From: a virus | Reading direction: 5' to 3' (one strand) | Length of the DNA: 41,232 nucleotides | Virus record (IMG/VR): IMGVR_UViG_3300009702_000006 | Span: 1 to 41,232 of that record | Part shown: in pieces, positions 1 to 41,232 of the stretch | Position numbering within the stretch: the stretch's first letter is position 1 | Layout of the letters: the number at the start of each line of letters is the position of its first letter | Notes under the pieces: generated by a model | Databases searched by the model: none | Told to the model about the DNA's origin: nothing | The model's input: the letters and a program-made list of their open reading frames with translations, nothing else | Position numbers and translations under genes: made by a program

Positions 1-123
1 GTATAAAATTAGCAAGTAAGCGTTCAAAATTAATTAATAAAGGTGAAGCTAATGCCAAAGATATTTCAACTTATTATCATGGCTCACCCTTCCCGTTTGA
101 ACGCTTTGATATAACAAAATCTA
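1..123. repeat. Terminal overlap copy 1, identical to 41110-41232; the contig closes into a circle of about 41,109 bp
   Basis: Compared base by base. Both copies read gtataaaattagcaagtaag...cgctttgatataacaaaatcta. The overlap lies inside an open reading frame. Confidence 0.95.
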
Positions 124-3059
124 AAGATACATTTATACATGGTAGTTTAGACCCTGATTTTGCAAATGAATTTCCTAAGCTTTATAGTGATCAACGAAAA
201 ACAGTAATAATTAAACCTTTTAAAGTAAAAGGAAAAATATTAAAAGTTGATGATGTCGATACCCAAATTAAACATGTTAAAGATATTGTTTCTAAACAAA
301 TTGACAAATTTGAATTTATAGCTAGTCGAGAGCCACAAGTTATAAATAGACAAAATGAAGAATTTTTAAAGGAGTTTGGCCAAGTTTTAAATGTTCTTTA
401 TAATAATAGTTTAGAACCTTTTGCAGTTGTAAGCCTTCGTGGCTTAACAAAAGAAAATATTCTCAAACAAGTTGAAACTTTTGTAAAAGGTCGTATTACT
501 TTTGACGGTTCGACTTGGAGATTATTTGAAACTAAAGGAATTGCTAAAGGTTTACAAGGTAAAGGATTTGTTGCTTCAGAAGTTAAAGCTACATTAAAAA
601 GTGGTGCTCCTTTAGTTACTAATGTTGTAGTCTATAATCCTGCATCTATTGTAGATATGGGGACAGAATTATTTAATAATTTAGCTAAATCTAAAAAATT
701 AATTAGGGTAGAAAAACAATTAGATGATACTACAAAATTTTTAGCTACATTAAATACTGGATTAATTCCAGAAAAGATTGCGACTAAAATACGTGATACT
801 ATTAAAACAACAAAAGCGGTATTTAAAGAAAAACCTGCTGATCCTTTATTAGAGGATGCTCAGATTCTTGTTAAAAGTAAAGAAGCTAGAGCTGCACGTA
901 TTGCTGGTGATGAGGTTGTAAGTTTACAGGGTGAAATTTCATCCCTAGCAGAAGCATCAGGTCGATCTCTAGAGGAACAATCTAGACGATTGACAAATCT
1001 ACTTGAGAATCGCCATTTGGTTGACGGTGAAACAAGTGTATTACCGAAAATAGCAAAGAAAGCCAATGAAGAAAATGCACAAGCATTAATAAAATTTAAA
1101 AAAGCTGAAGCTGAAGCTACTAAATTAGCAACACCAGAAGCAAAGAATAAAGCGTTAATTAAGGCTCGACAAACTTATGATCAAAAACTTTTTACTATTA
1201 AACAAAATGCAGAACGAACTAGACTACAGGTTGTCGCTGGGGCAAATAGTATAAGAAATGCGTCATCTGCTGAACTATCTTTTCTTGATAAATATGCTAA
1301 TACATTTGAAGAGTTATTAGCCCGTGAACAAGATAGTGGTATACAAATTAGTAAATTAGAATCTAGCGGAGGTGTTACTTCTTATGTTCCACGACAACTT
1401 AGTCAGGCAGCTAAGGATTTAAAACGAACCAATCCTCAACGCTTCGAGATCTTTAATCGTGAATTAGCTGTTCGTTTAGGTGAAGCCAAACAGCGTTCAA
1501 TTTTCGTAGACTCTACTTTACGAGAAATTAATCGTATATTCCGTGAAGATTTTGGTTTCAAAGGTGACTTTTTCGAGGAAGATTTCTTAAAGATATTGGC
1601 AAAGCGTCGTGCAAATAGTATTAAACAAATACATAAAGCTGAATTTATTAATTTTGGTATAAGTGAACTGGCGGGTAAAGGTAAAATTGGTGACGAAACT
1701 GTTACTGTTAAATCAGTATTAAGAAAAGCTAATTTAGATGTTAAGCATCCACGTTATGCTGATATAATCGATAAAAAAATTCTAGCAGACAGAGCAGATG
1801 AGCTTCTTGGTGTTAATAGAATATTAGAGAAAAGTGTTTTTAATAATAAAGGATTACGACAGGTCCTTAGTGTAGTAGAATCTTTTAATCGTAGATATAG
1901 AATACTATTAACATCTGTGTTTCCAGCTTTTCATACCAGAAATGAAATAGGAAATATTTATTTAAATTTACTAGCTGGCTATGATCCTATTAGATTCGCA
2001 CCTGAATTTAAAAAGGCTACTCAAATAATTATTGGTGCTAGACGTGGAACACTTGTAGGAAAAGATTTAGAATTATTAAATGAATTAAAAGATTTTAGAG
2101 TAATCAATAGTGGACAATTTGCTCTTGACTTAGAAGATATATCTAAGTTAGGGACTAATCCTATTGACCGTGCATTATCAGGACAAGGTAAGGCAGGTAT
2201 TCCATTCAAAGTGGGGCGTGAAGTAGGAAGGGATGTTGAAAATCATGCTCGTGTTTTCCATTATCTTGCAGCTCGCAGAGCTGGTTTAACTGTTATAGAA
2301 GCTGTTAAATCAATGAATAAGCATCTTTTTGACTATACTCAATTAGGTGAAATTGAAAAAACTGTTTTGCGTCCTACACTTTTATTCTATACATGGTTAC
2401 GAAAAAATATTCCGTTACAGATTATGTCTACAATTGAAGACCCACGATTAGCAAATTTGTATGCAGCAGCAACAAGTTTAAATAAAGATGATGTACCTGA
2501 TTATTTACGGGCATCACGTTCATTCTCTCTAGGGCAACGAGATCAAGTAGTTGGACAATTAGGTTTACCTATTGAGGACTTAAGTATTTTTAGCACAGCA
2601 GGTGCTGATCCAGGATTTTTTAATCAAACAGAAAGATTAGTATCTAGAATTCTTAGTCGTACAACACCTTTAATTAGATTTCCTCTTGAAGTGGCTAAAG
2701 GAAGTAGTTTTTTCAGTAATAAAAGATTATCAGAAATGTCCACTTTTGAATTAACTAATCTTTTTAATCCAGCAAGTCGTGTTGCTAGAACGGGCTCGGA
2801 GATAGTGGATAGTTTGGCTGGAAAAACACCTATAGGTGAAACATTAATTCGTAATCTCACTGGTATTAAAGTTTATAACTCTAAACCTGCACGGCGAAAT
2901 CTCGATCGTATAAAACGAAAAGCGTTACTATCAGGAAAATTTCAGCGAGAAGGCTTCCTTGTTATACCTAAACAACAATTCAAAAATGATCCTGAAGTTA
3001 TTGTATTAAAGAAACAGTTATCCGCAGCCAATAAGGCTTTAAGAGAGAGTAATAAATAA
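3..3059 (+). CDS. C-terminal part of the wrap-around giant virion-internal/ejection-type protein (starts at 40482; 1228 aa on the circle)
   Basis: The frame of the listed ORF 657-3059 stays open back to base 3; I translated it by hand and found no stop. It is in phase with the open + frame 40482-41232 across the 123-bp overlap. Its position and size match T7 gp16-type internal proteins. Confidence 0.85.
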   Translation: MKLASKRSKLINKGEANAKDISTYYHGSPFPFERFDITKSKDTFIHGSLDPDFANEFPKLYSDQRKTVIIKPFKVKGKILKVDDVDTQIKHVKDIVSKQIDKFEFIASREPQVINRQNEEFLKEFGQVLNVLYNNSLEPFAVVSLRGLTKENILKQVETFVKGRITFDGSTWRLFETKGIAKGLQGKGFVASEVKATLKSGAPLVTNVVVYNPASIVDMGTELFNNLAKSKKLIRVEKQLDDTTKFLATLNTGLIPEKIATKIRDTIKTTKAVFKEKPADPLLEDAQILVKSKEARAARIAGDEVVSLQGEISSLAEASGRSLEEQSRRLTNLLENRHLVDGETSVLPKIAKKANEENAQALIKFKKAEAEATKLATPEAKNKALIKARQTYDQKLFTIKQNAERTRLQVVAGANSIRNASSAELSFLDKYANTFEELLAREQDSGIQISKLESSGGVTSYVPRQLSQAAKDLKRTNPQRFEIFNRELAVRLGEAKQRSIFVDSTLREINRIFREDFGFKGDFFEEDFLKILAKRRANSIKQIHKAEFINFGISELAGKGKIGDETVTVKSVLRKANLDVKHPRYADIIDKKILADRADELLGVNRILEKSVFNNKGLRQVLSVVESFNRRYRILLTSVFPAFHTRNEIGNIYLNLLAGYDPIRFAPEFKKATQIIIGARRGTLVGKDLELLNELKDFRVINSGQFALDLEDISKLGTNPIDRALSGQGKAGIPFKVGREVGRDVENHARVFHYLAARRAGLTVIEAVKSMNKHLFDYTQLGEIEKTVLRPTLLFYTWLRKNIPLQIMSTIEDPRLANLYAAATSLNKDDVPDYLRASRSFSLGQRDQVVGQLGLPIEDLSIFSTAGADPGFFNQTERLVSRILSRTTPLIRFPLEVAKGSSFFSNKRLSEMSTFELTNLFNPASRVARTGSEIVDSLAGKTPIGETLIRNLTGIKVYNSKPARRNLDRIKRKALLSGKFQREGFLVIPKQQFKNDPEVIVLKKQLSAANKALRESNK

Positions 3060-3061
3060 AT

Positions 3062-3277
3062 ATGTCTGATGATCTTCGTGAATGGTTAGCTAAACACTGT
3101 GGCAAAGTAGATGCGTATTGGAAAATGCAATTAGACTGGAATAAAAATATGTTACACTGGAAGGATAGAGTAGATATAAAAATATCTTCTTTAGAGAAAA
3201 AAGTTATGTGGCTTACAGGTTTTGCTGCTGCGATCGGTGCTATATTAGGTAATCTAATAAATAGATTTCTAATTTAA
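3062..3277 (+). CDS. Small protein with a C-terminal transmembrane helix (holin-like by position)
   Basis: 71 aa with a hydrophobic C-terminus, VMWLTGFAAAIGAILGNLINRFLI. It is the last gene of the plus arm, where T7-like phages carry a holin. Confidence 0.5.
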   Translation: MSDDLREWLAKHCGKVDAYWKMQLDWNKNMLHWKDRVDIKISSLEKKVMWLTGFAAAIGAILGNLINRFLI

Positions 3278-5886
3278 TACACCGTCACTAGACGGCCACC
3301 CTTTATCCGTTTCAAACGTGGTAAGGGGTGGTTGTCTTTTTCCCAGCTTACATTAGCTAGATATAGAGTAGCTCCTGAACCATAATGACCTTTAACTATT
3401 GGAATTTCTTTTGATACTCTTATTTTACTCCAATTATTTCTTTCTTCAGCGGGAAGCCACAGCATAAATTTGTCATAAAATATTTTAAATTCAATTTTAT
3501 GTCCTTCTGCAGTATGAATTGTTTCAGCAATAAAAGTATCAAGAGGTGATTTATTATAAATCATATGTTCTTGTTTTAATTCAGTTTCGATTACAGGGAT
3601 TGTTAATCTACCTACACGTTGTGGCAATTCAAAATTAATAAGTGTGTACAGAAAGGCAGGTGCTTCATACTCCAATTTCTGTAATAGTTCATACTTAGGA
3701 ATTTCAGTTTCTAAAGCATCAACTTGAATTATTGTAATACGAGTATCACCTGGAAGTATAGGACAGTAATCAGGATTGTTTGCACACTGAATCCAATGTG
3801 TACTATTTATAATATCATAAGGTGTTTTACCTTTTATATGAATAGAAAGCGTTCGTCCGGTGACCCAATCTTTAATTCTATCTGGAGCATGTCCTCGTTT
3901 TGACAGGTTTGTTTCTTCCACGATACAAAATATTCCCGCTGCGAGTTCTCCATTAAAGCCATTCGTATTAGTGAGAGCGTTGTCTGCTCGAATATATCCT
4001 TTTGTGAACAATAAAGACAATGCTTCATGGAAAATAGATTTTCCAGTATTTTGTCCACCAAAAAAGAACAGGTAAGGGGTGGCTTCATTCGGATATTGGA
4101 TACATGCTGCACACCATGCTTGCAAGTAAAGTAAACCGTTAATAATACCGTTATCTTTTGCCCATGTAAGATCTCTGAGAGTTTCATTTAAGCTTTCTCC
4201 ACAATGTTTAAAGACATTATCCCATGTAGGATGTTTACCACGTTCAGGCTCGAAACGCAATTGGGCTGAATTCTTATTCCATTCTCTATTCCCTGGATAT
4301 TCAGCCTGAAAAGGTTTATTAACTAATGACCAATTATTTAAAACTGCAACGCCCAATATATGTTCAACGCTTGCTGGCTTATAACCCTGAGCAAGTAATG
4401 CAGATTTAACATTTGATCTATTTTCTTGAATCCATTTATTTGTAGTATATAAATACCATCCCCAATCTATATGATTTAAAATTACATGACGGATTAATTC
4501 GTCAGGGATATCAGTATCTGGAGGCATACCCTCACGATTTAAAGAATAAAATCTTTCCCATTTTTTCTTTTTTAATGACCACCCTGTTATATATTCATCA
4601 TGTTCTGTAGCATCAAAAGATATTTTTAATCTACCGTCACGTAATTCTCTAATAATACAAGGTCTGATCTTAAAGTGTTCGGGAATATCCACTCTAATCC
4701 CAACTTTATCCAAGGCAAGTAAGCCGTCATTGAGGTTACTAAAGGAGAAATCTTGTTCTCCTTCAACTCCTTTAGAAGTTCTGCAAGCTGTTCGGAAGCT
4801 AGGAAGAGTATTGTAAAAGCATGTTGTCCAACCGGAACTATCATTAAACCAATTGGAACTTTCTGTTGTACCTTTAGAATGACGGCGTACCGCCCATCCT
4901 CCATTATATAGGGGAAAACAAAAACAATTTTGGTCATTTCCTCTATCCTTTCCTGTTGATATAGTGTCATATACACCTTTTAAATTTAATTCTTGAAATG
5001 CTAATTTCAGATCATAGGTATGACAAACCAACATTTGTTTTTTATCATCGAACCACCATAATGCTGGACTATCTTCAAACCATCGTAATAGTTTAATATG
5101 TTCATGATTTAATTCCACAACTCTATTAGAAGCAACAATACTATCAACACTTTGTGTAGGTTTTCCTTTTTGTACAATAACTTTTCTAGAAACTATTTTA
5201 ATATAGTTTCGCCAGTTAGCTGGTATAATAGAGATTGGATCGGCAGTTTTTATACATTTATAACTTTCATTTGGTTTAGCATTACGATGCCAAACCCACA
5301 TATTTCCACCTAGAGTGTCAACTTTACTTTCTAAGTTTAGACCAGTTAATGCAGAAATTTTAGATAGTATAGCTCTAGCTACTGCTGCATGTTCGGTGTG
5401 TGTGGCAATAGTTTCTTTTGATGCTATAAATACATAGATATGCAAACCTGTTCCACTAGTACTAGTGAATAAATTAATAATTGGTAATTCAGCAAGTTTA
5501 GTTTTAATCTCTTGTAATTCATCACCGGTTAAACCTACTTTATGCCCAACAATAGAATCGAAATCAAAGCCGACCCATCGACTACGTTTACAACGCCAAT
5601 CCCATCCAGTCATACCAATAGCTTCAGCATGTTTCGATATATCAAATTTAATTTCTCTATCTATATAGTTTGGATTACGATTCGCATCCCATGGAATTCT
5701 AAAATGTTTCCAGGTTTGTAGACCATCAGTAAAACCTTGCCAACGTAATCCTTCATATTCACCCTGAATAATTTCACCTTCATCACGAGCTACATTAACT
5801 TGTACTTCCATATCTGGACTATAAAGTTTACCCATCTCATAGGGCTGCTGTGATAAAAATTGTTTGATTGCTTCAGTCTTTAACAT
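3274..5886 (-). CDS. Primase-polymerase (AEP) fused to an SF3/D5-type helicase
   Basis: 870 aa. AEP motifs VGFDFDS (DxD) and TSGTGLHIYVF (sGxGxH). Walker A GGQNTGKS and Walker B-like FCIVEE in the C-terminal half. AAGGA SD upstream. Confidence 0.8.
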   Translation of the reverse strand: MLKTEAIKQFLSQQPYEMGKLYSPDMEVQVNVARDEGEIIQGEYEGLRWQGFTDGLQTWKHFRIPWDANRNPNYIDREIKFDISKHAEAIGMTGWDWRCKRSRWVGFDFDSIVGHKVGLTGDELQEIKTKLAELPIINLFTSTSGTGLHIYVFIASKETIATHTEHAAVARAILSKISALTGLNLESKVDTLGGNMWVWHRNAKPNESYKCIKTADPISIIPANWRNYIKIVSRKVIVQKGKPTQSVDSIVASNRVVELNHEHIKLLRWFEDSPALWWFDDKKQMLVCHTYDLKLAFQELNLKGVYDTISTGKDRGNDQNCFCFPLYNGGWAVRRHSKGTTESSNWFNDSSGWTTCFYNTLPSFRTACRTSKGVEGEQDFSFSNLNDGLLALDKVGIRVDIPEHFKIRPCIIRELRDGRLKISFDATEHDEYITGWSLKKKKWERFYSLNREGMPPDTDIPDELIRHVILNHIDWGWYLYTTNKWIQENRSNVKSALLAQGYKPASVEHILGVAVLNNWSLVNKPFQAEYPGNREWNKNSAQLRFEPERGKHPTWDNVFKHCGESLNETLRDLTWAKDNGIINGLLYLQAWCAACIQYPNEATPYLFFFGGQNTGKSIFHEALSLLFTKGYIRADNALTNTNGFNGELAAGIFCIVEETNLSKRGHAPDRIKDWVTGRTLSIHIKGKTPYDIINSTHWIQCANNPDYCPILPGDTRITIIQVDALETEIPKYELLQKLEYEAPAFLYTLINFELPQRVGRLTIPVIETELKQEHMIYNKSPLDTFIAETIHTAEGHKIEFKIFYDKFMLWLPAEERNNWSKIRVSKEIPIVKGHYGSGATLYLANVSWEKDNHPLPRLKRIKGGRLVTVY

Positions 5887-5888
5887 TC

Positions 5889-6128
5889 CTAATCCTTATC
5901 TATCTCTACAATTTTTACTCGACAGATTCTAAGTTTTTCATATTTCGTATCTGTACCACCCCATTCACGCTTTGTTTTCATTAAAATGGGACAATAATAT
6001 TTCCATTGTTCATTAAAAATATCAGAATGACGTTCCCAATCATTTATAGTTTTGTTCCATGCAGCCCATCCATCGAAGTCTCTGCCGAGAACAAGCCGCT
6101 TTCGTTTTGCTTTTGGTTTCTTAATCAT
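5889..6128 (-). CDS. Hypothetical basic protein (start moved to MIKKPKAKRKR)
   Basis: The ORF 5889-6152 is trimmed to an internal ATG that sits just past the stop of the upstream gene. No recognisable domain. Confidence 0.5.
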   Translation of the reverse strand: MIKKPKAKRKRLVLGRDFDGWAAWNKTINDWERHSDIFNEQWKYYCPILMKTKREWGGTDTKYEKLRICRVKIVEIDKD

Positions 6129-6945
6129 TCCATTGTCTCGCAATCCGCACAAAGTGTTCTTGACCAGTCCACAATATCTGTGTGCCCTCGCGATTCTGAA
6201 GTTCAGCCTTTGCTTCGGCTATCGGGAAATAATGTTTCCCGCCGACTTCAACATCCCCGACCATGATGCGATCAATAAGACGATCCGGTCCGACAGTGGC
6301 AATCATATTAGTATTACTTTGTTCGTCTTGTTCTTTATAGGCTACCGCTGTATTGAGAAACTTTGCGTTCGGAATCTCGCTGAAGATTTGTACCAAAAGA
6401 TGTGTAAAGTATCGGCGGTAGGGCAGGGCATCGGTGTTCGGCATGACTCGCGGTAGATTAAACCAAAACTCGACGCCATCGAAATCGCTCAACATCTTCA
6501 CAATTTCAAATATATCGAATGAAAACTCGGTATAGTCGCCTTTGCGAAACGGACCTTCAAGGTCGAGCAGGATTTTACGCTCGCCAAAATCAATCAGCTT
6601 TTGAATCGCCGGGATCATTGTTTCCTGCCAACCTTCAACATCCCACAGGCTATTCGGCGAACCAGACCACTCGTCCATTTGTTCATCATAAGCGACTGGT
6701 GGTGTCATGCCGTAGATGATTTGAAAGCGGTCTTTCAAAGGTAAAAGTTTATCCAATTCGTCGGGCAAGAATCCCCAGCCAGCATACCATTTCGGATGCG
6801 TTGTAACGATCAGCGAGTTAAAGCCGAATAGTTCAGCACCGACAACCACATGTATGATCCCTGGCAGATCGGGCAACTCCGGTTTGCCGGTGATACCTGC
6901 AAGCGGATCATTTATCTGAATCCATGGAATGATATTAGCTGGCAT
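6121..6945 (-). CDS. Hypothetical protein in the higher-GC islet
   Basis: 274 aa with a strong SD (aaagggaggacgaaaATG). GC is visibly higher than in the flanking genes. No motif recognised. Confidence 0.6.
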   Translation of the reverse strand: MPANIIPWIQINDPLAGITGKPELPDLPGIIHVVVGAELFGFNSLIVTTHPKWYAGWGFLPDELDKLLPLKDRFQIIYGMTPPVAYDEQMDEWSGSPNSLWDVEGWQETMIPAIQKLIDFGERKILLDLEGPFRKGDYTEFSFDIFEIVKMLSDFDGVEFWFNLPRVMPNTDALPYRRYFTHLLVQIFSEIPNAKFLNTAVAYKEQDEQSNTNMIATVGPDRLIDRIMVGDVEVGGKHYFPIAEAKAELQNREGTQILWTGQEHFVRIARQWND

Positions 6946-7222
6946 TTTCGTCCTCCCTTTTGTTTTGTTTCTGTTCCATCAAATCTTCGACTAATGCGAA
7001 ATCGCAATTGCAATGCGACGAACCTAGTAAAGCAATGCACCAACTCTTATGGCCGATATATTGTTTCCATTCTTTCCACGCTCTTCGTCGTGCGTTCTGT
7101 TCAGCTTCGCGGATTGTCTTGGCCAGGAATTCGACGAACGCATCGTCAGGATCAACTCCTTCACTGACGCCAGTCTCGCACCAATCCTTATATATCTGTC
7201 TGGCAATCTGTTCAGGCGTCAT
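6935..7222 (-). CDS. Hypothetical protein in the higher-GC islet
   Basis: 95 aa with SD ggagaggaataaaATG. Cys/His cluster HKSWC...SSHCNC near the C-terminus. Confidence 0.6.
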   Translation of the reverse strand: MTPEQIARQIYKDWCETGVSEGVDPDDAFVEFLAKTIREAEQNARRRAWKEWKQYIGHKSWCIALLGSSHCNCDFALVEDLMEQKQNKREDENAS

Positions 7223-7223
7223 T

Positions 7224-7484
7224 TTATTCCTCTCCTAATAATTGATCTAAACAATATATATAACCACAAATATCTATTAAATTATCTCTTTTGTGTTTTC
7301 CCGCTTCCCGTGCTATTTTAAATAAAATCATACAAATAGCTATGTCACTATGTGTTAATTTCATACCTAGGTATTCACTCCATAATCGTCGTATTCTGTT
7401 AAAGGATTCATCTATAGGTCCATATTCCTTTCTTTTAGTATCATCAACTAGTTTTTTTACTTCGTCTAAAATACTATCAGACAT
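7224..7484 (-). CDS. Conserved phage protein, DUF6378-like
   Basis: 86 aa. The pattern KEYG...F.RI..LWS.YLG..LT..DIA.CMILFKIAR....HKRDNLIDICGY matches my memory of that family. SD aaaggagaagtcactATG. Confidence 0.55.
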   Translation of the reverse strand: MSDSILDEVKKLVDDTKRKEYGPIDESFNRIRRLWSEYLGMKLTHSDIAICMILFKIAREAGKHKRDNLIDICGYIYCLDQLLGEE

Positions 7485-8355
7485 AGTGACTTCTCCTTTG
7501 TTCGTCGCCTAGAGTTCTTTTATAATATGTGCAAACTGGAGCACATTTACATACTGTATTCCATTTCTCACACGTCCATTTACTAGGTCGTGGTTGTTGA
7601 ATCTCTGCATAATATAGATTACTTGAAACTGCTTCCCACATCTGTTCTACTTTTTTCATTAATTTTAAACGATAGGATCGTGGAATGAAACCTTCGTGCA
7701 CTACAAAAATTAATTTATTCGGTTGATAACAAATTTCATGTATCTTATATTTAGCTTCTGTTCTACAAAGTAGCCAATTATAAAAACATAATTGTACTAA
7801 CCAATAATCTTTATCAATTTGTTCATCTATTTCGTCTGGAGCAATTACTTGTCCTGAATCCGTTAACAGATTCCAATCAATACGTTTACTATAACCTGTT
7901 GTCGGATATGCTTTGGAATTAAAACCTCTACATTTAAAATCTTCAGGGTAGCCATCAACAATAAGGTCTAATCTACCTAGAATAGGTACACCACCAATCC
8001 GTCCATATAATTCCTGTTCTACTTTTAGATCAATAGCATCCATAAAGGGTTCACATAACTTTGCTTTTATATATGCTTTAGCTGCCATCTTTGCAACAGT
8101 TCTATTTTCATCATCAATATTAGCTAATGCAATAGATAAATTAGTATGTGGTGCATCAAGATTTCTTTTTTGTACTATATAATCTATGACATATGCACTG
8201 AAAGCATTGCCTATTTGTGCCGGTCTAGTATATTCCCCAGCTGGCATTTGGAGACCTGACAGTTTAGACATAAAAACTTTATACTGACAACTTTCCCACT
8301 GTAAATATGTTGATGGGCTTATATATGGTAACTGTTTAAATACTTGCAGTTGCAT
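7477..8355 (-). CDS. PD-(D/E)XK nuclease, Cas4/RecB-like, with Fe-S-type cysteines
   Basis: 292 aa. GRLDLIVDG...EDFKCRG (D...D/ExK). One N-terminal Cys (ESCQYK) plus C-terminal C-x6-C-x-C-x3-C. Confidence 0.65.
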   Translation of the reverse strand: MQLQVFKQLPYISPSTYLQWESCQYKVFMSKLSGLQMPAGEYTRPAQIGNAFSAYVIDYIVQKRNLDAPHTNLSIALANIDDENRTVAKMAAKAYIKAKLCEPFMDAIDLKVEQELYGRIGGVPILGRLDLIVDGYPEDFKCRGFNSKAYPTTGYSKRIDWNLLTDSGQVIAPDEIDEQIDKDYWLVQLCFYNWLLCRTEAKYKIHEICYQPNKLIFVVHEGFIPRSYRLKLMKKVEQMWEAVSSNLYYAEIQQPRPSKWTCEKWNTVCKCAPVCTYYKRTLGDEQRRSHYV

Positions 8356-8677
8356 AGCAATCTCCTAAATAGTTTGTTAATCCTATCCATCCATTCGTTG
8401 GATCAGTAAAAAGAGAATAAATATGTCCATTAATATTTAAACCCTTTATAGCAATCACTTGTGGCTCTTCAATTAAATCATACATTTTTAATAGCTCATC
8501 CCTATAAATTACATAACGTTTATCTATAGTTAGATTAATTGCTAAAAATCTATTCTTATTCAGAGTTCGTGTATGAATTAGAATCCGCGTACCATTAAGT
8601 TTATCGGTTCTAGTGCCATAATATTCAGGTTTAATTTCCCAGACTTGACCTAGCCTAATCTTCGGTATTGTCTCCAA
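8336..8677 (-). CDS. Hypothetical protein
   Basis: 113-aa ORF, tightly packed in the operon with overlapping ends. Confidence 0.55.
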   Translation of the reverse strand: METIPKIRLGQVWEIKPEYYGTRTDKLNGTRILIHTRTLNKNRFLAINLTIDKRYVIYRDELLKMYDLIEEPQVIAIKGLNINGHIYSLFTDPTNGWIGLTNYLGDCYATASI

Positions 8678-8991
8678 TTGTCATTCTCCTGAAATAAAAG
8701 TTCATAGTCTTTTTCGTCACGCAAGACATATACTTTTTGACCATATTTATTCATTTTAGCAAAGAAAATCTCTTGTGAATATCTGAGTTTTTCTTTTGGT
8801 GCTTTAGTCTCAATCCACCGCAAGCCATGCAAGATATGTAAGCAGAGTAAATCCGGCAAGCCAGATTGATATTTCCCACCATGTAATTTTTTGATCATCC
8901 ATCCTCGTGCCTCCATATATCTTCGTAAACGCAATGCACCTTTAGCTTCTGGGCCTGTACGAACAGTATTACGCGGACGTTTATAGTTCAT
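8650..8991 (-). CDS. VRR-NUC family nuclease
   Basis: 113 aa. SGLPDLLCL...RWIETKAPKEKL fits the VRR-NUC PD...ExK core. Confidence 0.6.
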   Translation of the reverse strand: MNYKRPRNTVRTGPEAKGALRLRRYMEARGWMIKKLHGGKYQSGLPDLLCLHILHGLRWIETKAPKEKLRYSQEIFFAKMNKYGQKVYVLRDEKDYELLFQENDNWRQYRRLG

Positions 8992-8994
8992 TGT

Positions 8995-9336
8995 TTATCT
9001 TTTTCGTGTTGGTTTAGGTCTTAGACTCCATTCATACTTAACGTCACTACTTAATTGTCGTAATTGTTTAACCTCTTTACTTGACGCTGACAGTAACTTA
9101 AGATTCTTCCATGTTGATTTATTGAAAATCTTCCAAGTCTTTTTCATAATCTTTAATCTATTGAGAAACGGACCATGAATAAACTTATATGCTTTCCTTA
9201 AATTCTCATAGCTACTAGTCATCTCCTCAGCCCAGGAGAGAAGTTTAATTTTATTCAGATTCGACTCCTCAATTAAATCCTCATAGATGGTAATCGTACG
9301 CATAATCTCAAATTCCATTTCGTCTTTACTGGCCAT
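8995..9336 (-). CDS. Hypothetical protein
   Basis: 113-aa ORF. Its start overlaps the stop of the upstream small ORF (TAATG). Confidence 0.55.
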   Translation of the reverse strand: MASKDEMEFEIMRTITIYEDLIEESNLNKIKLLSWAEEMTSSYENLRKAYKFIHGPFLNRLKIMKKTWKIFNKSTWKNLKLLSASSKEVKQLRQLSSDVKYEWSLRPKPTRKR

Positions 9337-9515
9337 TACATTTCCTCTCTACCAAAGCCAAGGTATTTTTCAAACAATTTAACTAATCTTTTTAACGTAT
9401 TTTGTGTAAGTTTTTCATTACTATTTAATAAGTTTTGTACCCATCGTTCTTCCTTTTCTTCTAAAGTTAAATCTAACAATCGTAAGCATAGTTCATCCGA
9501 ATCAGATTTTTCCAT
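9336..9515 (-). CDS. Small hypothetical protein (59 aa, below the ORF-track cutoff)
   Basis: Hand translation gives MEKSDSDELCLRLLDLTLEEKEERWVQNLLNSNEKLTQNTLKRLVKLFEKYLGFGREEM. It fills an otherwise empty gap and overlaps both neighbours at start and stop. Confidence 0.45.
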   Translation of the reverse strand: MEKSDSDELCLRLLDLTLEEKEERWVQNLLNSNEKLTQNTLKRLVKLFEKYLGFGREEM

Positions 9516-9885
9516 AGCCTACATCCAATACTTTTTTTATATTTGGTTTAGAATGACCTTGTTCTTTTAATATTTTACCATCCTTTCTTCTTAGTTTACC
9601 AGATTTTAACATATTATTCTCGTGAACTTCATCGAAAAAATACTCCAGGTCTATACCGAAAGCAATAGCTGCTCCATATGTTACATAGAGTAAATCACAC
9701 AACGCATCAATTACTTCAATAATATTATTTTGACGCAACGCATCCTCTAATTCACACACTTCTTCTTTAATTAATTTTAATCTTAGATCGATAATAGGCT
9801 GCTGCGTTATATCAATATCATCAGGAATTCTTTGTTCCATTTTTCGCATGAAATTAAGAACTAATTGCTGTGGGTAATGCATCAC
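9502..9885 (-). CDS. MazG-like nucleotide pyrophosphohydrolase
   Basis: 127 aa. LRLKLIKEEVCELEDAL...EVIDALCDLLYVTYGAA...DEVHENNMLK is the typical all-alpha MazG-like signature. Confidence 0.7.
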   Translation of the reverse strand: MMHYPQQLVLNFMRKMEQRIPDDIDITQQPIIDLRLKLIKEEVCELEDALRQNNIIEVIDALCDLLYVTYGAAIAFGIDLEYFFDEVHENNMLKSGKLRRKDGKILKEQGHSKPNIKKVLDVGYGKI

Positions 9886-12047
9886 TTCTTACTCCAATCT
9901 TCAAGGTTTGTTTTCCATTCCATTTTAATTAATGGAACCAACGGTTTATAAGCATCAACTGTTTGATTAACAATTGATTTTATTTTATCAGTTACTTCAG
10001 GAATATGCACACACATAATTTCATCATGGATGTTGAAAGGTTGTACAATCCATTTATGAATCCCTGATGGTTGTACATCCCATATTCGTCGCTGTACTTC
10101 CTTAGTAATTTCTGCTCCGGTTGATTGTATAACATGGTTAGCCGCTGCTCTCATATTACGAGCCTGTAATTGAAAGACTGTACTATAAAGAGCTGATTGT
10201 GTCGCACCTTTAATTGTTTGTTCACGATTGCGACGATAGATTTTTCCATATACATTAAAACTATCCGGAGGATGTTGAGCTAATTTAAAGAGTAATCTAA
10301 CGATGTTATTCTCCAACGTGAAATAACGTCTGAAGCCAAGAAGAGATTCAACAAAGTCATCAGGTTCATGCCAGATAATCTCTGTTCCCACTCCTTTAGG
10401 CTGACTAATGGAGCAAAACCTGTCAAATATACTTCGTCTAGCACTATCGATTCCCGGGTATTTTTCCATGAATTTTTTATAGTTTTCTTCCGCAGTGTCC
10501 TCAGAAATACCAGTAGACTCAGCAAGTTTTTTGGGTTGGGCTCCGTATAAGAGGGCAAAAGCAGCTGTCTTACTGGGGTGATAAAGATTTGTTTCTTTGT
10601 TTTTAGTGTCAATAATGTATTGATAGGGCAATTGATATAATGCCGATCCCAACATTGCATGAAATGATTTACCTGCTCGCAAATCAGACCGCAAATTGTC
10701 GTCTTTATAAGCTGCATCTGCTAATGTTACCTCAAAAGAGTCAAAGTCTCCACCACTTAATATATAACCTTTATCAGCTAGCGTGAATAGTTCACGAATT
10801 TCTTTGATTCTAGGAATACCTTGAGGATTTATACTACCACTTTTTCTCCCTGCTTTTACTTCTTCACTACTCCCACCAGACATACGACCAGACTTAGTTC
10901 CTATAATTTTAAAGTCTGGATTAAAGCGTCCTACTTCAAGAAGTTTATTAAGTAATTCTATTTCTTTAAGAGCACTCCTTATTTTAATTATTTGTTTCGC
11001 TCTTTGTCCTGTTTCAGTTTCCCATTTAGATAAAGCTTCTAAAGTTTTCTTACTAGTGTCAACAATTAGGGCTGATTCATCTTCACTAGCAACTTCTTTG
11101 AGCCACTGTCGAACCTGAATGTGAGAATTAGGGTTAATACCGCAGGCACTTTCACTCCTTTTTTCTTCCATTCGATTAATTGTTCTGCTTCTCGACAAAG
11201 TATACCCTCGCCATCTGCTACTTCCAACGCAGCCAGCGAGAATAGAGTCGGTGTCTCCGGCTGAGGGCTCTCCAAAGTGATGGTATAATCTTTGTAAGAA
11301 TATAACATCTTGTTCTGCATAGCTTCTGGCATGTTTATTCTCCTTCCAGAATTGTATATGTCGATGAATTACAGGTAACCAGTTTATATTATACGGATTA
11401 TATTCTGGTTCCTTTTCTGGCCAAAACGATTTAGGCACAGGAAATTCTATAGTGTTAACCTTTAAACATTCTGCTGCAAGAGCTTTCAATCCAGATGATG
11501 CTGCAAAGTGTAGTTTGATATTACAAAACTTAGGTTCATCTTCAATCAGTTCTTCCTGCCATTCATAGCCACCCGCTCTACGTTGAAAATATATATTTGG
11601 TAATCTAATTCGTTTAGTTAATTCTTTTGTTAGAATAGGGGCTAGGTCAGCTGGCACCTTTTTAATCACAATGTCATCACGATCCATCAATGTTTGCCAC
11701 GGCCCTTTGCGGGCGTGTAACATTAAATCTAAACATGATTTAGGTTTTAAACACCACTGAACTGGTTGAGTAATACTAATTTTAGCTAAGTCATAAGGCT
11801 TTGGCGGCTCATCTTTATTCTTGATCTGATATAAAAGATTATATAATTTATTAACATGGAACCAGTCAAAGCTTAGATTAAATGCACAAACTTCATTGTT
11901 CGTAAACATTTCTAGCAATGCCATTGTTTCTTTTATTGGTGAGTTAAACACTTCATGAACAATAACTTCACCATCATCTTCTGCATACTGAATAATTACA
12001 ATTGGACCTGTCAGTCCACAAGTTTCAGTATCAAAGAAGATCATCAT
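9882..12047 (-). CDS. Family A DNA polymerase with 3'-5' exonuclease domain (T7-like)
   Basis: 721 aa. ExoI FFDTETCGL at the N-terminus, motif A GGDFDSFEVTLAD, motif B KTAAFALLYGAQPKKLA, motif C HDEIMC. Confidence 0.9.
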   Translation of the reverse strand: MMIFFDTETCGLTGPIVIIQYAEDDGEVIVHEVFNSPIKETMALLEMFTNNEVCAFNLSFDWFHVNKLYNLLYQIKNKDEPPKPYDLAKISITQPVQWCLKPKSCLDLMLHARKGPWQTLMDRDDIVIKKVPADLAPILTKELTKRIRLPNIYFQRRAGGYEWQEELIEDEPKFCNIKLHFAASSGLKALAAECLKVNTIEFPVPKSFWPEKEPEYNPYNINWLPVIHRHIQFWKENKHARSYAEQDVIFLQRLYHHFGEPSAGDTDSILAGCVGSSRWRGYTLSRSRTINRMEEKRSESACGINPNSHIQVRQWLKEVASEDESALIVDTSKKTLEALSKWETETGQRAKQIIKIRSALKEIELLNKLLEVGRFNPDFKIIGTKSGRMSGGSSEEVKAGRKSGSINPQGIPRIKEIRELFTLADKGYILSGGDFDSFEVTLADAAYKDDNLRSDLRAGKSFHAMLGSALYQLPYQYIIDTKNKETNLYHPSKTAAFALLYGAQPKKLAESTGISEDTAEENYKKFMEKYPGIDSARRSIFDRFCSISQPKGVGTEIIWHEPDDFVESLLGFRRYFTLENNIVRLLFKLAQHPPDSFNVYGKIYRRNREQTIKGATQSALYSTVFQLQARNMRAAANHVIQSTGAEITKEVQRRIWDVQPSGIHKWIVQPFNIHDEIMCVHIPEVTDKIKSIVNQTVDAYKPLVPLIKMEWKTNLEDWSKK

Positions 12048-12207
12048 TTAACTCCGCTTCTATATCATCATCTATATCACATTCGTCCCTATCTTCTAAA
12101 CATTCAATACAATAACCATTGTCAGCTTCGTCTTTAGAGACTACATTACCACAACCTATACATTCAATATAATCATCTAATTCTTCAGCTCTTGGGTCTA
12201 TAGCCAT
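12031..12207 (-). CDS. Small zinc-ribbon protein with an acidic tail (58 aa, not in the ORF track)
   Basis: Hand translation gives MAIDPRAEELDDYIECIGCGNVVSKDEADNGYCIECLEDRDECDIDDDIEAELNDDLL. It has two CxxC pairs and overlaps both neighbours. Confidence 0.4.
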   Translation of the reverse strand: MAIDPRAEELDDYIECIGCGNVVSKDEADNGYCIECLEDRDECDIDDDIEAELNDDLL

Positions 12208-12524
12208 GTTAATGCCCTCACTAAATTACGGAATACTATCCATTGTCTTTGTATATCGGCAGACAATTCTTCAAATACAACCATTTCAGGATGTAACTTT
12301 TGAGTTCTAGAAAATACCAAACCCTTTGACCATCCTTGATCCTTCATCCATTGTATCCATTTAATATGTAATGATGCAGCATTAACATCACTTTCATGGA
12401 TAACAAAGTTTACACCTATCGGAACGAAATTAGGGTCAACAGGTAATGTTAAACCTGTTGTTCCTGCATAAGTTATTAAACAATCTTCAACTATTGCATT
12501 GATTTGTTGTTTTGATAAAGACAT
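12198..12524 (-). CDS. RyR-domain-like protein
   Basis: 108 aa. H..W.QWMKDQGWSKG......KLHPEMVVFEELS resembles the bacterial/phage RyR domain consensus (H..W....GW.yG....hP.lvpyeeLs). Confidence 0.45.
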   Translation of the reverse strand: MSLSKQQINAIVEDCLITYAGTTGLTLPVDPNFVPIGVNFVIHESDVNAASLHIKWIQWMKDQGWSKGLVFSRTQKLHPEMVVFEELSADIQRQWIVFRNLVRALTWL

Positions 12525-14182
12525 TTTTTAATCTCCTCTAGCGTTATGTTCTGTAACTCGATTCCTTTATCGAGTCTATCCTTAATATATAAATCAGTAG
12601 GTAGATTTATTAAGTCAATTATTCTTGTTGCTTTAGCTGTATCCATACCTGGACGATCTCTACGATCTAAAGATTGTATACGATGATCGACACTAAAGCT
12701 ATTAGAATAATAGACTAACGCAAGCGTTGATGATAATGTTAAACCATGAACACAGGCTGGATTAGCAATAATTACTACATTCGATTCTTCAGTATCATCA
12801 TTGAAATAATCTAAAACATCTTTATCACTCCAACCTTTGCCAGTAATGGTAACAGTATACCATTTCTTTCCTACACAAAAGTCACGCAACATTGCAATTG
12901 ACGCATGAAAGGCTGCGTAAATAACTAACCGGCCCGGCCCGCCGTTTTCTTTGTGGTAGAAGTCGAGGAGACTTTCGACCGCTTTCGTTTTAGGTCTGAT
13001 TTGTAAAGCTTGATAAGCGTTAGTTGTTGATCCATTATCTGAGATAATACCCCCAGTTCGTGTCTGATCGTCGCTAACTGTTGAGTCTGTATGTTTATTA
13101 TCCGTTCTAGATTTGTACAGAAATCCATCACTTAACTCCCTTAATTTTTGTAAACTTTGTACACCACTTTCGGATGTACTTATTAAAAATTCACCCAATC
13201 TATAAAGCTCCTGTCTTTCACTATCGCTAAGATAGTCTTGACAGTTTATTGTTTCGAAGATTTTATCTGGTAGGTCTAAACAATCTTTCTTTTTCTTTAC
13301 TAGTACAAGAGGTGCCAGACGTTTACCTAACTTTTTAACTTCATCTTTTTTCCATGACTCAACTTCCTTATGCTCACCATAACCGTGATCCACAGTAACG
13401 ATATTAGCGTATCTGTTTCTAAATTTAATTGCGGTACTCTCTCTAATAAAACCAGGTTGTAAACATTCAACCTGATGCCACCAATCGATAGGATTCTTTG
13501 GAGAAGGAGCACCAGATAACATAAGTATATATCCGCTTCTAGCACGAACCAGCCTGCACAATTCTGACGCCACTTGGCTACGCTTGGCAGCATGGTTTTT
13601 AATTTTAATTGATTCATCAAATACAACAACATGAGGAATGAAACTATCATCCAGTGCATCCATATATTTATAGAGTGATTCATAAGTAGTCTCTACAACA
13701 AAAGTAATATTAGAATTCCATTTCTTTAATTGATGTTTCCATTCCTGCTGGGCCCCAAACGGAGCAACTAACCAAAAGTTATATAACTTTTGTGTCATTA
13801 AATATTCTAGAGCTTCAATTGCAGTTAGGGTTTTCCCCAGACCCATCTCAAAGGCAAGGAGAACGCAACGCCTATTAAGAAAGAACTTAAGACCGTCACG
13901 TTGGTGAGAAAATAGATTCCTGCTCCCAGAATAATTAATGTCACTATCAATTCGTAGCCTTTCTCCTTGAAGATATCGAAACGCATATTGATTCCTTTCA
14001 CAATTGTCAACAATCCAACATTTATTCTCTGGCTGCCATCGGGCACCCTTCATTGCTTTGATTTCATCCTTTAATGCTACATCGTAGGGAGAATATATTT
14101 TTAATTTTTTATCATCATCGGTAGGGATAACATCTATATTAAAATTATAAAGATATTTACCCTTACTGATTTTTACTTTCAT
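12491..14182 (-). CDS. SNF2-family helicase
   Basis: Motif I EMGLGKTL, motif II DESIKIKN, LSGAPSPKN, and a C-terminal GLTL...SFSVDHRIQSLDRRDRPG. I moved the start from the GTG at 14197 to the ATG at 14182. That ATG overlaps the upstream stop as ATGA and has a ggtgggag SD. Confidence 0.8.
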   Translation of the reverse strand: MKVKISKGKYLYNFNIDVIPTDDDKKLKIYSPYDVALKDEIKAMKGARWQPENKCWIVDNCERNQYAFRYLQGERLRIDSDINYSGSRNLFSHQRDGLKFFLNRRCVLLAFEMGLGKTLTAIEALEYLMTQKLYNFWLVAPFGAQQEWKHQLKKWNSNITFVVETTYESLYKYMDALDDSFIPHVVVFDESIKIKNHAAKRSQVASELCRLVRARSGYILMLSGAPSPKNPIDWWHQVECLQPGFIRESTAIKFRNRYANIVTVDHGYGEHKEVESWKKDEVKKLGKRLAPLVLVKKKKDCLDLPDKIFETINCQDYLSDSERQELYRLGEFLISTSESGVQSLQKLRELSDGFLYKSRTDNKHTDSTVSDDQTRTGGIISDNGSTTNAYQALQIRPKTKAVESLLDFYHKENGGPGRLVIYAAFHASIAMLRDFCVGKKWYTVTITGKGWSDKDVLDYFNDDTEESNVVIIANPACVHGLTLSSTLALVYYSNSFSVDHRIQSLDRRDRPGMDTAKATRIIDLINLPTDLYIKDRLDKGIELQNITLEEIKKCLYQNNKSMQ

Positions 14183-14520
14183 CGTGGAATCTCCCACCTA
14201 TTTTTACGTTTTAATGTTTGTATCCGTATTGTTATTGTTGAAGTGCTAGTACGTAATAGAGCAGCAATTATAGGATGAGATAGTGGATGTGTTCCAGGGG
14301 GTATAGGATCAGTAGCTGGAATTTCTAACCAGTTACCTCTAGGGGTAATAATAATACACTGACGCAACCATCTTATAAGATCGTCGCGTAACATTATATA
14401 TTCTGTATGTCTAGAGACAGTAAATAATTGTAGGTAGGATAGACCACCTAACATTTCTTCAACCTTATCGTTGAAGTGATTCTCCAATAATCTAAACTTT
14501 TCAAAAGTTAATGTACGCAT
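14179..14520 (-). CDS. Hypothetical protein (start trimmed to MRTLTFEKF)
   Basis: The first 15 codons of the listed ORF 14179-14565 run through the tRNA. The internal ATG has SD gaaaggagaaaaaacaATG. Confidence 0.55.
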   Translation of the reverse strand: MRTLTFEKFRLLENHFNDKVEEMLGGLSYLQLFTVSRHTEYIMLRDDLIRWLRQCIIITPRGNWLEIPATDPIPPGTHPLSHPIIAALLRTSTSTITIRIQTLKRKNRWEIPR

Positions 14521-14540
14521 TGTTTTTTCTCCTTTCTTAC

Positions 14541-14614
14541 TACCCCCGATGGGGATCGAACCCATACTTTAGGGATTTTAAGTCCCTTACCTCTGCCAAT
14601 TGGGTTACGGGGGC
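14541..14614 (-). tRNA. tRNA with anticodon UAA (Leu by anticodon) but a class-I, short-variable-loop shape
   Basis: Sense sequence: GCCCCCG TA ACCC AATTGGCAG AGGT A AGGGA CTTAAAA TCCCT AAAGT ATGGG TTCGATC CCCAT CGGGGGT A. It has a 7-bp acceptor stem (G1-U72), a GG-containing D-loop, a canonical TTCGATC T-loop, U33, A73 and no encoded CCA. Confidence 0.85.
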
Positions 14615-15334
14615 TTATACGTGGCGTTTCCACCCTTCTTTATATCTATCGTGTGCTTGCGTTAAATATAAATGGTGAATGTCAAAGCCAAGAGTTCGCC
14701 GCCCTTGCCGTTTAGCTGCAATATACATACTGCCTGAGCCAGTAAATAAATCTAAAACAATATCATTAGGACGACTAAATGCACGGACAAAGGTAGTACA
14801 TAATTCGATAGGCTGACAGCTTCTACCCTTAGCATGACGTAAATAATCACGCTCTCTACTGTTTCCAGGTACTCGCGGATATTGTAAAACAGTAGGTGGG
14901 GTACGCCCTCGGTGATCAGCCCGTAAATCTTTACTTAGCATTCGTTGGGAGGGGATAGCAACTGACTGCCAGTTAAAGAAGGGCGTACCCCGTTTATATA
15001 CTAGAATTGTTTGATGAGATTCTACAAATTTCTTTTTTGTGTATGTTCCGAAATTGTAGAACCAAATAAGATCCTGAACGAAAGATATATACGAACGATA
15101 CTTTCGCATACATGTTTCGATATCATATCTTATTTTAGATTGTGTATTTATTAACAGATAACTATCATCAGCCATACACCGTGTCGCATGATAGATCCAA
15201 TCCTGCGTAAACTTCCTATACGATGTAAGTATCTCGGTTGAATCATAGGCATCTGTAAACGGCGGATCAGCATAAACTAATTGAGCACAATTAGCCTTTA
15301 CCGGTAACGTCCTTGTATCCGCTGTAATTAGCAC
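14615..15334 (-). CDS. DNA N6-adenine/N4-cytosine methyltransferase (beta class)
   Basis: 239 aa. LVYADPPF (motif IV) precedes VLDLFTGSGS (motif I). GTG start. The stop codon abuts tRNA base 1. Confidence 0.8.
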   Translation of the reverse strand: MLITADTRTLPVKANCAQLVYADPPFTDAYDSTEILTSYRKFTQDWIYHATRCMADDSYLLINTQSKIRYDIETCMRKYRSYISFVQDLIWFYNFGTYTKKKFVESHQTILVYKRGTPFFNWQSVAIPSQRMLSKDLRADHRGRTPPTVLQYPRVPGNSRERDYLRHAKGRSCQPIELCTTFVRAFSRPNDIVLDLFTGSGSMYIAAKRQGRRTLGFDIHHLYLTQAHDRYKEGWKRHV

Positions 15335-15342
15335 TACACTAT

Positions 15343-16068
15343 CTATCTATCAGTTTCTGTATCTGAACTTTCTGCTTCTTCTACTTCCGCTTCCGCTTTA
15401 ATCGGTGCAATAAACATTGCCATTGCATCATTATAAGCACTAGCAGCAGGGAAATACTCTGCTAATGGTTCAATCGGAAGAACTCTAGGTACCCATGCTT
15501 TACGCCCATTTTTATAATCTACCATATCTGCATACAATTCAAAGCAATTTGTATATGGTAAATCTTTAGTATTTTCTGGGCGATTGTCAATCTCTACCAT
15601 ATGATCAAAGATATCGAACGATATATATCGTGCCGTCTTTGATCCTGGAAAAAATACAGCAAAGACAAATGTGTTGGGGATATATACTAGAAACTCCCCG
15701 GCTGCCCACTGAGCAAAGGTACCCGAAGGGTGTTTAATCTTTGCTAATGTTACAATCTCTTTAAAGACAGGAGAATCTTCATTGAAAGATTCCATTGTCT
15801 TTTGACCATTCTCTACAAACATAGCATGGGGTCTAAAGCCCATAATACAAATGACAACTTTCCTTTTTAGGTTTTTATCCTGTACTGTCAGGAAATAATC
15901 CCCAGGGGCGTTGCCTTCAGTATTACATTCTTCAGAAACTCCCTGCAATAACTTAAGAGCAGGCAGAAAGTTAGCTGCTGTAGATTCTTTACGATATTGT
16001 TTTGCTAGTGAGGGTGAAGGAACTAAACCAGTTCCGATATTGGCAATTGTTATTTGTTTTTCGTCCAT
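15343..16068 (-). CDS. Hypothetical protein with an acidic C-terminal tail (possible gp2.5-type ssDNA-binding protein)
   Basis: Start trimmed to MDEKQITI (SD aaaggaaataacaATG). C-terminus EAEVEEAESSDTETDR. It lies inside the replication module. The SSB call is inference only. Confidence 0.5.
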   Translation of the reverse strand: MDEKQITIANIGTGLVPSPSLAKQYRKESTAANFLPALKLLQGVSEECNTEGNAPGDYFLTVQDKNLKRKVVICIMGFRPHAMFVENGQKTMESFNEDSPVFKEIVTLAKIKHPSGTFAQWAAGEFLVYIPNTFVFAVFFPGSKTARYISFDIFDHMVEIDNRPENTKDLPYTNCFELYADMVDYKNGRKAWVPRVLPIEPLAEYFPAASAYNDAMAMFIAPIKAEAEVEEAESSDTETDR

Positions 16069-16164
16069 TGTTATTTCCTTTTCTTTTTTAATTAGAGATA
16101 GTGGGGGCACCCTAAGGGTTACTTGGGTGCCCCACACTATCGTGCTAGGCTTGCCTAGCTGCTG

Positions 16165-17154
16165 TTAAGCGAGGCTCTCGGCTGCGGATTCTGTTTTTTG
16201 TCTCTTTAATTCTGCTTCTAAACGCTCTACTTCTTCCTTTTGCTTTTGCAATTTCTTCATTGCGGATTCAAGAGAACGCTGTTCCTTCTTTGCTTCTCTA
16301 GCGAGTTCCTTTTGCTTCAGGGTTTCGGGGTCACACGATAGCATCTTTTCTGCCATCTGCTTTTCACCAGTAAGAATTAAATAATCCTCAGTTTCAGGAT
16401 CAGTATTCTTTAATGTATTGGTGACATGATCCAGCATTGCTTCTGCTTCTCGCAGACCAACAAACTTTTTAGTTACAACAAAGTCAACTTTACTTTTGCC
16501 CTCACGTAATGCCTTATTAAAAGCTTTACGCTGCTGGGTAATATAACTAATCGCTGCATCAGCTGGCATACCCTCTTTTTCAACTTCATTCGCAACCTGT
16601 TCTTGATATTGAATAGGGACACGAGCTAGGGTTAAGCCTACACTCGGTGTAATTTGTCCTTTATCAAGTTTAGCCTGCAATGATTTTGTTAATTTCCCAT
16701 AGCCCATAATCTTGGAGATATCTGTTGGTGTCTTTCCAAAATCTTCCGCAATCTCGCTTTGAGTTTTGGTGGGGTGGGCCAACATATATCGTTTAAAATG
16801 TTCATACTGTTCCCTCGGTTTAGTAGGAACATTTGTATTTAACATATATTGAGATTGTTGAGCTTCTTCCGGTGTCAATCGTTCCTTGACAGTACAAGGA
16901 ATCTCTTTCAAACCTAATTCTTTCGCAATCATTGTGCGGTGTAAACCATCACACAAAATAAACTCATCAGGGATAATTTCATCAGTCTCAGGATTCCGTG
17001 CAGGGGTAACAAATACTGGACGATTAGGATGAAACCCTTTTGATTTTATTAATCTTTTAATGTGTAAAGTGTGAGGGTCATCCGGGTGATATTCCCGAAT
17101 ATTATTTAATTCACTGGCATTAATCTTTTTCGGATCAATCATTACAATTTGCAT
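16165..17154 (-). CDS. ParB/Srx-domain protein with HTH and a Lys/Glu-rich coiled-coil tail
   Basis: 329 aa. ILCDGLHRTMIAKELG (DGxHR ParB N-terminal motif) and an HTH-like KTQSEIAEDFGKTPTDISKIMGYG. Confidence 0.7.
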   Translation of the reverse strand: MQIVMIDPKKINASELNNIREYHPDDPHTLHIKRLIKSKGFHPNRPVFVTPARNPETDEIIPDEFILCDGLHRTMIAKELGLKEIPCTVKERLTPEEAQQSQYMLNTNVPTKPREQYEHFKRYMLAHPTKTQSEIAEDFGKTPTDISKIMGYGKLTKSLQAKLDKGQITPSVGLTLARVPIQYQEQVANEVEKEGMPADAAISYITQQRKAFNKALREGKSKVDFVVTKKFVGLREAEAMLDHVTNTLKNTDPETEDYLILTGEKQMAEKMLSCDPETLKQKELAREAKKEQRSLESAMKKLQKQKEEVERLEAELKRQKTESAAESLA

Positions 17155-17224
17155 CTTACTTTCCTTTCTTTTTTATTTTCTAGATGCGGGCGGTACGATA
17201 GGGGTCTACGTGCCCCTATACTAT

Positions 17225-17253
17225 ATTATACCATAAAAATAAAACTATGTCAA
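17225..17253 (-). promoter_or_regulatory. Consensus sigma70-type promoter facing the ParB-like gene
   Basis: The minus strand reads TTGACA tagttttatttttatgg TATAAT: perfect -35, 17-nt spacer, perfect -10. It lies in the 106-nt gap upstream of 17154 and is followed by hairpin ATAGGGG-n8-CCCCTAT (17200-17221). Confidence 0.6.
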
Positions 17254-17260
17254 GTGCTAT

Positions 17261-17539
17261 TTAGGACGGATCATAGTATTTATGTTGTATACGGGAATCG
17301 TTAATTTTATTTATAAGGATTCTTAGACTTGCAATATTGGATAATGACATACTGCCACAAGTTTTGCAGTATTTAAAATTATTTAATAGTTCATCAGTTA
17401 CCATTTTTTGTGTTTCTGTCGGAAGGTCTTTTTCTTCTAACTGTTTTAGATCATCTTTTAGGTTTCGTAATATCTGAAATTGGGCCAACAGTTTTTGTCT
17501 ATGCTTTAAATAAATTGGATTAGTTGTCAGCGTTTTCAT
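17261..17539 (-). CDS. Hypothetical protein
   Basis: 92-aa ORF with ATG start, AAGGAG upstream, and one CxxC (CKTC). Confidence 0.5.
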   Translation of the reverse strand: MKTLTTNPIYLKHRQKLLAQFQILRNLKDDLKQLEEKDLPTETQKMVTDELLNNFKYCKTCGSMSLSNIASLRILINKINDSRIQHKYYDPS

Positions 17540-17756
17540 GGTACATAAACTCCTTAAAATGCGCGAAAGTGTCTTTTTTATTTAAAACGAATGTAGCATA
17601 GGCTACAATCGGGAAGTTTGATGGCCCAAACAATTTTGGGTAGGTACAATGGGTCAGTCCATCGGGGTAAATGTAGTGCGAATAATCCGAACGTAAGTCC
17701 AGTAAACACAAGGGGTTACGTTCAAAAACATAGGCCGTTAGTACTATTCTATATGT

Positions 17757-17788
17757 TAGATATAGAAATAGAAATAGAAATAGAAATA
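17757..17788. repeat. Hexanucleotide microsatellite (TAGAAA)n
   Basis: tagata followed by four perfect tagaaa units (17763-17786), in a poorly coding gap. Confidence 0.9.
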
Positions 17789-17892
17789 ATAAGAGAATAA
17801 GGGGCGAAATATTGGCCTATTTCTTGTTTTTCTGGTTTTTGTGTGTCAATGGACATATTGACCGTATCAAATGAAGATTGATTTTTGTAATT

Positions 17893-18375
17893 CTAGAAAA
17901 TAGCTCCAGACAAATTGGCTCCATACAAATTGGCTCCAGACAAATTAGCTTCAGACAGATTAGCTATAATTAAACTGGCTTCAGTTAAGTCTGCTCTAGA
18001 TAAATCTGCCTTAGTCAAATTGGCCCCAGACAAATTGGCTTGATATAAGTTAGTTGAAATTAGAATGGCCCCAAATAAATAGGTTCCACATAAATCTACT
18101 CTAGATAAATCTGCTCTGAATAAATCTGCTTCGGATAAATCTACTCTAAATAAATCTGCTCCGGATAAATCAGCTCCTGACAAATTGGCTCCGGATAAAT
18201 TAGCTAAATATAAGTCAGTTGAAATTAGAATGGCTCCGGACAAATTGGCTCCGGACAAATTGGCTAGATATAAATTGGCTCCTGACAAATCAGCTCCTGA
18301 CAAATTGGCTCCGGACAAATCTGCTCCGGATAAATTGTAATATCGAAGATCGAGATTGTGAAGGTCGAGTGCCAT
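17893..18375 (-). CDS. Pentapeptide-repeat protein (160 aa)
   Basis: Almost the whole protein is A(D/N)LSG-type pentapeptides (ADLSGANLSGADLSG...). GGAG-containing SD upstream (gaaggagaaaccaATG). Confidence 0.85.
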   Translation of the reverse strand: MALDLHNLDLRYYNLSGADLSGANLSGADLSGANLYLANLSGANLSGAILISTDLYLANLSGANLSGADLSGADLFRVDLSEADLFRADLSRVDLCGTYLFGAILISTNLYQANLSGANLTKADLSRADLTEASLIIANLSEANLSGANLYGANLSGAIF

Positions 18376-18387
18376 TGGTTTCTCCTT

Positions 18388-18720
18388 CTAGAAAATGGTA
18401 TCGTCAAAATCTTCGTCTGTTAAATAGGCTCCGGTTAAATCAGCTCCAGATAAATTAGTTCCAGTTAAATTGGCTCCAGACAAATAGGCTCCAGATAAAT
18501 TAGCTTCAGTTAAATCTGCTAAGTATAAATCAGTTGAGATTAGAATAGCTTCAGGTAAATCAGCTCCAGTTAAATCAGCTCCAGTTAAATCAGCTTCAGA
18601 TAAATCAGTTCTAAATAAATTGGCTCCAGACAAATCGGTTCCGGATAAATTGGCTCCCGACAAATCTGCTCCAGACAAATTGTAATGTCGAAGATCGAGA
18701 TTGTGAAGGTCGAGTGCCAT
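18388..18720 (-). CDS. Pentapeptide-repeat protein (110 aa), tandem paralog of 17893-18375
   Basis: Same MALDLHNLDLR-YNLSGADLSGANLSG N-terminus. The 5' end plus SD region is 68/72 nt identical to the neighbour (18316-18387 vs 18661-18732). Confidence 0.85.
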   Translation of the reverse strand: MALDLHNLDLRHYNLSGADLSGANLSGTDLSGANLFRTDLSEADLTGADLTGADLPEAILISTDLYLADLTEANLSGAYLSGANLTGTNLSGADLTGAYLTDEDFDDTIF

Positions 18721-18733
18721 TTGTTTCTCCTTT

Positions 18734-18964
18734 TTATTTTACCAAAGAGTTCAATTCTTTCTTGATCCTTCTTGCAGTTTCACCCCTATAGGATTGTGCG
18801 TTGGCAAGGAAATAAATAATAATTCCTTTTGCATCGTCCAACCCATAATGGTCATCGACACTATGCAGGGACGCCATGGCGTCTAGATAGGGTTTGGCAC
18901 CAAAATAAACATTCTTCCAATCGTTGCGAATTTCCTGTGCGATTTTGTAGATAGGTCGAGTCAT
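18734..18964 (-). CDS. Hypothetical 76-aa protein, paralog A of 20410-20640
   Basis: Start trimmed to MTRPIYKIAQEIR (SD aaaaggagacctagaATG). 43/76 residues identical to paralog B by hand alignment. Confidence 0.6.
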   Translation of the reverse strand: MTRPIYKIAQEIRNDWKNVYFGAKPYLDAMASLHSVDDHYGLDDAKGIIIYFLANAQSYRGETARRIKKELNSLVK

Positions 18965-18996
18965 TCTAGGTCTCCTTTTTGGATGGTTCATGGAAC

Positions 18997-19017
18997 AAAT
19001 CTGTAGAGAACAGATTT
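18997..19017. terminator. AT-rich hairpin with flanking T-runs (weak, possibly bidirectional terminator)
   Basis: aaatctgt agaga acagattt (8-bp stem), followed by atttgg on + and gtt on -. It lies between the 62-aa gene and paralog A. Confidence 0.3.
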
Positions 19018-19056
19018 ATTTGGTATGGTCGTAAGTCTAATCCTTTTAGACTGGTC

Positions 19057-19245
19057 TTATTCCAAACCACCTTTCCTGTGAGGGTGAGAGATAACACAAA
19101 TAACACCATTTTGTATAAAAATGGTGTTGTTACGTTTTGTTTTTGACCGTGTTTTGTGTCCGAGAAAACGCATATAGCGTTGTCCGGATTTTTCGAGTTC
19201 TAGTTCACGCCGCAGCAGTTTACGTTCGTTTTTTTCGTGTTTCAT
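19057..19245 (-). CDS. Small basic hypothetical protein (62 aa)
   Basis: The ATG overlaps the stop of the upstream 57-aa gene as ATGA (19242-19245). Lys/Arg-rich. Confidence 0.5.
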   Translation of the reverse strand: MKHEKNERKLLRRELELEKSGQRYMRFLGHKTRSKTKRNNTIFIQNGVICVISHPHRKGGLE

Positions 19246-19415
19246 ACTTTGATAACTTTCCGTTTTGTTGGGGGTGTTGGGTCGATATATGTTGTCCGTG
19301 TGCGACCGCGATAATATATAATCACGGGTTTGGTGGGTTTGGTGCCAGCTAGTGATAAGAACCAGTCAATAATGGCTCTATTCTCCGACGGTTCGTTAGA
19401 AACGTAAGTTTCCAT
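19242..19415 (-). CDS. Small hypothetical protein (57 aa; start trimmed to METYVSNEP)
   Basis: SD aaaaaggagaaaaataATG. The longer listed ORF (to 19565) reads through the 12-bp repeat of the neighbouring gene in another frame. Confidence 0.5.
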   Translation of the reverse strand: METYVSNEPSENRAIIDWFLSLAGTKPTKPVIIYYRGRTRTTYIDPTPPTKRKVIKV

Positions 19416-19442
19416 TATTTTTCTCCTTTTTGAAATAGGAAA

Positions 19443-19466
19443 CGTATATCTTGCGAACGGCATAGG
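19443..19466. repeat. Left arm of a perfect 24-bp inverted repeat
   Basis: cgtatatcttgcgaacggcatagg is the exact reverse complement of 20014-20037. Confidence 0.95.
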
Positions 19467-19482
19467 GGTTGTGGGTTGTTGG

Positions 19483-19980
19483 TTAGTTTTCGACAGGTTC
19501 GTCGACAGGTTCGTCGACAGGTTCGTTGACAGGTTCGTGGTTGAGGGTGCCCAAAAGGTAGACACGGGCTTGTTCCCTCAATTCCTTGTTGGGTTCCTTG
19601 CATGCCAGTTTGAAAGCTTTACGAACCGCTTTCACGTTTGGGGTCATGCCGAGAAGGTGCTTTGTTGCCCATGGGATGTTTTTCCCAGTGATGCTATAGT
19701 CAATTTCACAATCGTTGGGGACAGTGAATCGACTCAGCTTGCTGTCTAGCAAGTTTCGGGCGGCATCTTCGAGGTCTGACGCGGCAGTGTACAACCAGTC
19801 CGCGAACCCGTTGGGATTGTTGGATCCCTTTGTGTAGATGGACAACGCTTTGTCAAGGGCAGGACCAATTGGACATTCACTATTGTGATTGTCCAAACTG
19901 GCGATTAGGTCGCCTAGTGCGACCATAGCTTCGGCTTGTGTTGCCGTTCCGGTGTTTAGATTCTTTGCGAGATTGAACAT
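19483..19980 (-). CDS. Hypothetical 165-aa protein with a C-terminal (EPVD/N)4 acidic repeat
   Basis: ATG start with aaaggaaataggtgaccctATG upstream. It ends HEPVNEPVDEPVDEPVEN. The inverted repeat brackets it exactly. Confidence 0.6.
   Translation of the reverse strand: MFNLAKNLNTGTATQAEAMVALGDLIASLDNHNSECPIGPALDKALSIYTKGSNNPNGFADWLYTAASDLEDAARNLLDSKLSRFTVPNDCEIDYSITGKNIPWATKHLLGMTPNVKAVRKAFKLACKEPNKELREQARVYLLGTLNHEPVNEPVDEPVDEPVEN
19491..19538. repeat. 12-bp tandem repeat, 4 copies (cgacaggttcgt)
   Basis: Three perfect copies and one with a single mismatch. In frame, encoding the EPVD repeats. Confidence 0.9.
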
Positions 19981-20013
19981 AGGGTCACCTATTTCCTTTC
20001 GGTTAAGGGTAGT

Positions 20014-20037
20014 CCTATGCCGTTCGCAAGATATACG
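20014..20037. repeat. Right arm of the perfect 24-bp inverted repeat
   Basis: cctatgccgttcgcaagatatacg is the reverse complement of 19443-19466. Confidence 0.95.
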
Positions 20038-20387
20038 CGAGAAATTGTAGGGCTATGTAGGCATATCGGTAACTTGTGCTATGATGCGTTTTTTCGGCCT
20101 TTGCAGACCTAAGTCTATCGCACCATAGCGGCAGTTTCGCCCGTAACGTATGTACTACCCATACGCTACTGTGCAGTTGGCCAGACCGTACGTTTATACC
20201 GTACTCGGTTCGCCCGTAGGCTCGCGACTCGGGGGTAGAGAGTATCTGCACACTCTCTATTACTACCGCTACAATCCGGTAGCATGGCCTTATACCGATA
20301 TTCAGTTGTTAACGACTTCGTGGGCGTCTACCACCTAGGCAGACCCGCCGGCGACCGCGAGGATAAACTCGCCGTCGCCGGCGTTTT
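20038..20387 (+). ncRNA. Candidate structured plus-strand RNA, antisense to the early arm (hypothesis)
   Basis: About 370 nt with no SD-preceded ORF on either strand and high GC. Hairpins at 20078-20129, 20147-20165, 20236-20259 and 20263-20282. A possible extended -10 (TGcTATGAT, 20077-20085). It ends in tandem + strand terminators. Confidence 0.3.
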
Positions 20388-20407
20388 CCACGGCGTCGCC
20401 GTGGTTT
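20347..20407 (+). terminator. Tandem GC-rich hairpins each followed by a T-run on the + strand
   Basis: GCCGGCGAC-c-GCGAG-gataaa-CTCGC-c-GTCGCCGGC then gTTTT. This is followed by CCACGGC-gtc-GCCGTGG then TTT. On the minus strand neither hairpin is followed by a T-run. Confidence 0.55.
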
Positions 20408-20409
20408 CG

Positions 20410-20640
20410 TCATCCGAGCATCCCCTTCAACTCGGCCTTGATGCGGCGAGCGTCAGGACCTCTCCAAGTTTGAGCGTTGGACAGGAAGTAGAGTACGATA
20501 CTCCGTGCATCGTCAAGCCCGTACTTGTCCTTGACCGAGGACACACACCCCATAGCCGATAGGTAGGGTTTGGCGAAGGGACTAACGCGTCCCCACTTCT
20601 CGCGGACTTCATCCGCTATCACGTACAAGGGTCTAGTCAT
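20410..20640 (-). CDS. Hypothetical 76-aa protein, paralog B of 18734-18964 (high GC)
   Basis: Start trimmed to MTRPLYVIADEVR (SD ggagagttgcaATG). Same length as paralog A and collinear with it. Confidence 0.6.
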   Translation of the reverse strand: MTRPLYVIADEVREKWGRVSPFAKPYLSAMGCVSSVKDKYGLDDARSIVLYFLSNAQTWRGPDARRIKAELKGMLG

Positions 20641-20784
20641 TGCAACTCTCCAAAAAAACCACAATATCCGGTAGGCCTATTGCAAGTTGCGTGCCAGACA
20701 GTTATACTGTAGTTATTATCTTTATACTTTATATTTCCTGTAGTAGTGAACAATATCCGTTCATACTGTAAATCAGGGGGCGGC

Positions 20785-20896
20785 TGTCTGCCAAAATGGC
20801 AGACACATTATCGGACCCTGCCATAATGACAGTAAAACGTCATTTATAGGCTCTAATCGACGCTTTGTGACATTGTGAAATCGGCCATAATGACAG
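20785..20896. promoter_or_regulatory. Three copies of the TGCCAWAATGRCAG-like motif; the first is a perfect 8-bp-arm palindrome
   Basis: tgtctgcc aaaat ggcagaca at 20785-20805. tgccataatgacag at 20819-20832. ggccataatgacag at 20883-20896, the last inside hairpin tcggcc-n9-ggccga. Confidence 0.5.
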
Positions 20897-21048
20897 GCCG
20901 ATACGGTTTAAGTAGTACTTGATTCTTTTTCAGTAATAGTGTATACTTATAAAGTAATACTGAAACCGTGGCCGAATTGTCGAGAAGTCTATCCAGATAC
21001 CCTATCTTCACAATTTTGCGCCAAATACCTAGTTTCACAGGGTCGAAA

Positions 21049-21226
21049 TAAATTATAACTTTAATCCAGTATCGCTTTAATAAAGTATTACTTTAACCGG
21101 CTGCCGCCCCGCGACCTACAGTATCACTTTAATAAAGTGATACTTTAATAAAGTATAACTTTAAGCGGCGGGGCATAAAGTGATACTTGAATACGGAATC
21201 GCGACTCGCGTTAAAGTGGCACTTTA
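21049..21226. promoter_or_regulatory. Phased array of eight TAAAGT-N3-ACTTTA palindromes (operator, iteron, centromere or pac-type sites)
   Basis: Perfect copies at 21081, 21133, 21149 and 21212. One-mismatch copies at 21049, 21117 and 21176. A degenerate copy at 21065. They form two blocks of three units on an exact 16-bp register, each unit separated by a single A, plus two single units. GC-rich spacers carry CGCGAC three times (21110, 21200, 21230). Confidence 0.7.
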
Positions 21227-21364
21227 AGCCGCGACACTTGTTGCGTTTTCTTCCTTCTCCTCCTCAGTGTCGTTCGGTGGGCAATGGGGTAGGGTGTTCG
21301 ATAGGATTCCGAAAGGTGCTGAAGTATATATACCAGTATATCGACGTTGAGTCGTTAAAATATT

Positions 21365-21721
21365 ATGTCAACTTTACGTGATAACGAAATAGTAACAGCG
21401 AATAGTTTTGATACCGAAGCTGATTTTAATATGGTGAATCACCTATTAAAAAAGCCGAGATATAAAATACCAGAGCATCTTCGTGATAAAATAATAACTA
21501 GAGCTGGTCGTATTATTGAACAAACAGAAGATGACAAAACAGCACTAGCAGCAGCGAATACAGTTATTGCAATGGATAAATTAAATATACAATTAGTACA
21601 AATTGCAATGCCAAAGAAAGTTGAACGGAGAGATATAGAAAAAATGCCACAGGAAGAATTATTAGAAGCTCTGAGGGAAGTTAGAAAAAAACTACCGGAG
21701 GTATTACCTTATGAGGCGTGA
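21365..21721 (+). CDS. Putative small terminase subunit (by position)
   Basis: 118 aa. It is the first gene of the plus arm, two genes upstream of TerL. No motif recognised. Confidence 0.35.
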   Translation: MSTLRDNEIVTANSFDTEADFNMVNHLLKKPRYKIPEHLRDKIITRAGRIIEQTEDDKTALAAANTVIAMDKLNIQLVQIAMPKKVERRDIEKMPQEELLEALREVRKKLPEVLPYEA

Positions 21722-21935
21722 AATAACTTATTCATTAAATACTGCAACCAGTGGTGAATTATTTGAAGAGTTATCAAAGCGTTGTCGTAATTGTTTATTT
21801 ATTAGTTCAGTAGACTCACGATGTAAAGGTGATGCCGAAGTTTATACATTAACTAGTGGTTCAGATAGTGAAATATTAGGGCTTATAAAACATGCTGAAA
21901 TTATGGTTATGAAATGCTTGATCCCCTTGACATAA
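21711..21935 (+). CDS. Hypothetical protein
   Basis: 74-aa ORF overlapping both neighbours. Confidence 0.45.
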   Translation: MRREITYSLNTATSGELFEELSKRCRNCLFISSVDSRCKGDAEVYTLTSGSDSEILGLIKHAEIMVMKCLIPLT

Positions 21936-23449
21936 AACTTATAAAAGAGTACAAAAGGCGTAGTACACATAAAAGTTGTACATATATACCTATGCCTCAT
22001 CAACTGGATTACCATAAATCGCATTCAATTTATAGGTTATTATTTGGTGGAAATCAATCGGGAAAGTCCCATGCAGCCGCTGCTGATTGTGCGTGGTATG
22101 CAACAGGTAGACACCCGCATGGAGATAATATTGAAGGTAGAGATGTTGAAATTTGGGTTATCAGTGCAGAATATTCTACAATTAAAACTGGTATATATCG
22201 GCATTTAATAGCTTTAATACCAGATTGGGACATTGTAGAAAAAGGTCCTAGGATTCCGCAGCAGCCTATACCTTCATATTTAAAAATTAGAAGAAAGGAT
22301 AAATATGAAACGACAATCACTTTCCTATCCGCGAAGGGTGAGGCCCGCGAAAAGTTCCAGGCAGCCGCTGTGGATTACTTCTATATTGATGAAGAAATAC
22401 AATCAGGTATTTGGGAAGAATTGGAAGCCCGAACTCTGGCTACTGGAGGCATGTTTAGTATTTCTGCTACTCTTGTGGAGTCTTATGATTGGATATTAAA
22501 CTTAGAGAGAGAAGCAGAAAGTGGTAATCCACGAGTATTTTTAACACGACTAAATACTGAAAATAATAAATATTTAGATAAAGAACGTGTTCAATACTTA
22601 AAAAATAAATGGTCAGATGAAACGAAGGAGTATAGATTTTATGGCAAGGCCCGTAGGGTACAAGGCATTGTATATTCGTCCTTCGACGAAGAACGCCATG
22701 TTATTAAACCATTTAAAGTACCCCCAGAATGGCCCAGGTGGTGTGCCATTGATCCAGGTATTAGAACCTGTGCAGTGTTGTGGATTACAGTTGACAACTA
22801 TGACCGGGCCTATGTCTATCGTGAGTTGTATGCCAAGAATGAACCACTCTGGCAGGTGGCCATACAAATAAAATTATTTGAAGGTTGGCAATTAAATCAA
22901 GAATTATCTTTAGAATTTAAACACTATGTTTGGGAATTAAAGAATCCTGAAATACCAGCAGAGAATATGATACTTAGATTGATTGACCCTAAAGCAAGAG
23001 CACGGAGTGAAGCTGGCGAGGATTCTATTATTTCACAATTATATGAACGCTATGGTTTGATTGTTACACCAGCAGATAATAGTTTACGTCCTGGTCTTGA
23101 AGATTGTAGATTTTGGCTTGAAGATTTAGCAGATGGTAAACCTGCGTTACAGGTATTTAATACCTGTGAAAACTTTTTAGAAGAAAGACGACGTTATAAA
23201 TATCGGCCACCTACTTCAAAATTAAATAGTAATGAACCTATTGAAGATCCAATCCGTAAACATAATCATTTAATGGATTGCTGGCGATATATTGCACGAG
23301 AAAAACCTTCATGGAATAAAAAAGAATTATATACCGACCAGATTGGTTCGACACCTTTATACAGGCGTAAGACAGGATCAGAATTATTACAAGAACGATT
23401 AGCTAAAGAAAATGAGGAACCTAACGAATGGCTGGGAATAGAATGGTAA
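21914..23449 (+). CDS. terL: Terminase large subunit
   Basis: 511 aa. Walker A GGNQSGKS, Walker B DYFYIDEE, and a nuclease-domain Asp in CAIDPGIRT. Confidence 0.85.
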   Translation: MLDPLDIKLIKEYKRRSTHKSCTYIPMPHQLDYHKSHSIYRLLFGGNQSGKSHAAAADCAWYATGRHPHGDNIEGRDVEIWVISAEYSTIKTGIYRHLIALIPDWDIVEKGPRIPQQPIPSYLKIRRKDKYETTITFLSAKGEAREKFQAAAVDYFYIDEEIQSGIWEELEARTLATGGMFSISATLVESYDWILNLEREAESGNPRVFLTRLNTENNKYLDKERVQYLKNKWSDETKEYRFYGKARRVQGIVYSSFDEERHVIKPFKVPPEWPRWCAIDPGIRTCAVLWITVDNYDRAYVYRELYAKNEPLWQVAIQIKLFEGWQLNQELSLEFKHYVWELKNPEIPAENMILRLIDPKARARSEAGEDSIISQLYERYGLIVTPADNSLRPGLEDCRFWLEDLADGKPALQVFNTCENFLEERRRYKYRPPTSKLNSNEPIEDPIRKHNHLMDCWRYIAREKPSWNKKELYTDQIGSTPLYRRKTGSELLQERLAKENEEPNEWLGIEW

Positions 23450-24267
23450 AACCAGTAATTTGTGTTTGTAGTACACAATTTCAATACGGTGCTATTTGTT
23501 CATTCATTGATTTAATGAGACAAGCTCCTAAATATCACCGTATTAATGTTGTGGATAGTACACTATTGCCCTATGCACGAAATAAATTAGTGCGTATGAC
23601 CTATGAAGTATATCCTGATTTTACGCATATTATATTTGTTGATGATGATATGTGTGGTTACTTGGAAGAACATTTTGATGCTTTAATTCAAGCAGATAAA
23701 CCTATTGTTTCAGCTCTAGTAACTACAAGACGACCACCCTATCAAATGGTAAATAGTTTTCCTAATATGCCTCCTGAACAAATATTACAGCATATTGAAA
23801 ATATGGATATATTGCAGTCGGACCTCGTAGGGATGGCATTTACTTGTATTAAACGTGAAGTGTTCGATGCAACAGGTGAAAAATTACTCGAAGGGAACAA
23901 AAAAGCTGATGGTGATATCTTGTGGTTTACTATGGATAGATCACCACGGGTAGACTTCGAGGATGAGGTAGAAAACTTAATCAATGAAGCTTTTAAACAC
24001 AAAGATGAATTGGATACATATTTGTATAGAGCAGTTGCATTAGGACAAAATTCACATTTAGGAACTCCATTAGTTGGTGAAGATTGTGCTTTTGTTCGTA
24101 AAGCTAAAACATTAAGTTTTAAATCATATGTTCATATGGGAGTTTTAATTTCACACTTAGGTACTAAAGAATGTAATATAAAAGATTCTATTAAGTACCG
24201 CATCGAAAGGGAAATTGCATATGCTAAGAATCTTACTGAGTCTCAGTCTCTTGCTGTTATTGATTAG
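23428..24267 (+). CDS. GT-A-fold glycosyltransferase-like protein
   Basis: 279 aa. LLPYARNKLV...THIIFVDDDM (DxD) resembles family-2-like glycosyltransferases. Confidence 0.5.
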   Translation: MAGNRMVKPVICVCSTQFQYGAICSFIDLMRQAPKYHRINVVDSTLLPYARNKLVRMTYEVYPDFTHIIFVDDDMCGYLEEHFDALIQADKPIVSALVTTRRPPYQMVNSFPNMPPEQILQHIENMDILQSDLVGMAFTCIKREVFDATGEKLLEGNKKADGDILWFTMDRSPRVDFEDEVENLINEAFKHKDELDTYLYRAVALGQNSHLGTPLVGEDCAFVRKAKTLSFKSYVHMGVLISHLGTKECNIKDSIKYRIEREIAYAKNLTESQSLAVID

Positions 24268-24442
24268 TGGATGTACAACTACGTTAAAGAATCAGGGTGA
24301 TATTGGATTTCGAGCTAGTACTGAATGGGCATTTTTTCATCGTGCAGCTAAAACCTCTGATGAACCTGCAACTTCAAACTTAGATGTACCGTCTATTGAA
24401 GAATTGATATTAAAAAGTGAAAATAACAAAAATTCTAATTAG
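24215..24442 (+). CDS. Small lipoprotein
   Basis: Signal peptide plus lipobox, MLRILLSLSLLLLLISGC. Confidence 0.6.
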   Translation: MHMLRILLSLSLLLLLISGCTTTLKNQGDIGFRASTEWAFFHRAAKTSDEPATSNLDVPSIEELILKSENNKNSN

Positions 24443-24443
24443 T

Positions 24444-24515
24444 ATTCTCCTCCTTACCCTCATACATGGGTGCTGTCTACATCTCCATCTGGGCGGCACC
24501 TATGTAGGGGAGAAT
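24444..24515 (+). other. Long imperfect hairpin (about 20 bp paired, 22-nt loop)
   Basis: attctcc...cc...tacatgggtgc pairs with gcacctatgta gg ggagaat. It lies in the 119-nt gap after the lipoprotein gene and has no T-run on either side. Confidence 0.4.
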
Positions 24516-24561
24516 TATAAAAAACCAAAAAACCCTATTCTAGAAATGGAGTGGCCACATA

Positions 24562-24741
24562 ATGAAAAAACTGATGAGAAGTAAATCATTCCTGGGAGTT
24601 ATCGCATATGGTATTCTTTCTTTCATGGTTAGTATGGGATGGATTGATGCCTCTGCTGCAAACCCTTGGCTTATTGCAGCCGCTACCTTAGGGGGAATTG
24701 GTATTGTGCATAAAGCACAAAAGATTGAGGATAAAAAATAA
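24562..24741 (+). CDS. Small two-TM membrane protein (59 aa, holin-like; not in the ORF track)
   Basis: Hand translation gives MKKLMRSKSFLGVIAYGILSFMVSMGWIDASAANPWLIAAATLGGIGIVHKAQKIEDKK. GGAG upstream. Its stop overlaps the next start (TAATG). Confidence 0.5.
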   Translation: MKKLMRSKSFLGVIAYGILSFMVSMGWIDASAANPWLIAAATLGGIGIVHKAQKIEDKK

Positions 24742-25031
24742 TGGTAAGTGAAACTCTTATTATATTAGGCATGTTTGTTATTTGTATGTGTGCGTGTGTA
24801 TCATTAGGATATAGTCTAGGATCAAAGGCGGCATATAAAGATTTGAGAGATTTAGCTATCCAATTTGCAGATGTAAACATTGGATTTTATAATCAGCAAA
24901 AAGGTGTTACTCCGAGTGTACAACCAATAGAGGAATTTAATCGTAAATTTGAAACCGCTTTAAAAGAAGCGTATCCGGAACCTGCTGAAGAAAAAAATGA
25001 AGAAATAAGTTTGATGGGTGGTATGTTATAG
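24741..25031 (+). CDS. Membrane-anchored small protein (N-terminal TM)
   Basis: 96 aa with an N-terminal ETLIILGMFVICMCACVSLGYSLG segment. Confidence 0.5.
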   Translation: MVSETLIILGMFVICMCACVSLGYSLGSKAAYKDLRDLAIQFADVNIGFYNQQKGVTPSVQPIEEFNRKFETALKEAYPEPAEEKNEEISLMGGML

Positions 25032-26992
25032 TGTCTAAACACGTTTTTGAAATTAAAAAGAAAAAGGAATCAGTCATTGATTTTATTAATGATAGATTTC
25101 AATTCACTCGATTATCTATGCAAGAAACGTATAGATCATGGATGTTAAATCTTGCATGGGTACGAGGTTTTCAAAATGTAGATTATAGTTTAAAGGATAG
25201 AAACTTTAGATATTATAATAAACGTGACCCGTGGAAAGTAAGATTAATTTCTAATCTTATGCTTCCTATCGTCAGGCGAATGGTAACTACGTTAGTTACA
25301 CATAAAAATCCATGGGATGTAATACCTGCAACATCTGATGAAGAAGATATTCAGATTTCCGAAACAGCAGCTAAAGTATTACAAAATCTATGGGTAACAA
25401 AAACATTAGATCAAAAGATTATCCGTGTTGCATTTTGGCAGTCTACCTGTTGTTCTTGTTTTATGAAAGTAGGCTGGGATCCAGACTTAGGTGATTTATT
25501 TAAAGTTAATCCAGAAGATACTGAACCGGATGCAATCCAACAATTTATGGAGTTTCATGGCTTTGATGTAATCCCTGATGAAATTATAGTTAATAAAGGT
25601 GATATGTTTATTGATGTAGTCCCACCTTTTAATTTAATTTTTGACGAGAACGCCTCAGTAATTGAAGATTCAATGTGGAGTATTGAATCTACATTACGAT
25701 CCAAAGATTGGGTAGTTGAACAATTCGGTAATAAATTTAAAAATTTGCCAGAGAGTAAAGAACATGAATTATTTTTATATCCTTTTATAAGGCGACAGCA
25801 TGACAACAGAACAAGTGCAGCTGTAAGAACTGGTGTATTGATTCATGAACTTTTTGTTAAAAGAAATAAAAAACATAAAAAAGGATTACATGCTGTAATT
25901 GCTGGTGGACAAGTTTTAAAAGCTCCAGGTGATAATCCATATGATCATGGTGAATTACCTTATAGTCATTTTCTTGAAATTTATGATCCAGCAAGTTTGT
26001 ATGGAACATGTTCTGCTGAACAAATAAGACCTAATCAAGCACGTTATAATCGTATACAATCTGGTATTATGGAACAGATTAACCAGATGGCGAATCTACA
26101 ATGGTTAAATCCACGTCAGTCTGGGATTAAACAATTTACTAACCGACCCGGTCAAGTTCTCACTTACAATTTTCCGCATAAACCTGATCAAGTGCAGTTG
26201 CGGCCGATTCCAGCATATGTTGAAAGATTACTTGATCGGACTCGGTTAGATATTCAAGATACTGCTTCGTCACACGATGTAAGTCAGGCGAAAGCAGAGC
26301 CGGGGGTGCGGTCGGGCAGGGCTGTTCTTGCTTTACAAGATGCGGATGATCAAATCCTCGGCCCTGCCCTCCTCTGGTTTGATAAAGCTATAGGAAAAGT
26401 AGGAAGATTAGCTCTACAGACAATGACACAATTTATTACTGAAGATCGTGTTATTAGTGTACGAGGTGATTTTAACGAAGAACAAGCGATTATATTTAGT
26501 GGAGAAACTTTACAAGGTAAAACTAAAGGTGCCGATTACTGGAAAGTAAGAACTAAAACTTTTGGTCGGCAAGCTATGACTAGAGCCGGTCGGGAATCTT
26601 TAGTTAGAGTATTGTTAGAATTGGGATTATTAAATCCACAAACTCATCGAGAAGAATTGCTTAGTATTTTGGGTGCAGCTGATGTATTATCAATATATGA
26701 TAAAAGTTCTGCTGACCGAACTCGACAATGGAAAGAAATTCAGGGTATTATAGCAGGACAACCTGCAATTGTACATCTTGGGCAAAATCATGAAGCTCAT
26801 ATAAATGCAATAAAAAGATTTATTTCTGGTAGTCAATGGGACAAATTAGATATTAATGTTAAACAAGCTATATCTAAACATATGAGCGATCATATGCAAC
26901 AACAAGTATTAGAGGGTATTTTCCCTCAACTATTCGCACAAACTCTAAATGGAGGTTTAGAAAATGTTTTGGTGGCACCAAAATCTAATTAG
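25031..26992 (+). CDS. Portal protein (by size and synteny)
   Basis: 653 aa with a GTG start overlapping the upstream stop. It lies directly upstream of the scaffold-like and capsid genes. Confidence 0.7.
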   Translation: MSKHVFEIKKKKESVIDFINDRFQFTRLSMQETYRSWMLNLAWVRGFQNVDYSLKDRNFRYYNKRDPWKVRLISNLMLPIVRRMVTTLVTHKNPWDVIPATSDEEDIQISETAAKVLQNLWVTKTLDQKIIRVAFWQSTCCSCFMKVGWDPDLGDLFKVNPEDTEPDAIQQFMEFHGFDVIPDEIIVNKGDMFIDVVPPFNLIFDENASVIEDSMWSIESTLRSKDWVVEQFGNKFKNLPESKEHELFLYPFIRRQHDNRTSAAVRTGVLIHELFVKRNKKHKKGLHAVIAGGQVLKAPGDNPYDHGELPYSHFLEIYDPASLYGTCSAEQIRPNQARYNRIQSGIMEQINQMANLQWLNPRQSGIKQFTNRPGQVLTYNFPHKPDQVQLRPIPAYVERLLDRTRLDIQDTASSHDVSQAKAEPGVRSGRAVLALQDADDQILGPALLWFDKAIGKVGRLALQTMTQFITEDRVISVRGDFNEEQAIIFSGETLQGKTKGADYWKVRTKTFGRQAMTRAGRESLVRVLLELGLLNPQTHREELLSILGAADVLSIYDKSSADRTRQWKEIQGIIAGQPAIVHLGQNHEAHINAIKRFISGSQWDKLDINVKQAISKHMSDHMQQQVLEGIFPQLFAQTLNGGLENVLVAPKSN

Positions 26993-27719
26993 GATTCTGC
27001 TGGACCCGGAACCGGAAGGAACGGGCAGTCAAGCCCCATCGGAGGACAAAGACCCCAAAACCAAAGAGCCGGAATTGAAAACGGAATCGCAAGACAAAAC
27101 CCCGGATAGTAATGAAGACCCTGCTTCTACATATTATCAATTATCTTTACCGGATGGTTCTGTTCGTTCGGTAAAAGGGTCTGAGATTATTGAATTAGCA
27201 CGCTATGGTTATACAAAATTAGAAGAGGAGGCTAATCCTACAGAAGATGTACAACAAGTATCGGATGATGAATTAACTACAGAGGAACGATTAAAAAAAG
27301 CAGAAGAAAAATTACAACAATTTGAATTAAAAAACAAACAACAAGAAGAAACAAATAAGATGTATACTGCTTTGAATAAAGCACGACAAACAAATTCAAT
27401 AGCGAAAGAAAATGATAAGTTTCATAATTTAATTTCAGTTGCGACATTAGCAAAGGTTAATATTAATCCTCGATTAGATTATGAGACAGCATATAAAGAA
27501 ACATTAGCAGATGCTTTAAGTGTAATGGAAGAAGTAAAAGAACAAGATAAAAATAAAAATATAAATACAACCTATCTTAAGAATTCAACGATGGGTATTC
27601 AACGTGGCGGCGAAGGTGGTTCATTAATTGATACTACCAAAAAATTTAGTGTAGAAGATTTAAAAAGTGGGGCGTCGCGTAGTGCCCTAAGAGAATTTTT
27701 AGACCGATCTAGGAGTTAA
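26964..27719 (+). CDS. Scaffolding protein (by position and composition)
   Basis: 251 aa. GGAGG SD, a disordered acidic/Pro-rich N-terminus and a Glu/Lys-rich helical middle. It lies between portal and capsid. Confidence 0.5.
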   Translation: MFWWHQNLIRILLDPEPEGTGSQAPSEDKDPKTKEPELKTESQDKTPDSNEDPASTYYQLSLPDGSVRSVKGSEIIELARYGYTKLEEEANPTEDVQQVSDDELTTEERLKKAEEKLQQFELKNKQQEETNKMYTALNKARQTNSIAKENDKFHNLISVATLAKVNINPRLDYETAYKETLADALSVMEEVKEQDKNKNINTTYLKNSTMGIQRGGEGGSLIDTTKKFSVEDLKSGASRSALREFLDRSRS

Positions 27720-27721
27720 AA

Positions 27722-29083
27722 ATGGCTGGGTTAGCAAGTTCGGATTTTACTGATGCGATGAAAACATTTTATATTGGCCCTTTGAATGATGCAGTTACAA
27801 GGGCTACCGTAATGTTAGACAGACTGGAATCTAATAAAGATGATGTGTCTGGTAATTTTGCGTATATACCAATTATCACTTCTCGTAATCCTGGAGTAGG
27901 ATCACGAAAAGATGTAAGTGGTAGTGGTCCTGCATTACCTACTGCTGGACGCCAGAATTATGATACATTTACATTTAAAATGGCAATGCACTACGGACGA
28001 GGACAAATTTCTGGTCCGGTAATGCGTGCATCAAAAGATAATTCAGGTGCTTTTGCTAAAGCTCTGGATGTAGAAATGAAAGGTTTAATGGAACGATTGC
28101 CAGAAGATTTAAATCGTCAGATTTGGTCCTATGGACATGGCCGTGCTGGTACTGTTGCTGGGACGCAATCAACTTCAACAGGGATTGAATTTGATTCGCG
28201 ATCTATTTTCAGTATGAGAATTGGTGATCGTGTAGTTAATGCAGATATTACTACTGGTACTGTGATTAATGGTGCGAATATGACAGTATCTAATATTTTA
28301 CGAGATCAAGATTCTACTGGAGCTGCATCAAATATTAAACATTTTGTTACCTTTGATAACGCTAGTGGTGCCGTCACGGTCGATACCAATGCTTTTTACT
28401 TTGGTGAAATTACATCTGGTCATCAATCGCGTGGTCAAGAAATGTATGGAATTCCTGCTATTATCGATGATGGCAATATCGGTGCAGATGAAGGTCTTGG
28501 TGGAGCAACAACCCCTGCTGAAACTGGTGAAATGTTAGATGGTTCATTAGCTTTAGGTAGTGTAGATCGTTCACTTGCAACAAATGCTGCTATCCGTTCT
28601 ACAGTTCTACATCATAGTAGTCCTGGTACACTGCGTCCATTGACAGTATCTTTGATGGAACAAGCATTTCTTTCCAGTATTAATATTGGTGGTGCCAAGG
28701 AAGGAAATCTAGAAATGATTTCTGATCCTGGAACATGGGCCACATTTGGTTTACTCCATGTTGGTGATCGCCGATATAATGATTTTAAAGAAACTCTTGA
28801 AGGTGGCTGGATTGCATTAATGTTTGACAATCGTCCATATTTCTTTGATCGTGATTGTCCACGAAATAAGATTTGGTTTATGGATATGACATCCATCTTT
28901 TTGTTGACTCAATCTGGTTATGAGTTAATGGATGAGGATGGAGCTGTTCTTTCGCGTGTAGCTGATCGTGATGCATATGAATTTACACTGTATCGTGATG
29001 TACAAATGGGTACAAATAATCCAAGTAAAAATACTTTACTTGCTGATGTAACTTCTACATTCACTATTGAAGCTGATACTTAA
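27722..29083 (+). CDS. Major capsid protein (by synteny)
   Basis: 453 aa with SD taggagttaaaaATG, in the position after the scaffold. Confidence 0.65.
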   Translation: MAGLASSDFTDAMKTFYIGPLNDAVTRATVMLDRLESNKDDVSGNFAYIPIITSRNPGVGSRKDVSGSGPALPTAGRQNYDTFTFKMAMHYGRGQISGPVMRASKDNSGAFAKALDVEMKGLMERLPEDLNRQIWSYGHGRAGTVAGTQSTSTGIEFDSRSIFSMRIGDRVVNADITTGTVINGANMTVSNILRDQDSTGAASNIKHFVTFDNASGAVTVDTNAFYFGEITSGHQSRGQEMYGIPAIIDDGNIGADEGLGGATTPAETGEMLDGSLALGSVDRSLATNAAIRSTVLHHSSPGTLRPLTVSLMEQAFLSSINIGGAKEGNLEMISDPGTWATFGLLHVGDRRYNDFKETLEGGWIALMFDNRPYFFDRDCPRNKIWFMDMTSIFLLTQSGYELMDEDGAVLSRVADRDAYEFTLYRDVQMGTNNPSKNTLLADVTSTFTIEADT

Positions 29084-29105
29084 AAGAAAGGTTAAGGATT
29101 AAATT

Positions 29106-29747
29106 ATGATTACTGATCACAATATGGGATGGCTGCGTAAACGGAAGCGTTATACAGCCACAGAGATGCACGGTATTATTGATAATGCCACCACTGGTGT
29201 ACCGGAAAGTGCTAAAACTTCTACGGTAAATCAGTTAGAAATGGGTGTTTCCGGGTTCGTAGGCTATAATATGCTTTCGGCAGAAACAATAGCAGGTTTA
29301 ATTCCTGTTCCCTATGATGTTGATCCTGGATGGGATTTAGGTTTCAGGATTATTTATTCTGGAAATCATGATGGAACAGGTACAGCTATTGCGGATTGGA
29401 ATGTAAAAGCGGCAACCATTAAAAAGGGAAATCCGTTTGCCACTCCTTCTGGTAATTTAGGTGTTGTAATTCCGCCTCATACTTATGCTGATGGTAATGG
29501 TAATCCATCCACAACGGATAATCTTTATCAGCAGACAGAAAGAGGTATTTACTTAAAAGAAGATCATGTTTTAAGTAGAGAACAAATTGAAGAAGGTGTT
29601 ATGTTATCGGTTTTAATTACTGCAAATACCATTACTAACTTTACGGGTATTTACTTTATTATGTTAGAAATGGATTATGTTCCAATGCGTTGTATTGGTG
29701 GTGGTAATTATAATGATGCTGCATTAAAGTGTGATCAATCGAGTTAA
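29106..29747 (+). CDS. Structural-module hypothetical protein
   Basis: 213 aa, AAGGA SD, directly after the capsid gene. Confidence 0.55.
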   Translation: MITDHNMGWLRKRKRYTATEMHGIIDNATTGVPESAKTSTVNQLEMGVSGFVGYNMLSAETIAGLIPVPYDVDPGWDLGFRIIYSGNHDGTGTAIADWNVKAATIKKGNPFATPSGNLGVVIPPHTYADGNGNPSTTDNLYQQTERGIYLKEDHVLSREQIEEGVMLSVLITANTITNFTGIYFIMLEMDYVPMRCIGGGNYNDAALKCDQSS

Positions 29748-29752
29748 TTATT

Positions 29753-30277
29753 ATGGTTAAGACTGAGGCAGAACGCAGAATTATTGAGCCAGTGAATATA
29801 AAGTTTAAACCTCCCTTAGAGGTTATAGAGGCTTTGCATCGTCATGATTCAGCGTTAGAATTAGTCTGGAATGAGGACGATAATAGGTGGGAATTTTATC
29901 GTCTGAAAGAGAAAGGTCCATCAAGGGAGCAGGATATTTTACACTGGCAAATGTCCGCTCCTTTTGATGGGTCTGATATTCAGCCGAGTATTATAAATTG
30001 GTTACGTAAATATGATACTTCAGAATATGGCCGTAAAGGACCAGATCGTTTAAAACAAGAATGGATTTTAAACGTAAAAGATTATATTGCCCGACCAAAA
30101 GAATTATATAAAAAAAGAATGGAACCTATGTTACACGAATGGAATAGTGTATTTCATAGATATGCAGTAGGCAGAGAACAAATTTCTGTTCCTATTAAGA
30201 TTGGTAGAGATACTAAAAAGAATAAAGATATTTTTGCTGTTAAAAAACAGAGGAGAATATTAAATGTCACTAGGTAA
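29753..30277 (+). CDS. Structural-module hypothetical protein (basic)
   Basis: 174-aa ORF. Confidence 0.55.
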   Translation: MVKTEAERRIIEPVNIKFKPPLEVIEALHRHDSALELVWNEDDNRWEFYRLKEKGPSREQDILHWQMSAPFDGSDIQPSIINWLRKYDTSEYGRKGPDRLKQEWILNVKDYIARPKELYKKRMEPMLHEWNSVFHRYAVGREQISVPIKIGRDTKKNKDIFAVKKQRRILNVTR

Positions 30278-30785
30278 AATAACACCTAAACAGGGAAAGC
30301 CTAGTTTAGGTATTAATCCTACAGGCGGTGTGATACAAAATACAGGTGTAGGGTTGCAGGAATGGTTACAGATTAGAGGAGCTGCTGACGGCGAAGTTCT
30401 AAATGGTGTCACAGTTAATAATTTTCATTCTTTAGATTCTACAGGTAAGTTTGATGTTAGTGATATTCCATTAATTAGTTTATTTGTTCATGTATTTATT
30501 GGTTCATTAACATCATTAGAATTCTATCCTGAATTTGCTGATGCTTTAGTTTCTTTAGGGTCTTGGGCACAATTATCAGATCAAAGTCTAGCAACTAATA
30601 GTGTTACATTATCACCCTATACCTATAAAGTTATTGTTACAGGTAATTATATCGTAACCTTTCCCAATCCAGGGGCTCAATTTATGCGTGTTGTAACTTT
30701 GTCAAGTGGCGTAACTACTAATTCATCCATGACAATATATCTTGGAGCAGCAATGCACAGTGCGATTGCAAATATAGGATTATAA
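30264..30785 (+). CDS. Structural-module hypothetical protein
   Basis: 173 aa, GAGGAG SD. Confidence 0.55.
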   Translation: MSLGKITPKQGKPSLGINPTGGVIQNTGVGLQEWLQIRGAADGEVLNGVTVNNFHSLDSTGKFDVSDIPLISLFVHVFIGSLTSLEFYPEFADALVSLGSWAQLSDQSLATNSVTLSPYTYKVIVTGNYIVTFPNPGAQFMRVVTLSSGVTTNSSMTIYLGAAMHSAIANIGL

Positions 30786-30787
30786 AA

Positions 30788-31231
30788 ATGGCAAGAAAAT
30801 ATTCAATATCGGGTACAGCAGTTTTAGGGACAAATGTTACAGCTCTTGGTGTTATAGGAAGTGCAACACATATTGTTGAGATTGTAGATATTACATTAGG
30901 TTGTGGAAGTACACCGGCAGATCAAGCATTTTCATGGACAGTGGGTGCAACCACTACTGCTGGAACTGGTACAGCTGTAACACCAGAACCCATTAGAGGT
31001 GGTGGTATTGCTGCTGTTGCTACAGCAAAGAAAACATATACAGCCGAACCAACATATAATACTGTACCTTTATTGGATATTGGTTTACATCAACGATCTA
31101 CTTATAGATGGGTTGCTAGGCCGGGATATGAATTAATTACTAAAGCTGCTGCAAATAATGGCATTGCTGCAAAAGTTGCAGTAACGAGTGGTGTCCCTAC
31201 AGCAAGAGCAACGATGTTGTTTAATGAATAG
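30788..31231 (+). CDS. Structural-module hypothetical protein (Ala/Thr/Gly-rich, beta-rich)
   Basis: 147-aa ORF. Confidence 0.55.
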   Translation: MARKYSISGTAVLGTNVTALGVIGSATHIVEIVDITLGCGSTPADQAFSWTVGATTTAGTGTAVTPEPIRGGGIAAVATAKKTYTAEPTYNTVPLLDIGLHQRSTYRWVARPGYELITKAAANNGIAAKVAVTSGVPTARATMLFNE

Positions 31232-31457
31232 TACAAAATTTTTTAGTGGTGAATTTGAAATTAATGATCCTGATGGCATAGAATCATCAAGAGGACAAAC
31301 TGTACAATGTGTTCATTGTATGAGATCATGGATATATAATTCCAAAGACATTAAAAAACGAGGCTTTTGTTGGAAGTGTTATGGGTTTATATGCGGGCCA
31401 TCCTGTTTAGAATGTAAAGGTCCGATACGTAGTCGGATTTTAAATGGTGAAATCTAA
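31224..31457 (+). CDS. Cys-rich zinc-ribbon-like small protein
   Basis: Start moved from the GTG at 31188 to the ATG at 31224 (MNSTKFF). Cysteines: CVHC...CWKC...CGPSCLEC. Confidence 0.45.
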   Translation: MNSTKFFSGEFEINDPDGIESSRGQTVQCVHCMRSWIYNSKDIKKRGFCWKCYGFICGPSCLECKGPIRSRILNGEI

Positions 31458-31764
31458 TTGTTCAAATTGTGGTATGTGCTGTGTTAAAACAGGATGGCCC
31501 CCATATACACCTGAAGAATTTGAAAAATTACCAGAAGAATTGAGAGATAAATTAAGACAGTATGCTAGGAGTCAAAGAGCACGAGAGAATGTACAGGGTG
31601 TGTGTCCATTCTATGATATATTAAATGATAATTGTACACAATATTCTGTCCGCCCGCAAAAATGTAGAGATTTTCAACTGAATGGTCCAGAGTGTAAACG
31701 ATATATCCAAATTGTTTATATAGGAAATAAAGTGTGGGAAGAATTGCATGGCATTACAAACTGA
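31444..31764 (+). CDS. YkgJ/UPF0153-family CxxCxxCC metal-binding protein
   Basis: 106 aa. CSNCGMCC near the N-terminus and CPFYDILNDNCTQYSVRPQKCRDF match the family signature (CxxCGxCC ... CpF....C.iY..RP..Cr.F). Confidence 0.65.
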   Translation: MVKSNCSNCGMCCVKTGWPPYTPEEFEKLPEELRDKLRQYARSQRARENVQGVCPFYDILNDNCTQYSVRPQKCRDFQLNGPECKRYIQIVYIGNKVWEELHGITN

Positions 31765-33739
31765 AATTTTGAGAGTAGCAGCGAATACTACAACAGGTAT
31801 TCAAACTATTACTACATCATTTCAGCCTAAGGCTGCAATTTTTATAATGGGATCTCCGATAGCAGATGCAACGACTACAGGTCATGTTAAATTTTCTGTT
31901 GGATATTCAGATGGAACAAATGGAATTGTAACTTCAGGAACAGGTGTTGATGGTAGTACTGGAGGTACTGTTTATGAGGGTGGAAAAAGAGCAGGAGAAG
32001 TAATTCTTTTTAGAGATAATGCGATTGGTGGAGCTATAGAAGCAGAAGCAACTATTGATTCTTTTAATACAACAAGTATTAAAATTAATTGGACAACTGC
32101 TCCGGCATCAGCTTATTTAATTACTATTGCTGTTCTTGGTGGTTCCGATATGGAGGCTAGTGTTGGTACTTTTCTATCTAATGCGACTTTAAATGGGACA
32201 GTAGATGTAACTGTTGGTTTTAAATCAGATTTAATTTTTCTCCTTGGTGATTTTGATCATTTTCAATATACTCCGGTAAATAGTTATAGTTGGAGTATTG
32301 GAGCCTGTGATTCGGCATTGAACCAGACATGTTTTAGGTTTGGGGAAACGAATGGGGCAAACCCAACCGAGTGTTCAGCCGAAGTTCGTAATGATTCAGC
32401 AATTATGTTTGGTAATAGTAATTGGGAAGAAATTACTGCAATAGGATCAACAACTTTTACTGGTACAACACGTGGAGTAACAGGTGGCATAAGATATGGT
32501 TATCTTGCACTTAATCTTACAGGTGCATCTGTAAAAGTTCACAATGATACAACTCCAGCATCACCCGGTGATATAAGTTATAATTTAGGTTTTGAACCTA
32601 TATTTTGTTTACATTTGCAATCATTGGTTAAAAATTTAAATCAGAATGCTATAAAGGGAACAGGTACTAAAAGTGCAGCGTGTGGAGCTTATTCAATTGG
32701 GGCTTATACTTTAAATGAACAATTTAATAACAATTGGCAAGCAGAAGATAATGTATCAACATCAAGAGATAAAGGTTATACATCGACCAATCCAATTGAA
32801 ATATATAGAGGAGATGGTGTATTAGAAGCGAAAGCTATATTACCAACACCTGCATCTGATTTATTTAATTCTACAGGAATAAAATTACATTGGGCAGCTC
32901 CAGGGACTGATGGATCATCCCGTCATTTTTCTTTAATAGCATTTGCTAATGACCCTGATCTAGGCATGGATGTTGGAATTCAAGAAGCTGATATCTTCGA
33001 GGAAGATAGAGTTGAATTTATTCAATCTAATTTTGAAGTTTTAGATGAGGCTGTTGTCGTGGTAGATTCAGATAGTTTTACAATTGATCCTGATTTCTTA
33101 TTCATGGATGTTTTACCTGAAGGTTATTTTCCACCTGCTGAACAATTAATTGGATCAAAAGATAATCCGGCAGCTCCCGTAAGAGATATTCATTATAATT
33201 TTGGTACACCTTATACTCCTGGTCAGGCAGGAGATCAAAATTATTATATTTCTGCTTATGAGAAATCAACAACCTCAGTTGTTTTGGCAAAAGATAAAAT
33301 TTATTATTTACCTTTATACGTTGCCTATCCAATTTTAATTACTGAAATGGGTGTACATATTACAGCAGCAGATGATGGTAAGTGTGCAAAAATTGGATTA
33401 TATAATTTTTCACGAGGGATACCAAAGGAATTAATTTTTAATACCGCAATTGATTTGGGTGGTTTATATTATACATATGCTCCATGTCAATTATATTTAT
33501 CGGCTGGGCTATATTTGTTAGCTATACTTAGTGAATCATCGACAGTAGCTATGTATAAGAATTTAATTAATAAAAGTATTTTTGCTCAAGATCATGCTGA
33601 TGGTGCAGGTTATACTAGTGTAAATAAACCATCATATCTAACAGAGAATGTTACTTTTGCTTCTGGTTTACCTAGTTTGGCAGGAGCAGTCTCTTTAGCT
33701 TATGATGATTCACCTAGAATACTTTGTAAGTTAGGATAA
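31748..33739 (+). CDS. Tail fibre/spike-like protein with three tandem ~135-aa repeats
   Basis: 663 aa. Repeat starts: SFQPKAAIFIMG / VGFKSDLIFLLG / LGFEPIFCLHLQ. Repeat ends: FNTTSIKINWTT...ITIAVLGG / TTFTGTT...YLALNL / FNSTGIKLHWAA...SLIAFAN. Confidence 0.45.
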   Translation: MALQTEILRVAANTTTGIQTITTSFQPKAAIFIMGSPIADATTTGHVKFSVGYSDGTNGIVTSGTGVDGSTGGTVYEGGKRAGEVILFRDNAIGGAIEAEATIDSFNTTSIKINWTTAPASAYLITIAVLGGSDMEASVGTFLSNATLNGTVDVTVGFKSDLIFLLGDFDHFQYTPVNSYSWSIGACDSALNQTCFRFGETNGANPTECSAEVRNDSAIMFGNSNWEEITAIGSTTFTGTTRGVTGGIRYGYLALNLTGASVKVHNDTTPASPGDISYNLGFEPIFCLHLQSLVKNLNQNAIKGTGTKSAACGAYSIGAYTLNEQFNNNWQAEDNVSTSRDKGYTSTNPIEIYRGDGVLEAKAILPTPASDLFNSTGIKLHWAAPGTDGSSRHFSLIAFANDPDLGMDVGIQEADIFEEDRVEFIQSNFEVLDEAVVVVDSDSFTIDPDFLFMDVLPEGYFPPAEQLIGSKDNPAAPVRDIHYNFGTPYTPGQAGDQNYYISAYEKSTTSVVLAKDKIYYLPLYVAYPILITEMGVHITAADDGKCAKIGLYNFSRGIPKELIFNTAIDLGGLYYTYAPCQLYLSAGLYLLAILSESSTVAMYKNLINKSIFAQDHADGAGYTSVNKPSYLTENVTFASGLPSLAGAVSLAYDDSPRILCKLG

Positions 33740-33742
33740 GTT

Positions 33743-34399
33743 ATGACATTAAACGAATTAAGAATTGCAGTTAGATCGAACTTAGATGATACTTTTGGTT
33801 CATTATTTACTGACGATCAGCTAAGATTAAAAATTAATTCAGCAATGCGTCATATATGGAATGAGTTAAATAAACGTGGAAAATATTTTAATACGATAAC
33901 TGAAACTATATCTTTTACTCCTGATAATCAAGAAGTTGCCATCGCTGGTGATATTCATACTTTAATATGGGTAAGAGATACTGACAGACTTTCAATTGAT
34001 GTAGTCGATGACTCACAGGCACAACGTACAGATAAACAAAGTGTATATATTACGCGAACAATTTCTTCAGTTGGTAATAGTAGGACTAGAGTAACTAAGT
34101 TAGGCTATTATAGAATACCGGATATTGCTTTTGATTTAACAATTAAATATAATCAACAAATTACTGTTTTTTCTGGTAGTGCTAATGGTTCAGAAAGTTA
34201 TGAAGATATACCAAAGGAGCATCACAATGTTATTGTATTATATGCTACTATTTTATCTTTACCAAAATATCATGAATCTATTGCAGACTGGCAACAATTA
34301 TTTAATGTAGAAATGCTAAATCTTATAGATTCACAAGAGACTTATAATATACACGATATGGCTGTAGTGGATGTTTATAATGCCTACAATTACGCTTAA
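33743..34399 (+). CDS. Adaptor / tail tubular protein A-like (by synteny with T7 gp11)
   Basis: 218 aa, immediately upstream of a 687-aa protein, mirroring the gp11/gp12 pair. Confidence 0.4.
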   Translation: MTLNELRIAVRSNLDDTFGSLFTDDQLRLKINSAMRHIWNELNKRGKYFNTITETISFTPDNQEVAIAGDIHTLIWVRDTDRLSIDVVDDSQAQRTDKQSVYITRTISSVGNSRTRVTKLGYYRIPDIAFDLTIKYNQQITVFSGSANGSESYEDIPKEHHNVIVLYATILSLPKYHESIADWQQLFNVEMLNLIDSQETYNIHDMAVVDVYNAYNYA

Positions 34400-36434
34400 A
34401 AACTTTTTAGGTTTTAGTTCTAATAAAGAGGCTGTCTTTGAACAACCAGCTTTGGGATCAGATTGTCACAATGTTTTAATTGATAATGGTGATTTAGTTA
34501 ATCTACCTTTTGAATTATTAAAAGTTAAATCAGATACTATTTTTACACATGGCATAATTTTTAAAACATTCAGAGATGAATTTTATGTATTATTAAATGA
34601 TACAAATACAGGTGGGTTATTGAAGTCTGATTTTCCTGGAGAAGATTCTACTAATCTAGAAGTTTTTTGGTTTTTGAGGAATGTTCCAGATTTTTTGGGA
34701 GTATCTATAGATGCTAAAAATGTTAATTTTATTCAAGCAGCGGATTGGATAATTATATTAGGTAAACGATCAGATAATCAATTGGATGTTCCAATGCTTA
34801 GATATCGAGTTGATTATTCTTTTAATCCACTAGGTAAAATTGTTGGTCGTCGTAGTGATTTAAAGTTTAATGGTGTATTTAAACCTATTACGGCTGAAAC
34901 TATAACAACCGGTGATACAATTTTAAACTCTAATAAATGGGATTTTGCATTTTCATTTATGTCATTTGATGCTGATGAGGCTAGAGACAGAGTTAATTTA
35001 GATACTAATGAAGTTATTTTTACTAAAAATCTTTTGAAAAGTAGTGATTTTGAATCCTCTGCAACACTAGTAGGGGTTGATAAAACACTCCTTTCAGATA
35101 CTAAATGGCGATTAACAGTAAATAGAAAAATTTTAACTTCAGCAACTACTCCTGTAGTAAAGATGTATGCAAAAGCAGATGATCAAGAATTCTATTATTT
35201 TATAACTTTTTTAACTGATTTAACTCTAGTAAGTAATTTATCCACAAACGATATTTTAGTCTTTGATGTTACCTTTAATAATTTGGGTACTATTTTTCCA
35301 TTAACACAAATAAAAAGTTTTCAGGACTTATCAGATACTGCTCCTTTAAGTGATGTAGTACCTATTCTGGGAGCTCATGATGTGCCACAGCAAGGGTTCC
35401 ATGCAGAGATTTTTAAAAACAAAATGTATTATTCTAAAAGTAGTATTCCTTTTAATACTCTACAGATTAGTGCTCGGACACCTGCTGATGAATTAGATAC
35501 TGGAAAATTTACAGCCTATATCGAACGTTTTGAATTTATTGGCAAACAAGAAGAAGTAATTTCTGGGTTGATTAAATTTCAAGGTCAGTTAATAATTTTT
35601 AAAGAAACAGAAACCTATGTATTAACGGATGATCTAGATGCAAATGGACGTATTAGATTGTTATTTGAAGATAAAGGATCAGTTAATGCAGAAGGTGGTA
35701 AAGGTTATTTAGTTATTGAAGGTAGATTAATTTGGGTTGCTTTAAATGGGATATATAGTTTTAATGGTGCTGAATTACAGGAAATATCAAAGCCAGTTAG
35801 AGAATTTTTATTAACGGTTCCATTCGAAAATTATTCTAAAGTTAGAGCTATACCTGATATAAGATATAGAGTTATATATTTTTGTTTCGGTGATGATGTT
35901 GATACTTTAATTTATCATTATGGCACTGGACTATGGACTAAACGTGACCCTTTACGATCAATGATTATTGATTCACGATCTAAATATTCTACCGAAATTA
36001 TTAAGAAACCTAATAAACAGGATATTTATACTATAAATAACAAAGGTATAGATCTATTAGGTGACATTAATACACCTGCAAAAGATGTCGATAATACGAG
36101 AACATGGAGTTGGACTTCTGGTGTGTTTGATGGTGGAGATTTAGAAAAGTTAAAGCATTGGGTTTTTAGTAAGATAATGTCTGTAAATTTTCCAACTAGT
36201 AATTATCAAATTATTATTACTGCTATCACCGAAAAAGGAGAATTTGTAATAGAAAATTTTGATGCTCTTAAACCTTTAGGTATACATAGTAATGAATTAC
36301 GCCTAAGGATAGAAGCGAAAGAACAGTTGTCATTTTCGGGACAGCCTATTCCGGGAGCTAGAAATAAATTTACAAATACACCATTTAGAATATCGGGTCT
36401 ACAAGTTCAAGGACACATTAAAGGAAAACGATAA
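34371..36434 (+). CDS. Nozzle / tail tubular protein B-like (by synteny with T7 gp12)
   Basis: 687 aa. An alternative start exists at 34380. Confidence 0.4.
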   Translation: MFIMPTITLKNFLGFSSNKEAVFEQPALGSDCHNVLIDNGDLVNLPFELLKVKSDTIFTHGIIFKTFRDEFYVLLNDTNTGGLLKSDFPGEDSTNLEVFWFLRNVPDFLGVSIDAKNVNFIQAADWIIILGKRSDNQLDVPMLRYRVDYSFNPLGKIVGRRSDLKFNGVFKPITAETITTGDTILNSNKWDFAFSFMSFDADEARDRVNLDTNEVIFTKNLLKSSDFESSATLVGVDKTLLSDTKWRLTVNRKILTSATTPVVKMYAKADDQEFYYFITFLTDLTLVSNLSTNDILVFDVTFNNLGTIFPLTQIKSFQDLSDTAPLSDVVPILGAHDVPQQGFHAEIFKNKMYYSKSSIPFNTLQISARTPADELDTGKFTAYIERFEFIGKQEEVISGLIKFQGQLIIFKETETYVLTDDLDANGRIRLLFEDKGSVNAEGGKGYLVIEGRLIWVALNGIYSFNGAELQEISKPVREFLLTVPFENYSKVRAIPDIRYRVIYFCFGDDVDTLIYHYGTGLWTKRDPLRSMIIDSRSKYSTEIIKKPNKQDIYTINNKGIDLLGDINTPAKDVDNTRTWSWTSGVFDGGDLEKLKHWVFSKIMSVNFPTSNYQIIITAITEKGEFVIENFDALKPLGIHSNELRLRIEAKEQLSFSGQPIPGARNKFTNTPFRISGLQVQGHIKGKR

Positions 36435-36823
36435 TGGGATTAACTATTGAAGGATCAGGTATAACTGTTGTTCGTGACACAAATGGTAGTGAACCTGCAC
36501 AGTTATCAGAACCAGTAACACTTAGTGCTGGTACTATTACTAACCATGTACAAGGTGAAATTGATTTGGCTGCCGGAGCTGCAATTACTACTTTGCCTCA
36601 GGGTGGCATTACAACAATTACATATATACAAGTAGAATGTACAGATAAAACAACAGGTAATGCACGATCTGTAACATTAACATTAAACACTACAGCATTA
36701 CCTGGATCATATACTGAATTTGTAGCTTCTGCTTCTGAAAATGGGGGAGTAACCGCTGTTAAAATAACTCCACAAGCGACAGGTAATAATACAATTATTA
36801 AATATGTTTTAGGAGGTATCTAA
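36434..36823 (+). CDS. Small structural protein, tandem paralog 1
   Basis: 129 aa. It shares ...GGIT.I.......D..GNA.SVT.T.N... and a C-terminal T.I..YV.GG with the next gene. Confidence 0.55.
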   Translation: MGLTIEGSGITVVRDTNGSEPAQLSEPVTLSAGTITNHVQGEIDLAAGAAITTLPQGGITTITYIQVECTDKTTGNARSVTLTLNTTALPGSYTEFVASASENGGVTAVKITPQATGNNTIIKYVLGGI

Positions 36824-37224
36824 TGGCAGTAACTGGAAAAGGTATTGTTGATTTAATTATCAACAATGGTAATGTCGATAAAATAAGAAAGGTTAAAACT
36901 TTTGCTTCTGGCAATATGAATGATTATACTTCTGGCCGTATAGTTATTGCATCAGGAGCTAGTGCAACAATTGGATTAGGGGGTATTACACTTATACAAT
37001 TTTTCTATATTGTAAGTGTTGATTCTTCTGGTAATGCAAAGTCAGTTACAATTACTCATAATGATTCAATTAATACTCCACCAACTGGTGATCGTGATTT
37101 ATATGGTGGAGTAACTGAATTATTATGGACTGCATCTGAAAATGCAGCACTAGGTTATATTAAATTAACAGCACAAGCTGATGGGACTGATACTATTATA
37201 GATTATGTTATAGGTGGGACATAA
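36823..37224 (+). CDS. Small structural protein, tandem paralog 2
   Basis: 133 aa, AGGAGG SD, ATGA-type overlap with both neighbours. Confidence 0.55.
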   Translation: MAVTGKGIVDLIINNGNVDKIRKVKTFASGNMNDYTSGRIVIASGASATIGLGGITLIQFFYIVSVDSSGNAKSVTITHNDSINTPPTGDRDLYGGVTELLWTASENAALGYIKLTAQADGTDTIIDYVIGGT

Positions 37225-37691
37225 TGAAATCAATTCCACTTCCAGGTAGAATTAGTAATTTAGATAGACAGAATCTAGAAGTATCAGAAGCTAGTGTTGA
37301 ACAATTTGTTTATTTTAAGTTTAACCCTGATCAGTATAAAAAAAGTAAATTAATTGTTACTATACCAGCTAATCATATTATTCATGATTGGTTTATTGTG
37401 GTAACTGAAGCTTTTAATGGAAGTGGAACACAATTACTTATTGGTAGTACACAAGATTCTCAATTACTTATGAATAATGCAATTACTATAGCAGGAACTC
37501 ATGCGTGGGCAACAGGTTTTACAAGTAGCGGAATATCTGTTATAGGTAAAACAATTACCAAACCTTTATCATTATATGCGAGTATTCGTATTGAACCTAG
37601 TACAGGACGACCACCTGATATAGGCTTAGGTTATGGGGTAATTAAATATTTAAATTTAGAACTAGTACCTGGTTTTGGGAGACTATTATAA
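37224..37691 (+). CDS. Structural-module hypothetical protein
   Basis: 155-aa ORF. Confidence 0.55.
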   Translation: MKSIPLPGRISNLDRQNLEVSEASVEQFVYFKFNPDQYKKSKLIVTIPANHIIHDWFIVVTEAFNGSGTQLLIGSTQDSQLLMNNAITIAGTHAWATGFTSSGISVIGKTITKPLSLYASIRIEPSTGRPPDIGLGYGVIKYLNLELVPGFGRLL

Positions 37692-38677
37692 TGGCAGATA
37701 CAGTACCTTTTGATACTCCATTTCCTGACATAATCGACAAATTTGGAGGGGGAGTATTTAATTTAGTTAGACCATTGTTAGGTTTAAATCAATTAGAATT
37801 TCAATCAGGAGCACCCGATTTATTCGGATCACAATCACAAAATAATTCTAATGATGGAAAAACAGGAAGTCCAATTGATGAAACAGGCCGTGGTGGTGAT
37901 CCCACTTTAGGTCTAAGTGAAACTGATTTTCAAAATTTTACTAATCTTATTAATTCTTTTAACACTGAACGGGATCGTAATACCGGAATAGTTAATGATG
38001 CTATTGGCCGGTTAGATAATTTGTCCGGTAACATAGGTAATATTTTTGATACTCAAATTAATGATGTACGAAGTGCTTTACCTCTTAATCCTTTCAGCAA
38101 TGATATACGAAATACATTATTAAATAATGCTAATGATACAATTACACAATTAAGTTCTGAAACTGCACGGCGTAGAAATACAGCATTAGCTGATAGAGGA
38201 TTGAGTAGTGGTGGGACAACTGGACGTGCTATTGGAGCTGACTTATTCAGTAGAGAAGCAGGAGCAAGAAGTGATGTTAGAGCACAAACATTAGAATCAC
38301 AACTAGCGTTCAATGAGGCTTCTAATAGAGCTCGTGAAACATTAATTAATCAATTAACAGGGGCAAAAGCTAGTAGTATTAATCGAACAGGTGATTTAGC
38401 ATCTACACTTAGGGCGAGTGATAGAACTGATCCTTCAACTATTCCTGGTCTGTTGGAAAGTTTTATTACTAGAGAACAAGATGCTGCTCAAAGAAATGAT
38501 ATTCTTGGTGTGATTAAAGAATTAGGTCAAAGTAGTTTCCAACGTGATTTAGTAAATCAATTATTTGGTATTATTACGTCACGTTTTGCTGGTCCCTTTG
38601 GTCAAGCACTCGGTAATCTTGGTGCAACGGCTATTAATGGTCCAGCAGATTTTACAAGTTTTGGAGGTTTTAGCTAA
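37691..38677 (+). CDS. Internal virion protein candidate (gp13-like position)
   Basis: 328 aa, Asn/Ser/Gly-rich. Confidence 0.4.
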   Translation: MADTVPFDTPFPDIIDKFGGGVFNLVRPLLGLNQLEFQSGAPDLFGSQSQNNSNDGKTGSPIDETGRGGDPTLGLSETDFQNFTNLINSFNTERDRNTGIVNDAIGRLDNLSGNIGNIFDTQINDVRSALPLNPFSNDIRNTLLNNANDTITQLSSETARRRNTALADRGLSSGGTTGRAIGADLFSREAGARSDVRAQTLESQLAFNEASNRARETLINQLTGAKASSINRTGDLASTLRASDRTDPSTIPGLLESFITREQDAAQRNDILGVIKELGQSSFQRDLVNQLFGIITSRFAGPFGQALGNLGATAINGPADFTSFGGFS

Positions 38678-39075
38678 TGGCATTAGGCGATAAAATTGCA
38701 CAACAAGGTAATCAATTACGTCTTTTATTATTGAATATCTTAGATAATAATCGTATACAAACTGATCGTATGAGGGAATTATTATTTCAACAAGCGATTC
38801 AAAAAATTCTACAAGATAAAGAACGTAAACGAATGGAAGCTAAACAAAAAACAGCTAGACAGCAAGCATTAGTTACACAAGCTGGTTTAGCTTTAGCTCC
38901 TGGAGCTATTGGAGGCTTAGGTAGTTTATTAGGTGGATTGGGCGGGGGAGCTTCTAATGCAGTTGCTTTAGGCACTGCTGGCAGTGGAGCAGGTGATTTT
39001 CTACCTATAGGTAGTACATTTAATTCTTTACCTTTTAATGATCCAGCTGCTCTTGGTACTAGTATATTTGCATAG
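38677..39075 (+). CDS. Gly-rich hydrophobic internal virion protein candidate (gp14-like position)
   Basis: 132 aa with a GLALAPGAIGGLGSLLGGLGGGASNAVALGTAGSGAG segment. Confidence 0.4.
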   Translation: MALGDKIAQQGNQLRLLLLNILDNNRIQTDRMRELLFQQAIQKILQDKERKRMEAKQKTARQQALVTQAGLALAPGAIGGLGSLLGGLGGGASNAVALGTAGSGAGDFLPIGSTFNSLPFNDPAALGTSIFA

Positions 39076-39084
39076 GAGATTAGT

Positions 39085-40482
39085 ATGACAGTATTAGATT
39101 CTAAAATTGCTGATGTTCTATCCCAGATAGATAATACAGCATCTAATTTAGACATACCTAAACCTGGATTTTTAGACAAAGCATTCCCACTTGTAGCTCA
39201 AGCATTAATAAATAATAGCAATGCTAAGTTACAAGCCAGTGGCCTACCTGCACAAAAATTTGATTTATCACAATTACAGAGTGCGGCTGGCAGTAGAAGC
39301 AGTGTTAATAATGCAATTAATACTGAATTGGCAATACGACAATTGCGTTTGAAAGCTAATCAAGCAAAGTTAGCTGGGTTATTAAATATAATTCGTACAC
39401 AACAATCTGGTAAAGAAAGTAATGCTCGGATTGGACAATCTAATACTGCTAGTGCTGCAAATATAGCGAGAACCCAATCCATACTTAATGCAGATGAACG
39501 AGCTAATGCTCTTTTTCCAAATCAGCAACGAAAACTAAAAACTGAAATTCAAGCTGAACATGATAAAAATGCACGAGCTAATGCTCTTTTTCCAAATCAG
39601 CAACGAAAACTAAAAACTGAAATTCAAGCTGAACATGATAAAAATGCACGAGCTAATATTCTTTTCTCAGATCAACAACGAACTGCAGCAGCTAAAAGAA
39701 AGAGTGCTGAAGCCCAAGCTGAACGTGATGCAGCTGTAAATAAAATAGCACAGTCACTATTCGAGGCTGGAAATATTGAACCAGCTATTAATCTTCTTGC
39801 TGGTCGTAATGTTAAACAAAATAAAAAAGAAACAACAGATGATGTTTTATTCCGCGATAATGCACGGGCACGAGCACTTGGTGAAGCATTTGATAAGGGA
39901 CAAGTAAAACCTGGAACACCAGAATTTGAAGAATTGACTGCTTTAAGAGCAGAAGCTCAAAATGGACATCCCCTTACCAAAGATATTAATTTAAAAACTA
40001 TATCTTTTATCAGTTCTTTAAAACGAGCAAACGCTAATCCTGATGGAACTTTATCGACAAAACAACTAATTCAATTGAAAGATTTTGTTCGTAGAAATTA
40101 TGGTCCAATATTTGAGGCGATAAAAGATAGAACAGTATCCGATAATAGCGGTAAAAAAGTGTCAGGTAAAACTTTAATAGAGAATGAAAGTTTAGTATTT
40201 CTTGCACAAAAATTAGGAACAGATGTAAACTCATTGGAAAATGATTTACTTGTATCTACGGCAGTTCAGAAAAAACGAAATAATGATGTACAAAAAGCTC
40301 TTGCATCTGGTAATTTTAGACAAGCTAGTATACTTGCTTCAAAGACTGTAGAAGAACTTATCCAGGATAAACTGTTAAAAGAACGAAAAAAACGAACCGA
40401 GAATCGAGCTCGTAAACAACGAAGAAATGAACGTAAACAAACTCAAAGTGTCTTTGGATCATTTGGAAGGGCTAGACCATAA
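39085..40482 (+). CDS. Coiled-coil internal virion protein candidate (gp15-like position) containing a perfect 25-aa duplication
   Basis: 465 aa. ANALFPNQQRKLKTEIQAEHDKNAR occurs twice in tandem. Confidence 0.45.
   Translation: MTVLDSKIADVLSQIDNTASNLDIPKPGFLDKAFPLVAQALINNSNAKLQASGLPAQKFDLSQLQSAAGSRSSVNNAINTELAIRQLRLKANQAKLAGLLNIIRTQQSGKESNARIGQSNTASAANIARTQSILNADERANALFPNQQRKLKTEIQAEHDKNARANALFPNQQRKLKTEIQAEHDKNARANILFSDQQRTAAAKRKSAEAQAERDAAVNKIAQSLFEAGNIEPAINLLAGRNVKQNKKETTDDVLFRDNARARALGEAFDKGQVKPGTPEFEELTALRAEAQNGHPLTKDINLKTISFISSLKRANANPDGTLSTKQLIQLKDFVRRNYGPIFEAIKDRTVSDNSGKKVSGKTLIENESLVFLAQKLGTDVNSLENDLLVSTAVQKKRNNDVQKALASGNFRQASILASKTVEELIQDKLLKERKKRTENRARKQRRNERKQTQSVFGSFGRARP
39502..39651. 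repeat. Perfect 75-bp tandem duplication (2 copies) plus a degenerate third start
   Basis: 39502-39576 is identical to 39577-39651. In frame. Confidence 0.9.
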
Positions 40483-41232
40483 TGGGACTACAAGAATCAT
40501 TTAGTTCCGGCGGGGCAACAACATCCTTAAAAAATGTTAAACCTATTAAAGAGAACACTACTTTTGGTACACTAACTGATTTAGGTTTTGAATTATTGGA
40601 TGCATCTGCTAACTTCACTAGATCTCTAGCTGCTGGTGATCCAATTAATGCTCTTAAAGTATTAACTCCTGGCATAGAATCCAGAAATGTTGATATTACA
40701 GAAACCCCTCTCGCTAGTGAAGGGTCTCCTGTAATACAACAAATAGGAGCAACAGTTTTACTTGATCCATTAACTTTTGCAACTGGACTTTTACCATTAA
40801 CTAAATATGGTAAGGCTGTGGAAGAAGTTGCAACTGCCAGTCGATTATTGAAAGTAACAAAAGGATTAGAAGAGGGTGTTGATGTTGCTGAAAAAATAGC
40901 GGCAGCGACAAAAAGATTAGATGAAGCTGAAGCAGCTTTAAAGGCTGTTAGTAATGGGAAAAATGTAAAGCGAGCGTTAATTTCTCTTGGTAGTCCTATA
41001 GGTAAAACTGGTAGTGGTTTACAACTAGGTAATGCAGATCGTGTTGCACAAACATTATCAGCATTAAAACTATTTCCTGATGTACGTATTCCTTCTGTTG
41101 TTGAACAACGTATAAAATTAGCAAGTAAGCGTTCAAAATTAATTAATAAAGGTGAAGCTAATGCCAAAGATATTTCAACTTATTATCATGGCTCACCCTT
41201 CCCGTTTGAACGCTTTGATATAACAAAATCTA
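40482..41232 (+). CDS. N-terminal part of the wrap-around 1228-aa giant virion protein (continues at base 124 of the window, ends at 3059)
   Basis: The ATG overlaps the upstream stop (TAATG). I translated it by hand to the window end without a stop (MGLQESFSSGGATTSLKNVK...). It is in phase with frame 3..3059 through the 123-bp overlap. Confidence 0.85.
   Translation, partial: MGLQESFSSGGATTSLKNVKPIKENTTFGTLTDLGFELLDASANFTRSLAAGDPINALKVLTPGIESRNVDITETPLASEGSPVIQQIGATVLLDPLTFATGLLPLTKYGKAVEEVATASRLLKVTKGLEEGVDVAEKIAAATKRLDEAEAALKAVSNGKNVKRALISLGSPIGKTGSGLQLGNADRVAQTLSALKLFPDVRIPSVVEQRIKLASKRSKLINKGEANAKDISTYYHGSPFPFERFDITKS
41110..41232. repeat. Terminal overlap copy 2, identical to 1-123
   Basis: Base-by-base identity with the window start. 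Confidence 0.95.

Follow-up and report, generated by a model that had tools for sequence, protein, structure and literature searches.

Positions 17,893 to 21,364 of the window (the whole stretch of 41,232 nt analysed, IMG/VR record IMGVR_UViG_3300009702_000006) make up the opening 3.5 kb of the early operon on the minus strand, in a tailed phage that had not been described before (Table 1). All elements that the sequence-only reading had named were recovered at the positions given there. Two further assemblies carry an identical arrangement with 99.97% identity to the window, and the arrangement is therefore not an assembly artefact. Gene orientation and a sigma-70-like site on the minus strand (20794-20765) agree with an earlier placement of the region at the promoter-proximal end of the minus-strand arm, beside a divergent control region. 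Seven TAAAGTNNNACTTTA palindromes are located at 21049-21226, where 0.35 would be expected.

Table 1. Features of the early minus-strand region (window positions).
Position	Strand	Feature	Details
17893..18375	-	Pentapeptide-repeat protein, 160 aa; accessory, varies between relatives	PF00805 E 1.7e-57; strong SD; GC 38.5%
18388..18720	-	Pentapeptide-repeat protein, 110 aa; in tandem with its 160-aa paralog	PF00805 E 3.1e-45
18734..18964	-	76-aa protein, low-GC copy	phrog_13953 E 1.8e-26; SD AAGGAG before ATG at 18964
19057..19245	-	62-aa orphan ORF, putative	ATGA-coupled to 57-aa ORF; crossed by 14-bp hairpin
19099..19131	.	14-bp hairpin, terminator-like on both strands	Inside 62-aa ORF; local fold z -3 to -5
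19242..19415	-	57-aa orphan ORF, putative	Strong SD AAGGAG
19443..19466	-	3′ (trailer) arm of 24-bp helix	100% complementary to 20014-20037; begins 16 nt past stop
19483..19980	-	165-aa orphan protein, bracketed gene	GC 50%, GC3 0.57
20014..20037	-	5′ (leader) arm of 24-bp helix	Ends 33 nt upstream of ATG; SD stays free
20038..20308	-	Structured leader RNA, micro-ORF to bracketed gene	About 270 nt
20309..20413	-	34-aa arginine-rich microprotein gene, MTKPRRRRGKRRRRRVYPRGRRRVCLGGRRPRSR	ATGA-coupled to upstream 76-aa gene
20346-20383, 20387-20403	.	Two G+C-rich hairpins, 16 bp and 7 bp; putative plus-strand terminators	Inside micro-ORF; T-runs on plus-strand side only
20410..20640	-	76-aa protein, GC-rich copy, first gene of arm	phrog_13953 E 9.2e-23
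20641..21364	.	Divergent control region (context)	Promoter-like sites, both strands

GC content is 50-64% across 19443-20640 (GC3 0.40-0.66) against a window backbone of 36%, so that the high GC which a sequence-only reading had assigned to the block holds for this part; the pentapeptide-repeat genes, the low-GC 76-aa gene and the 57/62-aa pair, at 38-44%, are near the backbone. Relatives with terminases 60-63% identical carry the same GC-rich module in the same promoter-proximal position, in which a basic micro-ORF is followed by structured RNA of about 270-320 nt and then by a homologous orphan gene of 141-172 aa. They also retain the GC elevation, with 55-56% in the micro-ORF, 47-51% in the leader and 46-48% in the homologous gene on backbones of 30-41%. 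The sequence-only reading had called the composition foreign and had itself held that conservation at the same GC in relatives would make the block ordinary; for the GC-rich part, conservation of this kind is what the comparison of related phages found. Early genes outside the module differ among the relatives, and the accessory genes show no synteny: in L012 they are DUF6948 and Gly/Tyr-rich cassettes, in the window the pentapeptide-repeat genes, the 76-aa genes and the coupled 57- and 62-aa ORFs. As the genes downstream of the module are wholly different between relatives, the proposal that the block forms one single system is not supported.

The variable genes include recognisable families. 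Each of the two pentapeptide-repeat genes matches PF00805, as had been read from the letters, and both are ordinary members of that family. The two share about 72% nucleotide identity over 315 nt, and the best natural PDB matches of the 160-aa protein are pentapeptide-repeat proteins of Nostoc and Cyanothece, ahead of Qnr and MfpA. The 76-aa genes are indeed diverged paralogs, both belonging to phrog_13953 and 57% identical to each other, and are not recent duplicates. The low-GC copy is 73% identical to an outside homolog (P0060), and the GC-rich copy is 71% identical to outside homologs versus 57% to its in-genome paralog. The GC-rich copy has 629 homologs, and is 60-64% identical to proteins of Mycobacterium phages (Pukovnik gp85, others) and of phage DSL-LC05, and 38-58% to Gordonia phage homologs. 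No equivalent was present at the same position in L012/L011 or L027. Its AF2 model (pLDDT 95) predicts a four-helix fold that found no counterpart in the PDB. phrog_13953 is widespread, counts more than 600 members and has no known function; the view that the products of the block are unrecognisable is thus not correct for the 76-aa proteins, although most of the products are without known function. The 57- and 62-aa putative ORFs share an ATGA, confirming the coupled pair, and neither has homologs in Pfam, PHROGs, NCBIfam or GenBank phages.

The 165-aa protein has an acidic (EPVD)n tail encoded by a 12-nt tandem repeat present in four copies (19490-19537), and its AF2 model (pLDDT 48) is not usable. 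Only three homologs were found among 1.84 billion representatives (P0122, P0123 and P0124, with 50, 40 and 30% identity). The gene lies, as had been noticed, within a perfect inverted repeat (24/24 nt), which pairs without G.U and is the sole long, high-identity, gene-spanning inverted repeat of the 41 kb window. The flank duplex has a z of -8.0, with 20 other genes or gene spans at -3.5 or weaker, and in the window this bracketing is seen at the 165-aa gene alone. In the sense RNA 20060->19420 (z = -11), the closing helix is present in both the MFE and the centroid structure.

Four or five lineages with the module are known, L011 and L012 being mutually close. A long inverted repeat encloses the orphan gene in all four lineages testable (window, L026, L012/L011 and L025, with L027 outside the test), and is 24-26 bp in three. 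In L026, where the protein is 40% identical, the bracket is 35 nt at 83% with a 24-nt core that includes two U.G pairs, and in L012/L011 it is 26 nt at 96%. The 141-aa protein of L012/L011 is a probable remote homolog of the 165-aa protein (hhalign probability 87.6%, E 3.5e-6; BLASTP E 6.5). In L025, with a 50% identical protein, the inner 11 nt are visible at 91% and the contig stops within the 3′ arm. The helix covaries: the genes are homologous, the arm sequences are unrelated between lineages, and the geometry is constant, with the helix closing 19-33 nt upstream of the ATG and 11-20 nt past the stop. The imperfect helices favour the sense strand, on a basis of three helices and five mismatches. 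Sense/antisense duplex energies are -49.1/-42.3, -48.0/-44.4 and -44.7/-40.1 kcal/mol, and four of the five mismatches, read from alignments, are G.U on the sense strand. One L012 palindrome has an A.C mismatch on that strand. In L012 the unrelated neighbouring DUF6948 gene has its own, separate 30-nt bracketing helix, and perfect hairpins of 42-45 nt lie between the Gly/Tyr-rich cassettes; L015 has a perfect 26-bp helix within its early leader. Long double-stranded RNA elements therefore appear to be a habit of the early transcripts in this lineage.

Upstream of the bracketed gene, the stretch 20038-20409 folds on the minus strand with z -7.9 (-162.6 kcal/mol) and on the plus strand with z -4.0 (-144.7 kcal/mol). 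The equivalent stretches of L027 and L012 are structured too (z -3.3 to -4.4). This stretch had been described as ORF-poor and structured, with plus-strand terminators; the structure and two hairpins with T-runs are present, but it holds the conserved 34-aa ORF. The micro-ORF has positional counterparts in L027 (30 aa) and L012/L011 (31 aa), and so occurs in three lineages, and equally basic ORFs arise 0-1 times per 500 shuffles. Between L011 and L012 the arms differ at 1 of 112 nt, the leader at 24 of 319 and the micro-ORF region at 22 of 114. Within the micro-ORF itself there are 17 nucleotide differences, 10 of them at third codon positions, with 6 conservative amino acid changes (P = 0.004). 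The substitutions indicate coding constraint, and the micro-ORF is a real gene under purifying selection. Its product has no match to a protein family and may bind RNA.

These features are best explained, with about an even chance of being correct, by an early operon in two layers: a helix-bracketed, conserved leader module subject to RNase III processing, and variable accessory genes. The first layer (19443-20413) would be a lineage-conserved, GC-rich module in which the microprotein gene is followed by multi-hairpin RNA of about 270 nt and by the 165-aa orphan gene. The helix formed by the leader and trailer arms would act in the sense-strand transcript, as rRNA leader-trailer helices do, looping out the whole 165-aa cistron (SD, ORF and stop). 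By analogy, it is most likely an RNA helix of the leader-trailer type, for RNase III processing or as a stabilising stalk. Most probably it would be a substrate for host RNase III, an enzyme assumed to be present in the host; its involvement is suggested by helix length and precedent. At 24-30 bp, the helices are within what RNase III and the leader-trailer type call for; leader-trailer helices are cleaved by RNase III and require at least 17 bp for function (PMC11404451). Cleavage would cut the 165-aa cistron out of the polycistronic early RNA with its 5′ and 3′ ends still paired, and its stability and translation would thereby be set independently of its neighbours. The basic microprotein would be an RNA-binding peptide acting on the leader of its own module. 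The second layer would comprise the two phrog_13953 genes, the 57/62-aa pair and the two pentapeptide-repeat genes; these small accessory early genes are exchanged between relatives, with no sign of joint action as one system. A perfect 24/24 helix without G.U pairs is also expected from DNA-level homogenisation of an inverted repeat.

The same conserved peptide, encoded first or second in the early operon of three lineages and ahead of hairpin-rich RNA, could direct lambda-N-like processive antitermination. It would bind nascent leader hairpins and allow the host RNA polymerase to read through the hairpins and terminators of the early arm, leaving the bracketing helix with a secondary role, comparable to that of the lambda N leader's RNase III site. 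Such a mechanism is compatible with the two-layer operon, but is unlikely. Terminator-like hairpins are present in the early arm, no phage-own RNA polymerase was found among the window ORFs scanned, and the L027 leader contains a pentaloop hairpin (GAACGCG-GAAAA-UGCGUUC; 7-bp stem, GAAAA loop), which we take to resemble lambda boxB. However, the peptide of 30-34 aa, against about 107 aa for N, has no room for NusA- and RNA polymerase-binding regions and matches no protein family, the window leader has no evident GNRA-like pentaloop hairpin and no identified boxA, and the three leaders have no k-mer of at least 7 nt in common. A plus-strand small RNA of about 110-300 nt from 20040-20400, which would run antisense to the early transcript and terminate at the two hairpins, has a slim chance. 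The T-runs follow the hairpins on the plus strand only, that strand also folds (z = -4.0), and promoter-like sites are found at 20058-20085 (extended TG) and 20247-20275. These sites match at just 9/12, the minus strand folds far better, no Rfam family matches the stretch, and the hairpins lie within the conserved minus-strand micro-ORF, with no such terminators in the L027 and L012 counterparts.

Doubtful, and less probable than antitermination, is the original proposal of a horizontally acquired accessory island encoding an undescribed counter-defence or host-takeover system. The early, promoter-proximal position is consistent with it, as is the lack of a known function for nearly all products, and the GC-rich 76-aa copy is nearer to outside homologs than to its paralog. 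phrog_13953 members occupy early or right-arm small-gene regions in Pukovnik, DSL-LC05 and metagenomic phages. Qnr and MfpA are DNA mimics that protect gyrase, so that a phage-encoded member of the family might inhibit some host enzyme that binds DNA. Nevertheless, relatives keep the GC-rich part in place and composition, the accessory genes lack synteny, and the genes are linked by adjacency alone, with no functional tie. No protein gave a defence or counter-defence match in PADLOC (models of defence systems, not of anti-defence proteins), Pfam, NCBIfam or PDB. Single genes of the block may all the same serve in host takeover or anti-defence. Equally slim as for the small RNA is the chance that the 595-bp segment 19443-20037 is a DNA-level element, either an ultra-small mobile one (MPME- or MITE-like) or a cassette that recombines or inverts, with the repeats as recombination sites. 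The perfect repeat without G.U pairs would suit such an element, and the L025 and L027 contigs end at or near the arms. The leaders of L026 and L027 are 91.5% identical despite diverged genes, showing mosaic exchange near the 5′ arm, and a 13-mer pair, TGCGTTTTYTCGG, flanks the gene both in the window (outer pair, 19160/20085) and in L026. Against this, the flanking sequence as read includes no target-site duplication, the 24-mer has no second copy in the window and none in IMG/VR, and the scanned window ORFs include no recombinase, transposase, integrase or invertase. The segment has one orientation in all three assemblies, and the gene position is constant in all relatives with wholly different arms, unlike the site of a cognate recombinase. 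The separately bracketed neighbour in L012 and the mismatches favouring sense-strand pairing likewise argue for the RNA helix of the two-layer operon.

Among known systems, the two pentapeptide-repeat genes are clear members by sequence of the family of Qnr, MfpA and cyanobacterial Rfr/Np275, and the 76-aa genes of phrog_13953 (the Pukovnik gp85 family). To our knowledge, phage pentapeptide-repeat proteins of such length (160/110 aa) have no assigned function, and neither has phrog_13953. MPME ultra-small mobile elements, reportedly described in mycobacteriophages by Sampson et al. 2009, are likewise phage segments of about 0.4-0.6 kb with terminal inverted repeats and a single small ORF. However, they occur as near-identical copies at different sites and in different genomes with short (11-bp), imperfect repeats, while the bracketed gene is syntenic, 30-50% identical and single-copy with lineage-specific arms. 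The PeSL (promoter-early stem-loop) cassettes said to be described by Arbiol et al. 2010 in hyperplastic regions of T4-type phages are also small early genes of unknown function in a variable region, each flanked by stem-loops and tied to gene shuffling, and the Gly/Tyr-rich array of L012 looks similar. Each PeSL is a copy of one repeated motif, promoter included, whereas the arms here are unique to gene and lineage and pair across the gene. Lambda N/boxB shares an arginine-rich peptide at the start of the early operon, an adjacent hairpin-rich leader and reliance on host RNA polymerase, but the peptide here lacks the NusA- and RNA polymerase-binding parts of N and any sequence similarity to it, and neither a boxA nor a conserved boxB was found in this system.

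Early transcripts of other phages carry RNase III sites (R0.3-R1.3 in T7; the N-leader and sib sites in lambda). These are double-stranded RNA in polycistronic early RNA made by host polymerase, and separate or regulate cistrons and affect mRNA stability and translation. They are local hairpins between genes, a type that the relative L012 has at 42-45 nt, whereas the arms in the window are about 550 nt apart and enclose a gene. The rRNA leader-trailer helices have typical bulges and enclose rRNA, with boxB/boxA/boxC elements in the leader upstream of the helix (PMC11404451; PMC10250234); the predicted phage helices are near-perfect, lack such bulges, and enclose one protein-coding cistron of about 0.5 kb in an early operon. 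In both, complementary segments loop out a complete functional RNA by a long helix within a longer co-transcript, the pairing is kept while the sequence diverges, and the length exceeds the requirement of roughly 17-20 bp (PMC11404451; PMC10250234).

The early arm of the phage opens with what sequence comparison indicates to be a conserved module, made up of a basic microprotein gene, a structured leader and an orphan gene of 165 aa bracketed by a long helix. The noteworthy feature is the last of these, apparently a leader-trailer helix in the style of rRNA operons placed around an early protein-coding gene of a phage. The whole case is built on sequence analysis of four or five lineages, and the features concerned are listed in the table.

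Genome arms, early-arm genes and bracketing helices in the window and in related metagenomic contigs (L numbers)
Feature	Position	Strand	Description
Minus-strand arm	3274-20640	-	DUF5906 primase/helicase-like protein, DNA polymerase A, SNF2 helicase, methyltransferase, ParB-like protein, tRNA-Leu
Divergent control region	between both arms		0.7 kb
Plus-strand arm	from 21365	+	terminase, portal, tail genes
Low-GC 76-aa gene	18734-18964	-	
165-aa orphan gene	19483-19980	-	bracketed gene
Micro-ORF	20309-20413	-	34 aa, Arg-rich; reads MTKPRRRRGKRRRRRVYPRGRRRVCLGGRRPRSR; ATGA-coupled to GC-rich 76-aa gene
GC-rich 76-aa gene	20410-20640	-	first gene of arm
Window helix	19443-19466 / 20014-20037		24/24 nt, around 165-aa ORF
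L026 helix	157-191 / 749-783		35 nt at 83%, around ORF 211-729
L026 helix core			24 nt, two mismatches, both U.G on sense strand
L012 helix (same in L011)	1898-1923 / 2398-2423		26 nt at 96%, around 141-aa ORF
L012 helix mismatch			one only, G.U on sense strand
L025 helix	138-148 / 674-684		visible inner 11 nt at 91%; contig ends inside 3' arm
L027 helix			arms beyond contig, which ends 9 nt after stop

The window is a phage genome of ~41 kb. Its tRNA-Leu gene (14541-14614) was the sole match in a tRNA/tmRNA scan. GenBank holds no close relative, the window terminase being <25% identical to any entry, and the GC-rich 76-aa gene was the only match in a nucleotide search of GenBank phages. A search for a host or prophage with the window terminase against GTDB genomes was empty. 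The same phage was found at 99.97% identity in two further assemblies, and metagenome scans with the window terminase gave relatives at 60-63% terminase identity. Contigs L011 and L012 are, judged by their names, of Hainich groundwater origin. L025, L026 and L027 (ENA ERZ23486771 scaffold_25830) are the contigs of three homologs of the 165-aa protein, obtained by exact look-ups. Further relatives found through the 118-aa neighbour gene were all short contigs without the early arm. In L003 and L028, which are more distant relatives, a plus-strand gene of 174-194 aa (MLIVVACQRSGT...; L003 236-820, L028 1421-1945) lies directly upstream of the gene for the 118-aa homolog, where the window has its control region. 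Elsewhere in the window, a second GC-elevated patch (6000-7000, ~45%) holds overlapping ORFs on both strands around a 274-aa gene (6121-6945), and a 25-nt inverted repeat in the structural arm (31384-31408 / 31487-31511, 92% complementary, arms 78 nt apart) lies near the start of a 106-aa ORF at 31444.

The sequence-only reading took positions 17893-21364, which include the promoter-proximal end of the minus-strand arm, for a foreign, repeat-rich island and proposed it as the likeliest place in the window for a counter-defence or takeover system. Its observations were largely right; the interpretation as a foreign island, or as one system, is not supported. High GC holds for 19443-20640 (50-64%, GC3 0.40-0.66, against 36% in the backbone), to which the excess is limited, but not for the left two-thirds of the block, where GC is 38-44%. 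In all module lineages the promoter-proximal segment exceeds the backbone in GC, so the elevation belongs to the conserved module and does not mark recent import. Relatives retain this module together with its GC elevation, but the genes downstream of it are replaced entirely, which speaks against a single system: the window carries the 57/62-aa ORF pair, a 76-aa gene and two pentapeptide-repeat genes, and L012 an array of small Gly/Tyr-rich genes besides a DUF6948 gene. A role in counter-defence has no positive support beyond position and novelty. A PADLOC scan covering all island proteins gave no match, nor was there an informative Pfam, NCBIfam or PDB match to a defence or characterised counter-defence protein. 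A GC-rich, orphan-filled, promoter-proximal block is, by itself, no evidence for a foreign counter-defence island.

The elements that had been listed for the block were all found. Both pentapeptide-repeat proteins belong to the family defined by tandem A(D/N)LXX pentapeptides (PF00805): with 190.9 and 151.7 bits (E ~1e-57 and 3e-45) they lie far above its Pfam gathering threshold, 20.2 bits. They are closest to cyanobacterial members, represented in PDB by Nostoc and Cyanothece proteins, with Qnr and MfpA more distant. In L012 (1-1510) and L011 (1-1140), the place of these tandem genes is occupied by the Gly/Tyr-rich array, with repeats of GYGNG type, and a (GAAATA)n microsatellite (17757-17790) lies between the window's pentapeptide-repeat genes and a 92-aa gene. 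The 57- and 62-aa ORFs share an ATGA overlap and have no homologs in Pfam, PHROGs, NCBIfam or GenBank phages. Both 76-aa proteins match phrog_13953 over their full length, profile and members alike (E 1.8e-26 and 9.2e-23). The two are 57% identical to each other, and each has a closer relative elsewhere (71% and 73%), so the pair is not a recent duplication. Identity of the GC-rich copy to mycobacteriophage proteins and to freshwater phage DSL-LC05 is 60-64%. The family is large (629 matches), tightly conserved, with 17 columns invariant among 30 sequences, and of unassigned function. Its members come from phages of Mycobacterium and Gordonia, from DSL-LC05 and from numerous metagenomic phages, and typically lie among small genes of early or right-arm regions. 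Structure prediction gave a confident four-helix model (pLDDT 95) for the 76-aa family, with no PDB counterpart (best E 0.88) and only uncharacterised viral proteins as BFVD matches, but not for the 165-aa protein, whose AF2 model reached pLDDT 48.

Among 1.84 billion representatives, an exhaustive HMMER search found only three homologs of the 165-aa protein (50, 40 and 30% identity). A word-indexed search retrieved only the protein itself, a profile search added nothing to the HMMER matches, scans of IMG/VR and GTDB genomes were empty, and there was no match in Pfam, PHROGs, NCBIfam, PADLOC or PDB. The L027 homolog comes first among the long genes of its arm, with only a 30-aa basic micro-ORF before it, and this arm diverges from a terminase arm bearing a homolog of the window's 118-aa protein, a layout identical to that of the window. 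The first long ORF of the early arm in L012 and L011 encodes a 141-aa protein for which BLASTP gives no link to the 165-aa protein (E 6.5); profile comparison joins the two (probability 87.6%, E 3.5e-6, 107 colinear columns). Four tandem 12-nt units at 19490-19537 (GACAGGTTCGTC on the plus strand) encode an (EPVD/N)4 C-terminal tail in the window protein, and the homologs have similar acidic, proline-rich tails.

The perfect 24-nt inverted repeat that had been noticed around the 165-aa ORF was confirmed, and no other long high-identity inverted repeat spanning a gene occurs in the window. A helix of the leader-trailer or RNase III processing type was taken to call for an uninterrupted duplex, some 17-20 bp or longer, between segments on either side of the complete functional RNA; the window duplex is uninterrupted over its 24 bp. 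Arm sequences are unrelated between lineages and the geometry is constant: the helix closes 19-33 nt upstream of the ATG, with the SD left in the loop, and 11-20 nt downstream of the stop codon. Pairing is kept while sequence changes in four lineages, with only the inner part visible in L025 and the L027 arms lying outside the contig, and the helix as a whole thus covaries. The MFE and centroid folds of the window's sense RNA (20060->19420; z = -11) both have the cistron closed by this helix. The flank duplex of the 165-aa gene has z = -8.0. A further 20 genes or gene spans in the minus arm score -3.5 or weaker and show no convincing bracketing helix; the next best, at the low-GC 76-aa gene (z -3.5), probably reflects pentapeptide-repeat sequence. 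Preference for pairing on the sense strand is modest: duplex energies favour it in all three imperfect helices and 4 of their 5 mismatches are G.U on that strand, both being small numbers. Between L011 and L012 the arms differ at 1 of 112 nt, against 24 of 319 nt in the leader. The 3' arm of L027 is predicted to be close to TCAGTGACACTGGAAAAACGCAC, 11-20 nt past the stop of its 155-aa gene, and the complete L025 contig should hold an arm pairing with GTAAAGTGTGACTTGCAGGGTG.

Other long helices occur in the early arms of the relatives. The DUF6948 gene of L012 has its own 30-nt bracket (1500-1529 / 1860-1889), 8 nt from the first. The Gly/Tyr-rich cassettes of the same contig are separated by 42-45-nt perfect hairpins, each gene being preceded by a palindrome AAATATAAGCTAACATTTAA-N4-TTAAATGTTAGCTTATATTT and a conserved SD leader. 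The early leader of L015, a relative with a 60% identical terminase, contains a perfect 26-bp helix (212-237 / 343-368) with a 105-nt loop, and the contig ends ~210 nt further on.

Two further observations concern the borders of the bracketed gene. The leaders of L026 (1-236) and L027 (3293-3525) are 91.5% identical up to 25 nt inside the ORF, beyond which nucleotide alignment is impossible; the proteins encoded there are both distantly homologous to the 165-aa protein. The two contigs also differ in the inner half of the 5' arm, and the junction marks a mosaic breakpoint at a cassette boundary. A 13-mer pair, TGCGTTTTYTCGG, in inverted orientation and with the same T/C difference between arms, flanks the homologous gene in L026, where it lies in the arms (172-183, 757-768), and in the window, where it forms an outer pair (19160-19172 / 20085-20097) outside the 24-bp helix with the opposite polarity relative to the gene.

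Upstream of the helix, the stretch that had been called ORF-poor and structured (20038-20409) does fold far better than shuffles (z = -7.9 for the minus and -4.0 for the plus strand) and includes two G+C hairpins with T-runs on the plus-strand side, but its minus strand holds a real gene, the micro-ORF. Automated gene calling missed this ORF in two of the three assemblies of this phage. In three lineages a basic ORF of 30-34 aa precedes the 5' arm by 270-320 nt (a Logan gene call in L002, another assembly, and our reading of L027 and L012). Arg+Lys make up 42-56% of these peptides, or 35% in the longer 37-aa ORF of L012, and shuffling each of the three leaders 500 times gave equally basic ORFs in 0, 0 and 1 cases. 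Of the 96 nt of the micro-ORF, 17 differ between L011 and L012, 10 of them at third codon positions. Only six amino acids change, each conservatively (K/R, F/Y, A/V, and GTG for ATG as start codon); random substitution would give ~10 changes and, half the time, a stop codon (P = 0.004). Given how rarely shuffles match its basicity and how few and conservative the changes are, the micro-ORF is a real gene, under purifying selection and conserved in position. The microprotein has no family match and no sequence similarity to lambda N.

RNA between the micro-ORF and the helix is significantly structured in every lineage and is not alignable between lineages; nucleotide alignment of the three leaders found no common k-mer of 7 nt or more. 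Two words are shared pairwise at similar offsets, neither significant alone: CGAGCCUACG by the window and L027, and CCUACGGGYGAAC by the window (20200-20215, sense) and L012 (~2640-2650). In both lineages the latter lies ~200 nt past the start of the micro-ORF, and a UACG tetraloop could close a GCC/GGC (or ACC/GGU) stem within it. Against Rfam 15 no part of the window reached gathering scores, and even at E <= 5 the segment 18900-21400 had no credible match. For the structured stretch, readings as a retron, type III toxin-antitoxin system, group I/II intron or IS200/605 element were rejected, since no reverse transcriptase, repeat array, intron model or Y1/TnpB protein was found.

The control region contains seven copies of the palindrome TAAAGTNNNACTTTA (21049-21226, against 0.35 expected by chance), which are probably operator or regulator sites, and related words occur in the control regions of L013 (162-177) and L011 (2154-2185). 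A promoter-like word, CTGCCAT(A/T)(A/T)TG(A/G)CA, is present in both orientations at 20786-20843 and 20885-20897, one copy being part of the palindrome tgtctgccaaaatggcagaca, and three copies lie on the early strand of L015 (~430-540). These copies are likely the -35 regions of divergent promoters.

A DNA-level explanation, in which the repeat delimits a cassette with terminal inverted repeats, an invertible switch or an integron-like cassette, would fit the perfect repeat of the window, the 91.5% identity of the L026 and L027 leaders upstream of diverged genes, and the 13-mers found inverted both as L026 arms and as the window's outer pair. We disfavour it because the flanks show no target-site duplication, the 24-mer arm is unique in the window and absent from IMG/VR, no recombinase was found among the window ORFs scanned, relatives carry the gene in synteny and with lineage-specific arms, a neighbouring, unrelated gene is bracketed separately, and the orientation is identical in three assemblies. 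Of the hallmarks of an MPME- or MITE-like mobile element, neither target-site duplication, dispersed copies nor a transposase was found, the 165-aa protein having no transposase domain; an invertible switch or integron-like cassette is likewise disfavoured, with no cognate recombinase among the window ORFs scanned and arms that differ between lineages.

The microprotein is most simply read, by way of speculation, as an RNA-binding peptide of the arginine-rich-motif type, which might serve as an N-like antiterminator or as a modulator of the helix. Lambda N has ~107 aa, and its nut site consists of boxA and a boxB hairpin with a GNRA-like pentaloop. Antitermination of the N type, itself speculative, would suit an Arg+Lys-rich peptide conserved in position near the start of an early operon, and the L027 leader has one GAAAA-loop hairpin. 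However, at 30-34 aa the peptides are too short for an N homolog and are without NusA or RNA polymerase-binding regions, no GNRA-like pentaloop hairpin is evident in the window leader, and a nut-like motif is not conserved, no motif being common to the three leaders. A plus-strand small RNA ended by the two hairpins of 20038-20409 is possible but a weaker explanation.

In the preferred reading, the helix would have the part in the early transcript that leader-trailer helices play in rRNA operons. Such helices are described as RNase III substrates that need at least 17 bp (PMC11404451, PMC10250234). Cleavage by RNase III in the phage transcript would release the 165-aa cistron with paired ends. 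In a host bearing RNase III, a near-perfect duplex of 24-30 bp should be cut. A further reading, which we consider unlikely, unites micro-ORF, leader and helix in one device: by binding to the leader or to the helix, the Arg-rich microprotein would control whether RNase III excises a single-gene mRNA. The ends of the excised mRNA would then stay paired, or even be ligated into a circle, and the first early gene would have its own timing, stability and insulation from the remainder of the operon. Such a device would represent rRNA-style leader-trailer maturation of a protein-coding phage message, peculiar to this phage group.

Should the helix work in RNA, it would provide a clear natural case of a protein-coding cistron matured like rRNA, looped out within a longer transcript, with the maturation conserved through complete turnover of the arm sequences and paired with a conserved Arg-rich microprotein. 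It would also supply a compact rule, independent of sequence, by which a single gene of an operon could be insulated, namely any arm pair of 24-30 bp set ~20-30 nt ahead of the start and ~15 nt beyond the stop, and would add a mechanism by which phages dependent on the host polymerase separate and time their early messages. The release proposed for the 165-aa cistron would be comparable to what happens in T7, where local RNase III hairpins are the points at which early mRNAs are cut apart.

Follow-up and report, generated by a model that had tools for sequence, protein, structure and literature searches.

Modulation of gyrase and topoisomerases is the sole mechanism that has been established experimentally for stand-alone bacterial pentapeptide-repeat proteins (PMC8145042, PMC10886550). 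The known gyrase mimics of the family all use a C-terminal helix and form a head-to-head dimer, and loops A and B are needed for QnrB1 activity and gyrase protection (PMC8145042). HetL binds HetR and shields it from PatS through a protein–protein contact (PMC7476756), and according to a review several pentapeptide-repeat proteins work by direct protein contact (PMC8145042). Mimicry by the family is not generic, since McbG and QnrB failed to inhibit BREX (PMC7261183). In GenBank, 437 phage records contain pentapeptide-repeat genes, and a single query matched more than 500 stretches in IMG/VR; our literature searches brought up no phage member of the family whose function had been tested. To our knowledge, anti-restriction activity has been reported for no pentapeptide-repeat protein.

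Here we report on two adjoining genes of this family, PRP110 and PRP160, in a window of 41,232 nucleotides (IMG/VR record IMGVR_UViG_3300009702_000006) that constitutes a complete ~41-kb tailed-phage genome. The two proteins are about minimal for the family, consisting of pure repeats without caps, and one of them is extremely acidic. We hold with high confidence that the genes are real, that they belong to the pentapeptide-repeat fold class and that they are paralogues; their function can be narrowed to a small set of candidate roles of differing plausibility.

Gene organisation and coding evidence

Both genes are encoded on the minus strand. The PRP110 gene (18388–18720) specifies 110 amino acids in 22 pentapeptide units and the PRP160 gene (17893–18375) 160 amino acids in 32 units, the former ending in the acidic tail TDEDFDDTIF and the latter in SGAIF. 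They belong to a leftward early operon within a variable early accessory region, and have a divergent intergenic region to one side and the replication genes to the other. Immediately upstream of PRP110 and co-directional with it lies p85 (18734–18991, minus strand; phrog_13953, an annotation without function), whose stop codon ends 13 nt ahead of the PRP110 start codon. A linkage between p85 and the PRP genes was considered and rejected, as neither the actinophage homologues of p85 nor that of phage DSL-LC05 lies beside pentapeptide-repeat genes. On the 3' side of PRP160, a non-coding gap (17540–17892, minus strand) harbours a (TAGAAA)5 array at 17757–17788 and a terminator-like hairpin at 17607–17592, and by these features is likely to mark the end of the PRP transcription unit; a perfect predicted sigma-70 promoter at 17253–17225 serves the ParB-like gene beyond the gap. 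An Rfam scan of the window found a tRNA alone. The phage encodes a family-A DNA polymerase (9882–12047), and among those of its ORFs that were scanned no single-stranded DNA-binding protein (SSB) could be recognised.

Over the 828 nt covered by the two genes only the annotated frame is open, with 2 stops compared to 10–40 in each of the other five frames, and it remains intact across all 54 repeats with many synonymous spellings. At the DNA level, 6 variants encode the nine SGANL units and 6 the six SGADL units; units of the same pentapeptide differ synonymously, and the central Leu codon never varies at its middle base. A strong ribosome-binding site, AGGAG, precedes each start codon at the proper spacing. 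The GC content of the PRP genes (0.38) is adapted to that of the phage (0.36), unlike that of the adjoining GC-rich island. Neither protein carries a signal peptide and both are, therefore, presumably cytoplasmic.

Repeat architecture, predicted fold and charge

Pfam PF00805 matches PRP110 with 151.7 bits (E 3.1e-45) and PRP160 with 190.9 bits (E 1.7e-57) against a cut-off of 20.2, and the profile phrog_7713 is likewise matched (E 3.3e-40 and 2.2e-29 within the pair), which PHROG annotates as ‘unknown function’. Family membership was defined as at least eight tandem A(D/N)LXX units with a central Leu or Phe and an unbroken register; in both proteins the register runs unbroken from Met1 to the last residue, and the longest strict repeat runs comprise 17 units in PRP110 and 28 in PRP160. 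The register check found no insertion anywhere, and caps, loops and a dimerisation helix are absent from both proteins. AF2 models, with mean pLDDT values of 78.9 for PRP110 and 74 for PRP160, show one short strand per 5 residues. The PRP160 model is confident for residues 1–100, and that of PRP110 includes a weak, low-confidence helix at 102–107 and falls below a pLDDT of 50 for residues 107–110. In a Foldseek search of the PDB the top matches of the PRP160 model were all pentapeptide-repeat (Rfr) structures; MfpA and Qnr structures were among the fold matches, as was PDB 6ZT5, the MfpA–GyrB47 complex. A quadrilateral beta-helix of the right-handed type is thus predicted for both proteins. 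Each four-repeat coil of an Rfr beta-helix has a standard rise of 4.8 Å, so the repeat counts would translate into ~5.5 coils and ~26 Å for PRP110 and ~8 coils and ~38 Å for PRP160, and the rods would be roughly as wide as B-DNA.

The two proteins fall short of every curated named family by the NCBIfam cut-offs. They reach 55.9 and 34.2 bits for Qnr (NF033086; cut-off 240), 48.7 and 46.7 bits for MfpA (NF000349; cut-off 360) and 104.2 and 84.4 bits for HetL (NF047416; cut-off 260), and the nearest approach is to the Alr5209 family (NF052603; cut-off 125), with 121 bits for PRP160 when three stretches are summed and 82 for PRP110. The closest solved relatives are HetL, Np275/Np276 and Alr5209 (E 1e-25 to 7e-34), the best value belonging to HetL, PDB 3DU1. 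A Pfam search of both proteins returned pentapeptide families alone and hence no homology to Ocr or ArdA, and PADLOC gave no match to defence systems, on which ground a role as a defence system was rejected.

Both proteins are net negative by residue composition. PRP110 has a net charge of −17, from 19 acidic and 2 basic residues, and PRP160, with −10, is only moderately acidic; an Asp occupies the exposed i−1 position in ~12 of the 22 units of PRP110 and in ~13 of the 32 of PRP160. A set of 222 viral pentapeptide-repeat ORFs places PRP110, at −0.155 charges per residue, under its 1st percentile; the protein lies at the low extreme of 240 database matches (minimum −0.158) and exceeds in acidity every other early-region ORF that was checked, in this phage as well as in two relatives. 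Its C-terminal tail (18391–18420, minus strand) breaks the repeat rule and resembles the C-terminal tip of SSB. The sequence-only reading had described two adjacent genes of 160 and 110 amino acids consisting of almost pure pentapeptide repeats, and had taken the family's beta-helix fold and DNA mimicry as background; the coordinates and sizes are exact, the repeats occupy a single unbroken register, and for both proteins the helix is predicted and the net charge negative.

Tandem paralogues with remodelled repeat tracts

The two genes share a conserved 5' module that consists of the ribosome-binding site and codons 1–35. In PRP110 it spans 18615–18732 with AGGAG at 18727–18731, and in PRP160 it spans 18270–18387 with AGGAG at 18382–18386 (all minus strand), the latter directly 3' of the PRP110 stop codon (TAGAAGGAG). 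BLAST aligns the modules with 108 of 118 nt identical (91.5%). Past codon 35 the nucleotide identity drops to the ~60% repeat background on all diagonals. The shared 35 codons have a dS of 0.35 and a dN of 0.026, and the resulting dN/dS of 0.07 signifies that this N-terminal coil is under strong purifying selection, as judged from the codons of the pair. The repeat bodies beyond the module share 51% protein identity, and the two bodies, with a rank of 275 among 457, are no more similar to each other than to unrelated pentapeptide-repeat proteins; the tracts differ by 10 units.

One landmark within the bodies is nonetheless private to the pair. The motif AILISTDLYLADLTE (18505–18549, PRP110 residues 58–72) recurs in PRP160 as AILISTDLYLANLSG (18190–18234, residues 48–62), with 36 of 45 nt identical, and a second PRP160 copy, AILISTNLYQANLSG (18025–18069, residues 103–117; all minus strand), is an internal duplicate. 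The corresponding AILIST(D/N)LY signature is present in both proteins and in 0 of 616 other pentapeptide-repeat proteins examined. The internal duplication of PRP160 has an offset of 11 units and pairs units 10–13 with units 21–24 (50 of 60 nt identical), and both genes terminate in the same IF-TAG-AA ending. It is the common ribosome-binding site with the 35 N-terminal residues, this ending, the AILIST(D/N)LY motif and the duplicate block in PRP160 that together support the paralogy. A division of one gene into two, as proposed for Np275/276, was rejected because both copies have a ribosome-binding site and a start codon of their own and begin with the same 35 residues. Three consecutive ORFs of 113 amino acids elsewhere in the window (8336–9336) are not paralogues.

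The proposal that the genes arose by a recent duplication followed by a change in repeat number is correct with regard to paralogy, the 10-unit difference and the identity of the 5' ends including the ribosome-binding site (68 of 72 nt, reproduced with the frame −11 to +61); what has to be abandoned is the word ‘recent’, given the dS of 0.35 and the 51% identity of the bodies. By sequence comparison PRP110 and PRP160 are old tandem duplicates with rearranged bodies, and the combination of such bodies with high 5' identity calls for gene conversion or local constraint beyond young duplication. A tandem duplication generated the paralogues, unequal recombination between 15-nt units then remodelled their repeat tracts, and gene conversion and/or purifying selection kept the ribosome-binding sites and the first 35 codons nearly identical. 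The pentapeptide-repeat gene of phages L and ST64T likewise differs in repeat number by 15-bp steps (10.1101/2020.10.05.325894).

Pentapeptide-repeat genes in other phages

Searches of a database of 5.8 billion proteins retrieved generic, longer pentapeptide-repeat proteins alone, none of them with the N-terminal signature. Searches with the private peptides (MALDLHNL, TDEDFDDT and others) in IMG/VR, GTDB genomes and JGI metagenomes yielded at most 67% identity, and an exact cluster look-up for the two proteins returned nothing. The closest cellular pentapeptide-repeat proteins are scattered over many phyla. No near match to the genome as a whole exists among GenBank phages; its terminase and polymerase are at most 25% identical to the proteins of cultured phages, and ParB and major capsid queries against IMG/VR detected no relatives. 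The terminase query did retrieve homologues there. The early-region comparison is confined to two of these, L002 and L007 (TerL 64% and 57% identical, respectively), as L003–L006 begin too near the terminase gene; both carry other small ORFs at the PRP position and no pentapeptide-repeat gene.

Pentapeptide-repeat genes of other phages occupy analogous early sites. In the P22-like phage ST104, orf19 directly follows ral and is situated near sieB, gene 17, kil and abc; in E. coli phage P64441 the gene lies among small ORFs just upstream of the primase/helicase gene; and in the IMG/VR stretch L121 genes for three such proteins (124, 174 and 249 amino acids) diverge from TerL. A further stretch, L126, encodes five bare, acidic pentapeptide-repeat proteins of 98–210 amino acids. 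Of 41 distinct tandem pairs in IMG/VR, 22 consist of neighbouring paralogues on one strand whose N- and/or C-terminal ends are conserved and whose repeat number varies. Such arrays with constant ends are met with repeatedly in phages that are unrelated, among them a cyanophage fragment that carries psbA. PRP110 and PRP160 are a further instance of a phage gene class that is common but uncharacterised, and the recurrence of constant ends and variable repeat number in unrelated phages suggests a general mode of diversification.

Candidate functions

Our best, if tentative, reading is that PRP110 and PRP160 act as early cytoplasmic decoys for a nucleic acid-handling protein. Produced early in infection, they would imitate nucleic acid in charge and shape and in this way bind and occupy the surface with which a DNA-handling protein of the host (or the phage) contacts it. 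Topoisomerases, restriction enzymes or other defence nucleases, and proteins of replication or repair are possible targets. PRP110 would be the stronger candidate, and two length variants could provide two ‘footprints’. This is supported by the extreme acidity of PRP110, the early variable position of the genes and the analogous sites in ST104, P64441 and L121, by the precedent for mimicry that the fold has in MfpA and Qnr (PMC8145042; PDB 6ZT5), and by the dN/dS of the shared coil. Against it, the proteins are not members of Qnr or MfpA (34–56 bits against cut-offs of 240–360) and are devoid of the C-terminal dimer helix and the Qnr loops; a monomer covers only ~8–11 bp equivalents; PRP160 lacks the acidity of its partner; among solved structures HetL, Np275/276 and Alr5209 are closer than the mimics; and our literature searches yielded no phage protein of the family with tested function. 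The DNA mimicry suggested in the sequence-only reading is compatible with the predicted beta-helix, the net negative charge and the early accessory site, whereas the family cut-offs and the missing dimer helix and loops speak against its Qnr/MfpA-like aspect.

An alternative, possible but in our view doubtful, is that the pair functions as a specific protein–protein adaptor or inhibitor and not as a nucleic acid mimic. The faces of the beta-helix and the N-terminal coil, MALDLHNLDLR(Y/H)YNL, would then bind a host regulator or immune sensor, in the manner of HetL shielding HetR from PatS or of the pentapeptide-repeat domains that serve as sensor or scaffold modules. The best named relatives speak in its favour, namely HetL (E 7e-34 to PDB 3DU1; 104 and 84 bits), which works by binding HetR (PMC7476756), and Alr5209 (121 against 125 bits), as do the direct protein contacts reviewed for several family members (PMC8145042) and the strong purifying selection on the 35 N-terminal residues of both copies. 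All named families score under their cut-offs, however, so that there is no HetL orthology; the extreme acidity of PRP110 would be unnecessary for an adaptor, and no partner can be named.

It is rather unlikely that the genes are dispensable passengers, i.e. that a gene acquired from a cell underwent duplication and then persisted by drift in a permissive accessory region, playing no specific part in infection. Their absence from the two related phages with a readable early region, the failure of all searches to find orthologues and the extreme abundance of pentapeptide-repeat genes in bacteria would fit such an origin. Drift is difficult to reconcile with a dN/dS of 0.07 in the shared module, a frame preserved over 54 repeats with many synonymous spellings, a GC content that fits the phage and not the GC-rich island, two strong ribosome-binding sites and the recurrence of tandem arrays with conserved ends in unrelated phages.

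We consider it unlikely that the proteins are topoisomerase modulators of the Qnr/MfpA type, which would mimic a T- or G-segment in gyrase or topo IV and tune host or phage supercoiling. The idea draws on the sole mechanism with experimental standing for stand-alone bacterial members (PMC8145042, PMC10886550), on the MfpA and Qnr structures among the fold matches and on the small early phage proteins Igy and Gip that target gyrase (PMC10886550). Yet the scores fall short of the curated Qnr and MfpA thresholds by a factor of 4–10, the dimerisation helix is absent, as are loops A and B, on which the activity of QnrB1 depends (PMC8145042), and the proteins have half to three-quarters of the customary length.

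It is improbable that PRP110 hijacks the replisome or the SSB interactome, with its tail DEDFDDTIF-COOH imitating the SSB tip or the acidic tail that T7 gp2.5 and other phage SSBs carry, and the rod docking onto SSB-binding proteins or the phage's own family-A polymerase. The tail departs from the repeat rule, has a low pLDDT at its tip and resembles the end of E. coli SSB, MDFDDDIPF, as confirmed in PDB 1EQQ; such a tail is present in just 1 of 616 other pentapeptide-repeat proteins. SSB binds its partners via its last 9 residues (PMC7913777), the acidic tail of gp2.5 touches replication proteins (PMC10359462), and the phage pairs a family-A polymerase with no SSB among its scanned ORFs. Nevertheless, this is one short motif devoid of statistical support: phmmer with the tail as query retrieved no SSB, the proline of the IPF motif is missing, PRP160 has the final IF alone, and a Phe at this place also agrees with the usual core residue of the final repeat. 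Equally hard to credit is the joint proposition that the pentapeptide-repeat genes of phages make up a class of early decoys, widespread but so far unrecognised, in which PRP110 is a dual mimic, combining an acidic, duplex-like rod with an SSB-type tip. Tandem duplication and slippage of 15-nt repeats would here keep the docking ends constant and vary the length of the rod, and the DFDDTIF-COOH tip could trap those repair or replication enzymes of the host that interact with SSB, or tether the rod to the phage polymerase.

Finally, that there are no genes at all but a 15-nt tandem DNA repeat (e.g. iterons) open in one frame by chance, for which one might cite the period-15/30/45/60 arrays that Tandem Repeats Finder reports throughout the region and the short ORFs on the opposite strand, is next to negligible in view of the one open frame of six over 828 nt, the properly spaced AGGAG motifs, Pfam E-values of 1e-45 to 1e-57, the synonymous variation between like units and the invariant middle base of the central Leu codon.

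Comparison with known systems

As a near-minimal pair, PRP110 and PRP160 offer a clean test case for nucleic acid mimicry by phage pentapeptide-repeat proteins directed against host enzymes or defences, and should either the mimic or the SSB-tip proposal be true, a new fold would join the anti-defence and host-takeover repertoire. With MfpA, Qnr, AlbG and McbG they share a quadrilateral beta-helix (predicted here), the shape of a net negative, DNA-wide rod and a small cytoplasmic format (PMC8145042). They differ from Qnr and MfpA in scoring 4–10 times under the curated cut-offs, from MfpA, Qnr and AlbG in having neither the C-terminal dimerisation helix nor the loops, and from the MfpA/Qnr group at large in size (110 and 160 against ~180–220 amino acids); the resistance or toxin-immunity gene context of these proteins and of McbG is lacking in the window. 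T7 Ocr, ArdA and T4 Arn are also small, very acidic, early and accessory, and the charge density of PRP110 is comparable to theirs, but their folds are unrelated and they bear no sequence or profile similarity to the pair.

Np275/Np276 are likewise two small adjoining pentapeptide-repeat genes (PMC8145042); these are thought to be one gene split, whereas the copies in the window each have their own start and a shared N-terminus. HetL, Np275/Np276 and Alr5209 are moreover cellular and have caps or loops, and HetL binds HetR while the others have no assigned function. Annotated phage proteins of the phrog_7713 kind are of the same family, stand-alone, ~90–250 amino acids long, early or accessory and functionally unassigned (PMC12282133). 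Those compared here were Salmonella phage ST104 orf19 and the proteins of the Rheinheimera Barba phages, Listeria P100-like CKA15_017 and Caulobacter phage RW gp016; identity to them does not exceed 67%, which is repeat background and identifies no orthologue, the pair alone has the MALDLHNLDL... coil, the AILIST motif and the DFDDTIF tail, and it is without capping helices. The closest parallel in organisation is provided by the tandem arrays in IMG/VR (L121, L126, L031 and L059), which combine conserved ends with differing repeat numbers just as PRP110 and PRP160 do, and in L121 the array diverges from the terminase gene as it does in the window. These arrays belong to other sequence families, most with a helical N-cap (KELNEIL..H..WL) and a globular C-terminal domain, whereas the pair described here comprises two copies only and contains essentially no non-repeat sequence.

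Two tandem pentapeptide-repeat genes

PRP110 (18388-18720, minus strand) and PRP160 (17893-18375, minus strand) are protein-coding genes and not a repeat at the DNA level. The pentapeptide register runs unbroken from Met1 to the final residue in both, giving 22 units or 5.5 four-unit coils in PRP110 and 32 units or 8 coils in PRP160, and both match Pfam PF00805 (E 3e-45 and 2e-57, respectively); coordinates, register and domain thus agree with the description of adjacent 110- and 160-residue, near-pure repeat genes in the sequence-only reading. Of the six frames only the annotated one is open; it has 2 stops, and each of the others 10-40. The nine SGANL units are written in six DNA versions and the six SGADL units in another six, and the middle base of the central leucine codon is invariant. 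An AGGAG box lies 6 nt 5' of each ATG, that of PRP160 sitting directly 3' of the PRP110 stop codon (TAGAAGGAG).

Duplication and probable remodelling

The two genes are paralogues. BLAST aligns 18615-18732 with 18270-18387 (108/118 nt identical) as the sole internal repeat, which spans the ribosome-binding site to the end of codon 35 and which we term the 5' module; the 68/72 identity counted earlier at the 5' ends is reproduced by a frame from -11 to +61. The 35 shared codons contain 7 synonymous and 2 non-synonymous differences (dS 0.35, dN 0.026, ratio 0.07), and the module is therefore not young and is under purifying selection. Promoter-like TTCACA-17-TACAAT sites (10/12) lie within both modules (18707-18679 and 18362-18334, minus strand) and are a possible extra cause of nucleotide-level conservation there.

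Past codon 35 a unit-by-unit matrix of PRP110 against PRP160 yields no diagonal above the repeat background of about 60%; the protein bodies, i.e. the remaining repeat tracts, are 51% identical, and when 457 pentapeptide-repeat proteins are ranked by similarity to the PRP110 body, PRP160 comes 275th. Despite this low identity, sequence signatures argue that the bodies are related: AILIST(D/N)LY occurs in both proteins and in 0/616 other pentapeptide-repeat proteins examined, its block is duplicated inside PRP160 (11 units apart, 50/60 nt identical), an FR(T/V)DL-SEADL pair is present in both genes in a different order relative to the AILIST block, and both genes finish alike in ...ATTTTCTAGAA (...IF-stop).

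The pair is best explained by an old tandem duplication of a whole gene, after which the tract would have been remodelled by unequal recombination and the 5' module held alike by gene conversion and/or constraint, one of which the high 5' identity of the pair needs. Of the recent duplication with repeat-number change proposed earlier, the duplication and the altered unit number are borne out, but the synonymous divergence and the dissimilar bodies speak against a recent date. Changes of pentapeptide tracts in 15-bp steps are documented on short time scales: phages L and ST64T (>99.9% identical) differ at only two places, and at one of these a single pentapeptide unit has been lost from the early-left gene orf232 (10.1101/2020.10.05.325894).

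Genome and early region

The window begins and ends with an exact 123-bp direct repeat (1-123 and 41110-41232) and is therefore a complete genome of ~41.1 kb, assembled as a circle. The plus-strand half encodes the large terminase subunit (21914-23449, plus strand), portal, major head and other virion genes, and the minus-strand half a family-A DNA polymerase, SNF2-type helicase, primase, DNA methyltransferase, ParB-like protein and tRNA-Leu. No near match was found among 50,697 GenBank phage records; terminase and polymerase are at most 25% identical to anything cultured, and TerL homologues point to a family of 41-47-kb phages (TerL identity 35-64%). A contig from ENA sample ERZ27249683 is 99.97% identical across 20.5 kb, with 0 differences within PRP110 and PRP160. 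Six SNPs separate it from the window, one of which (17800) sits 12 nt past the end of a (TAGAAA)5 microsatellite (17757-17788) downstream of PRP160.

The pair occupies a variable region beside a divergent control region. It belongs to the first ~3 kb of a leftward transcription unit that starts from the divergent intergenic region at 20.7-21.4 kb and runs in the order p84, p165, p85 (all small genes), PRP110, PRP160; both genes are probably expressed early. PRP160 is followed by a 350-nt non-coding gap with the (TAGAAA)5 tract and a terminator-like hairpin, and then by a sigma-70 promoter, the ParB-like gene and replication genes. This promoter (17253-17225, minus strand), just upstream of the ParB-like gene, is a perfect 12/12 consensus (TTGACA, 17 nt, TATAAT, extended -10 TG), and the ParB-like module is probably transcribed by a host sigma-70-type RNA polymerase. 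In the divergent intergenic region, between the early (minus) and structural (plus) modules, a 16-nt motif (AGTATCACTTTAATAA-like) occurs five or six times at 21047-21164; the copies could be operators, promoters or origin iterons. A long hairpin between p165 and p85 (19099-19131; 14-bp stem, T-runs on both strands) forms a putative bidirectional terminator-like element.

In the two relatives with a readable early region (L002 and L007), the ParB-to-terminase interval contains neither a pentapeptide-repeat gene nor a p85 homologue and holds 8-9 unrelated small ORFs, a third relative sharing this small-ORF layout (layout only); the pair is thus lineage-specific cargo of a hypervariable early region. 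The pair's own GC content (0.38) is in line with that of the phage (0.36), so the genes are not a fresh import; p84 and p165 have values of 0.54 and 0.50. The composition of a GC-rich island beside the PRP genes (~19200-21300; 0.47 overall in the 0.36-GC genome) suggests a recent foreign insertion. The operon includes a second duplicated pair, p85 (18734-18991, minus strand) and p84 (20410-20664, minus strand), which are 56% identical and fall into phrog_13953, a family of small proteins of unknown function that is often seen in phages of Gordonia and Mycobacterium. The start codon of p84 is TTG, and the ENA contig has no gene call for it. Four tandem copies of a 12-nt unit (TCGACAGGTTCG; 19490-19538) encode the EPV(D/N)-repeat C-terminal tail of a 165-aa ORF (19483-19980), and an overlapping ORF (19242-19565) reads them as (TNLS)n.

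Fold, charge and possible function

AlphaFold2 with single-sequence input predicts a beta-helix for both proteins, as the sequence-only reading had expected (PRP160: mean pLDDT 74, residues 1-100 mostly >85; PRP110: mean pLDDT 79, dips at residues 60-63 and 107-110), and in a Foldseek search of the PDB the top matches to the PRP160 model are pentapeptide-repeat structures without exception. Both proteins are devoid of signal peptide, loop insertions and caps, and are probably cytoplasmic. They match phage family phrog_7713 (E 3e-40 and 2e-29), annotated 'unknown function', and PADLOC returns no match for either. PRP110 has a net charge of -17 (19 acidic, 2 basic residues), and its -0.155 per residue lies below the 1st percentile of 222 viral pentapeptide-repeat ORFs and at the low extreme of 240 database matches (minimum -0.158). 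PRP160, at -10 or -0.063 per residue, is unremarkable against the same sets.

The standard rise of a pentapeptide beta-helix is 4.8 Å per coil. PRP110 and PRP160 would form acidic rods about 26 and 38 Å long, roughly 8 and 11 bp equivalents, that could block the surface with which a DNA-handling protein of host or phage binds nucleic acid; PRP110 is the main decoy candidate. We tentatively favour such blocking as the explanation; the DNA-mimic function proposed earlier is a plausible candidate. Against mimicry, both proteins miss the cut-offs of the curated NCBI models for Qnr (PRP160 55.9 and PRP110 34.2 bits; cut-off 240), MfpA (48.7 and 46.7; 360), HetL (104 and 84; 260) and Alr5209 (121 and 82; 125). 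PRP160 is modestly charged, and neither protein has a dimerisation device, whereas gyrase-directed mimics all dimerise head-to-head through C-terminal helices (PMC8145042). Furthermore, McbG and QnrB did not inhibit BREX (PMC7261183), and literature searches returned no functionally tested pentapeptide-repeat protein from a phage.

A specific protein-protein role like that of HetL is somewhat less probable than a decoy; the nearest solved structures by sequence are designed solenoids related to Np275/276, Np275/276 itself and HetL (All3740), with E 1e-25 to 1e-48, and the HetL model is among those missed. It is unlikely that the genes are dispensable passengers: their lineage specificity would fit that reading, but the purifying selection on the 5' module speaks against it. 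Slightly less likely again is a topoisomerase modulator of the Qnr/MfpA type, Qnr (E 1e-10 to 1e-13) and MfpA (1e-5) being much weaker sequence matches among solved structures. Docking in the manner of an SSB tip, or to the replisome, is improbable. PRP110 ends in ten residues, TDEDFDDTIF, that depart from the repeat rule with Glu at an inward position, the final four being of low confidence in the model, and such a tail is almost unique (1/616 other pentapeptide-repeat proteins). It resembles the SSB C-terminal tip (...MDFDDDIPF, checked in PDB 1EQQ), which mediates SSB partner contacts (PMC7913777). Unlike that tip it has no proline, phmmer with the tail found no SSB, and the terminal Phe equally suits a core position of an ordinary last repeat, making the apparent likeness a lead only. 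The sole other pentapeptide-repeat protein in the sample with an acidic tail of this kind, on a GVMAG giant-virus contig (L061, 5116-6492), ends in ...YLDEDAIF and recalls that of PRP110. A non-coding repeat is practically dismissed by the one open frame and the synonymous spellings of the units.

Pentapeptide-repeat genes in other phages

PRP110 and PRP160 are an orphan pair within a known and common kind of phage gene. A tblastn search with PRP110 found pentapeptide-repeat genes in 437 GenBank phage records, whose hosts include Mycobacterium, Rheinheimera, Staphylococcus, Listeria, Salmonella, Ralstonia, Caulobacter and Microcystis. The orf19 gene of P22-like phage ST104 comes immediately after ral, within an early-left operon that also contains sieB, gene 17, kil and abc1/2, and in E. 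coli phage P64441 the gene lies amid small ORFs just upstream of primase/helicase. In IMG/VR, peptides of one query matched >500 stretches. The 149 loci carrying such genes, a sample chosen by similarity to window proteins whose counts are descriptive and not frequencies, hold 222 ORFs with pentapeptide repeats and 41 distinct tandem pairs on the same strand, 22 of which have N- or C-terminal 25 residues at least 60% identical and a different repeat number. Follow-up would be most rewarding for such length-variable tandem arrays and for the PRP110 tail that resembles an SSB tip. Two loci carry eight (L031) and seven (L059) tandem copies, and a cyanophage fragment (IMGVR_UViG_3300040960_002597, 3149-7234) has five bare acidic paralogues of 98-210 aa with common N- and C-terminal ends directly after psbA (photosystem II D1, E 1.6e-201). 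Three paralogues of 124, 174 and 249 aa in IMGVR_UViG_3300021956_000002 (896-6675) have identical or nearly identical N-terminal 25 residues and different repeat numbers, and they diverge from the terminase gene in the same layout as in the window.

What the first reader, a model, noticed from the sequence alone, without database searches (positions are those of the whole stretch)
19443..20037. Perfect 24-bp inverted repeat exactly bracketing a single gene
cgtatatcttgcgaacggcatagg (19443-19466) is the exact reverse complement of 20014-20037. A perfect 24-nt inverted match is not expected by chance in 41 kb. The arms sit 16 nt past the stop and 33 nt upstream of the start of the 165-aa gene.

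Read 5'-cctatgccgttcgcaagatatacg-3', each arm points outward. The left arm is 27 nt upstream of the ATG of the 57-aa gene on the minus strand. The right arm immediately precedes the ORF-poor structured region on the plus strand.

There are three readings:
(i) a regulatory or promoter-type element used twice in divergent orientation;
(ii) a 24-bp dsRNA stem in the minus-strand transcript that loops out the whole 165-aa mRNA, giving an RNase III processing site;
(iii) ends of an invertible or mobile mini-cassette, although no recombinase is encoded here.
Basis: partly seen in the sequence, partly recalled or inferred. Interest (0 to 1): 0.7.

Follow-up and report, generated by a model that had tools for sequence, protein, structure and literature searches.

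The report
RNA stem enclosing a phage gene
The perfect 24-base inverted repeat is real and is best explained as a long-range RNA stem that closes off the mRNA of this phage's first-early-type gene; related phages keep the same stem around their first early gene with completely different sequences, and the most likely role is a cutting site for the host double-strand RNA nuclease RNase III.

Summary
Bases 19443-19466 and 20014-20037 are perfect reverse complements. There are only two copies in the window, and they enclose the 165-aa minus-strand gene (33 nt before its ATG, 16 nt after its stop).

In all 8 related phage lineages with enough flanking sequence (TerL 47-64% identical), the syntenic first early gene is enclosed by its own helix. 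That gene is 141-177 aa and partly detectable as a homolog. The helices are 19-27 bp long and unrelated in sequence. The geometry is constant: the 5' arm ends 15-34 nt before the ATG with the ribosome-binding site left free, and the 3' arm starts 11-38 nt after the stop.

All 13 non-Watson-Crick positions embedded in these helices are G·U on the coding strand. None is A·C. So pairing is selected in the sense RNA, not in duplex DNA.

Controls:
- Within the window, the next-best of 57 genes has a 13-bp helix.
- Of 19 two-copy inverted pairs in about 1 Mb of unrelated phage DNA, none brackets a gene.

I found no recombinase, transposase, target-site duplication, alternative orientation, promoter consensus or additional motif copies.

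RNase III cleavage is inferred from the helix length of about two helical turns; it was not tested. This is a new variant of a known kind of element, of moderate to good interest.

The parts
20014..20037 (-). 5' arm of the long-range helix as read in the minus-strand (sense) RNA: CGUAUAUCUUGCGAACGGCAUAGG. With 20038 paired to 19442 as a terminal G·U, the helix is 25 bp.
19981..20013 (-). 33-nt spacer between the 5' arm and the ATG. It carries the Shine-Dalgarno-like AAAGGAAAUAGGUG and lies outside the helix.
   Evidence: The same layout, with the 5' arm 15-34 nt before the start, is seen in all related lineages.
19483..19980 (-). Enclosed gene: a 165-aa protein of unknown function, predicted all-alpha. 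It belongs to a fast-evolving family that forms the first early gene in related phages.
19467..19482 (-). 16-nt spacer between the stop codon and the 3' arm.
19443..19466 (-). 3' arm of the helix in the sense RNA: CCUAUGCCGUUCGCAAGAUAUACG. It lies in the 67-nt intercistronic gap, 27 nt before the ATG of the next gene.
19242..19415 (-). Downstream 57-aa gene, translationally coupled (ATGA overlap) to the 62-aa ORF 19057-19245. Cleavage in the helix would separate it from the enclosed cistron.
20038..20409 (-). 372-nt GC-rich, ORF-free, highly structured leader directly upstream of the 5' arm. Cleavage in the helix would detach it from the enclosed cistron.
   Evidence: sense z about -8. An equivalent structured, GC-enriched leader is present in 5 related lineages. 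Rfam finds nothing.
20410..20640 (-). 76-aa phrog_13953-family gene (high-GC paralog of 18734-18991) upstream on the same strand. It is presumably on the same early transcript.

Best explanation
The two arms are the halves of a long-range RNA helix (24 Watson-Crick pairs plus one terminal G·U). The helix forms in the minus-strand early transcript and encloses the complete cistron of the 165-aa gene. The ribosome-binding site and start codon stay unpaired just inside the loop.

The helix is a conserved feature of this phage family's first early gene. Its most likely function is as a substrate for the host double-strand-specific endonuclease RNase III. Cleavage would cut the cistron free from the long structured leader upstream and from the downstream cistrons, leaving a monocistronic mRNA whose 5' and 3' ends remain clamped by the residual half-helix. 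This is analogous to the stalks that flank 16S and 23S rRNA and to the RNase III sites between T7 early genes.

Shown computationally: the existence and uniqueness of the helix, its conservation by complementarity, its sense-strand specificity, its geometry, and its length class.

Inferred: that the arms are co-transcribed, that the helix forms in vivo, that RNase III cuts it, and what cleavage does to stability or translation.

The confidence of 0.55 is for the whole statement including RNase III cleavage. For the narrower claim that this is a functional sense-RNA helix enclosing the cistron, my confidence is about 0.85.
For: 1. The arms pair as a 25-bp helix in both the MFE and the centroid of the 1,021-nt minus-strand RNA. 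The duplex energy between 80 nt upstream and 80 nt downstream is -51.4 kcal/mol, against -16.8 +/- 3.6 for shuffles.

2. The helix is unique in the genome. Among 57 genes, the best helix between 80 nt upstream and 80 nt downstream is 25 bp for this gene, 13 for the next best, and 8 at the median.

3. It is conserved without sequence conservation. In every related lineage with enough flank, the first early gene is enclosed by a helix with unrelated arm sequences: L172 24 bp, L119 25, L089/L091/L092 group 26, L104/L101 23, L100 25, L174 26 (a blind test), and L087 19 contiguous (26 of 27). L171 shows a partial pair cut by the contig end. Two further early genes are enclosed in the same way: L089 96-100 aa with 27 bp, and L087 69 aa with 22 bp.

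4. The enclosed proteins are homologs or syntenic equivalents: P0212-P0214 at 30-50% identity; profile hits to L119 at 2e-13, the L089 group at 3e-5 and L104 at 1.4e-3.

5. The signal is strand-specific. All 13 embedded non-Watson-Crick positions are G·U in the sense RNA and none is A·C (11:0, binomial p = 0.001, plus 2). Sense helices are 22-27 bp, against 12-25 bp when only antisense-compatible pairs are allowed.

6. The geometry is constant. The 5' arm ends 15-34 nt before the ATG, leaving the SD free, and the 3' arm starts 11-38 nt after the stop.

7. Controls. In family loci, 5 of 6 (6 of 7 with L119) strictly two-copy perfect inverted pairs enclose one ORF filling at least 85% of the spacer. 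The figure is 0 of 19 in about 1 Mb of other phage loci (Fisher p = 3e-5) and about 10% for direct repeats.

8. The helix length clusters at about two A-form turns. The idealised E. coli RNase III substrate is 22 bp (PMC3867540), and RNase III binds duplexes flanking 16S and 23S rRNA (PMC8708148).
Against: - There are no transcript data, so co-transcription of the two arms, formation of the helix in vivo and cleavage are all untested.
- The host is unknown, so its RNase III and that enzyme's sequence antideterminants cannot be checked.
- The phage encodes no recognisable dsRNA-binding protein or RNase III.
- The window's helix is perfect Watson-Crick, so by itself it carries no strand information. 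The sense-strand inference comes from relatives.
- Homology of the enclosed protein is not detectable for L100 (blastp E = 0.009 only), L174 or L087, where the argument rests on synteny and size.
- A stem that works without cleavage would give the same comparative signature. Examples are an end clamp against exonucleases or RNase E, or an insulator from the structured leader.
- The lineages were all found through one marker (TerL or the protein itself). Several come from short contigs.
Confidence: 0.55

Rival explanations
1. The same sense-RNA helix exists but works without endonucleolytic cleavage. It could clamp the 5' and 3' ends of the first early cistron to block 5'-end-dependent RNase E/J attack and 3' exonucleases. 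Alternatively, it could insulate the ribosome-binding site from mispairing with the long GC-rich structured leader.
For: All the comparative evidence for an RNA helix applies equally. The SD is always left just inside the loop. A strongly structured leader lies directly upstream in all lineages tested.
Against: A pure clamp or insulator gives no obvious reason for helix lengths to cluster so tightly at about two helical turns (22-27 bp in 9 of 10 helices). Nothing excludes it directly.
Confidence: 0.25
2. DNA-level element: the arms are the ends of an invertible segment or of a tiny mobile cassette (IS/MITE/MPME-like) carrying the 165-aa gene.
For: A perfect 24-bp terminal inverted repeat with sharp boundaries around a single small ORF. 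The element lies in a GC-rich part of a low-GC genome. Two short contigs of homologs end at or near the 3' arm (L171, L173), which could reflect population heterogeneity.
Against: - No integrase, invertase or transposase in the 41-kb genome, and no family hit for the enclosed protein.
- No target-site duplication.
- One orientation only, in 3 assemblies and in every lineage.
- The position is syntenic in all relatives rather than variable.
- The 24-mer is absent from IMG/VR and from 185,579 species genomes.
- The arms of relatives are imperfect at the DNA level, exclusively in the way that preserves sense-RNA pairing (13 G·U: 0 A·C).
- MPME elements, by contrast, are identical copies at different sites in near-identical phages (PMC3029335).
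Confidence: 0.04
3. A protein-binding or promoter element duplicated in divergent orientation. One copy would drive or regulate the 57-aa gene leftward, and the other would drive or regulate rightward transcription into the ORF-poor region.
For: In other phages, some perfect inverted pairs do belong to multi-copy promoter-like motif families present in both orientations (L007, L026, L070). The left arm is 27 nt upstream of a start codon.
Against: There is no sigma-70-like -35/-10 at either arm. Only two copies exist and there are no degenerate copies. No phage RNA polymerase was detected. Relatives keep complementarity but not sequence, and their mismatches are strand-asymmetric, which a duplex-DNA binding site would not produce. 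The arm's internal dyad symmetry is weak (14/24).
Confidence: 0.04
4. A non-functional by-product: a recent inverted micro-duplication or recombination scar that happens to flank the gene.
For: Perfect identity of the arms is what a very recent event would give. The region is mosaic, with two phrog_13953 paralogs of very different GC.
Against: The same architecture recurs independently with different sequences in 8 lineages, and it is the only such helix among all genes of each genome tested.
Confidence: 0.02

Closest known systems
RNase III processing stalks flanking 16S and 23S rRNA in bacterial rRNA operons
   Same: A long-range helix is formed by sequences on either side of a whole functional RNA within one precursor transcript. 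The helix is of the two-turn dsRNA class that RNase III recognises (PMC8708148; PMC3867540). Here the helices are 19-27 bp and enclose 0.2-0.55 kb.
   Different: This helix encloses a protein-coding cistron in a phage early transcript, not an rRNA. Its sequence is not conserved at all between relatives. Cleavage is untested.
RNase III sites between early genes of coliphage T7 (R0.3, R0.5, R1, R1.1, R1.3). This is from my own knowledge of Dunn & Studier 1983, which is cited in PMC8708148.
   Same: The elements sit in the early polycistronic mRNA of a lytic phage and delimit individual cistrons, including the first early gene. They depend on a host enzyme.
   Different: T7 sites are local hairpins with internal loops placed between genes. 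Here a single helix is built from two arms 250-550 nt apart and brackets the whole gene. Local 20-bp hairpins resembling the T7 type do occur between downstream small genes in the L089 group.
icaR mRNA 5'UTR-3'UTR pairing in Staphylococcus aureus (PMC3868564)
   Same: Intramolecular pairing between sequences upstream and downstream of one coding sequence creates an RNase III substrate.
   Different: In icaR the 3'UTR pairs with the Shine-Dalgarno region and blocks initiation. Here the SD and AUG are left outside the helix in every lineage, so translational masking is not the design. Here the helix is also much longer and near-perfect.
Mycobacteriophage mobile elements MPME1/MPME2 (ultra-small mobile elements; PMC3029335)
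   Same: A unit of about 0.4-0.6 kb in a phage genome with terminal inverted repeats around one small ORF.
   Different: MPMEs are identical copies found at different sites in closely related phages, with a 6-bp addition next to IR-L. The unit here is single-copy and syntenic, has lineage-specific arms, and shows RNA-type (G·U) compensation.

Membership tests
RNase III-type long-range processing helix (rRNA-stalk type) | Continuous dsRNA of about two A-form helical turns (about 20-22 bp or more) | tested here: met
   Window: 24 WC pairs plus 1 terminal G·U. Relatives: 22-27 bp, and L087 19 contiguous or 26 of 27. Reference length 22 bp from PMC3867540.
RNase III-type long-range processing helix (rRNA-stalk type) | The two arms flank a complete functional RNA and lie on the same strand of one transcription unit | tested here: inconclusive
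   The flanking geometry is met exactly. Both arms and all neighbouring genes are on the minus strand, and the terminator-like sites scanned on that strand lie outside the enclosed gene (at 20383-20370 in the leader and at 19128-19102 downstream). No transcript data exist.
RNase III-type long-range processing helix (rRNA-stalk type) | Pairing maintained in evolution by compensatory change in the transcribed strand | tested here: met
   Eight lineages have unrelated arm sequences but conserved helices. Embedded non-WC positions are 13 G·U: 0 A·C on the sense strand.
RNase III-type long-range processing helix (rRNA-stalk type) | Staggered double cleavage by RNase III in vivo or in vitro | not testable with these tools
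   This needs RNA end mapping or an enzyme assay.
T7-type RNase III site | Local hairpin (short loop, often with an internal loop) in an intercistronic region | tested here: not met
   The arms are 547 nt apart and are not locally self-complementary (14/24).
icaR-type 5'UTR-3'UTR translational masking | The 3' region pairs with the Shine-Dalgarno sequence or start codon | tested here: not met
   The helix ends 33 nt before the ATG in the window and 15-34 nt before it in relatives. The SD-like purine tract lies between the helix and the ATG.
Site-specific invertible DNA segment (Hin/Gin/Cin, fimS type) | Recombinase gene in or near the element | tested here: not met
   No integrase, invertase or resolvase among the window ORFs scanned with Pfam and PHROGs.
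Site-specific invertible DNA segment (Hin/Gin/Cin, fimS type) | Both orientations present in populations or relatives | tested here: not met
   The orientation is the same in 3 assemblies, and the gene is co-oriented with the early arm in all lineages. Read-level data are not available.
IS / MITE / MPME-type mini mobile element | Multiple copies or variable insertion sites; flanking target duplication or added bases; transposase | tested here: not met
   Single copy. The 24-mer is absent from IMG/VR and GTDB representative genomes. The position is syntenic in relatives. There is no direct repeat flanking the arms. The enclosed protein has no family hit. MPME features are from PMC3029335.
Duplicated promoter or operator | Match to a promoter consensus, or recurrence of the motif in the genome or in relatives | tested here: not met
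   The promoter scan finds nothing at the arms. Only two copies exist. Arm sequences are unrelated in relatives.

The most novel reading that the evidence does not exclude
This phage family may have a previously undescribed kind of expression module. A lineage-specific helix of about 25 bp would define an excisable 'RNA cassette' for the hypervariable first early gene, which is probably a host-takeover or anti-defence gene. The helix would be retained while the enclosed gene diverges beyond recognition or is swapped. The excised mRNA, with its two ends held together, would behave as a pseudo-circular, exonuclease-resistant message, or the helix would be read by a factor other than RNase III. 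Two short homolog contigs break at or near the 3' arm (L171, L173). This fits, weakly, with the arms also being preferred mosaic junctions.
Probability: 0.15. Interest if true: 0.8.

Novelty: new variant of a known kind. Interest (0 to 1): 0.62.

Why it matters
Long-range helices that enclose a whole RNA are textbook for rRNA maturation. 5'-3' UTR pairing in bacterial mRNAs is known from very few cases. Here a whole protein-coding cistron, the first early gene of an uncultivated phage family, is enclosed by a two-turn helix. The helix has been kept across deep divergence purely by complementarity, with a clean sense-strand G·U signature.

If RNase III cuts it, phages would have a second architectural solution, besides T7-type local hairpins, for carving monocistronic messages out of early transcripts and detaching them from long structured leaders.

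It also has practical uses:
- It gives a simple, searchable signature: a helix between about 80 nt upstream and about 80 nt downstream of a gene.
- It marks the first early gene, a likely host-takeover or anti-defence gene, in unannotated phage genomes.
- It is a compact natural part for insulating cistrons in synthetic operons.

Tried and rejected
- Exact 24-mer search in IMG/VR and in GTDB representative genomes: no hits. The arms are therefore not a dispersed or host-borne repeat.
- Megablast and blastn of the region against 50,697 phage records: only the phrog_13953 gene matches.
- Rfam at gathering threshold and at E <= 1: nothing matches the arms or the structured leader.
- Promoter and terminator scan: no promoter-like site at either arm.
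- Search for degenerate extra copies of the motif: at chance level.
- Target-site duplication: none visible in the flanks.
- Pfam and PHROGs on the enclosed protein and its neighbours: no function found.
- The word-indexed protein search found only the protein itself. The full phmmer search was needed to find 3 homologs.
- AlphaFold2 with a 4-sequence alignment gave mean pLDDT 48. No fold search was run because its results would be meaningless.
- The L175 and L176 look-ups were uninformative, because those contigs start next to TerL and lack the early arm.
- My early idea was that the whole GC-rich block (about 19.2-20.7 kb) is simply a foreign island. I revised it. A GC-enriched, highly structured non-coding leader upstream of the first early gene is a family feature. 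The duplicated phrog_13953 gene with discordant GC still suggests mosaic acquisition of part of the block.
- Many long 'inverted repeats' in other phage loci turned out to be repeated palindromic hairpins (L031, L062) or multi-copy motifs (L070). They were excluded from the controls by requiring strictly two copies.
- I did not run the count of structure pairs. The arms of different lineages cannot be aligned except by fitting them to the helix, which would be circular. I used ungapped extension and strand-symmetric counting instead.

Full report
**1. The observation**

The window is a complete 41,232-bp metagenomic phage contig of about 36% GC.
- A minus-strand replication/early arm carries primase, PolA, an SNF2 helicase, a methylase, a ParB-like protein and pentapeptide-repeat proteins.
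- A plus-strand structural arm starts with a TerS-like gene (21365) and TerL (21914).
- Its TerL is at most 25% identical to any phage in INPHARED.

The reported inverted repeat is exactly as described. Bases 19443-19466 and 20014-20037 are 24 nt long, 100% complementary and 547 nt apart. Even allowing 3 mismatches there are only these two copies, against none in 100 shuffles. Weaker matches are at chance level.

The arms lie 33 nt upstream of the ATG and 16 nt downstream of the stop of the 165-aa minus-strand ORF 19483-19980. The left arm is 27 nt upstream of the ATG of the next gene, 57 aa, 19242-19415.

Two other assemblies of the same phage, L005 (Logan) and L006 (ENA), are 99.97% identical. 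Both carry the two arms and the same orientation, so the repeat is not an assembly artefact.

**2. Base rate in phages**

I examined 598 kb from 84 unrelated phage loci. Perfect inverted pairs of 24 nt or more within 3 kb that are not palindromes occur about four times (L033, L073, L007, L026). Several of these belong to multi-copy, promoter-like motif families. Many other apparent pairs are repeated palindromic hairpins. A long perfect inverted pair is therefore far beyond random expectation but is not rare in phages. The informative property is what the pair encloses.

**3. Relatives**

The 165-aa protein has no Pfam or PHROG match, and the word-indexed search found only the protein itself. 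A full phmmer search of 1.84 billion representatives found three homologs at 50%, 40% and 30% identity.

Relatives of the phage were collected through TerL at 47-64% identity. They share the divergent early(-)/structural(+) architecture.

In every lineage with enough flanking sequence, the first gene of the early arm is enclosed by its own inverted pair with an unrelated sequence. The table gives helix lengths counting G·U pairs.

| Lineage | Enclosed gene | Helix |
|---|---|---|
| window | 165 aa | 25 bp |
| L172 | 172 aa | 24 bp |
| L119 | 150 aa | 25 bp |
| L088/L089/L091/L092 group | 141 aa | 26 bp |
| L101/L104 | 152 aa | 23 bp |
| L100 | 177 aa | 25 bp |
| L174 | 150 aa | 26 bp |
| L087 | 143 aa | 19 bp contiguous (26 of 27 positions) |

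- L174 was examined blind after the hypothesis had been formed. Its other 12 early genes have only 5-8-nt matches.
- L171 shows the inner part of such a pair before the contig ends.
- L173 ends 9 nt after the stop and cannot be tested.
- Two further early genes are enclosed in the same way: L089 96-100 aa with 27 bp, and L087 69 aa with 22 bp.

Homology of the enclosed proteins was tested with a profile built from the window protein and its three homologs. It detects the enclosed proteins of L119 (E = 2e-13) and of the L089 group (3e-5). After one iteration it detects L104 (1.4e-3). L100, L174 and L087 are linked only by synteny, size and weak similarity.

**4. Geometry and uniqueness**

On the coding strand, the 5' arm ends 15-34 nt before the start codon, so the purine-rich ribosome-binding site lies between the helix and the AUG. 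The 3' arm begins 11-38 nt after the stop.

Within the window, the best helix between the 80 nt upstream and the 80 nt downstream of each of 57 genes is 25 bp for the 165-aa gene. The next best is 13 and the median is 8. The same outlier behaviour holds in L087, L089 and L174.

I then counted strictly two-copy perfect inverted pairs of 15 nt or more that enclose a single ORF filling at least 85% of the spacer:
- Family loci: 5 of 6, or 6 of 7 with L119.
- About 1 Mb of other phage loci: 0 of 19 (Fisher p = 3e-5).
- Direct repeats: only about 10%.

**5. RNA or DNA**

Each perfect core was extended without gaps, and mismatches were classified symmetrically. All embedded non-Watson-Crick positions flanked by Watson-Crick pairs are G·U on the coding strand. 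There are 11 in nine helices plus 2 in L087. None is A·C, which would be G·U only in the antisense RNA (binomial p = 0.001 for 11:0). Allowing only antisense-compatible pairs shortens the helices to 12-25 bp, whereas the sense helices are 22-27 bp.

What is selected is therefore pairing in the sense transcript. A duplex-DNA site for a recombinase, transposase, repressor or RNA polymerase would not produce this asymmetry.

The window's own helix is perfect Watson-Crick and so carries no strand information by itself. It does dominate the MFE and centroid structures of the 1,021-nt sense RNA. Its duplex energy of -51.4 kcal/mol is far beyond shuffles at -16.8 +/- 3.6.

**6. Mechanism**

The helices cluster at about two A-form turns. 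The idealised E. coli RNase III substrate is 22 bp (PMC3867540). RNase III initiates rRNA maturation by binding duplexes that flank 16S and 23S (PMC8708148). From my own knowledge, T7 early mRNA is cut by host RNase III between cistrons, including around the first early gene 0.3.

I therefore think the most likely mechanism runs as follows:
- The early transcript runs from the divergence region through a long structured leader, the enclosed cistron and the downstream genes.
- Once the 3' arm is transcribed, the helix closes.
- Host RNase III cuts both strands.
- This releases a monocistronic mRNA whose ends stay paired by the residual half-helix, separated from the leader and from the downstream cistrons.

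Only the existence, conservation, strand and geometry of the helix are shown. Co-transcription, folding in vivo, cleavage and its consequences are inferred.

The main rival is that the same helix acts without cleavage, as an end clamp or as an insulator from the leader. The phage encodes no RNase III or dsRBD protein, so a host factor is required.

**7. Rejected readings**

Promoter or operator:
- No sigma-70-like site at the arms.
- No further copies.
- No detectable phage RNA polymerase.
- No sequence conservation in relatives.

Invertible or mobile cassette:
- No recombinase or transposase and no target duplication.
- A single orientation everywhere, at a syntenic position.
- The 24-mer is absent from IMG/VR and from 185,579 species genomes.
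- MPME mini-elements, the closest mobile analogue, are identical copies at different sites in near-identical phages (PMC3029335).

icaR-type masking (PMC3868564) does not fit, because the SD is never in the helix.

**8. Surroundings**

The 372 nt directly upstream of the 5' arm (20038-20409) is ORF-free, 54% GC and very strongly structured (sense z about -8, antisense about -4 to -5). It has no Rfam match. Equivalent GC-enriched, structured non-coding leaders precede the 5' arm in L089, L174, L119, L104 and L100 (sense z from -2.8 to -8.2, with the strand not resolved). This region is therefore also a family feature.

In the window, a high-GC phrog_13953 gene (20410-20640) sits inside this non-coding zone. 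It is 57% identical to a low-GC paralog at 18734-18991, which suggests mosaic acquisition.

**9. Verdict**

I found no description of a cistron-enclosing, covariation-maintained helix in a dsDNA phage in the searchable literature. I rate it a new variant of a known kind of element (RNase III-type long-range stalks and 5'-3' UTR pairing), with interest about 0.6.

Noticed in passing
window 20038-20409 (also L089 7881-8252, L174 7263-7634, L119 969-1340, L104 7488-7859, L100 2454-2825): An ORF-free, GC-enriched, unusually structured leader lies directly upstream of the 5' arm in all six lineages tested. Window sense z is about -8 with MFE -162.6 kcal/mol. There is no Rfam match even at E <= 1. 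It could be a large structured 5' leader or ncRNA, or a DNA-level element such as an origin. Relatives fold about equally well on both strands.
   Followed up: partly
window 21044-21233 (exact copies at 21081, 21133, 21149, 21212); L089 7980, L091 2154, L092 2524: An array of palindromic TAAAGTnnnACTTTA sites lies in the divergence region upstream of the TerS-like gene. The same palindrome occurs about 100 nt upstream of the 5' arm in the L089 group, and L119 has a one-mismatch version. It is probably an operator or iteron for a dimeric DNA-binding protein.
   Followed up: partly
window 18734-18991 and 20410-20640 (minus strand): Two paralogs of the widespread small phage protein family phrog_13953 are 57% identical in protein but have very different GC (about 0.41 against about 0.57). 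This suggests that part of the early module was acquired from a higher-GC relative. The nearest homologs of the 165-aa gene are on contigs of 47-48% GC (L171, L172).
   Followed up: partly
L088 23-67 and 370-414; L089 6536-6580, 6779-6820, 6928-6958; L091 123-167 and 638-682; L092 661-705 and 1008-1052: A 45-nt perfect palindrome (AAAATATAAGCTAACATTTAAcatatTTAAATGTTAGCTTATATTT, 20-bp stem) is repeated between successive small early genes. Those genes encode Gly/Tyr/Asp-rich repeat proteins. The palindromes look like T7-type intercistronic hairpins or bidirectional terminators, in the same early arm that carries the long-range helices.
   Followed up: no
L171 (685 nt) and L173 (3979 nt): Contigs carrying homologs of the 165-aa gene end inside the 3' arm (L171) or 9 nt after the stop codon (L173). 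This may be low coverage, or it may reflect assembly-graph branching where downstream neighbours differ in the population.
   Followed up: no
window 17893-18720: Two tandem pentapeptide-repeat genes (160 and 110 aa) have a 15-nt periodicity. A 34-nt direct repeat lies at their 5' ends (18343-18376 and 18688-18721).
   Followed up: no
window 19099-19131: A 14-bp AT-rich hairpin followed by T-runs on both strands looks like a bidirectional terminator. It lies inside the 3' part of the 62-aa ORF 19057-19245, just before the low-GC phrog_13953 gene. It may mark the end of the acquired module, or the ORF may be shorter than called.
   Followed up: no
window 14541-14614: A tRNA-Leu (anticodon TAA) lies on the minus strand within the replication arm.
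   Followed up: no
window 6001-7000 and 657-3059: A second GC-rich patch (0.45) covers the 274-aa ORF 6121-6945, which has no family hit. The 800-aa ORF 657-3059 also has no Pfam or PHROG hit.
   Followed up: no

Follow-up and report, generated by a model that had tools for sequence, protein, structure and literature searches.

The DNA analysed here, referred to as the window, is a stretch of 41,232 bases. It is a circular assembly with an end overlap of 123 bp, giving a phage genome of approximately 41.1 kb with 35% GC. The leftward arm of the genome carries replication and early genes, including those for a DUF5906 primase-helicase of 870 amino acids, PolA, a SNF2 helicase, nucleases, MazG, a methylase, and a ParB-like protein. 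The rightward arm carries the structural genes, including those for TerL and a P22-type portal. No integrase, repressor, or ParA families were identified among the ORFs scanned. As CI/Cro-like, integrase, and S24 proteins were not found in the phage, it looks virulent.

Deposited phages have no DNA similarity to the array region described below or to the 12 kb around it, and the TerL is at most 24% identical to that of any deposited phage. Many relatives are present in metagenomes, with TerL identities of 35 to 64%; these are referred to here by L numbers. The clade consists of uncultured phages of approximately 41 to 46 kb, has no cultured relative, and its gene control is so far undescribed. 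A search of 185,579 species genomes identified no prophage relatives. Its sole matches were a 40 kb contig binned with an Acidobacteriota MAG and a distant match of 24%, and it yielded neither a host nor a hint of lysogeny. With no integrase or repressor family and no prophage relatives, maintenance as a plasmid or prophage is not indicated. The contig ends of the relatives were considered as evidence for genome termini and were rejected. These ends scatter from 1.5 to 9 kb upstream of TerL, in a hypervariable early region, and are therefore more likely to be assembly breaks.

The junction of the two arms is non-coding from 20665 to 21364, with the first late ORF starting at 21365. Read in this direction, it contains AT-rich DNA, palindromes of a family designated B, a rightward promoter with two degenerate palindromes of a second family designated A, an array of eight A units, a hairpin with a T-run, and a single-copy element. 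The AT-rich DNA, at 20700 to 20750, is not specific. Family B (CTGYCA-WAA-TGRCAG, 20788 to 20896) has units at 20788, 20818, and 20882 and is conserved in the relatives. The units at 20788 and 20818 overlap leftward promoter-like sites. A site of this kind is on the minus strand at 20807 to 20836 (TTTACT-N18-GATAAT), with its -10 inside a conserved TTATCGGAC motif. The predicted rightward promoter, P_R, is on the plus strand at 20919 to 20947 (TTGATT-N17-TATACT) and has counterparts in L007 (TTGACA-N17-TATACT), L009, L059, and L158. These promoters, and the terminator-like hairpin, are consensus matches only, and the sigma70 type may not be that of the host. The initial annotation had also drawn attention to a TATAAT hexamer on the minus strand within the first A unit. 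The hexamer is present (ATTATA at 21052 to 21057), but it was rejected as a leftward promoter because the promoter scan gave no -35 partner.

The eight units of the array were compared to the reference TAAAGTNNNACTTTA (TAAAGT-N3-ACTTTA). Units 3 (TAAAGTattACTTTA, 21081 to 21095), 5 (TAAAGTgatACTTTA, 21133 to 21147), 6 (TAAAGTataACTTTA, 21149 to 21163), and 8 (TAAAGTggcACTTTA, 21212 to 21226) are perfect. One mismatch is present in units 1 (TAAATTataACTTTA, 21049 to 21063), 4 (TACAGTatcACTTTA, 21117 to 21131), and 7 (TAAAGTgatACTTGA, 21176 to 21190). Unit 2 (TCCAGTatcGCTTTA, 21065 to 21079) has three mismatches and is degenerate, thus the initial description of eight such palindromes holds for seven of them at one mismatch or fewer. 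These seven are the only units at this threshold in the whole 41,232 bases, and all are within 178 bp (21049 to 21226). In 100 dinucleotide-preserving shuffles of the whole window 0.35 +/- 0.67 units were expected, and seven were reached in none (0/100). It is clear that the palindrome cluster is real and non-random.

The exact 16 bp register reported for both three-unit blocks was confirmed, with TRF identifying period-16 arrays at 21047 to 21096 and 21120 to 21164. The two blocks form a direct repeat of 58 nt that is 78% identical (21044 to 21101 and 21112 to 21169). The second block is enclosed by an inverted repeat with 33 nt arms and GC-rich ends (21106 to 21138 and 21142 to 21174), of which unit 5 is the centre. 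Duplication of a 68 bp segment is, at least partly, the source of the high number of units in the window. CGCGAC does occur three times in or near the array, at 21110, 21200, and 21230, and these are three of the six copies in the genome. The unit spacings of 16, 27, and 36 bp correspond to 1.5, 2.6, and 3.4 helical turns. When the two degenerate units are included, the centres of all ten A units are on two opposite faces of the helix, with turn fractions near 0.0 or 0.5.

These two degenerate units are associated with P_R. The first (20908 to 20922, TTAAGTagtACTTGA) overlaps its -35 and the second (20950 to 20964, TAAAGTaatACTGAA) covers its predicted transcription start. In L158 and L164, the corresponding promoter likewise has A-like units over its -35 region. 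Since the degenerate units bracket the promoter, the array is not strictly between the divergent arms, as had been proposed, but on the late side, between the rightward promoter and the late operon, at approximately +100 to +280 relative to P_R. Operators are not classically found at such a position. Between the end of the array and the ATG at 21365 there are 139 bp, in agreement with the 140 bp or so first estimated. Directly after it on the plus strand is the terminator-like hairpin (21230 to 21255, CGCGACacttGTTGCG followed by a T-rich run), for which no counterpart was seen in L164. The single-copy element is at the start of the late operon, also on the plus strand, at 21303 to 21334 (aGGAtTCC-N12-aGTATATATACC), and is kept across the clade as GGGACTCC-N12-GGTATATATACC. 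As a late promoter or packaging signal, this element is a stronger candidate than the array.

The arrangement of the junction is the same in the relatives: early genes, B units, a rightward promoter of the TTGACA-N17-TATACT type, A units, the conserved late-operon element, and the late operon. A units are found in the slot between P_R and this element in L009/L010, L014/L164 (five units), L059, and L068, where the TerL is 42 to 63% identical to that of the window over the matched segments. The 15-mer of unit 8 is present exactly in L068, and a unit spacing of 36 to 37 bp is shared by the window, L164, and L009. The recurrence of the A motif at the same place in distant metagenomic relatives (TerL about 50 to 64% identical), which bears out the conservation check proposed with the initial annotation, indicates that the motif is functional. 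Other repeats can occupy the same slot, with GTAGCTGT-like repeats in L007, two (GGAGCC)n arrays in L089, 37 nt repeats in L001, and TTATCGGAC arrays in L025 and L030. A scan of viral contigs for the double unit gave just two unrelated AT-rich intergenic matches, and a literature search for the A motif found incidental primer or operator strings only.

The best candidate for a protein that binds the A motif is p165, an early protein of 165 amino acids encoded on the minus strand at 19483 to 19980. Its candidacy comes from co-occurrence. In the first set of loci, clear homologues were present in L059, L009, and L010 only. A word-based homologue search with p165 alone as the query found itself only, a profile search recovered six proteins from the word-indexed database, and an exhaustive search identified 15 representatives among 1.84 billion. 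p165 is a rare protein. All of the contigs fetched for these homologues (L158/L159, L160, L161, L162, L163, L164-L166, and L167) have A units just upstream of the gene. Ten relative contigs with a clear homologue were tabulated (L009, L010, L059, L158, L160, L161, L162, L163, L164, and L167). In all ten, a unit with two or fewer mismatches is 43 to 209 nt upstream of the start codon. The density of A units is 0.30 per kb in p165-positive loci and 0.06 per kb in 1.44 Mb without a clear homologue. In genomes that encode p165, A units form two clusters, the first at the p165 gene and the second in the slot that separates the rightward promoter from the late operon. The window departs from this, in that the cluster at the p165 gene is missing or very weak, the nearest A unit being 935 nt from the p165 start, and the junction cluster is expanded.

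The association is not without exceptions. A-like units are present in L068, and more weakly in L093/L094, with no clear p165 homologue in the sequence at hand. Weak, syntenic p165-like ORFs are found in several relatives with other junction motifs, which would fit a co-evolving specificity. A scan for a 16-mer conserved near p165 in the relatives returned seven chance matches, with no p165 and no motif clusters. It could be that the co-occurrence of p165 and the motif reflects shared ancestry of one module instead of binding. Even so, p165 is the most likely binder of the A motif on these comparative grounds, and the A units that precede its gene in the relatives suggest that it may be autoregulated.

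A structural model of p165 built from 16 sequences is all-alpha, with a pLDDT of 85.8; a model from six sequences only, with a pLDDT of 47, was unusable. In the model, helices 102 to 112 and 116 to 127 are separated by a turn of three residues. Residues A105, L110, G111, R120, and K124 are invariant in the six closest members. The predicted helix pair resembles a helix-turn-helix, though this is only a resemblance, and there is a weak profile match to the helix-turn-helix region of ArsR/CadC (E 0.14). Comparison of the model to the PDB and BFVD gave no significant fold match, including to any DNA-binding protein.

The location of the array just upstream of the late genes had raised the possibility that its palindromes are pac or cosB-like sites recognised by a small terminase encoded just downstream. 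The first late gene does precede that for TerL, and the cosB of lambda is likewise just upstream of Nu1. In addition, the first gene of the late operon is 105 nt into the L008 contig, and the L001 contig ends in its repeat array. However, comparison to Pfam, PHROGs, and the PDB gave no family or structure match, to a terminase or otherwise, for the 118 amino acid protein encoded by the first late gene and put forward as TerS. This protein and the next, of 74 amino acids, are conserved whether or not a relative has the A motif. In the 118 amino acid protein this includes the N-terminus, which is kept even where the repeats are quite different, and thus the motif does not track this protein. The A units beside the p165 gene in the relatives are far from the terminase genes, and the single-copy element conserved across the clade is the better candidate. 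The circular assembly makes the window uninformative on termini. A role in packaging is therefore very unlikely.

A centromere is the least probable of the roles considered. In this case the palindromes would be parS-like sites for the ParB-like protein encoded at 16165 to 17154, which would load at the array or spread from it. The protein does match HTH_ParB (E 8e-7) and PHROG families annotated as ParB-like partition proteins, and clustered palindromes are typical of centromeres and KorB operators. However, it has DGLHR at the place of the canonical arginine-rich N-terminal ParB motif, which is of the GERRxRA type, and no ParA family match accompanies it among the ORFs scanned. Homologues are present in L007/L012 and L025, all without A units, and in the relatives the gene is part of a conserved module with genes for a 264 amino acid protein and a DNA methylase. 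The A motif is also unlike the parS consensus. Coupled with the lack of any indication of plasmid or prophage maintenance, this leaves the proposed link between the array and the ParB-like protein highly improbable.

The variation between units is informative as to whether the array would be read as DNA or as RNA. From 60 units at nine loci the consensus is TRAAGT-N3-ACTTYA, in which the 3 bp centre is free, and the flanks extend the symmetry to approximately 21 bp (RAT-TRAAGT-N3-ACTTYA-ATY). The half-sites vary independently, with G and C occurring together at position 2 twice, as compared to approximately 2.6 times expected by chance, and 8 of the 60 units have an uncompensated A..C mismatch. 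Independent half-sites, no compensatory changes, and a free centre favour a dimer on duplex DNA over an RNA hairpin. The general idea of the initial annotation, that the array is a binding platform for a dimeric protein, is thus supported by these sequence patterns and by the constant position of the motif in distant relatives.

The opposing possibility is that P_R generates a leader or small RNA of approximately 300 nt that ends at 21230 to 21255. In that RNA, the repeated UAAAGU-NNN-ACUUUA hairpins would function in the manner of nut sites, or would serve to decoy an RNA-binding protein, perhaps p165, with equivalent hairpins in the p165 mRNA leader. The order of promoter, array, and terminator-like hairpin would suit such an RNA, and the palindromes yield the same stems in both directions of transcription. 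The single-strand fold of the array has a z of -4.0 as RNA and -5.5 as DNA, although a stable fold would be expected of any palindrome array. In the relatives there are compensatory pairs in the leader beside p165, and at one position there an A unit has been replaced by an unrelated GC-rich palindrome, hence an RNA contribution in the p165 leader is conceivable. The p165 ORF is also enclosed by covarying perfect inverted repeats, which suggest RNA processing. Against this, the stem sequence is conserved and the loop is free, the opposite of typical RNA hairpins bound by proteins. No covariation of half-sites was seen in the 60 units, with U..C as well as A..C mismatches left uncompensated. 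Single AU-rich stems of 6 bp with triloops are estimated to be only marginally stable. Rfam, at both gathering and permissive thresholds, returned tRNA and one chance miRNA match only, with none for the array, and the terminator-like hairpin, as noted, was not seen in L164. An element acting at the RNA level is therefore rather unlikely.

The main alternative is a replication origin. Here the palindromes would be initiator-binding repeats, for p165 or the DUF5906 primase-helicase, beside a transcription-activating promoter and with GC-rich clamps delimiting the melted region. The array is at the strand switch and in the region where the cumulative GC skew turns, but the skew is confounded by gene orientation. 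The repeats are many and in grouped blocks, a strong predicted promoter reads into them, and the single-strand DNA fold is unusually stable. The differing repeat families in this slot, be they the hexamers of L089, the 37 nt repeats of L001, or the TTATCGGAC arrays of L025 and L030, are the pattern that co-evolving pairs of origin and initiator would give. However, the units are full palindromes on a 16 bp register of 1.5 turns, rather than direct repeats in helical phase (approximately 21 to 22 bp), and no DnaA box (TTATCCACA, with one or fewer mismatches) is present between 13394 and 22369. Relatives that share the motif show no detectable similarity in their other early genes near the junction. 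Units that flank the -35 and start of a predicted promoter, and that precede the p165 gene, have the typical placement of operators. An origin is therefore unlikely, although it stands ahead of the other alternatives.

The array is best interpreted as a cluster of dyad-symmetric operators in duplex DNA for a phage regulator that would control late transcription, with a probability of approximately 0.5. Of the four roles suggested by the initial annotation, operators of the early/late switch appear to be the best fit, with A units overlapping the -35 and start of the predicted P_R and family B overlapping leftward promoter-like sites. A single phage-encoded, sequence-specific regulator, probably p165 as a product of the leftward early operon, would bind as a dimer on each site. 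Dimers would occupy the two units that bracket P_R and the eight units downstream, and P_R would be occluded once the A sites are filled. With spacings of 16, 27, and 36 bp, each dimer would be on the opposite side of the helix from the one before it. With unit centres on two opposite faces, the bound array would be a zig-zag nucleoprotein stretch of approximately 180 bp. Packed in this way, it may either block transcription toward the late genes, as repression, or provide the late-operon signal with upstream sites. The B palindromes at the leftward promoters may serve a second regulator.

A more far-reaching version of the operator interpretation can be put forward tentatively, and is doubtful as a whole. 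In this version, p165 would found a new fold of sequence-specific nucleic-acid-binding regulators, its dimers coating the array on alternating faces and acting on the late operon as a whole, as a barrier or enhancer that can be switched. The p165 mRNA would be excised by the covarying stem of 24 to 30 bp around the ORF. The outcome would be a new early/late switch module, present in a widespread clade of uncultured phages from groundwater and sediment.

The array, family B, and the late-operon element provide a concrete and testable map of the early/late control region of this clade. The orphan p165, with a confidently predicted fold that is unmatched, gives rise to a specific hypothesis of a new DNA-binding family. 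Were the array instead found to have the role of origin or packaging signal, models of the genome ends and of replication for the clade would be anchored by it.

Among known systems, iteron-type origins such as RK2 oriV and lambda ori have grouped repeats. The repeats here are likewise grouped, as 3+3+1+1, with GC-rich and AT-rich segments, and the gene for the candidate binder is preceded by related inverted repeats. Unlike iterons, the palindromes do not keep to helical phase, DnaA boxes are absent, and the placement is tied to promoters. In the late control of lambda, PR' is followed by the 6S RNA, tR', and the late genes, and Q is loaded at the promoter. The junction resembles this in its constitutive-looking sigma70 promoter, leader of approximately 300 nt, terminator-like hairpin, and late operon, with protein sites overlapping the promoter. 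It differs in that no Q-like fold was detected for p165, the leader palindromes have no counterpart in lambda, and the terminator-like hairpin was not seen in L164.

The closest analogues, along with the early/late switch of phi29, are the operator clusters known from phage switches, including OR/OL of lambda, pR of 186 with its flanking sites, and OR/OL/OD of TP901-1. As in these, repeated dyad sites of 14 to 21 bp are at or near divergent promoters, in multiple adjacent copies that would allow cooperative binding, and a putative regulator gene borders the control region and is itself preceded by sites. The differences are that the sites number eight to ten and not three, that the 15 bp palindromes are head to tail with 1 bp gaps on a register of 1.5 turns, and that most sites are 100 to 280 bp downstream of the predicted promoter. 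This phage, moreover, looks virulent, and its candidate binder is without a recognisable fold. In the early/late switch of phi29, p4 sites and a p6 nucleoprotein complex are between promoters A2c/A2b and A3. The sequence and spacing of the sites differ from those of phi29, there is no protein homology, and the array is entirely on the late side. Nevertheless, both phages share a virulent lifestyle, apparent in the case of the window, and divergent early and late promoters, and in phi29 it is an early protein on several intergenic inverted repeats that switches transcription.

The non-coding junction between the leftward early arm and the rightward late arm (20665-21364) holds elements in addition to the TAAAGT-N3-ACTTTA palindromes (the A motif). 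On its late side there is a single-copy element, aGGAtTCC-N12-aGTATATATACC, at 21303-21334. At least 12 distinct relatives keep it as GGGACTCC-N12-GGTATATATACC, a short way 5' of the gene with which the rightward (late) operon begins. It is a candidate for either a late promoter or a cos/pac signal.

On the early-arm side there is a second palindrome family, B, with the 6-N3-6 form CTGYCA-WAA-TGRCAG. Its units are at 20788-20802, 20818-20832, and 20882-20896, the first two overlapping predicted leftward promoter-like sites. The B family is retained in many relatives, including some that lack the A motif. Between the first two B units, the one copy of the motif TTATCGGAC in the window (20808-20816) contains the -10 of a predicted leftward promoter-like site. 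The same motif is present in 5 to 8 copies, in both orientations, in relatives L025 (8050-8360) and L030 (6970-7535), where the only ORFs resembling p165, the 165 aa early protein that is the candidate binder of the A motif, are distant ones. In another relative, L089, the slot equivalent to that of the palindrome array in the window is filled by a pair of tandem arrays (890-950 and 1130-1195), each made of approximately 9 to 10 copies of a GGAGCC-type hexamer.

The early arm carries a three-gene module (14615-17154) that is kept in relatives and encodes a ParB-like protein with a DGLHR motif, an N6/N4 DNA methylase, and a 264 aa protein for which there was no family match. This module looks more like DNA modification than a partition system. 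The early arm also contains a tRNA-Leu gene on the minus strand (anticodon TAA; 14541-14614). Two adjacent early-arm genes encode pentapeptide-repeat proteins (PF00805) at 17893-18375 (E 1e-57) and 18388-18720 (E 3e-45), with no homologues of either in the fetched relatives. A paralogous pair of 84 to 85 aa proteins, assigned to phrog_13953 with no function attached, is encoded at 18734-18991 and 20410-20664; the leftward operon opens with one of the two, adjoining the junction.

In the late arm, a 75 nt tandem repeat (2.5 copies, 93% matches) is found at 39494-39682, inside the ORF at 39085-40482. The ends of the sequence overlap exactly over 123 bp, with 1-123 identical to 41110-41232. The contig was assembled as a circle, with arbitrary ends, and represents a genome of approximately 41.1 kb.

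Between p165 and the 84 aa gene there is an apparently non-coding stretch of approximately 370 nt (20040-20409), with a GC content of about 49% versus 35% for the genome. Its counterparts in relatives have short motifs in common (GTTCRCCCGTAGG-like) as well as compensatory pairs, and it had no match in Rfam. The stretch possibly represents a structured leader or a non-coding RNA.

The p165 gene itself (19483-19980, minus strand) contains a 12 nt tandem repeat, TCGACAGGTTCG, in 4.1 copies at 19490-19538, which codes for the protein's C-terminal tail of (EPV[ND])n repeats. The whole ORF and its ribosome-binding region are enclosed by a perfect 24 bp inverted repeat (19443-19466 and 20014-20037). 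Genes for p165 homologues are likewise flanked by inverted repeats in relatives L009 (26 nt, 96%), L164 (30 nt, 100%), L158 (27 nt, 100%), and L059 (25 nt, 100%), and the repeat sequences of these four and the window are unrelated. The repeat pair is putatively either a covarying long-range stem, perhaps one at which RNase III-type cleavage would excise the p165 mRNA, or an invertible cassette.
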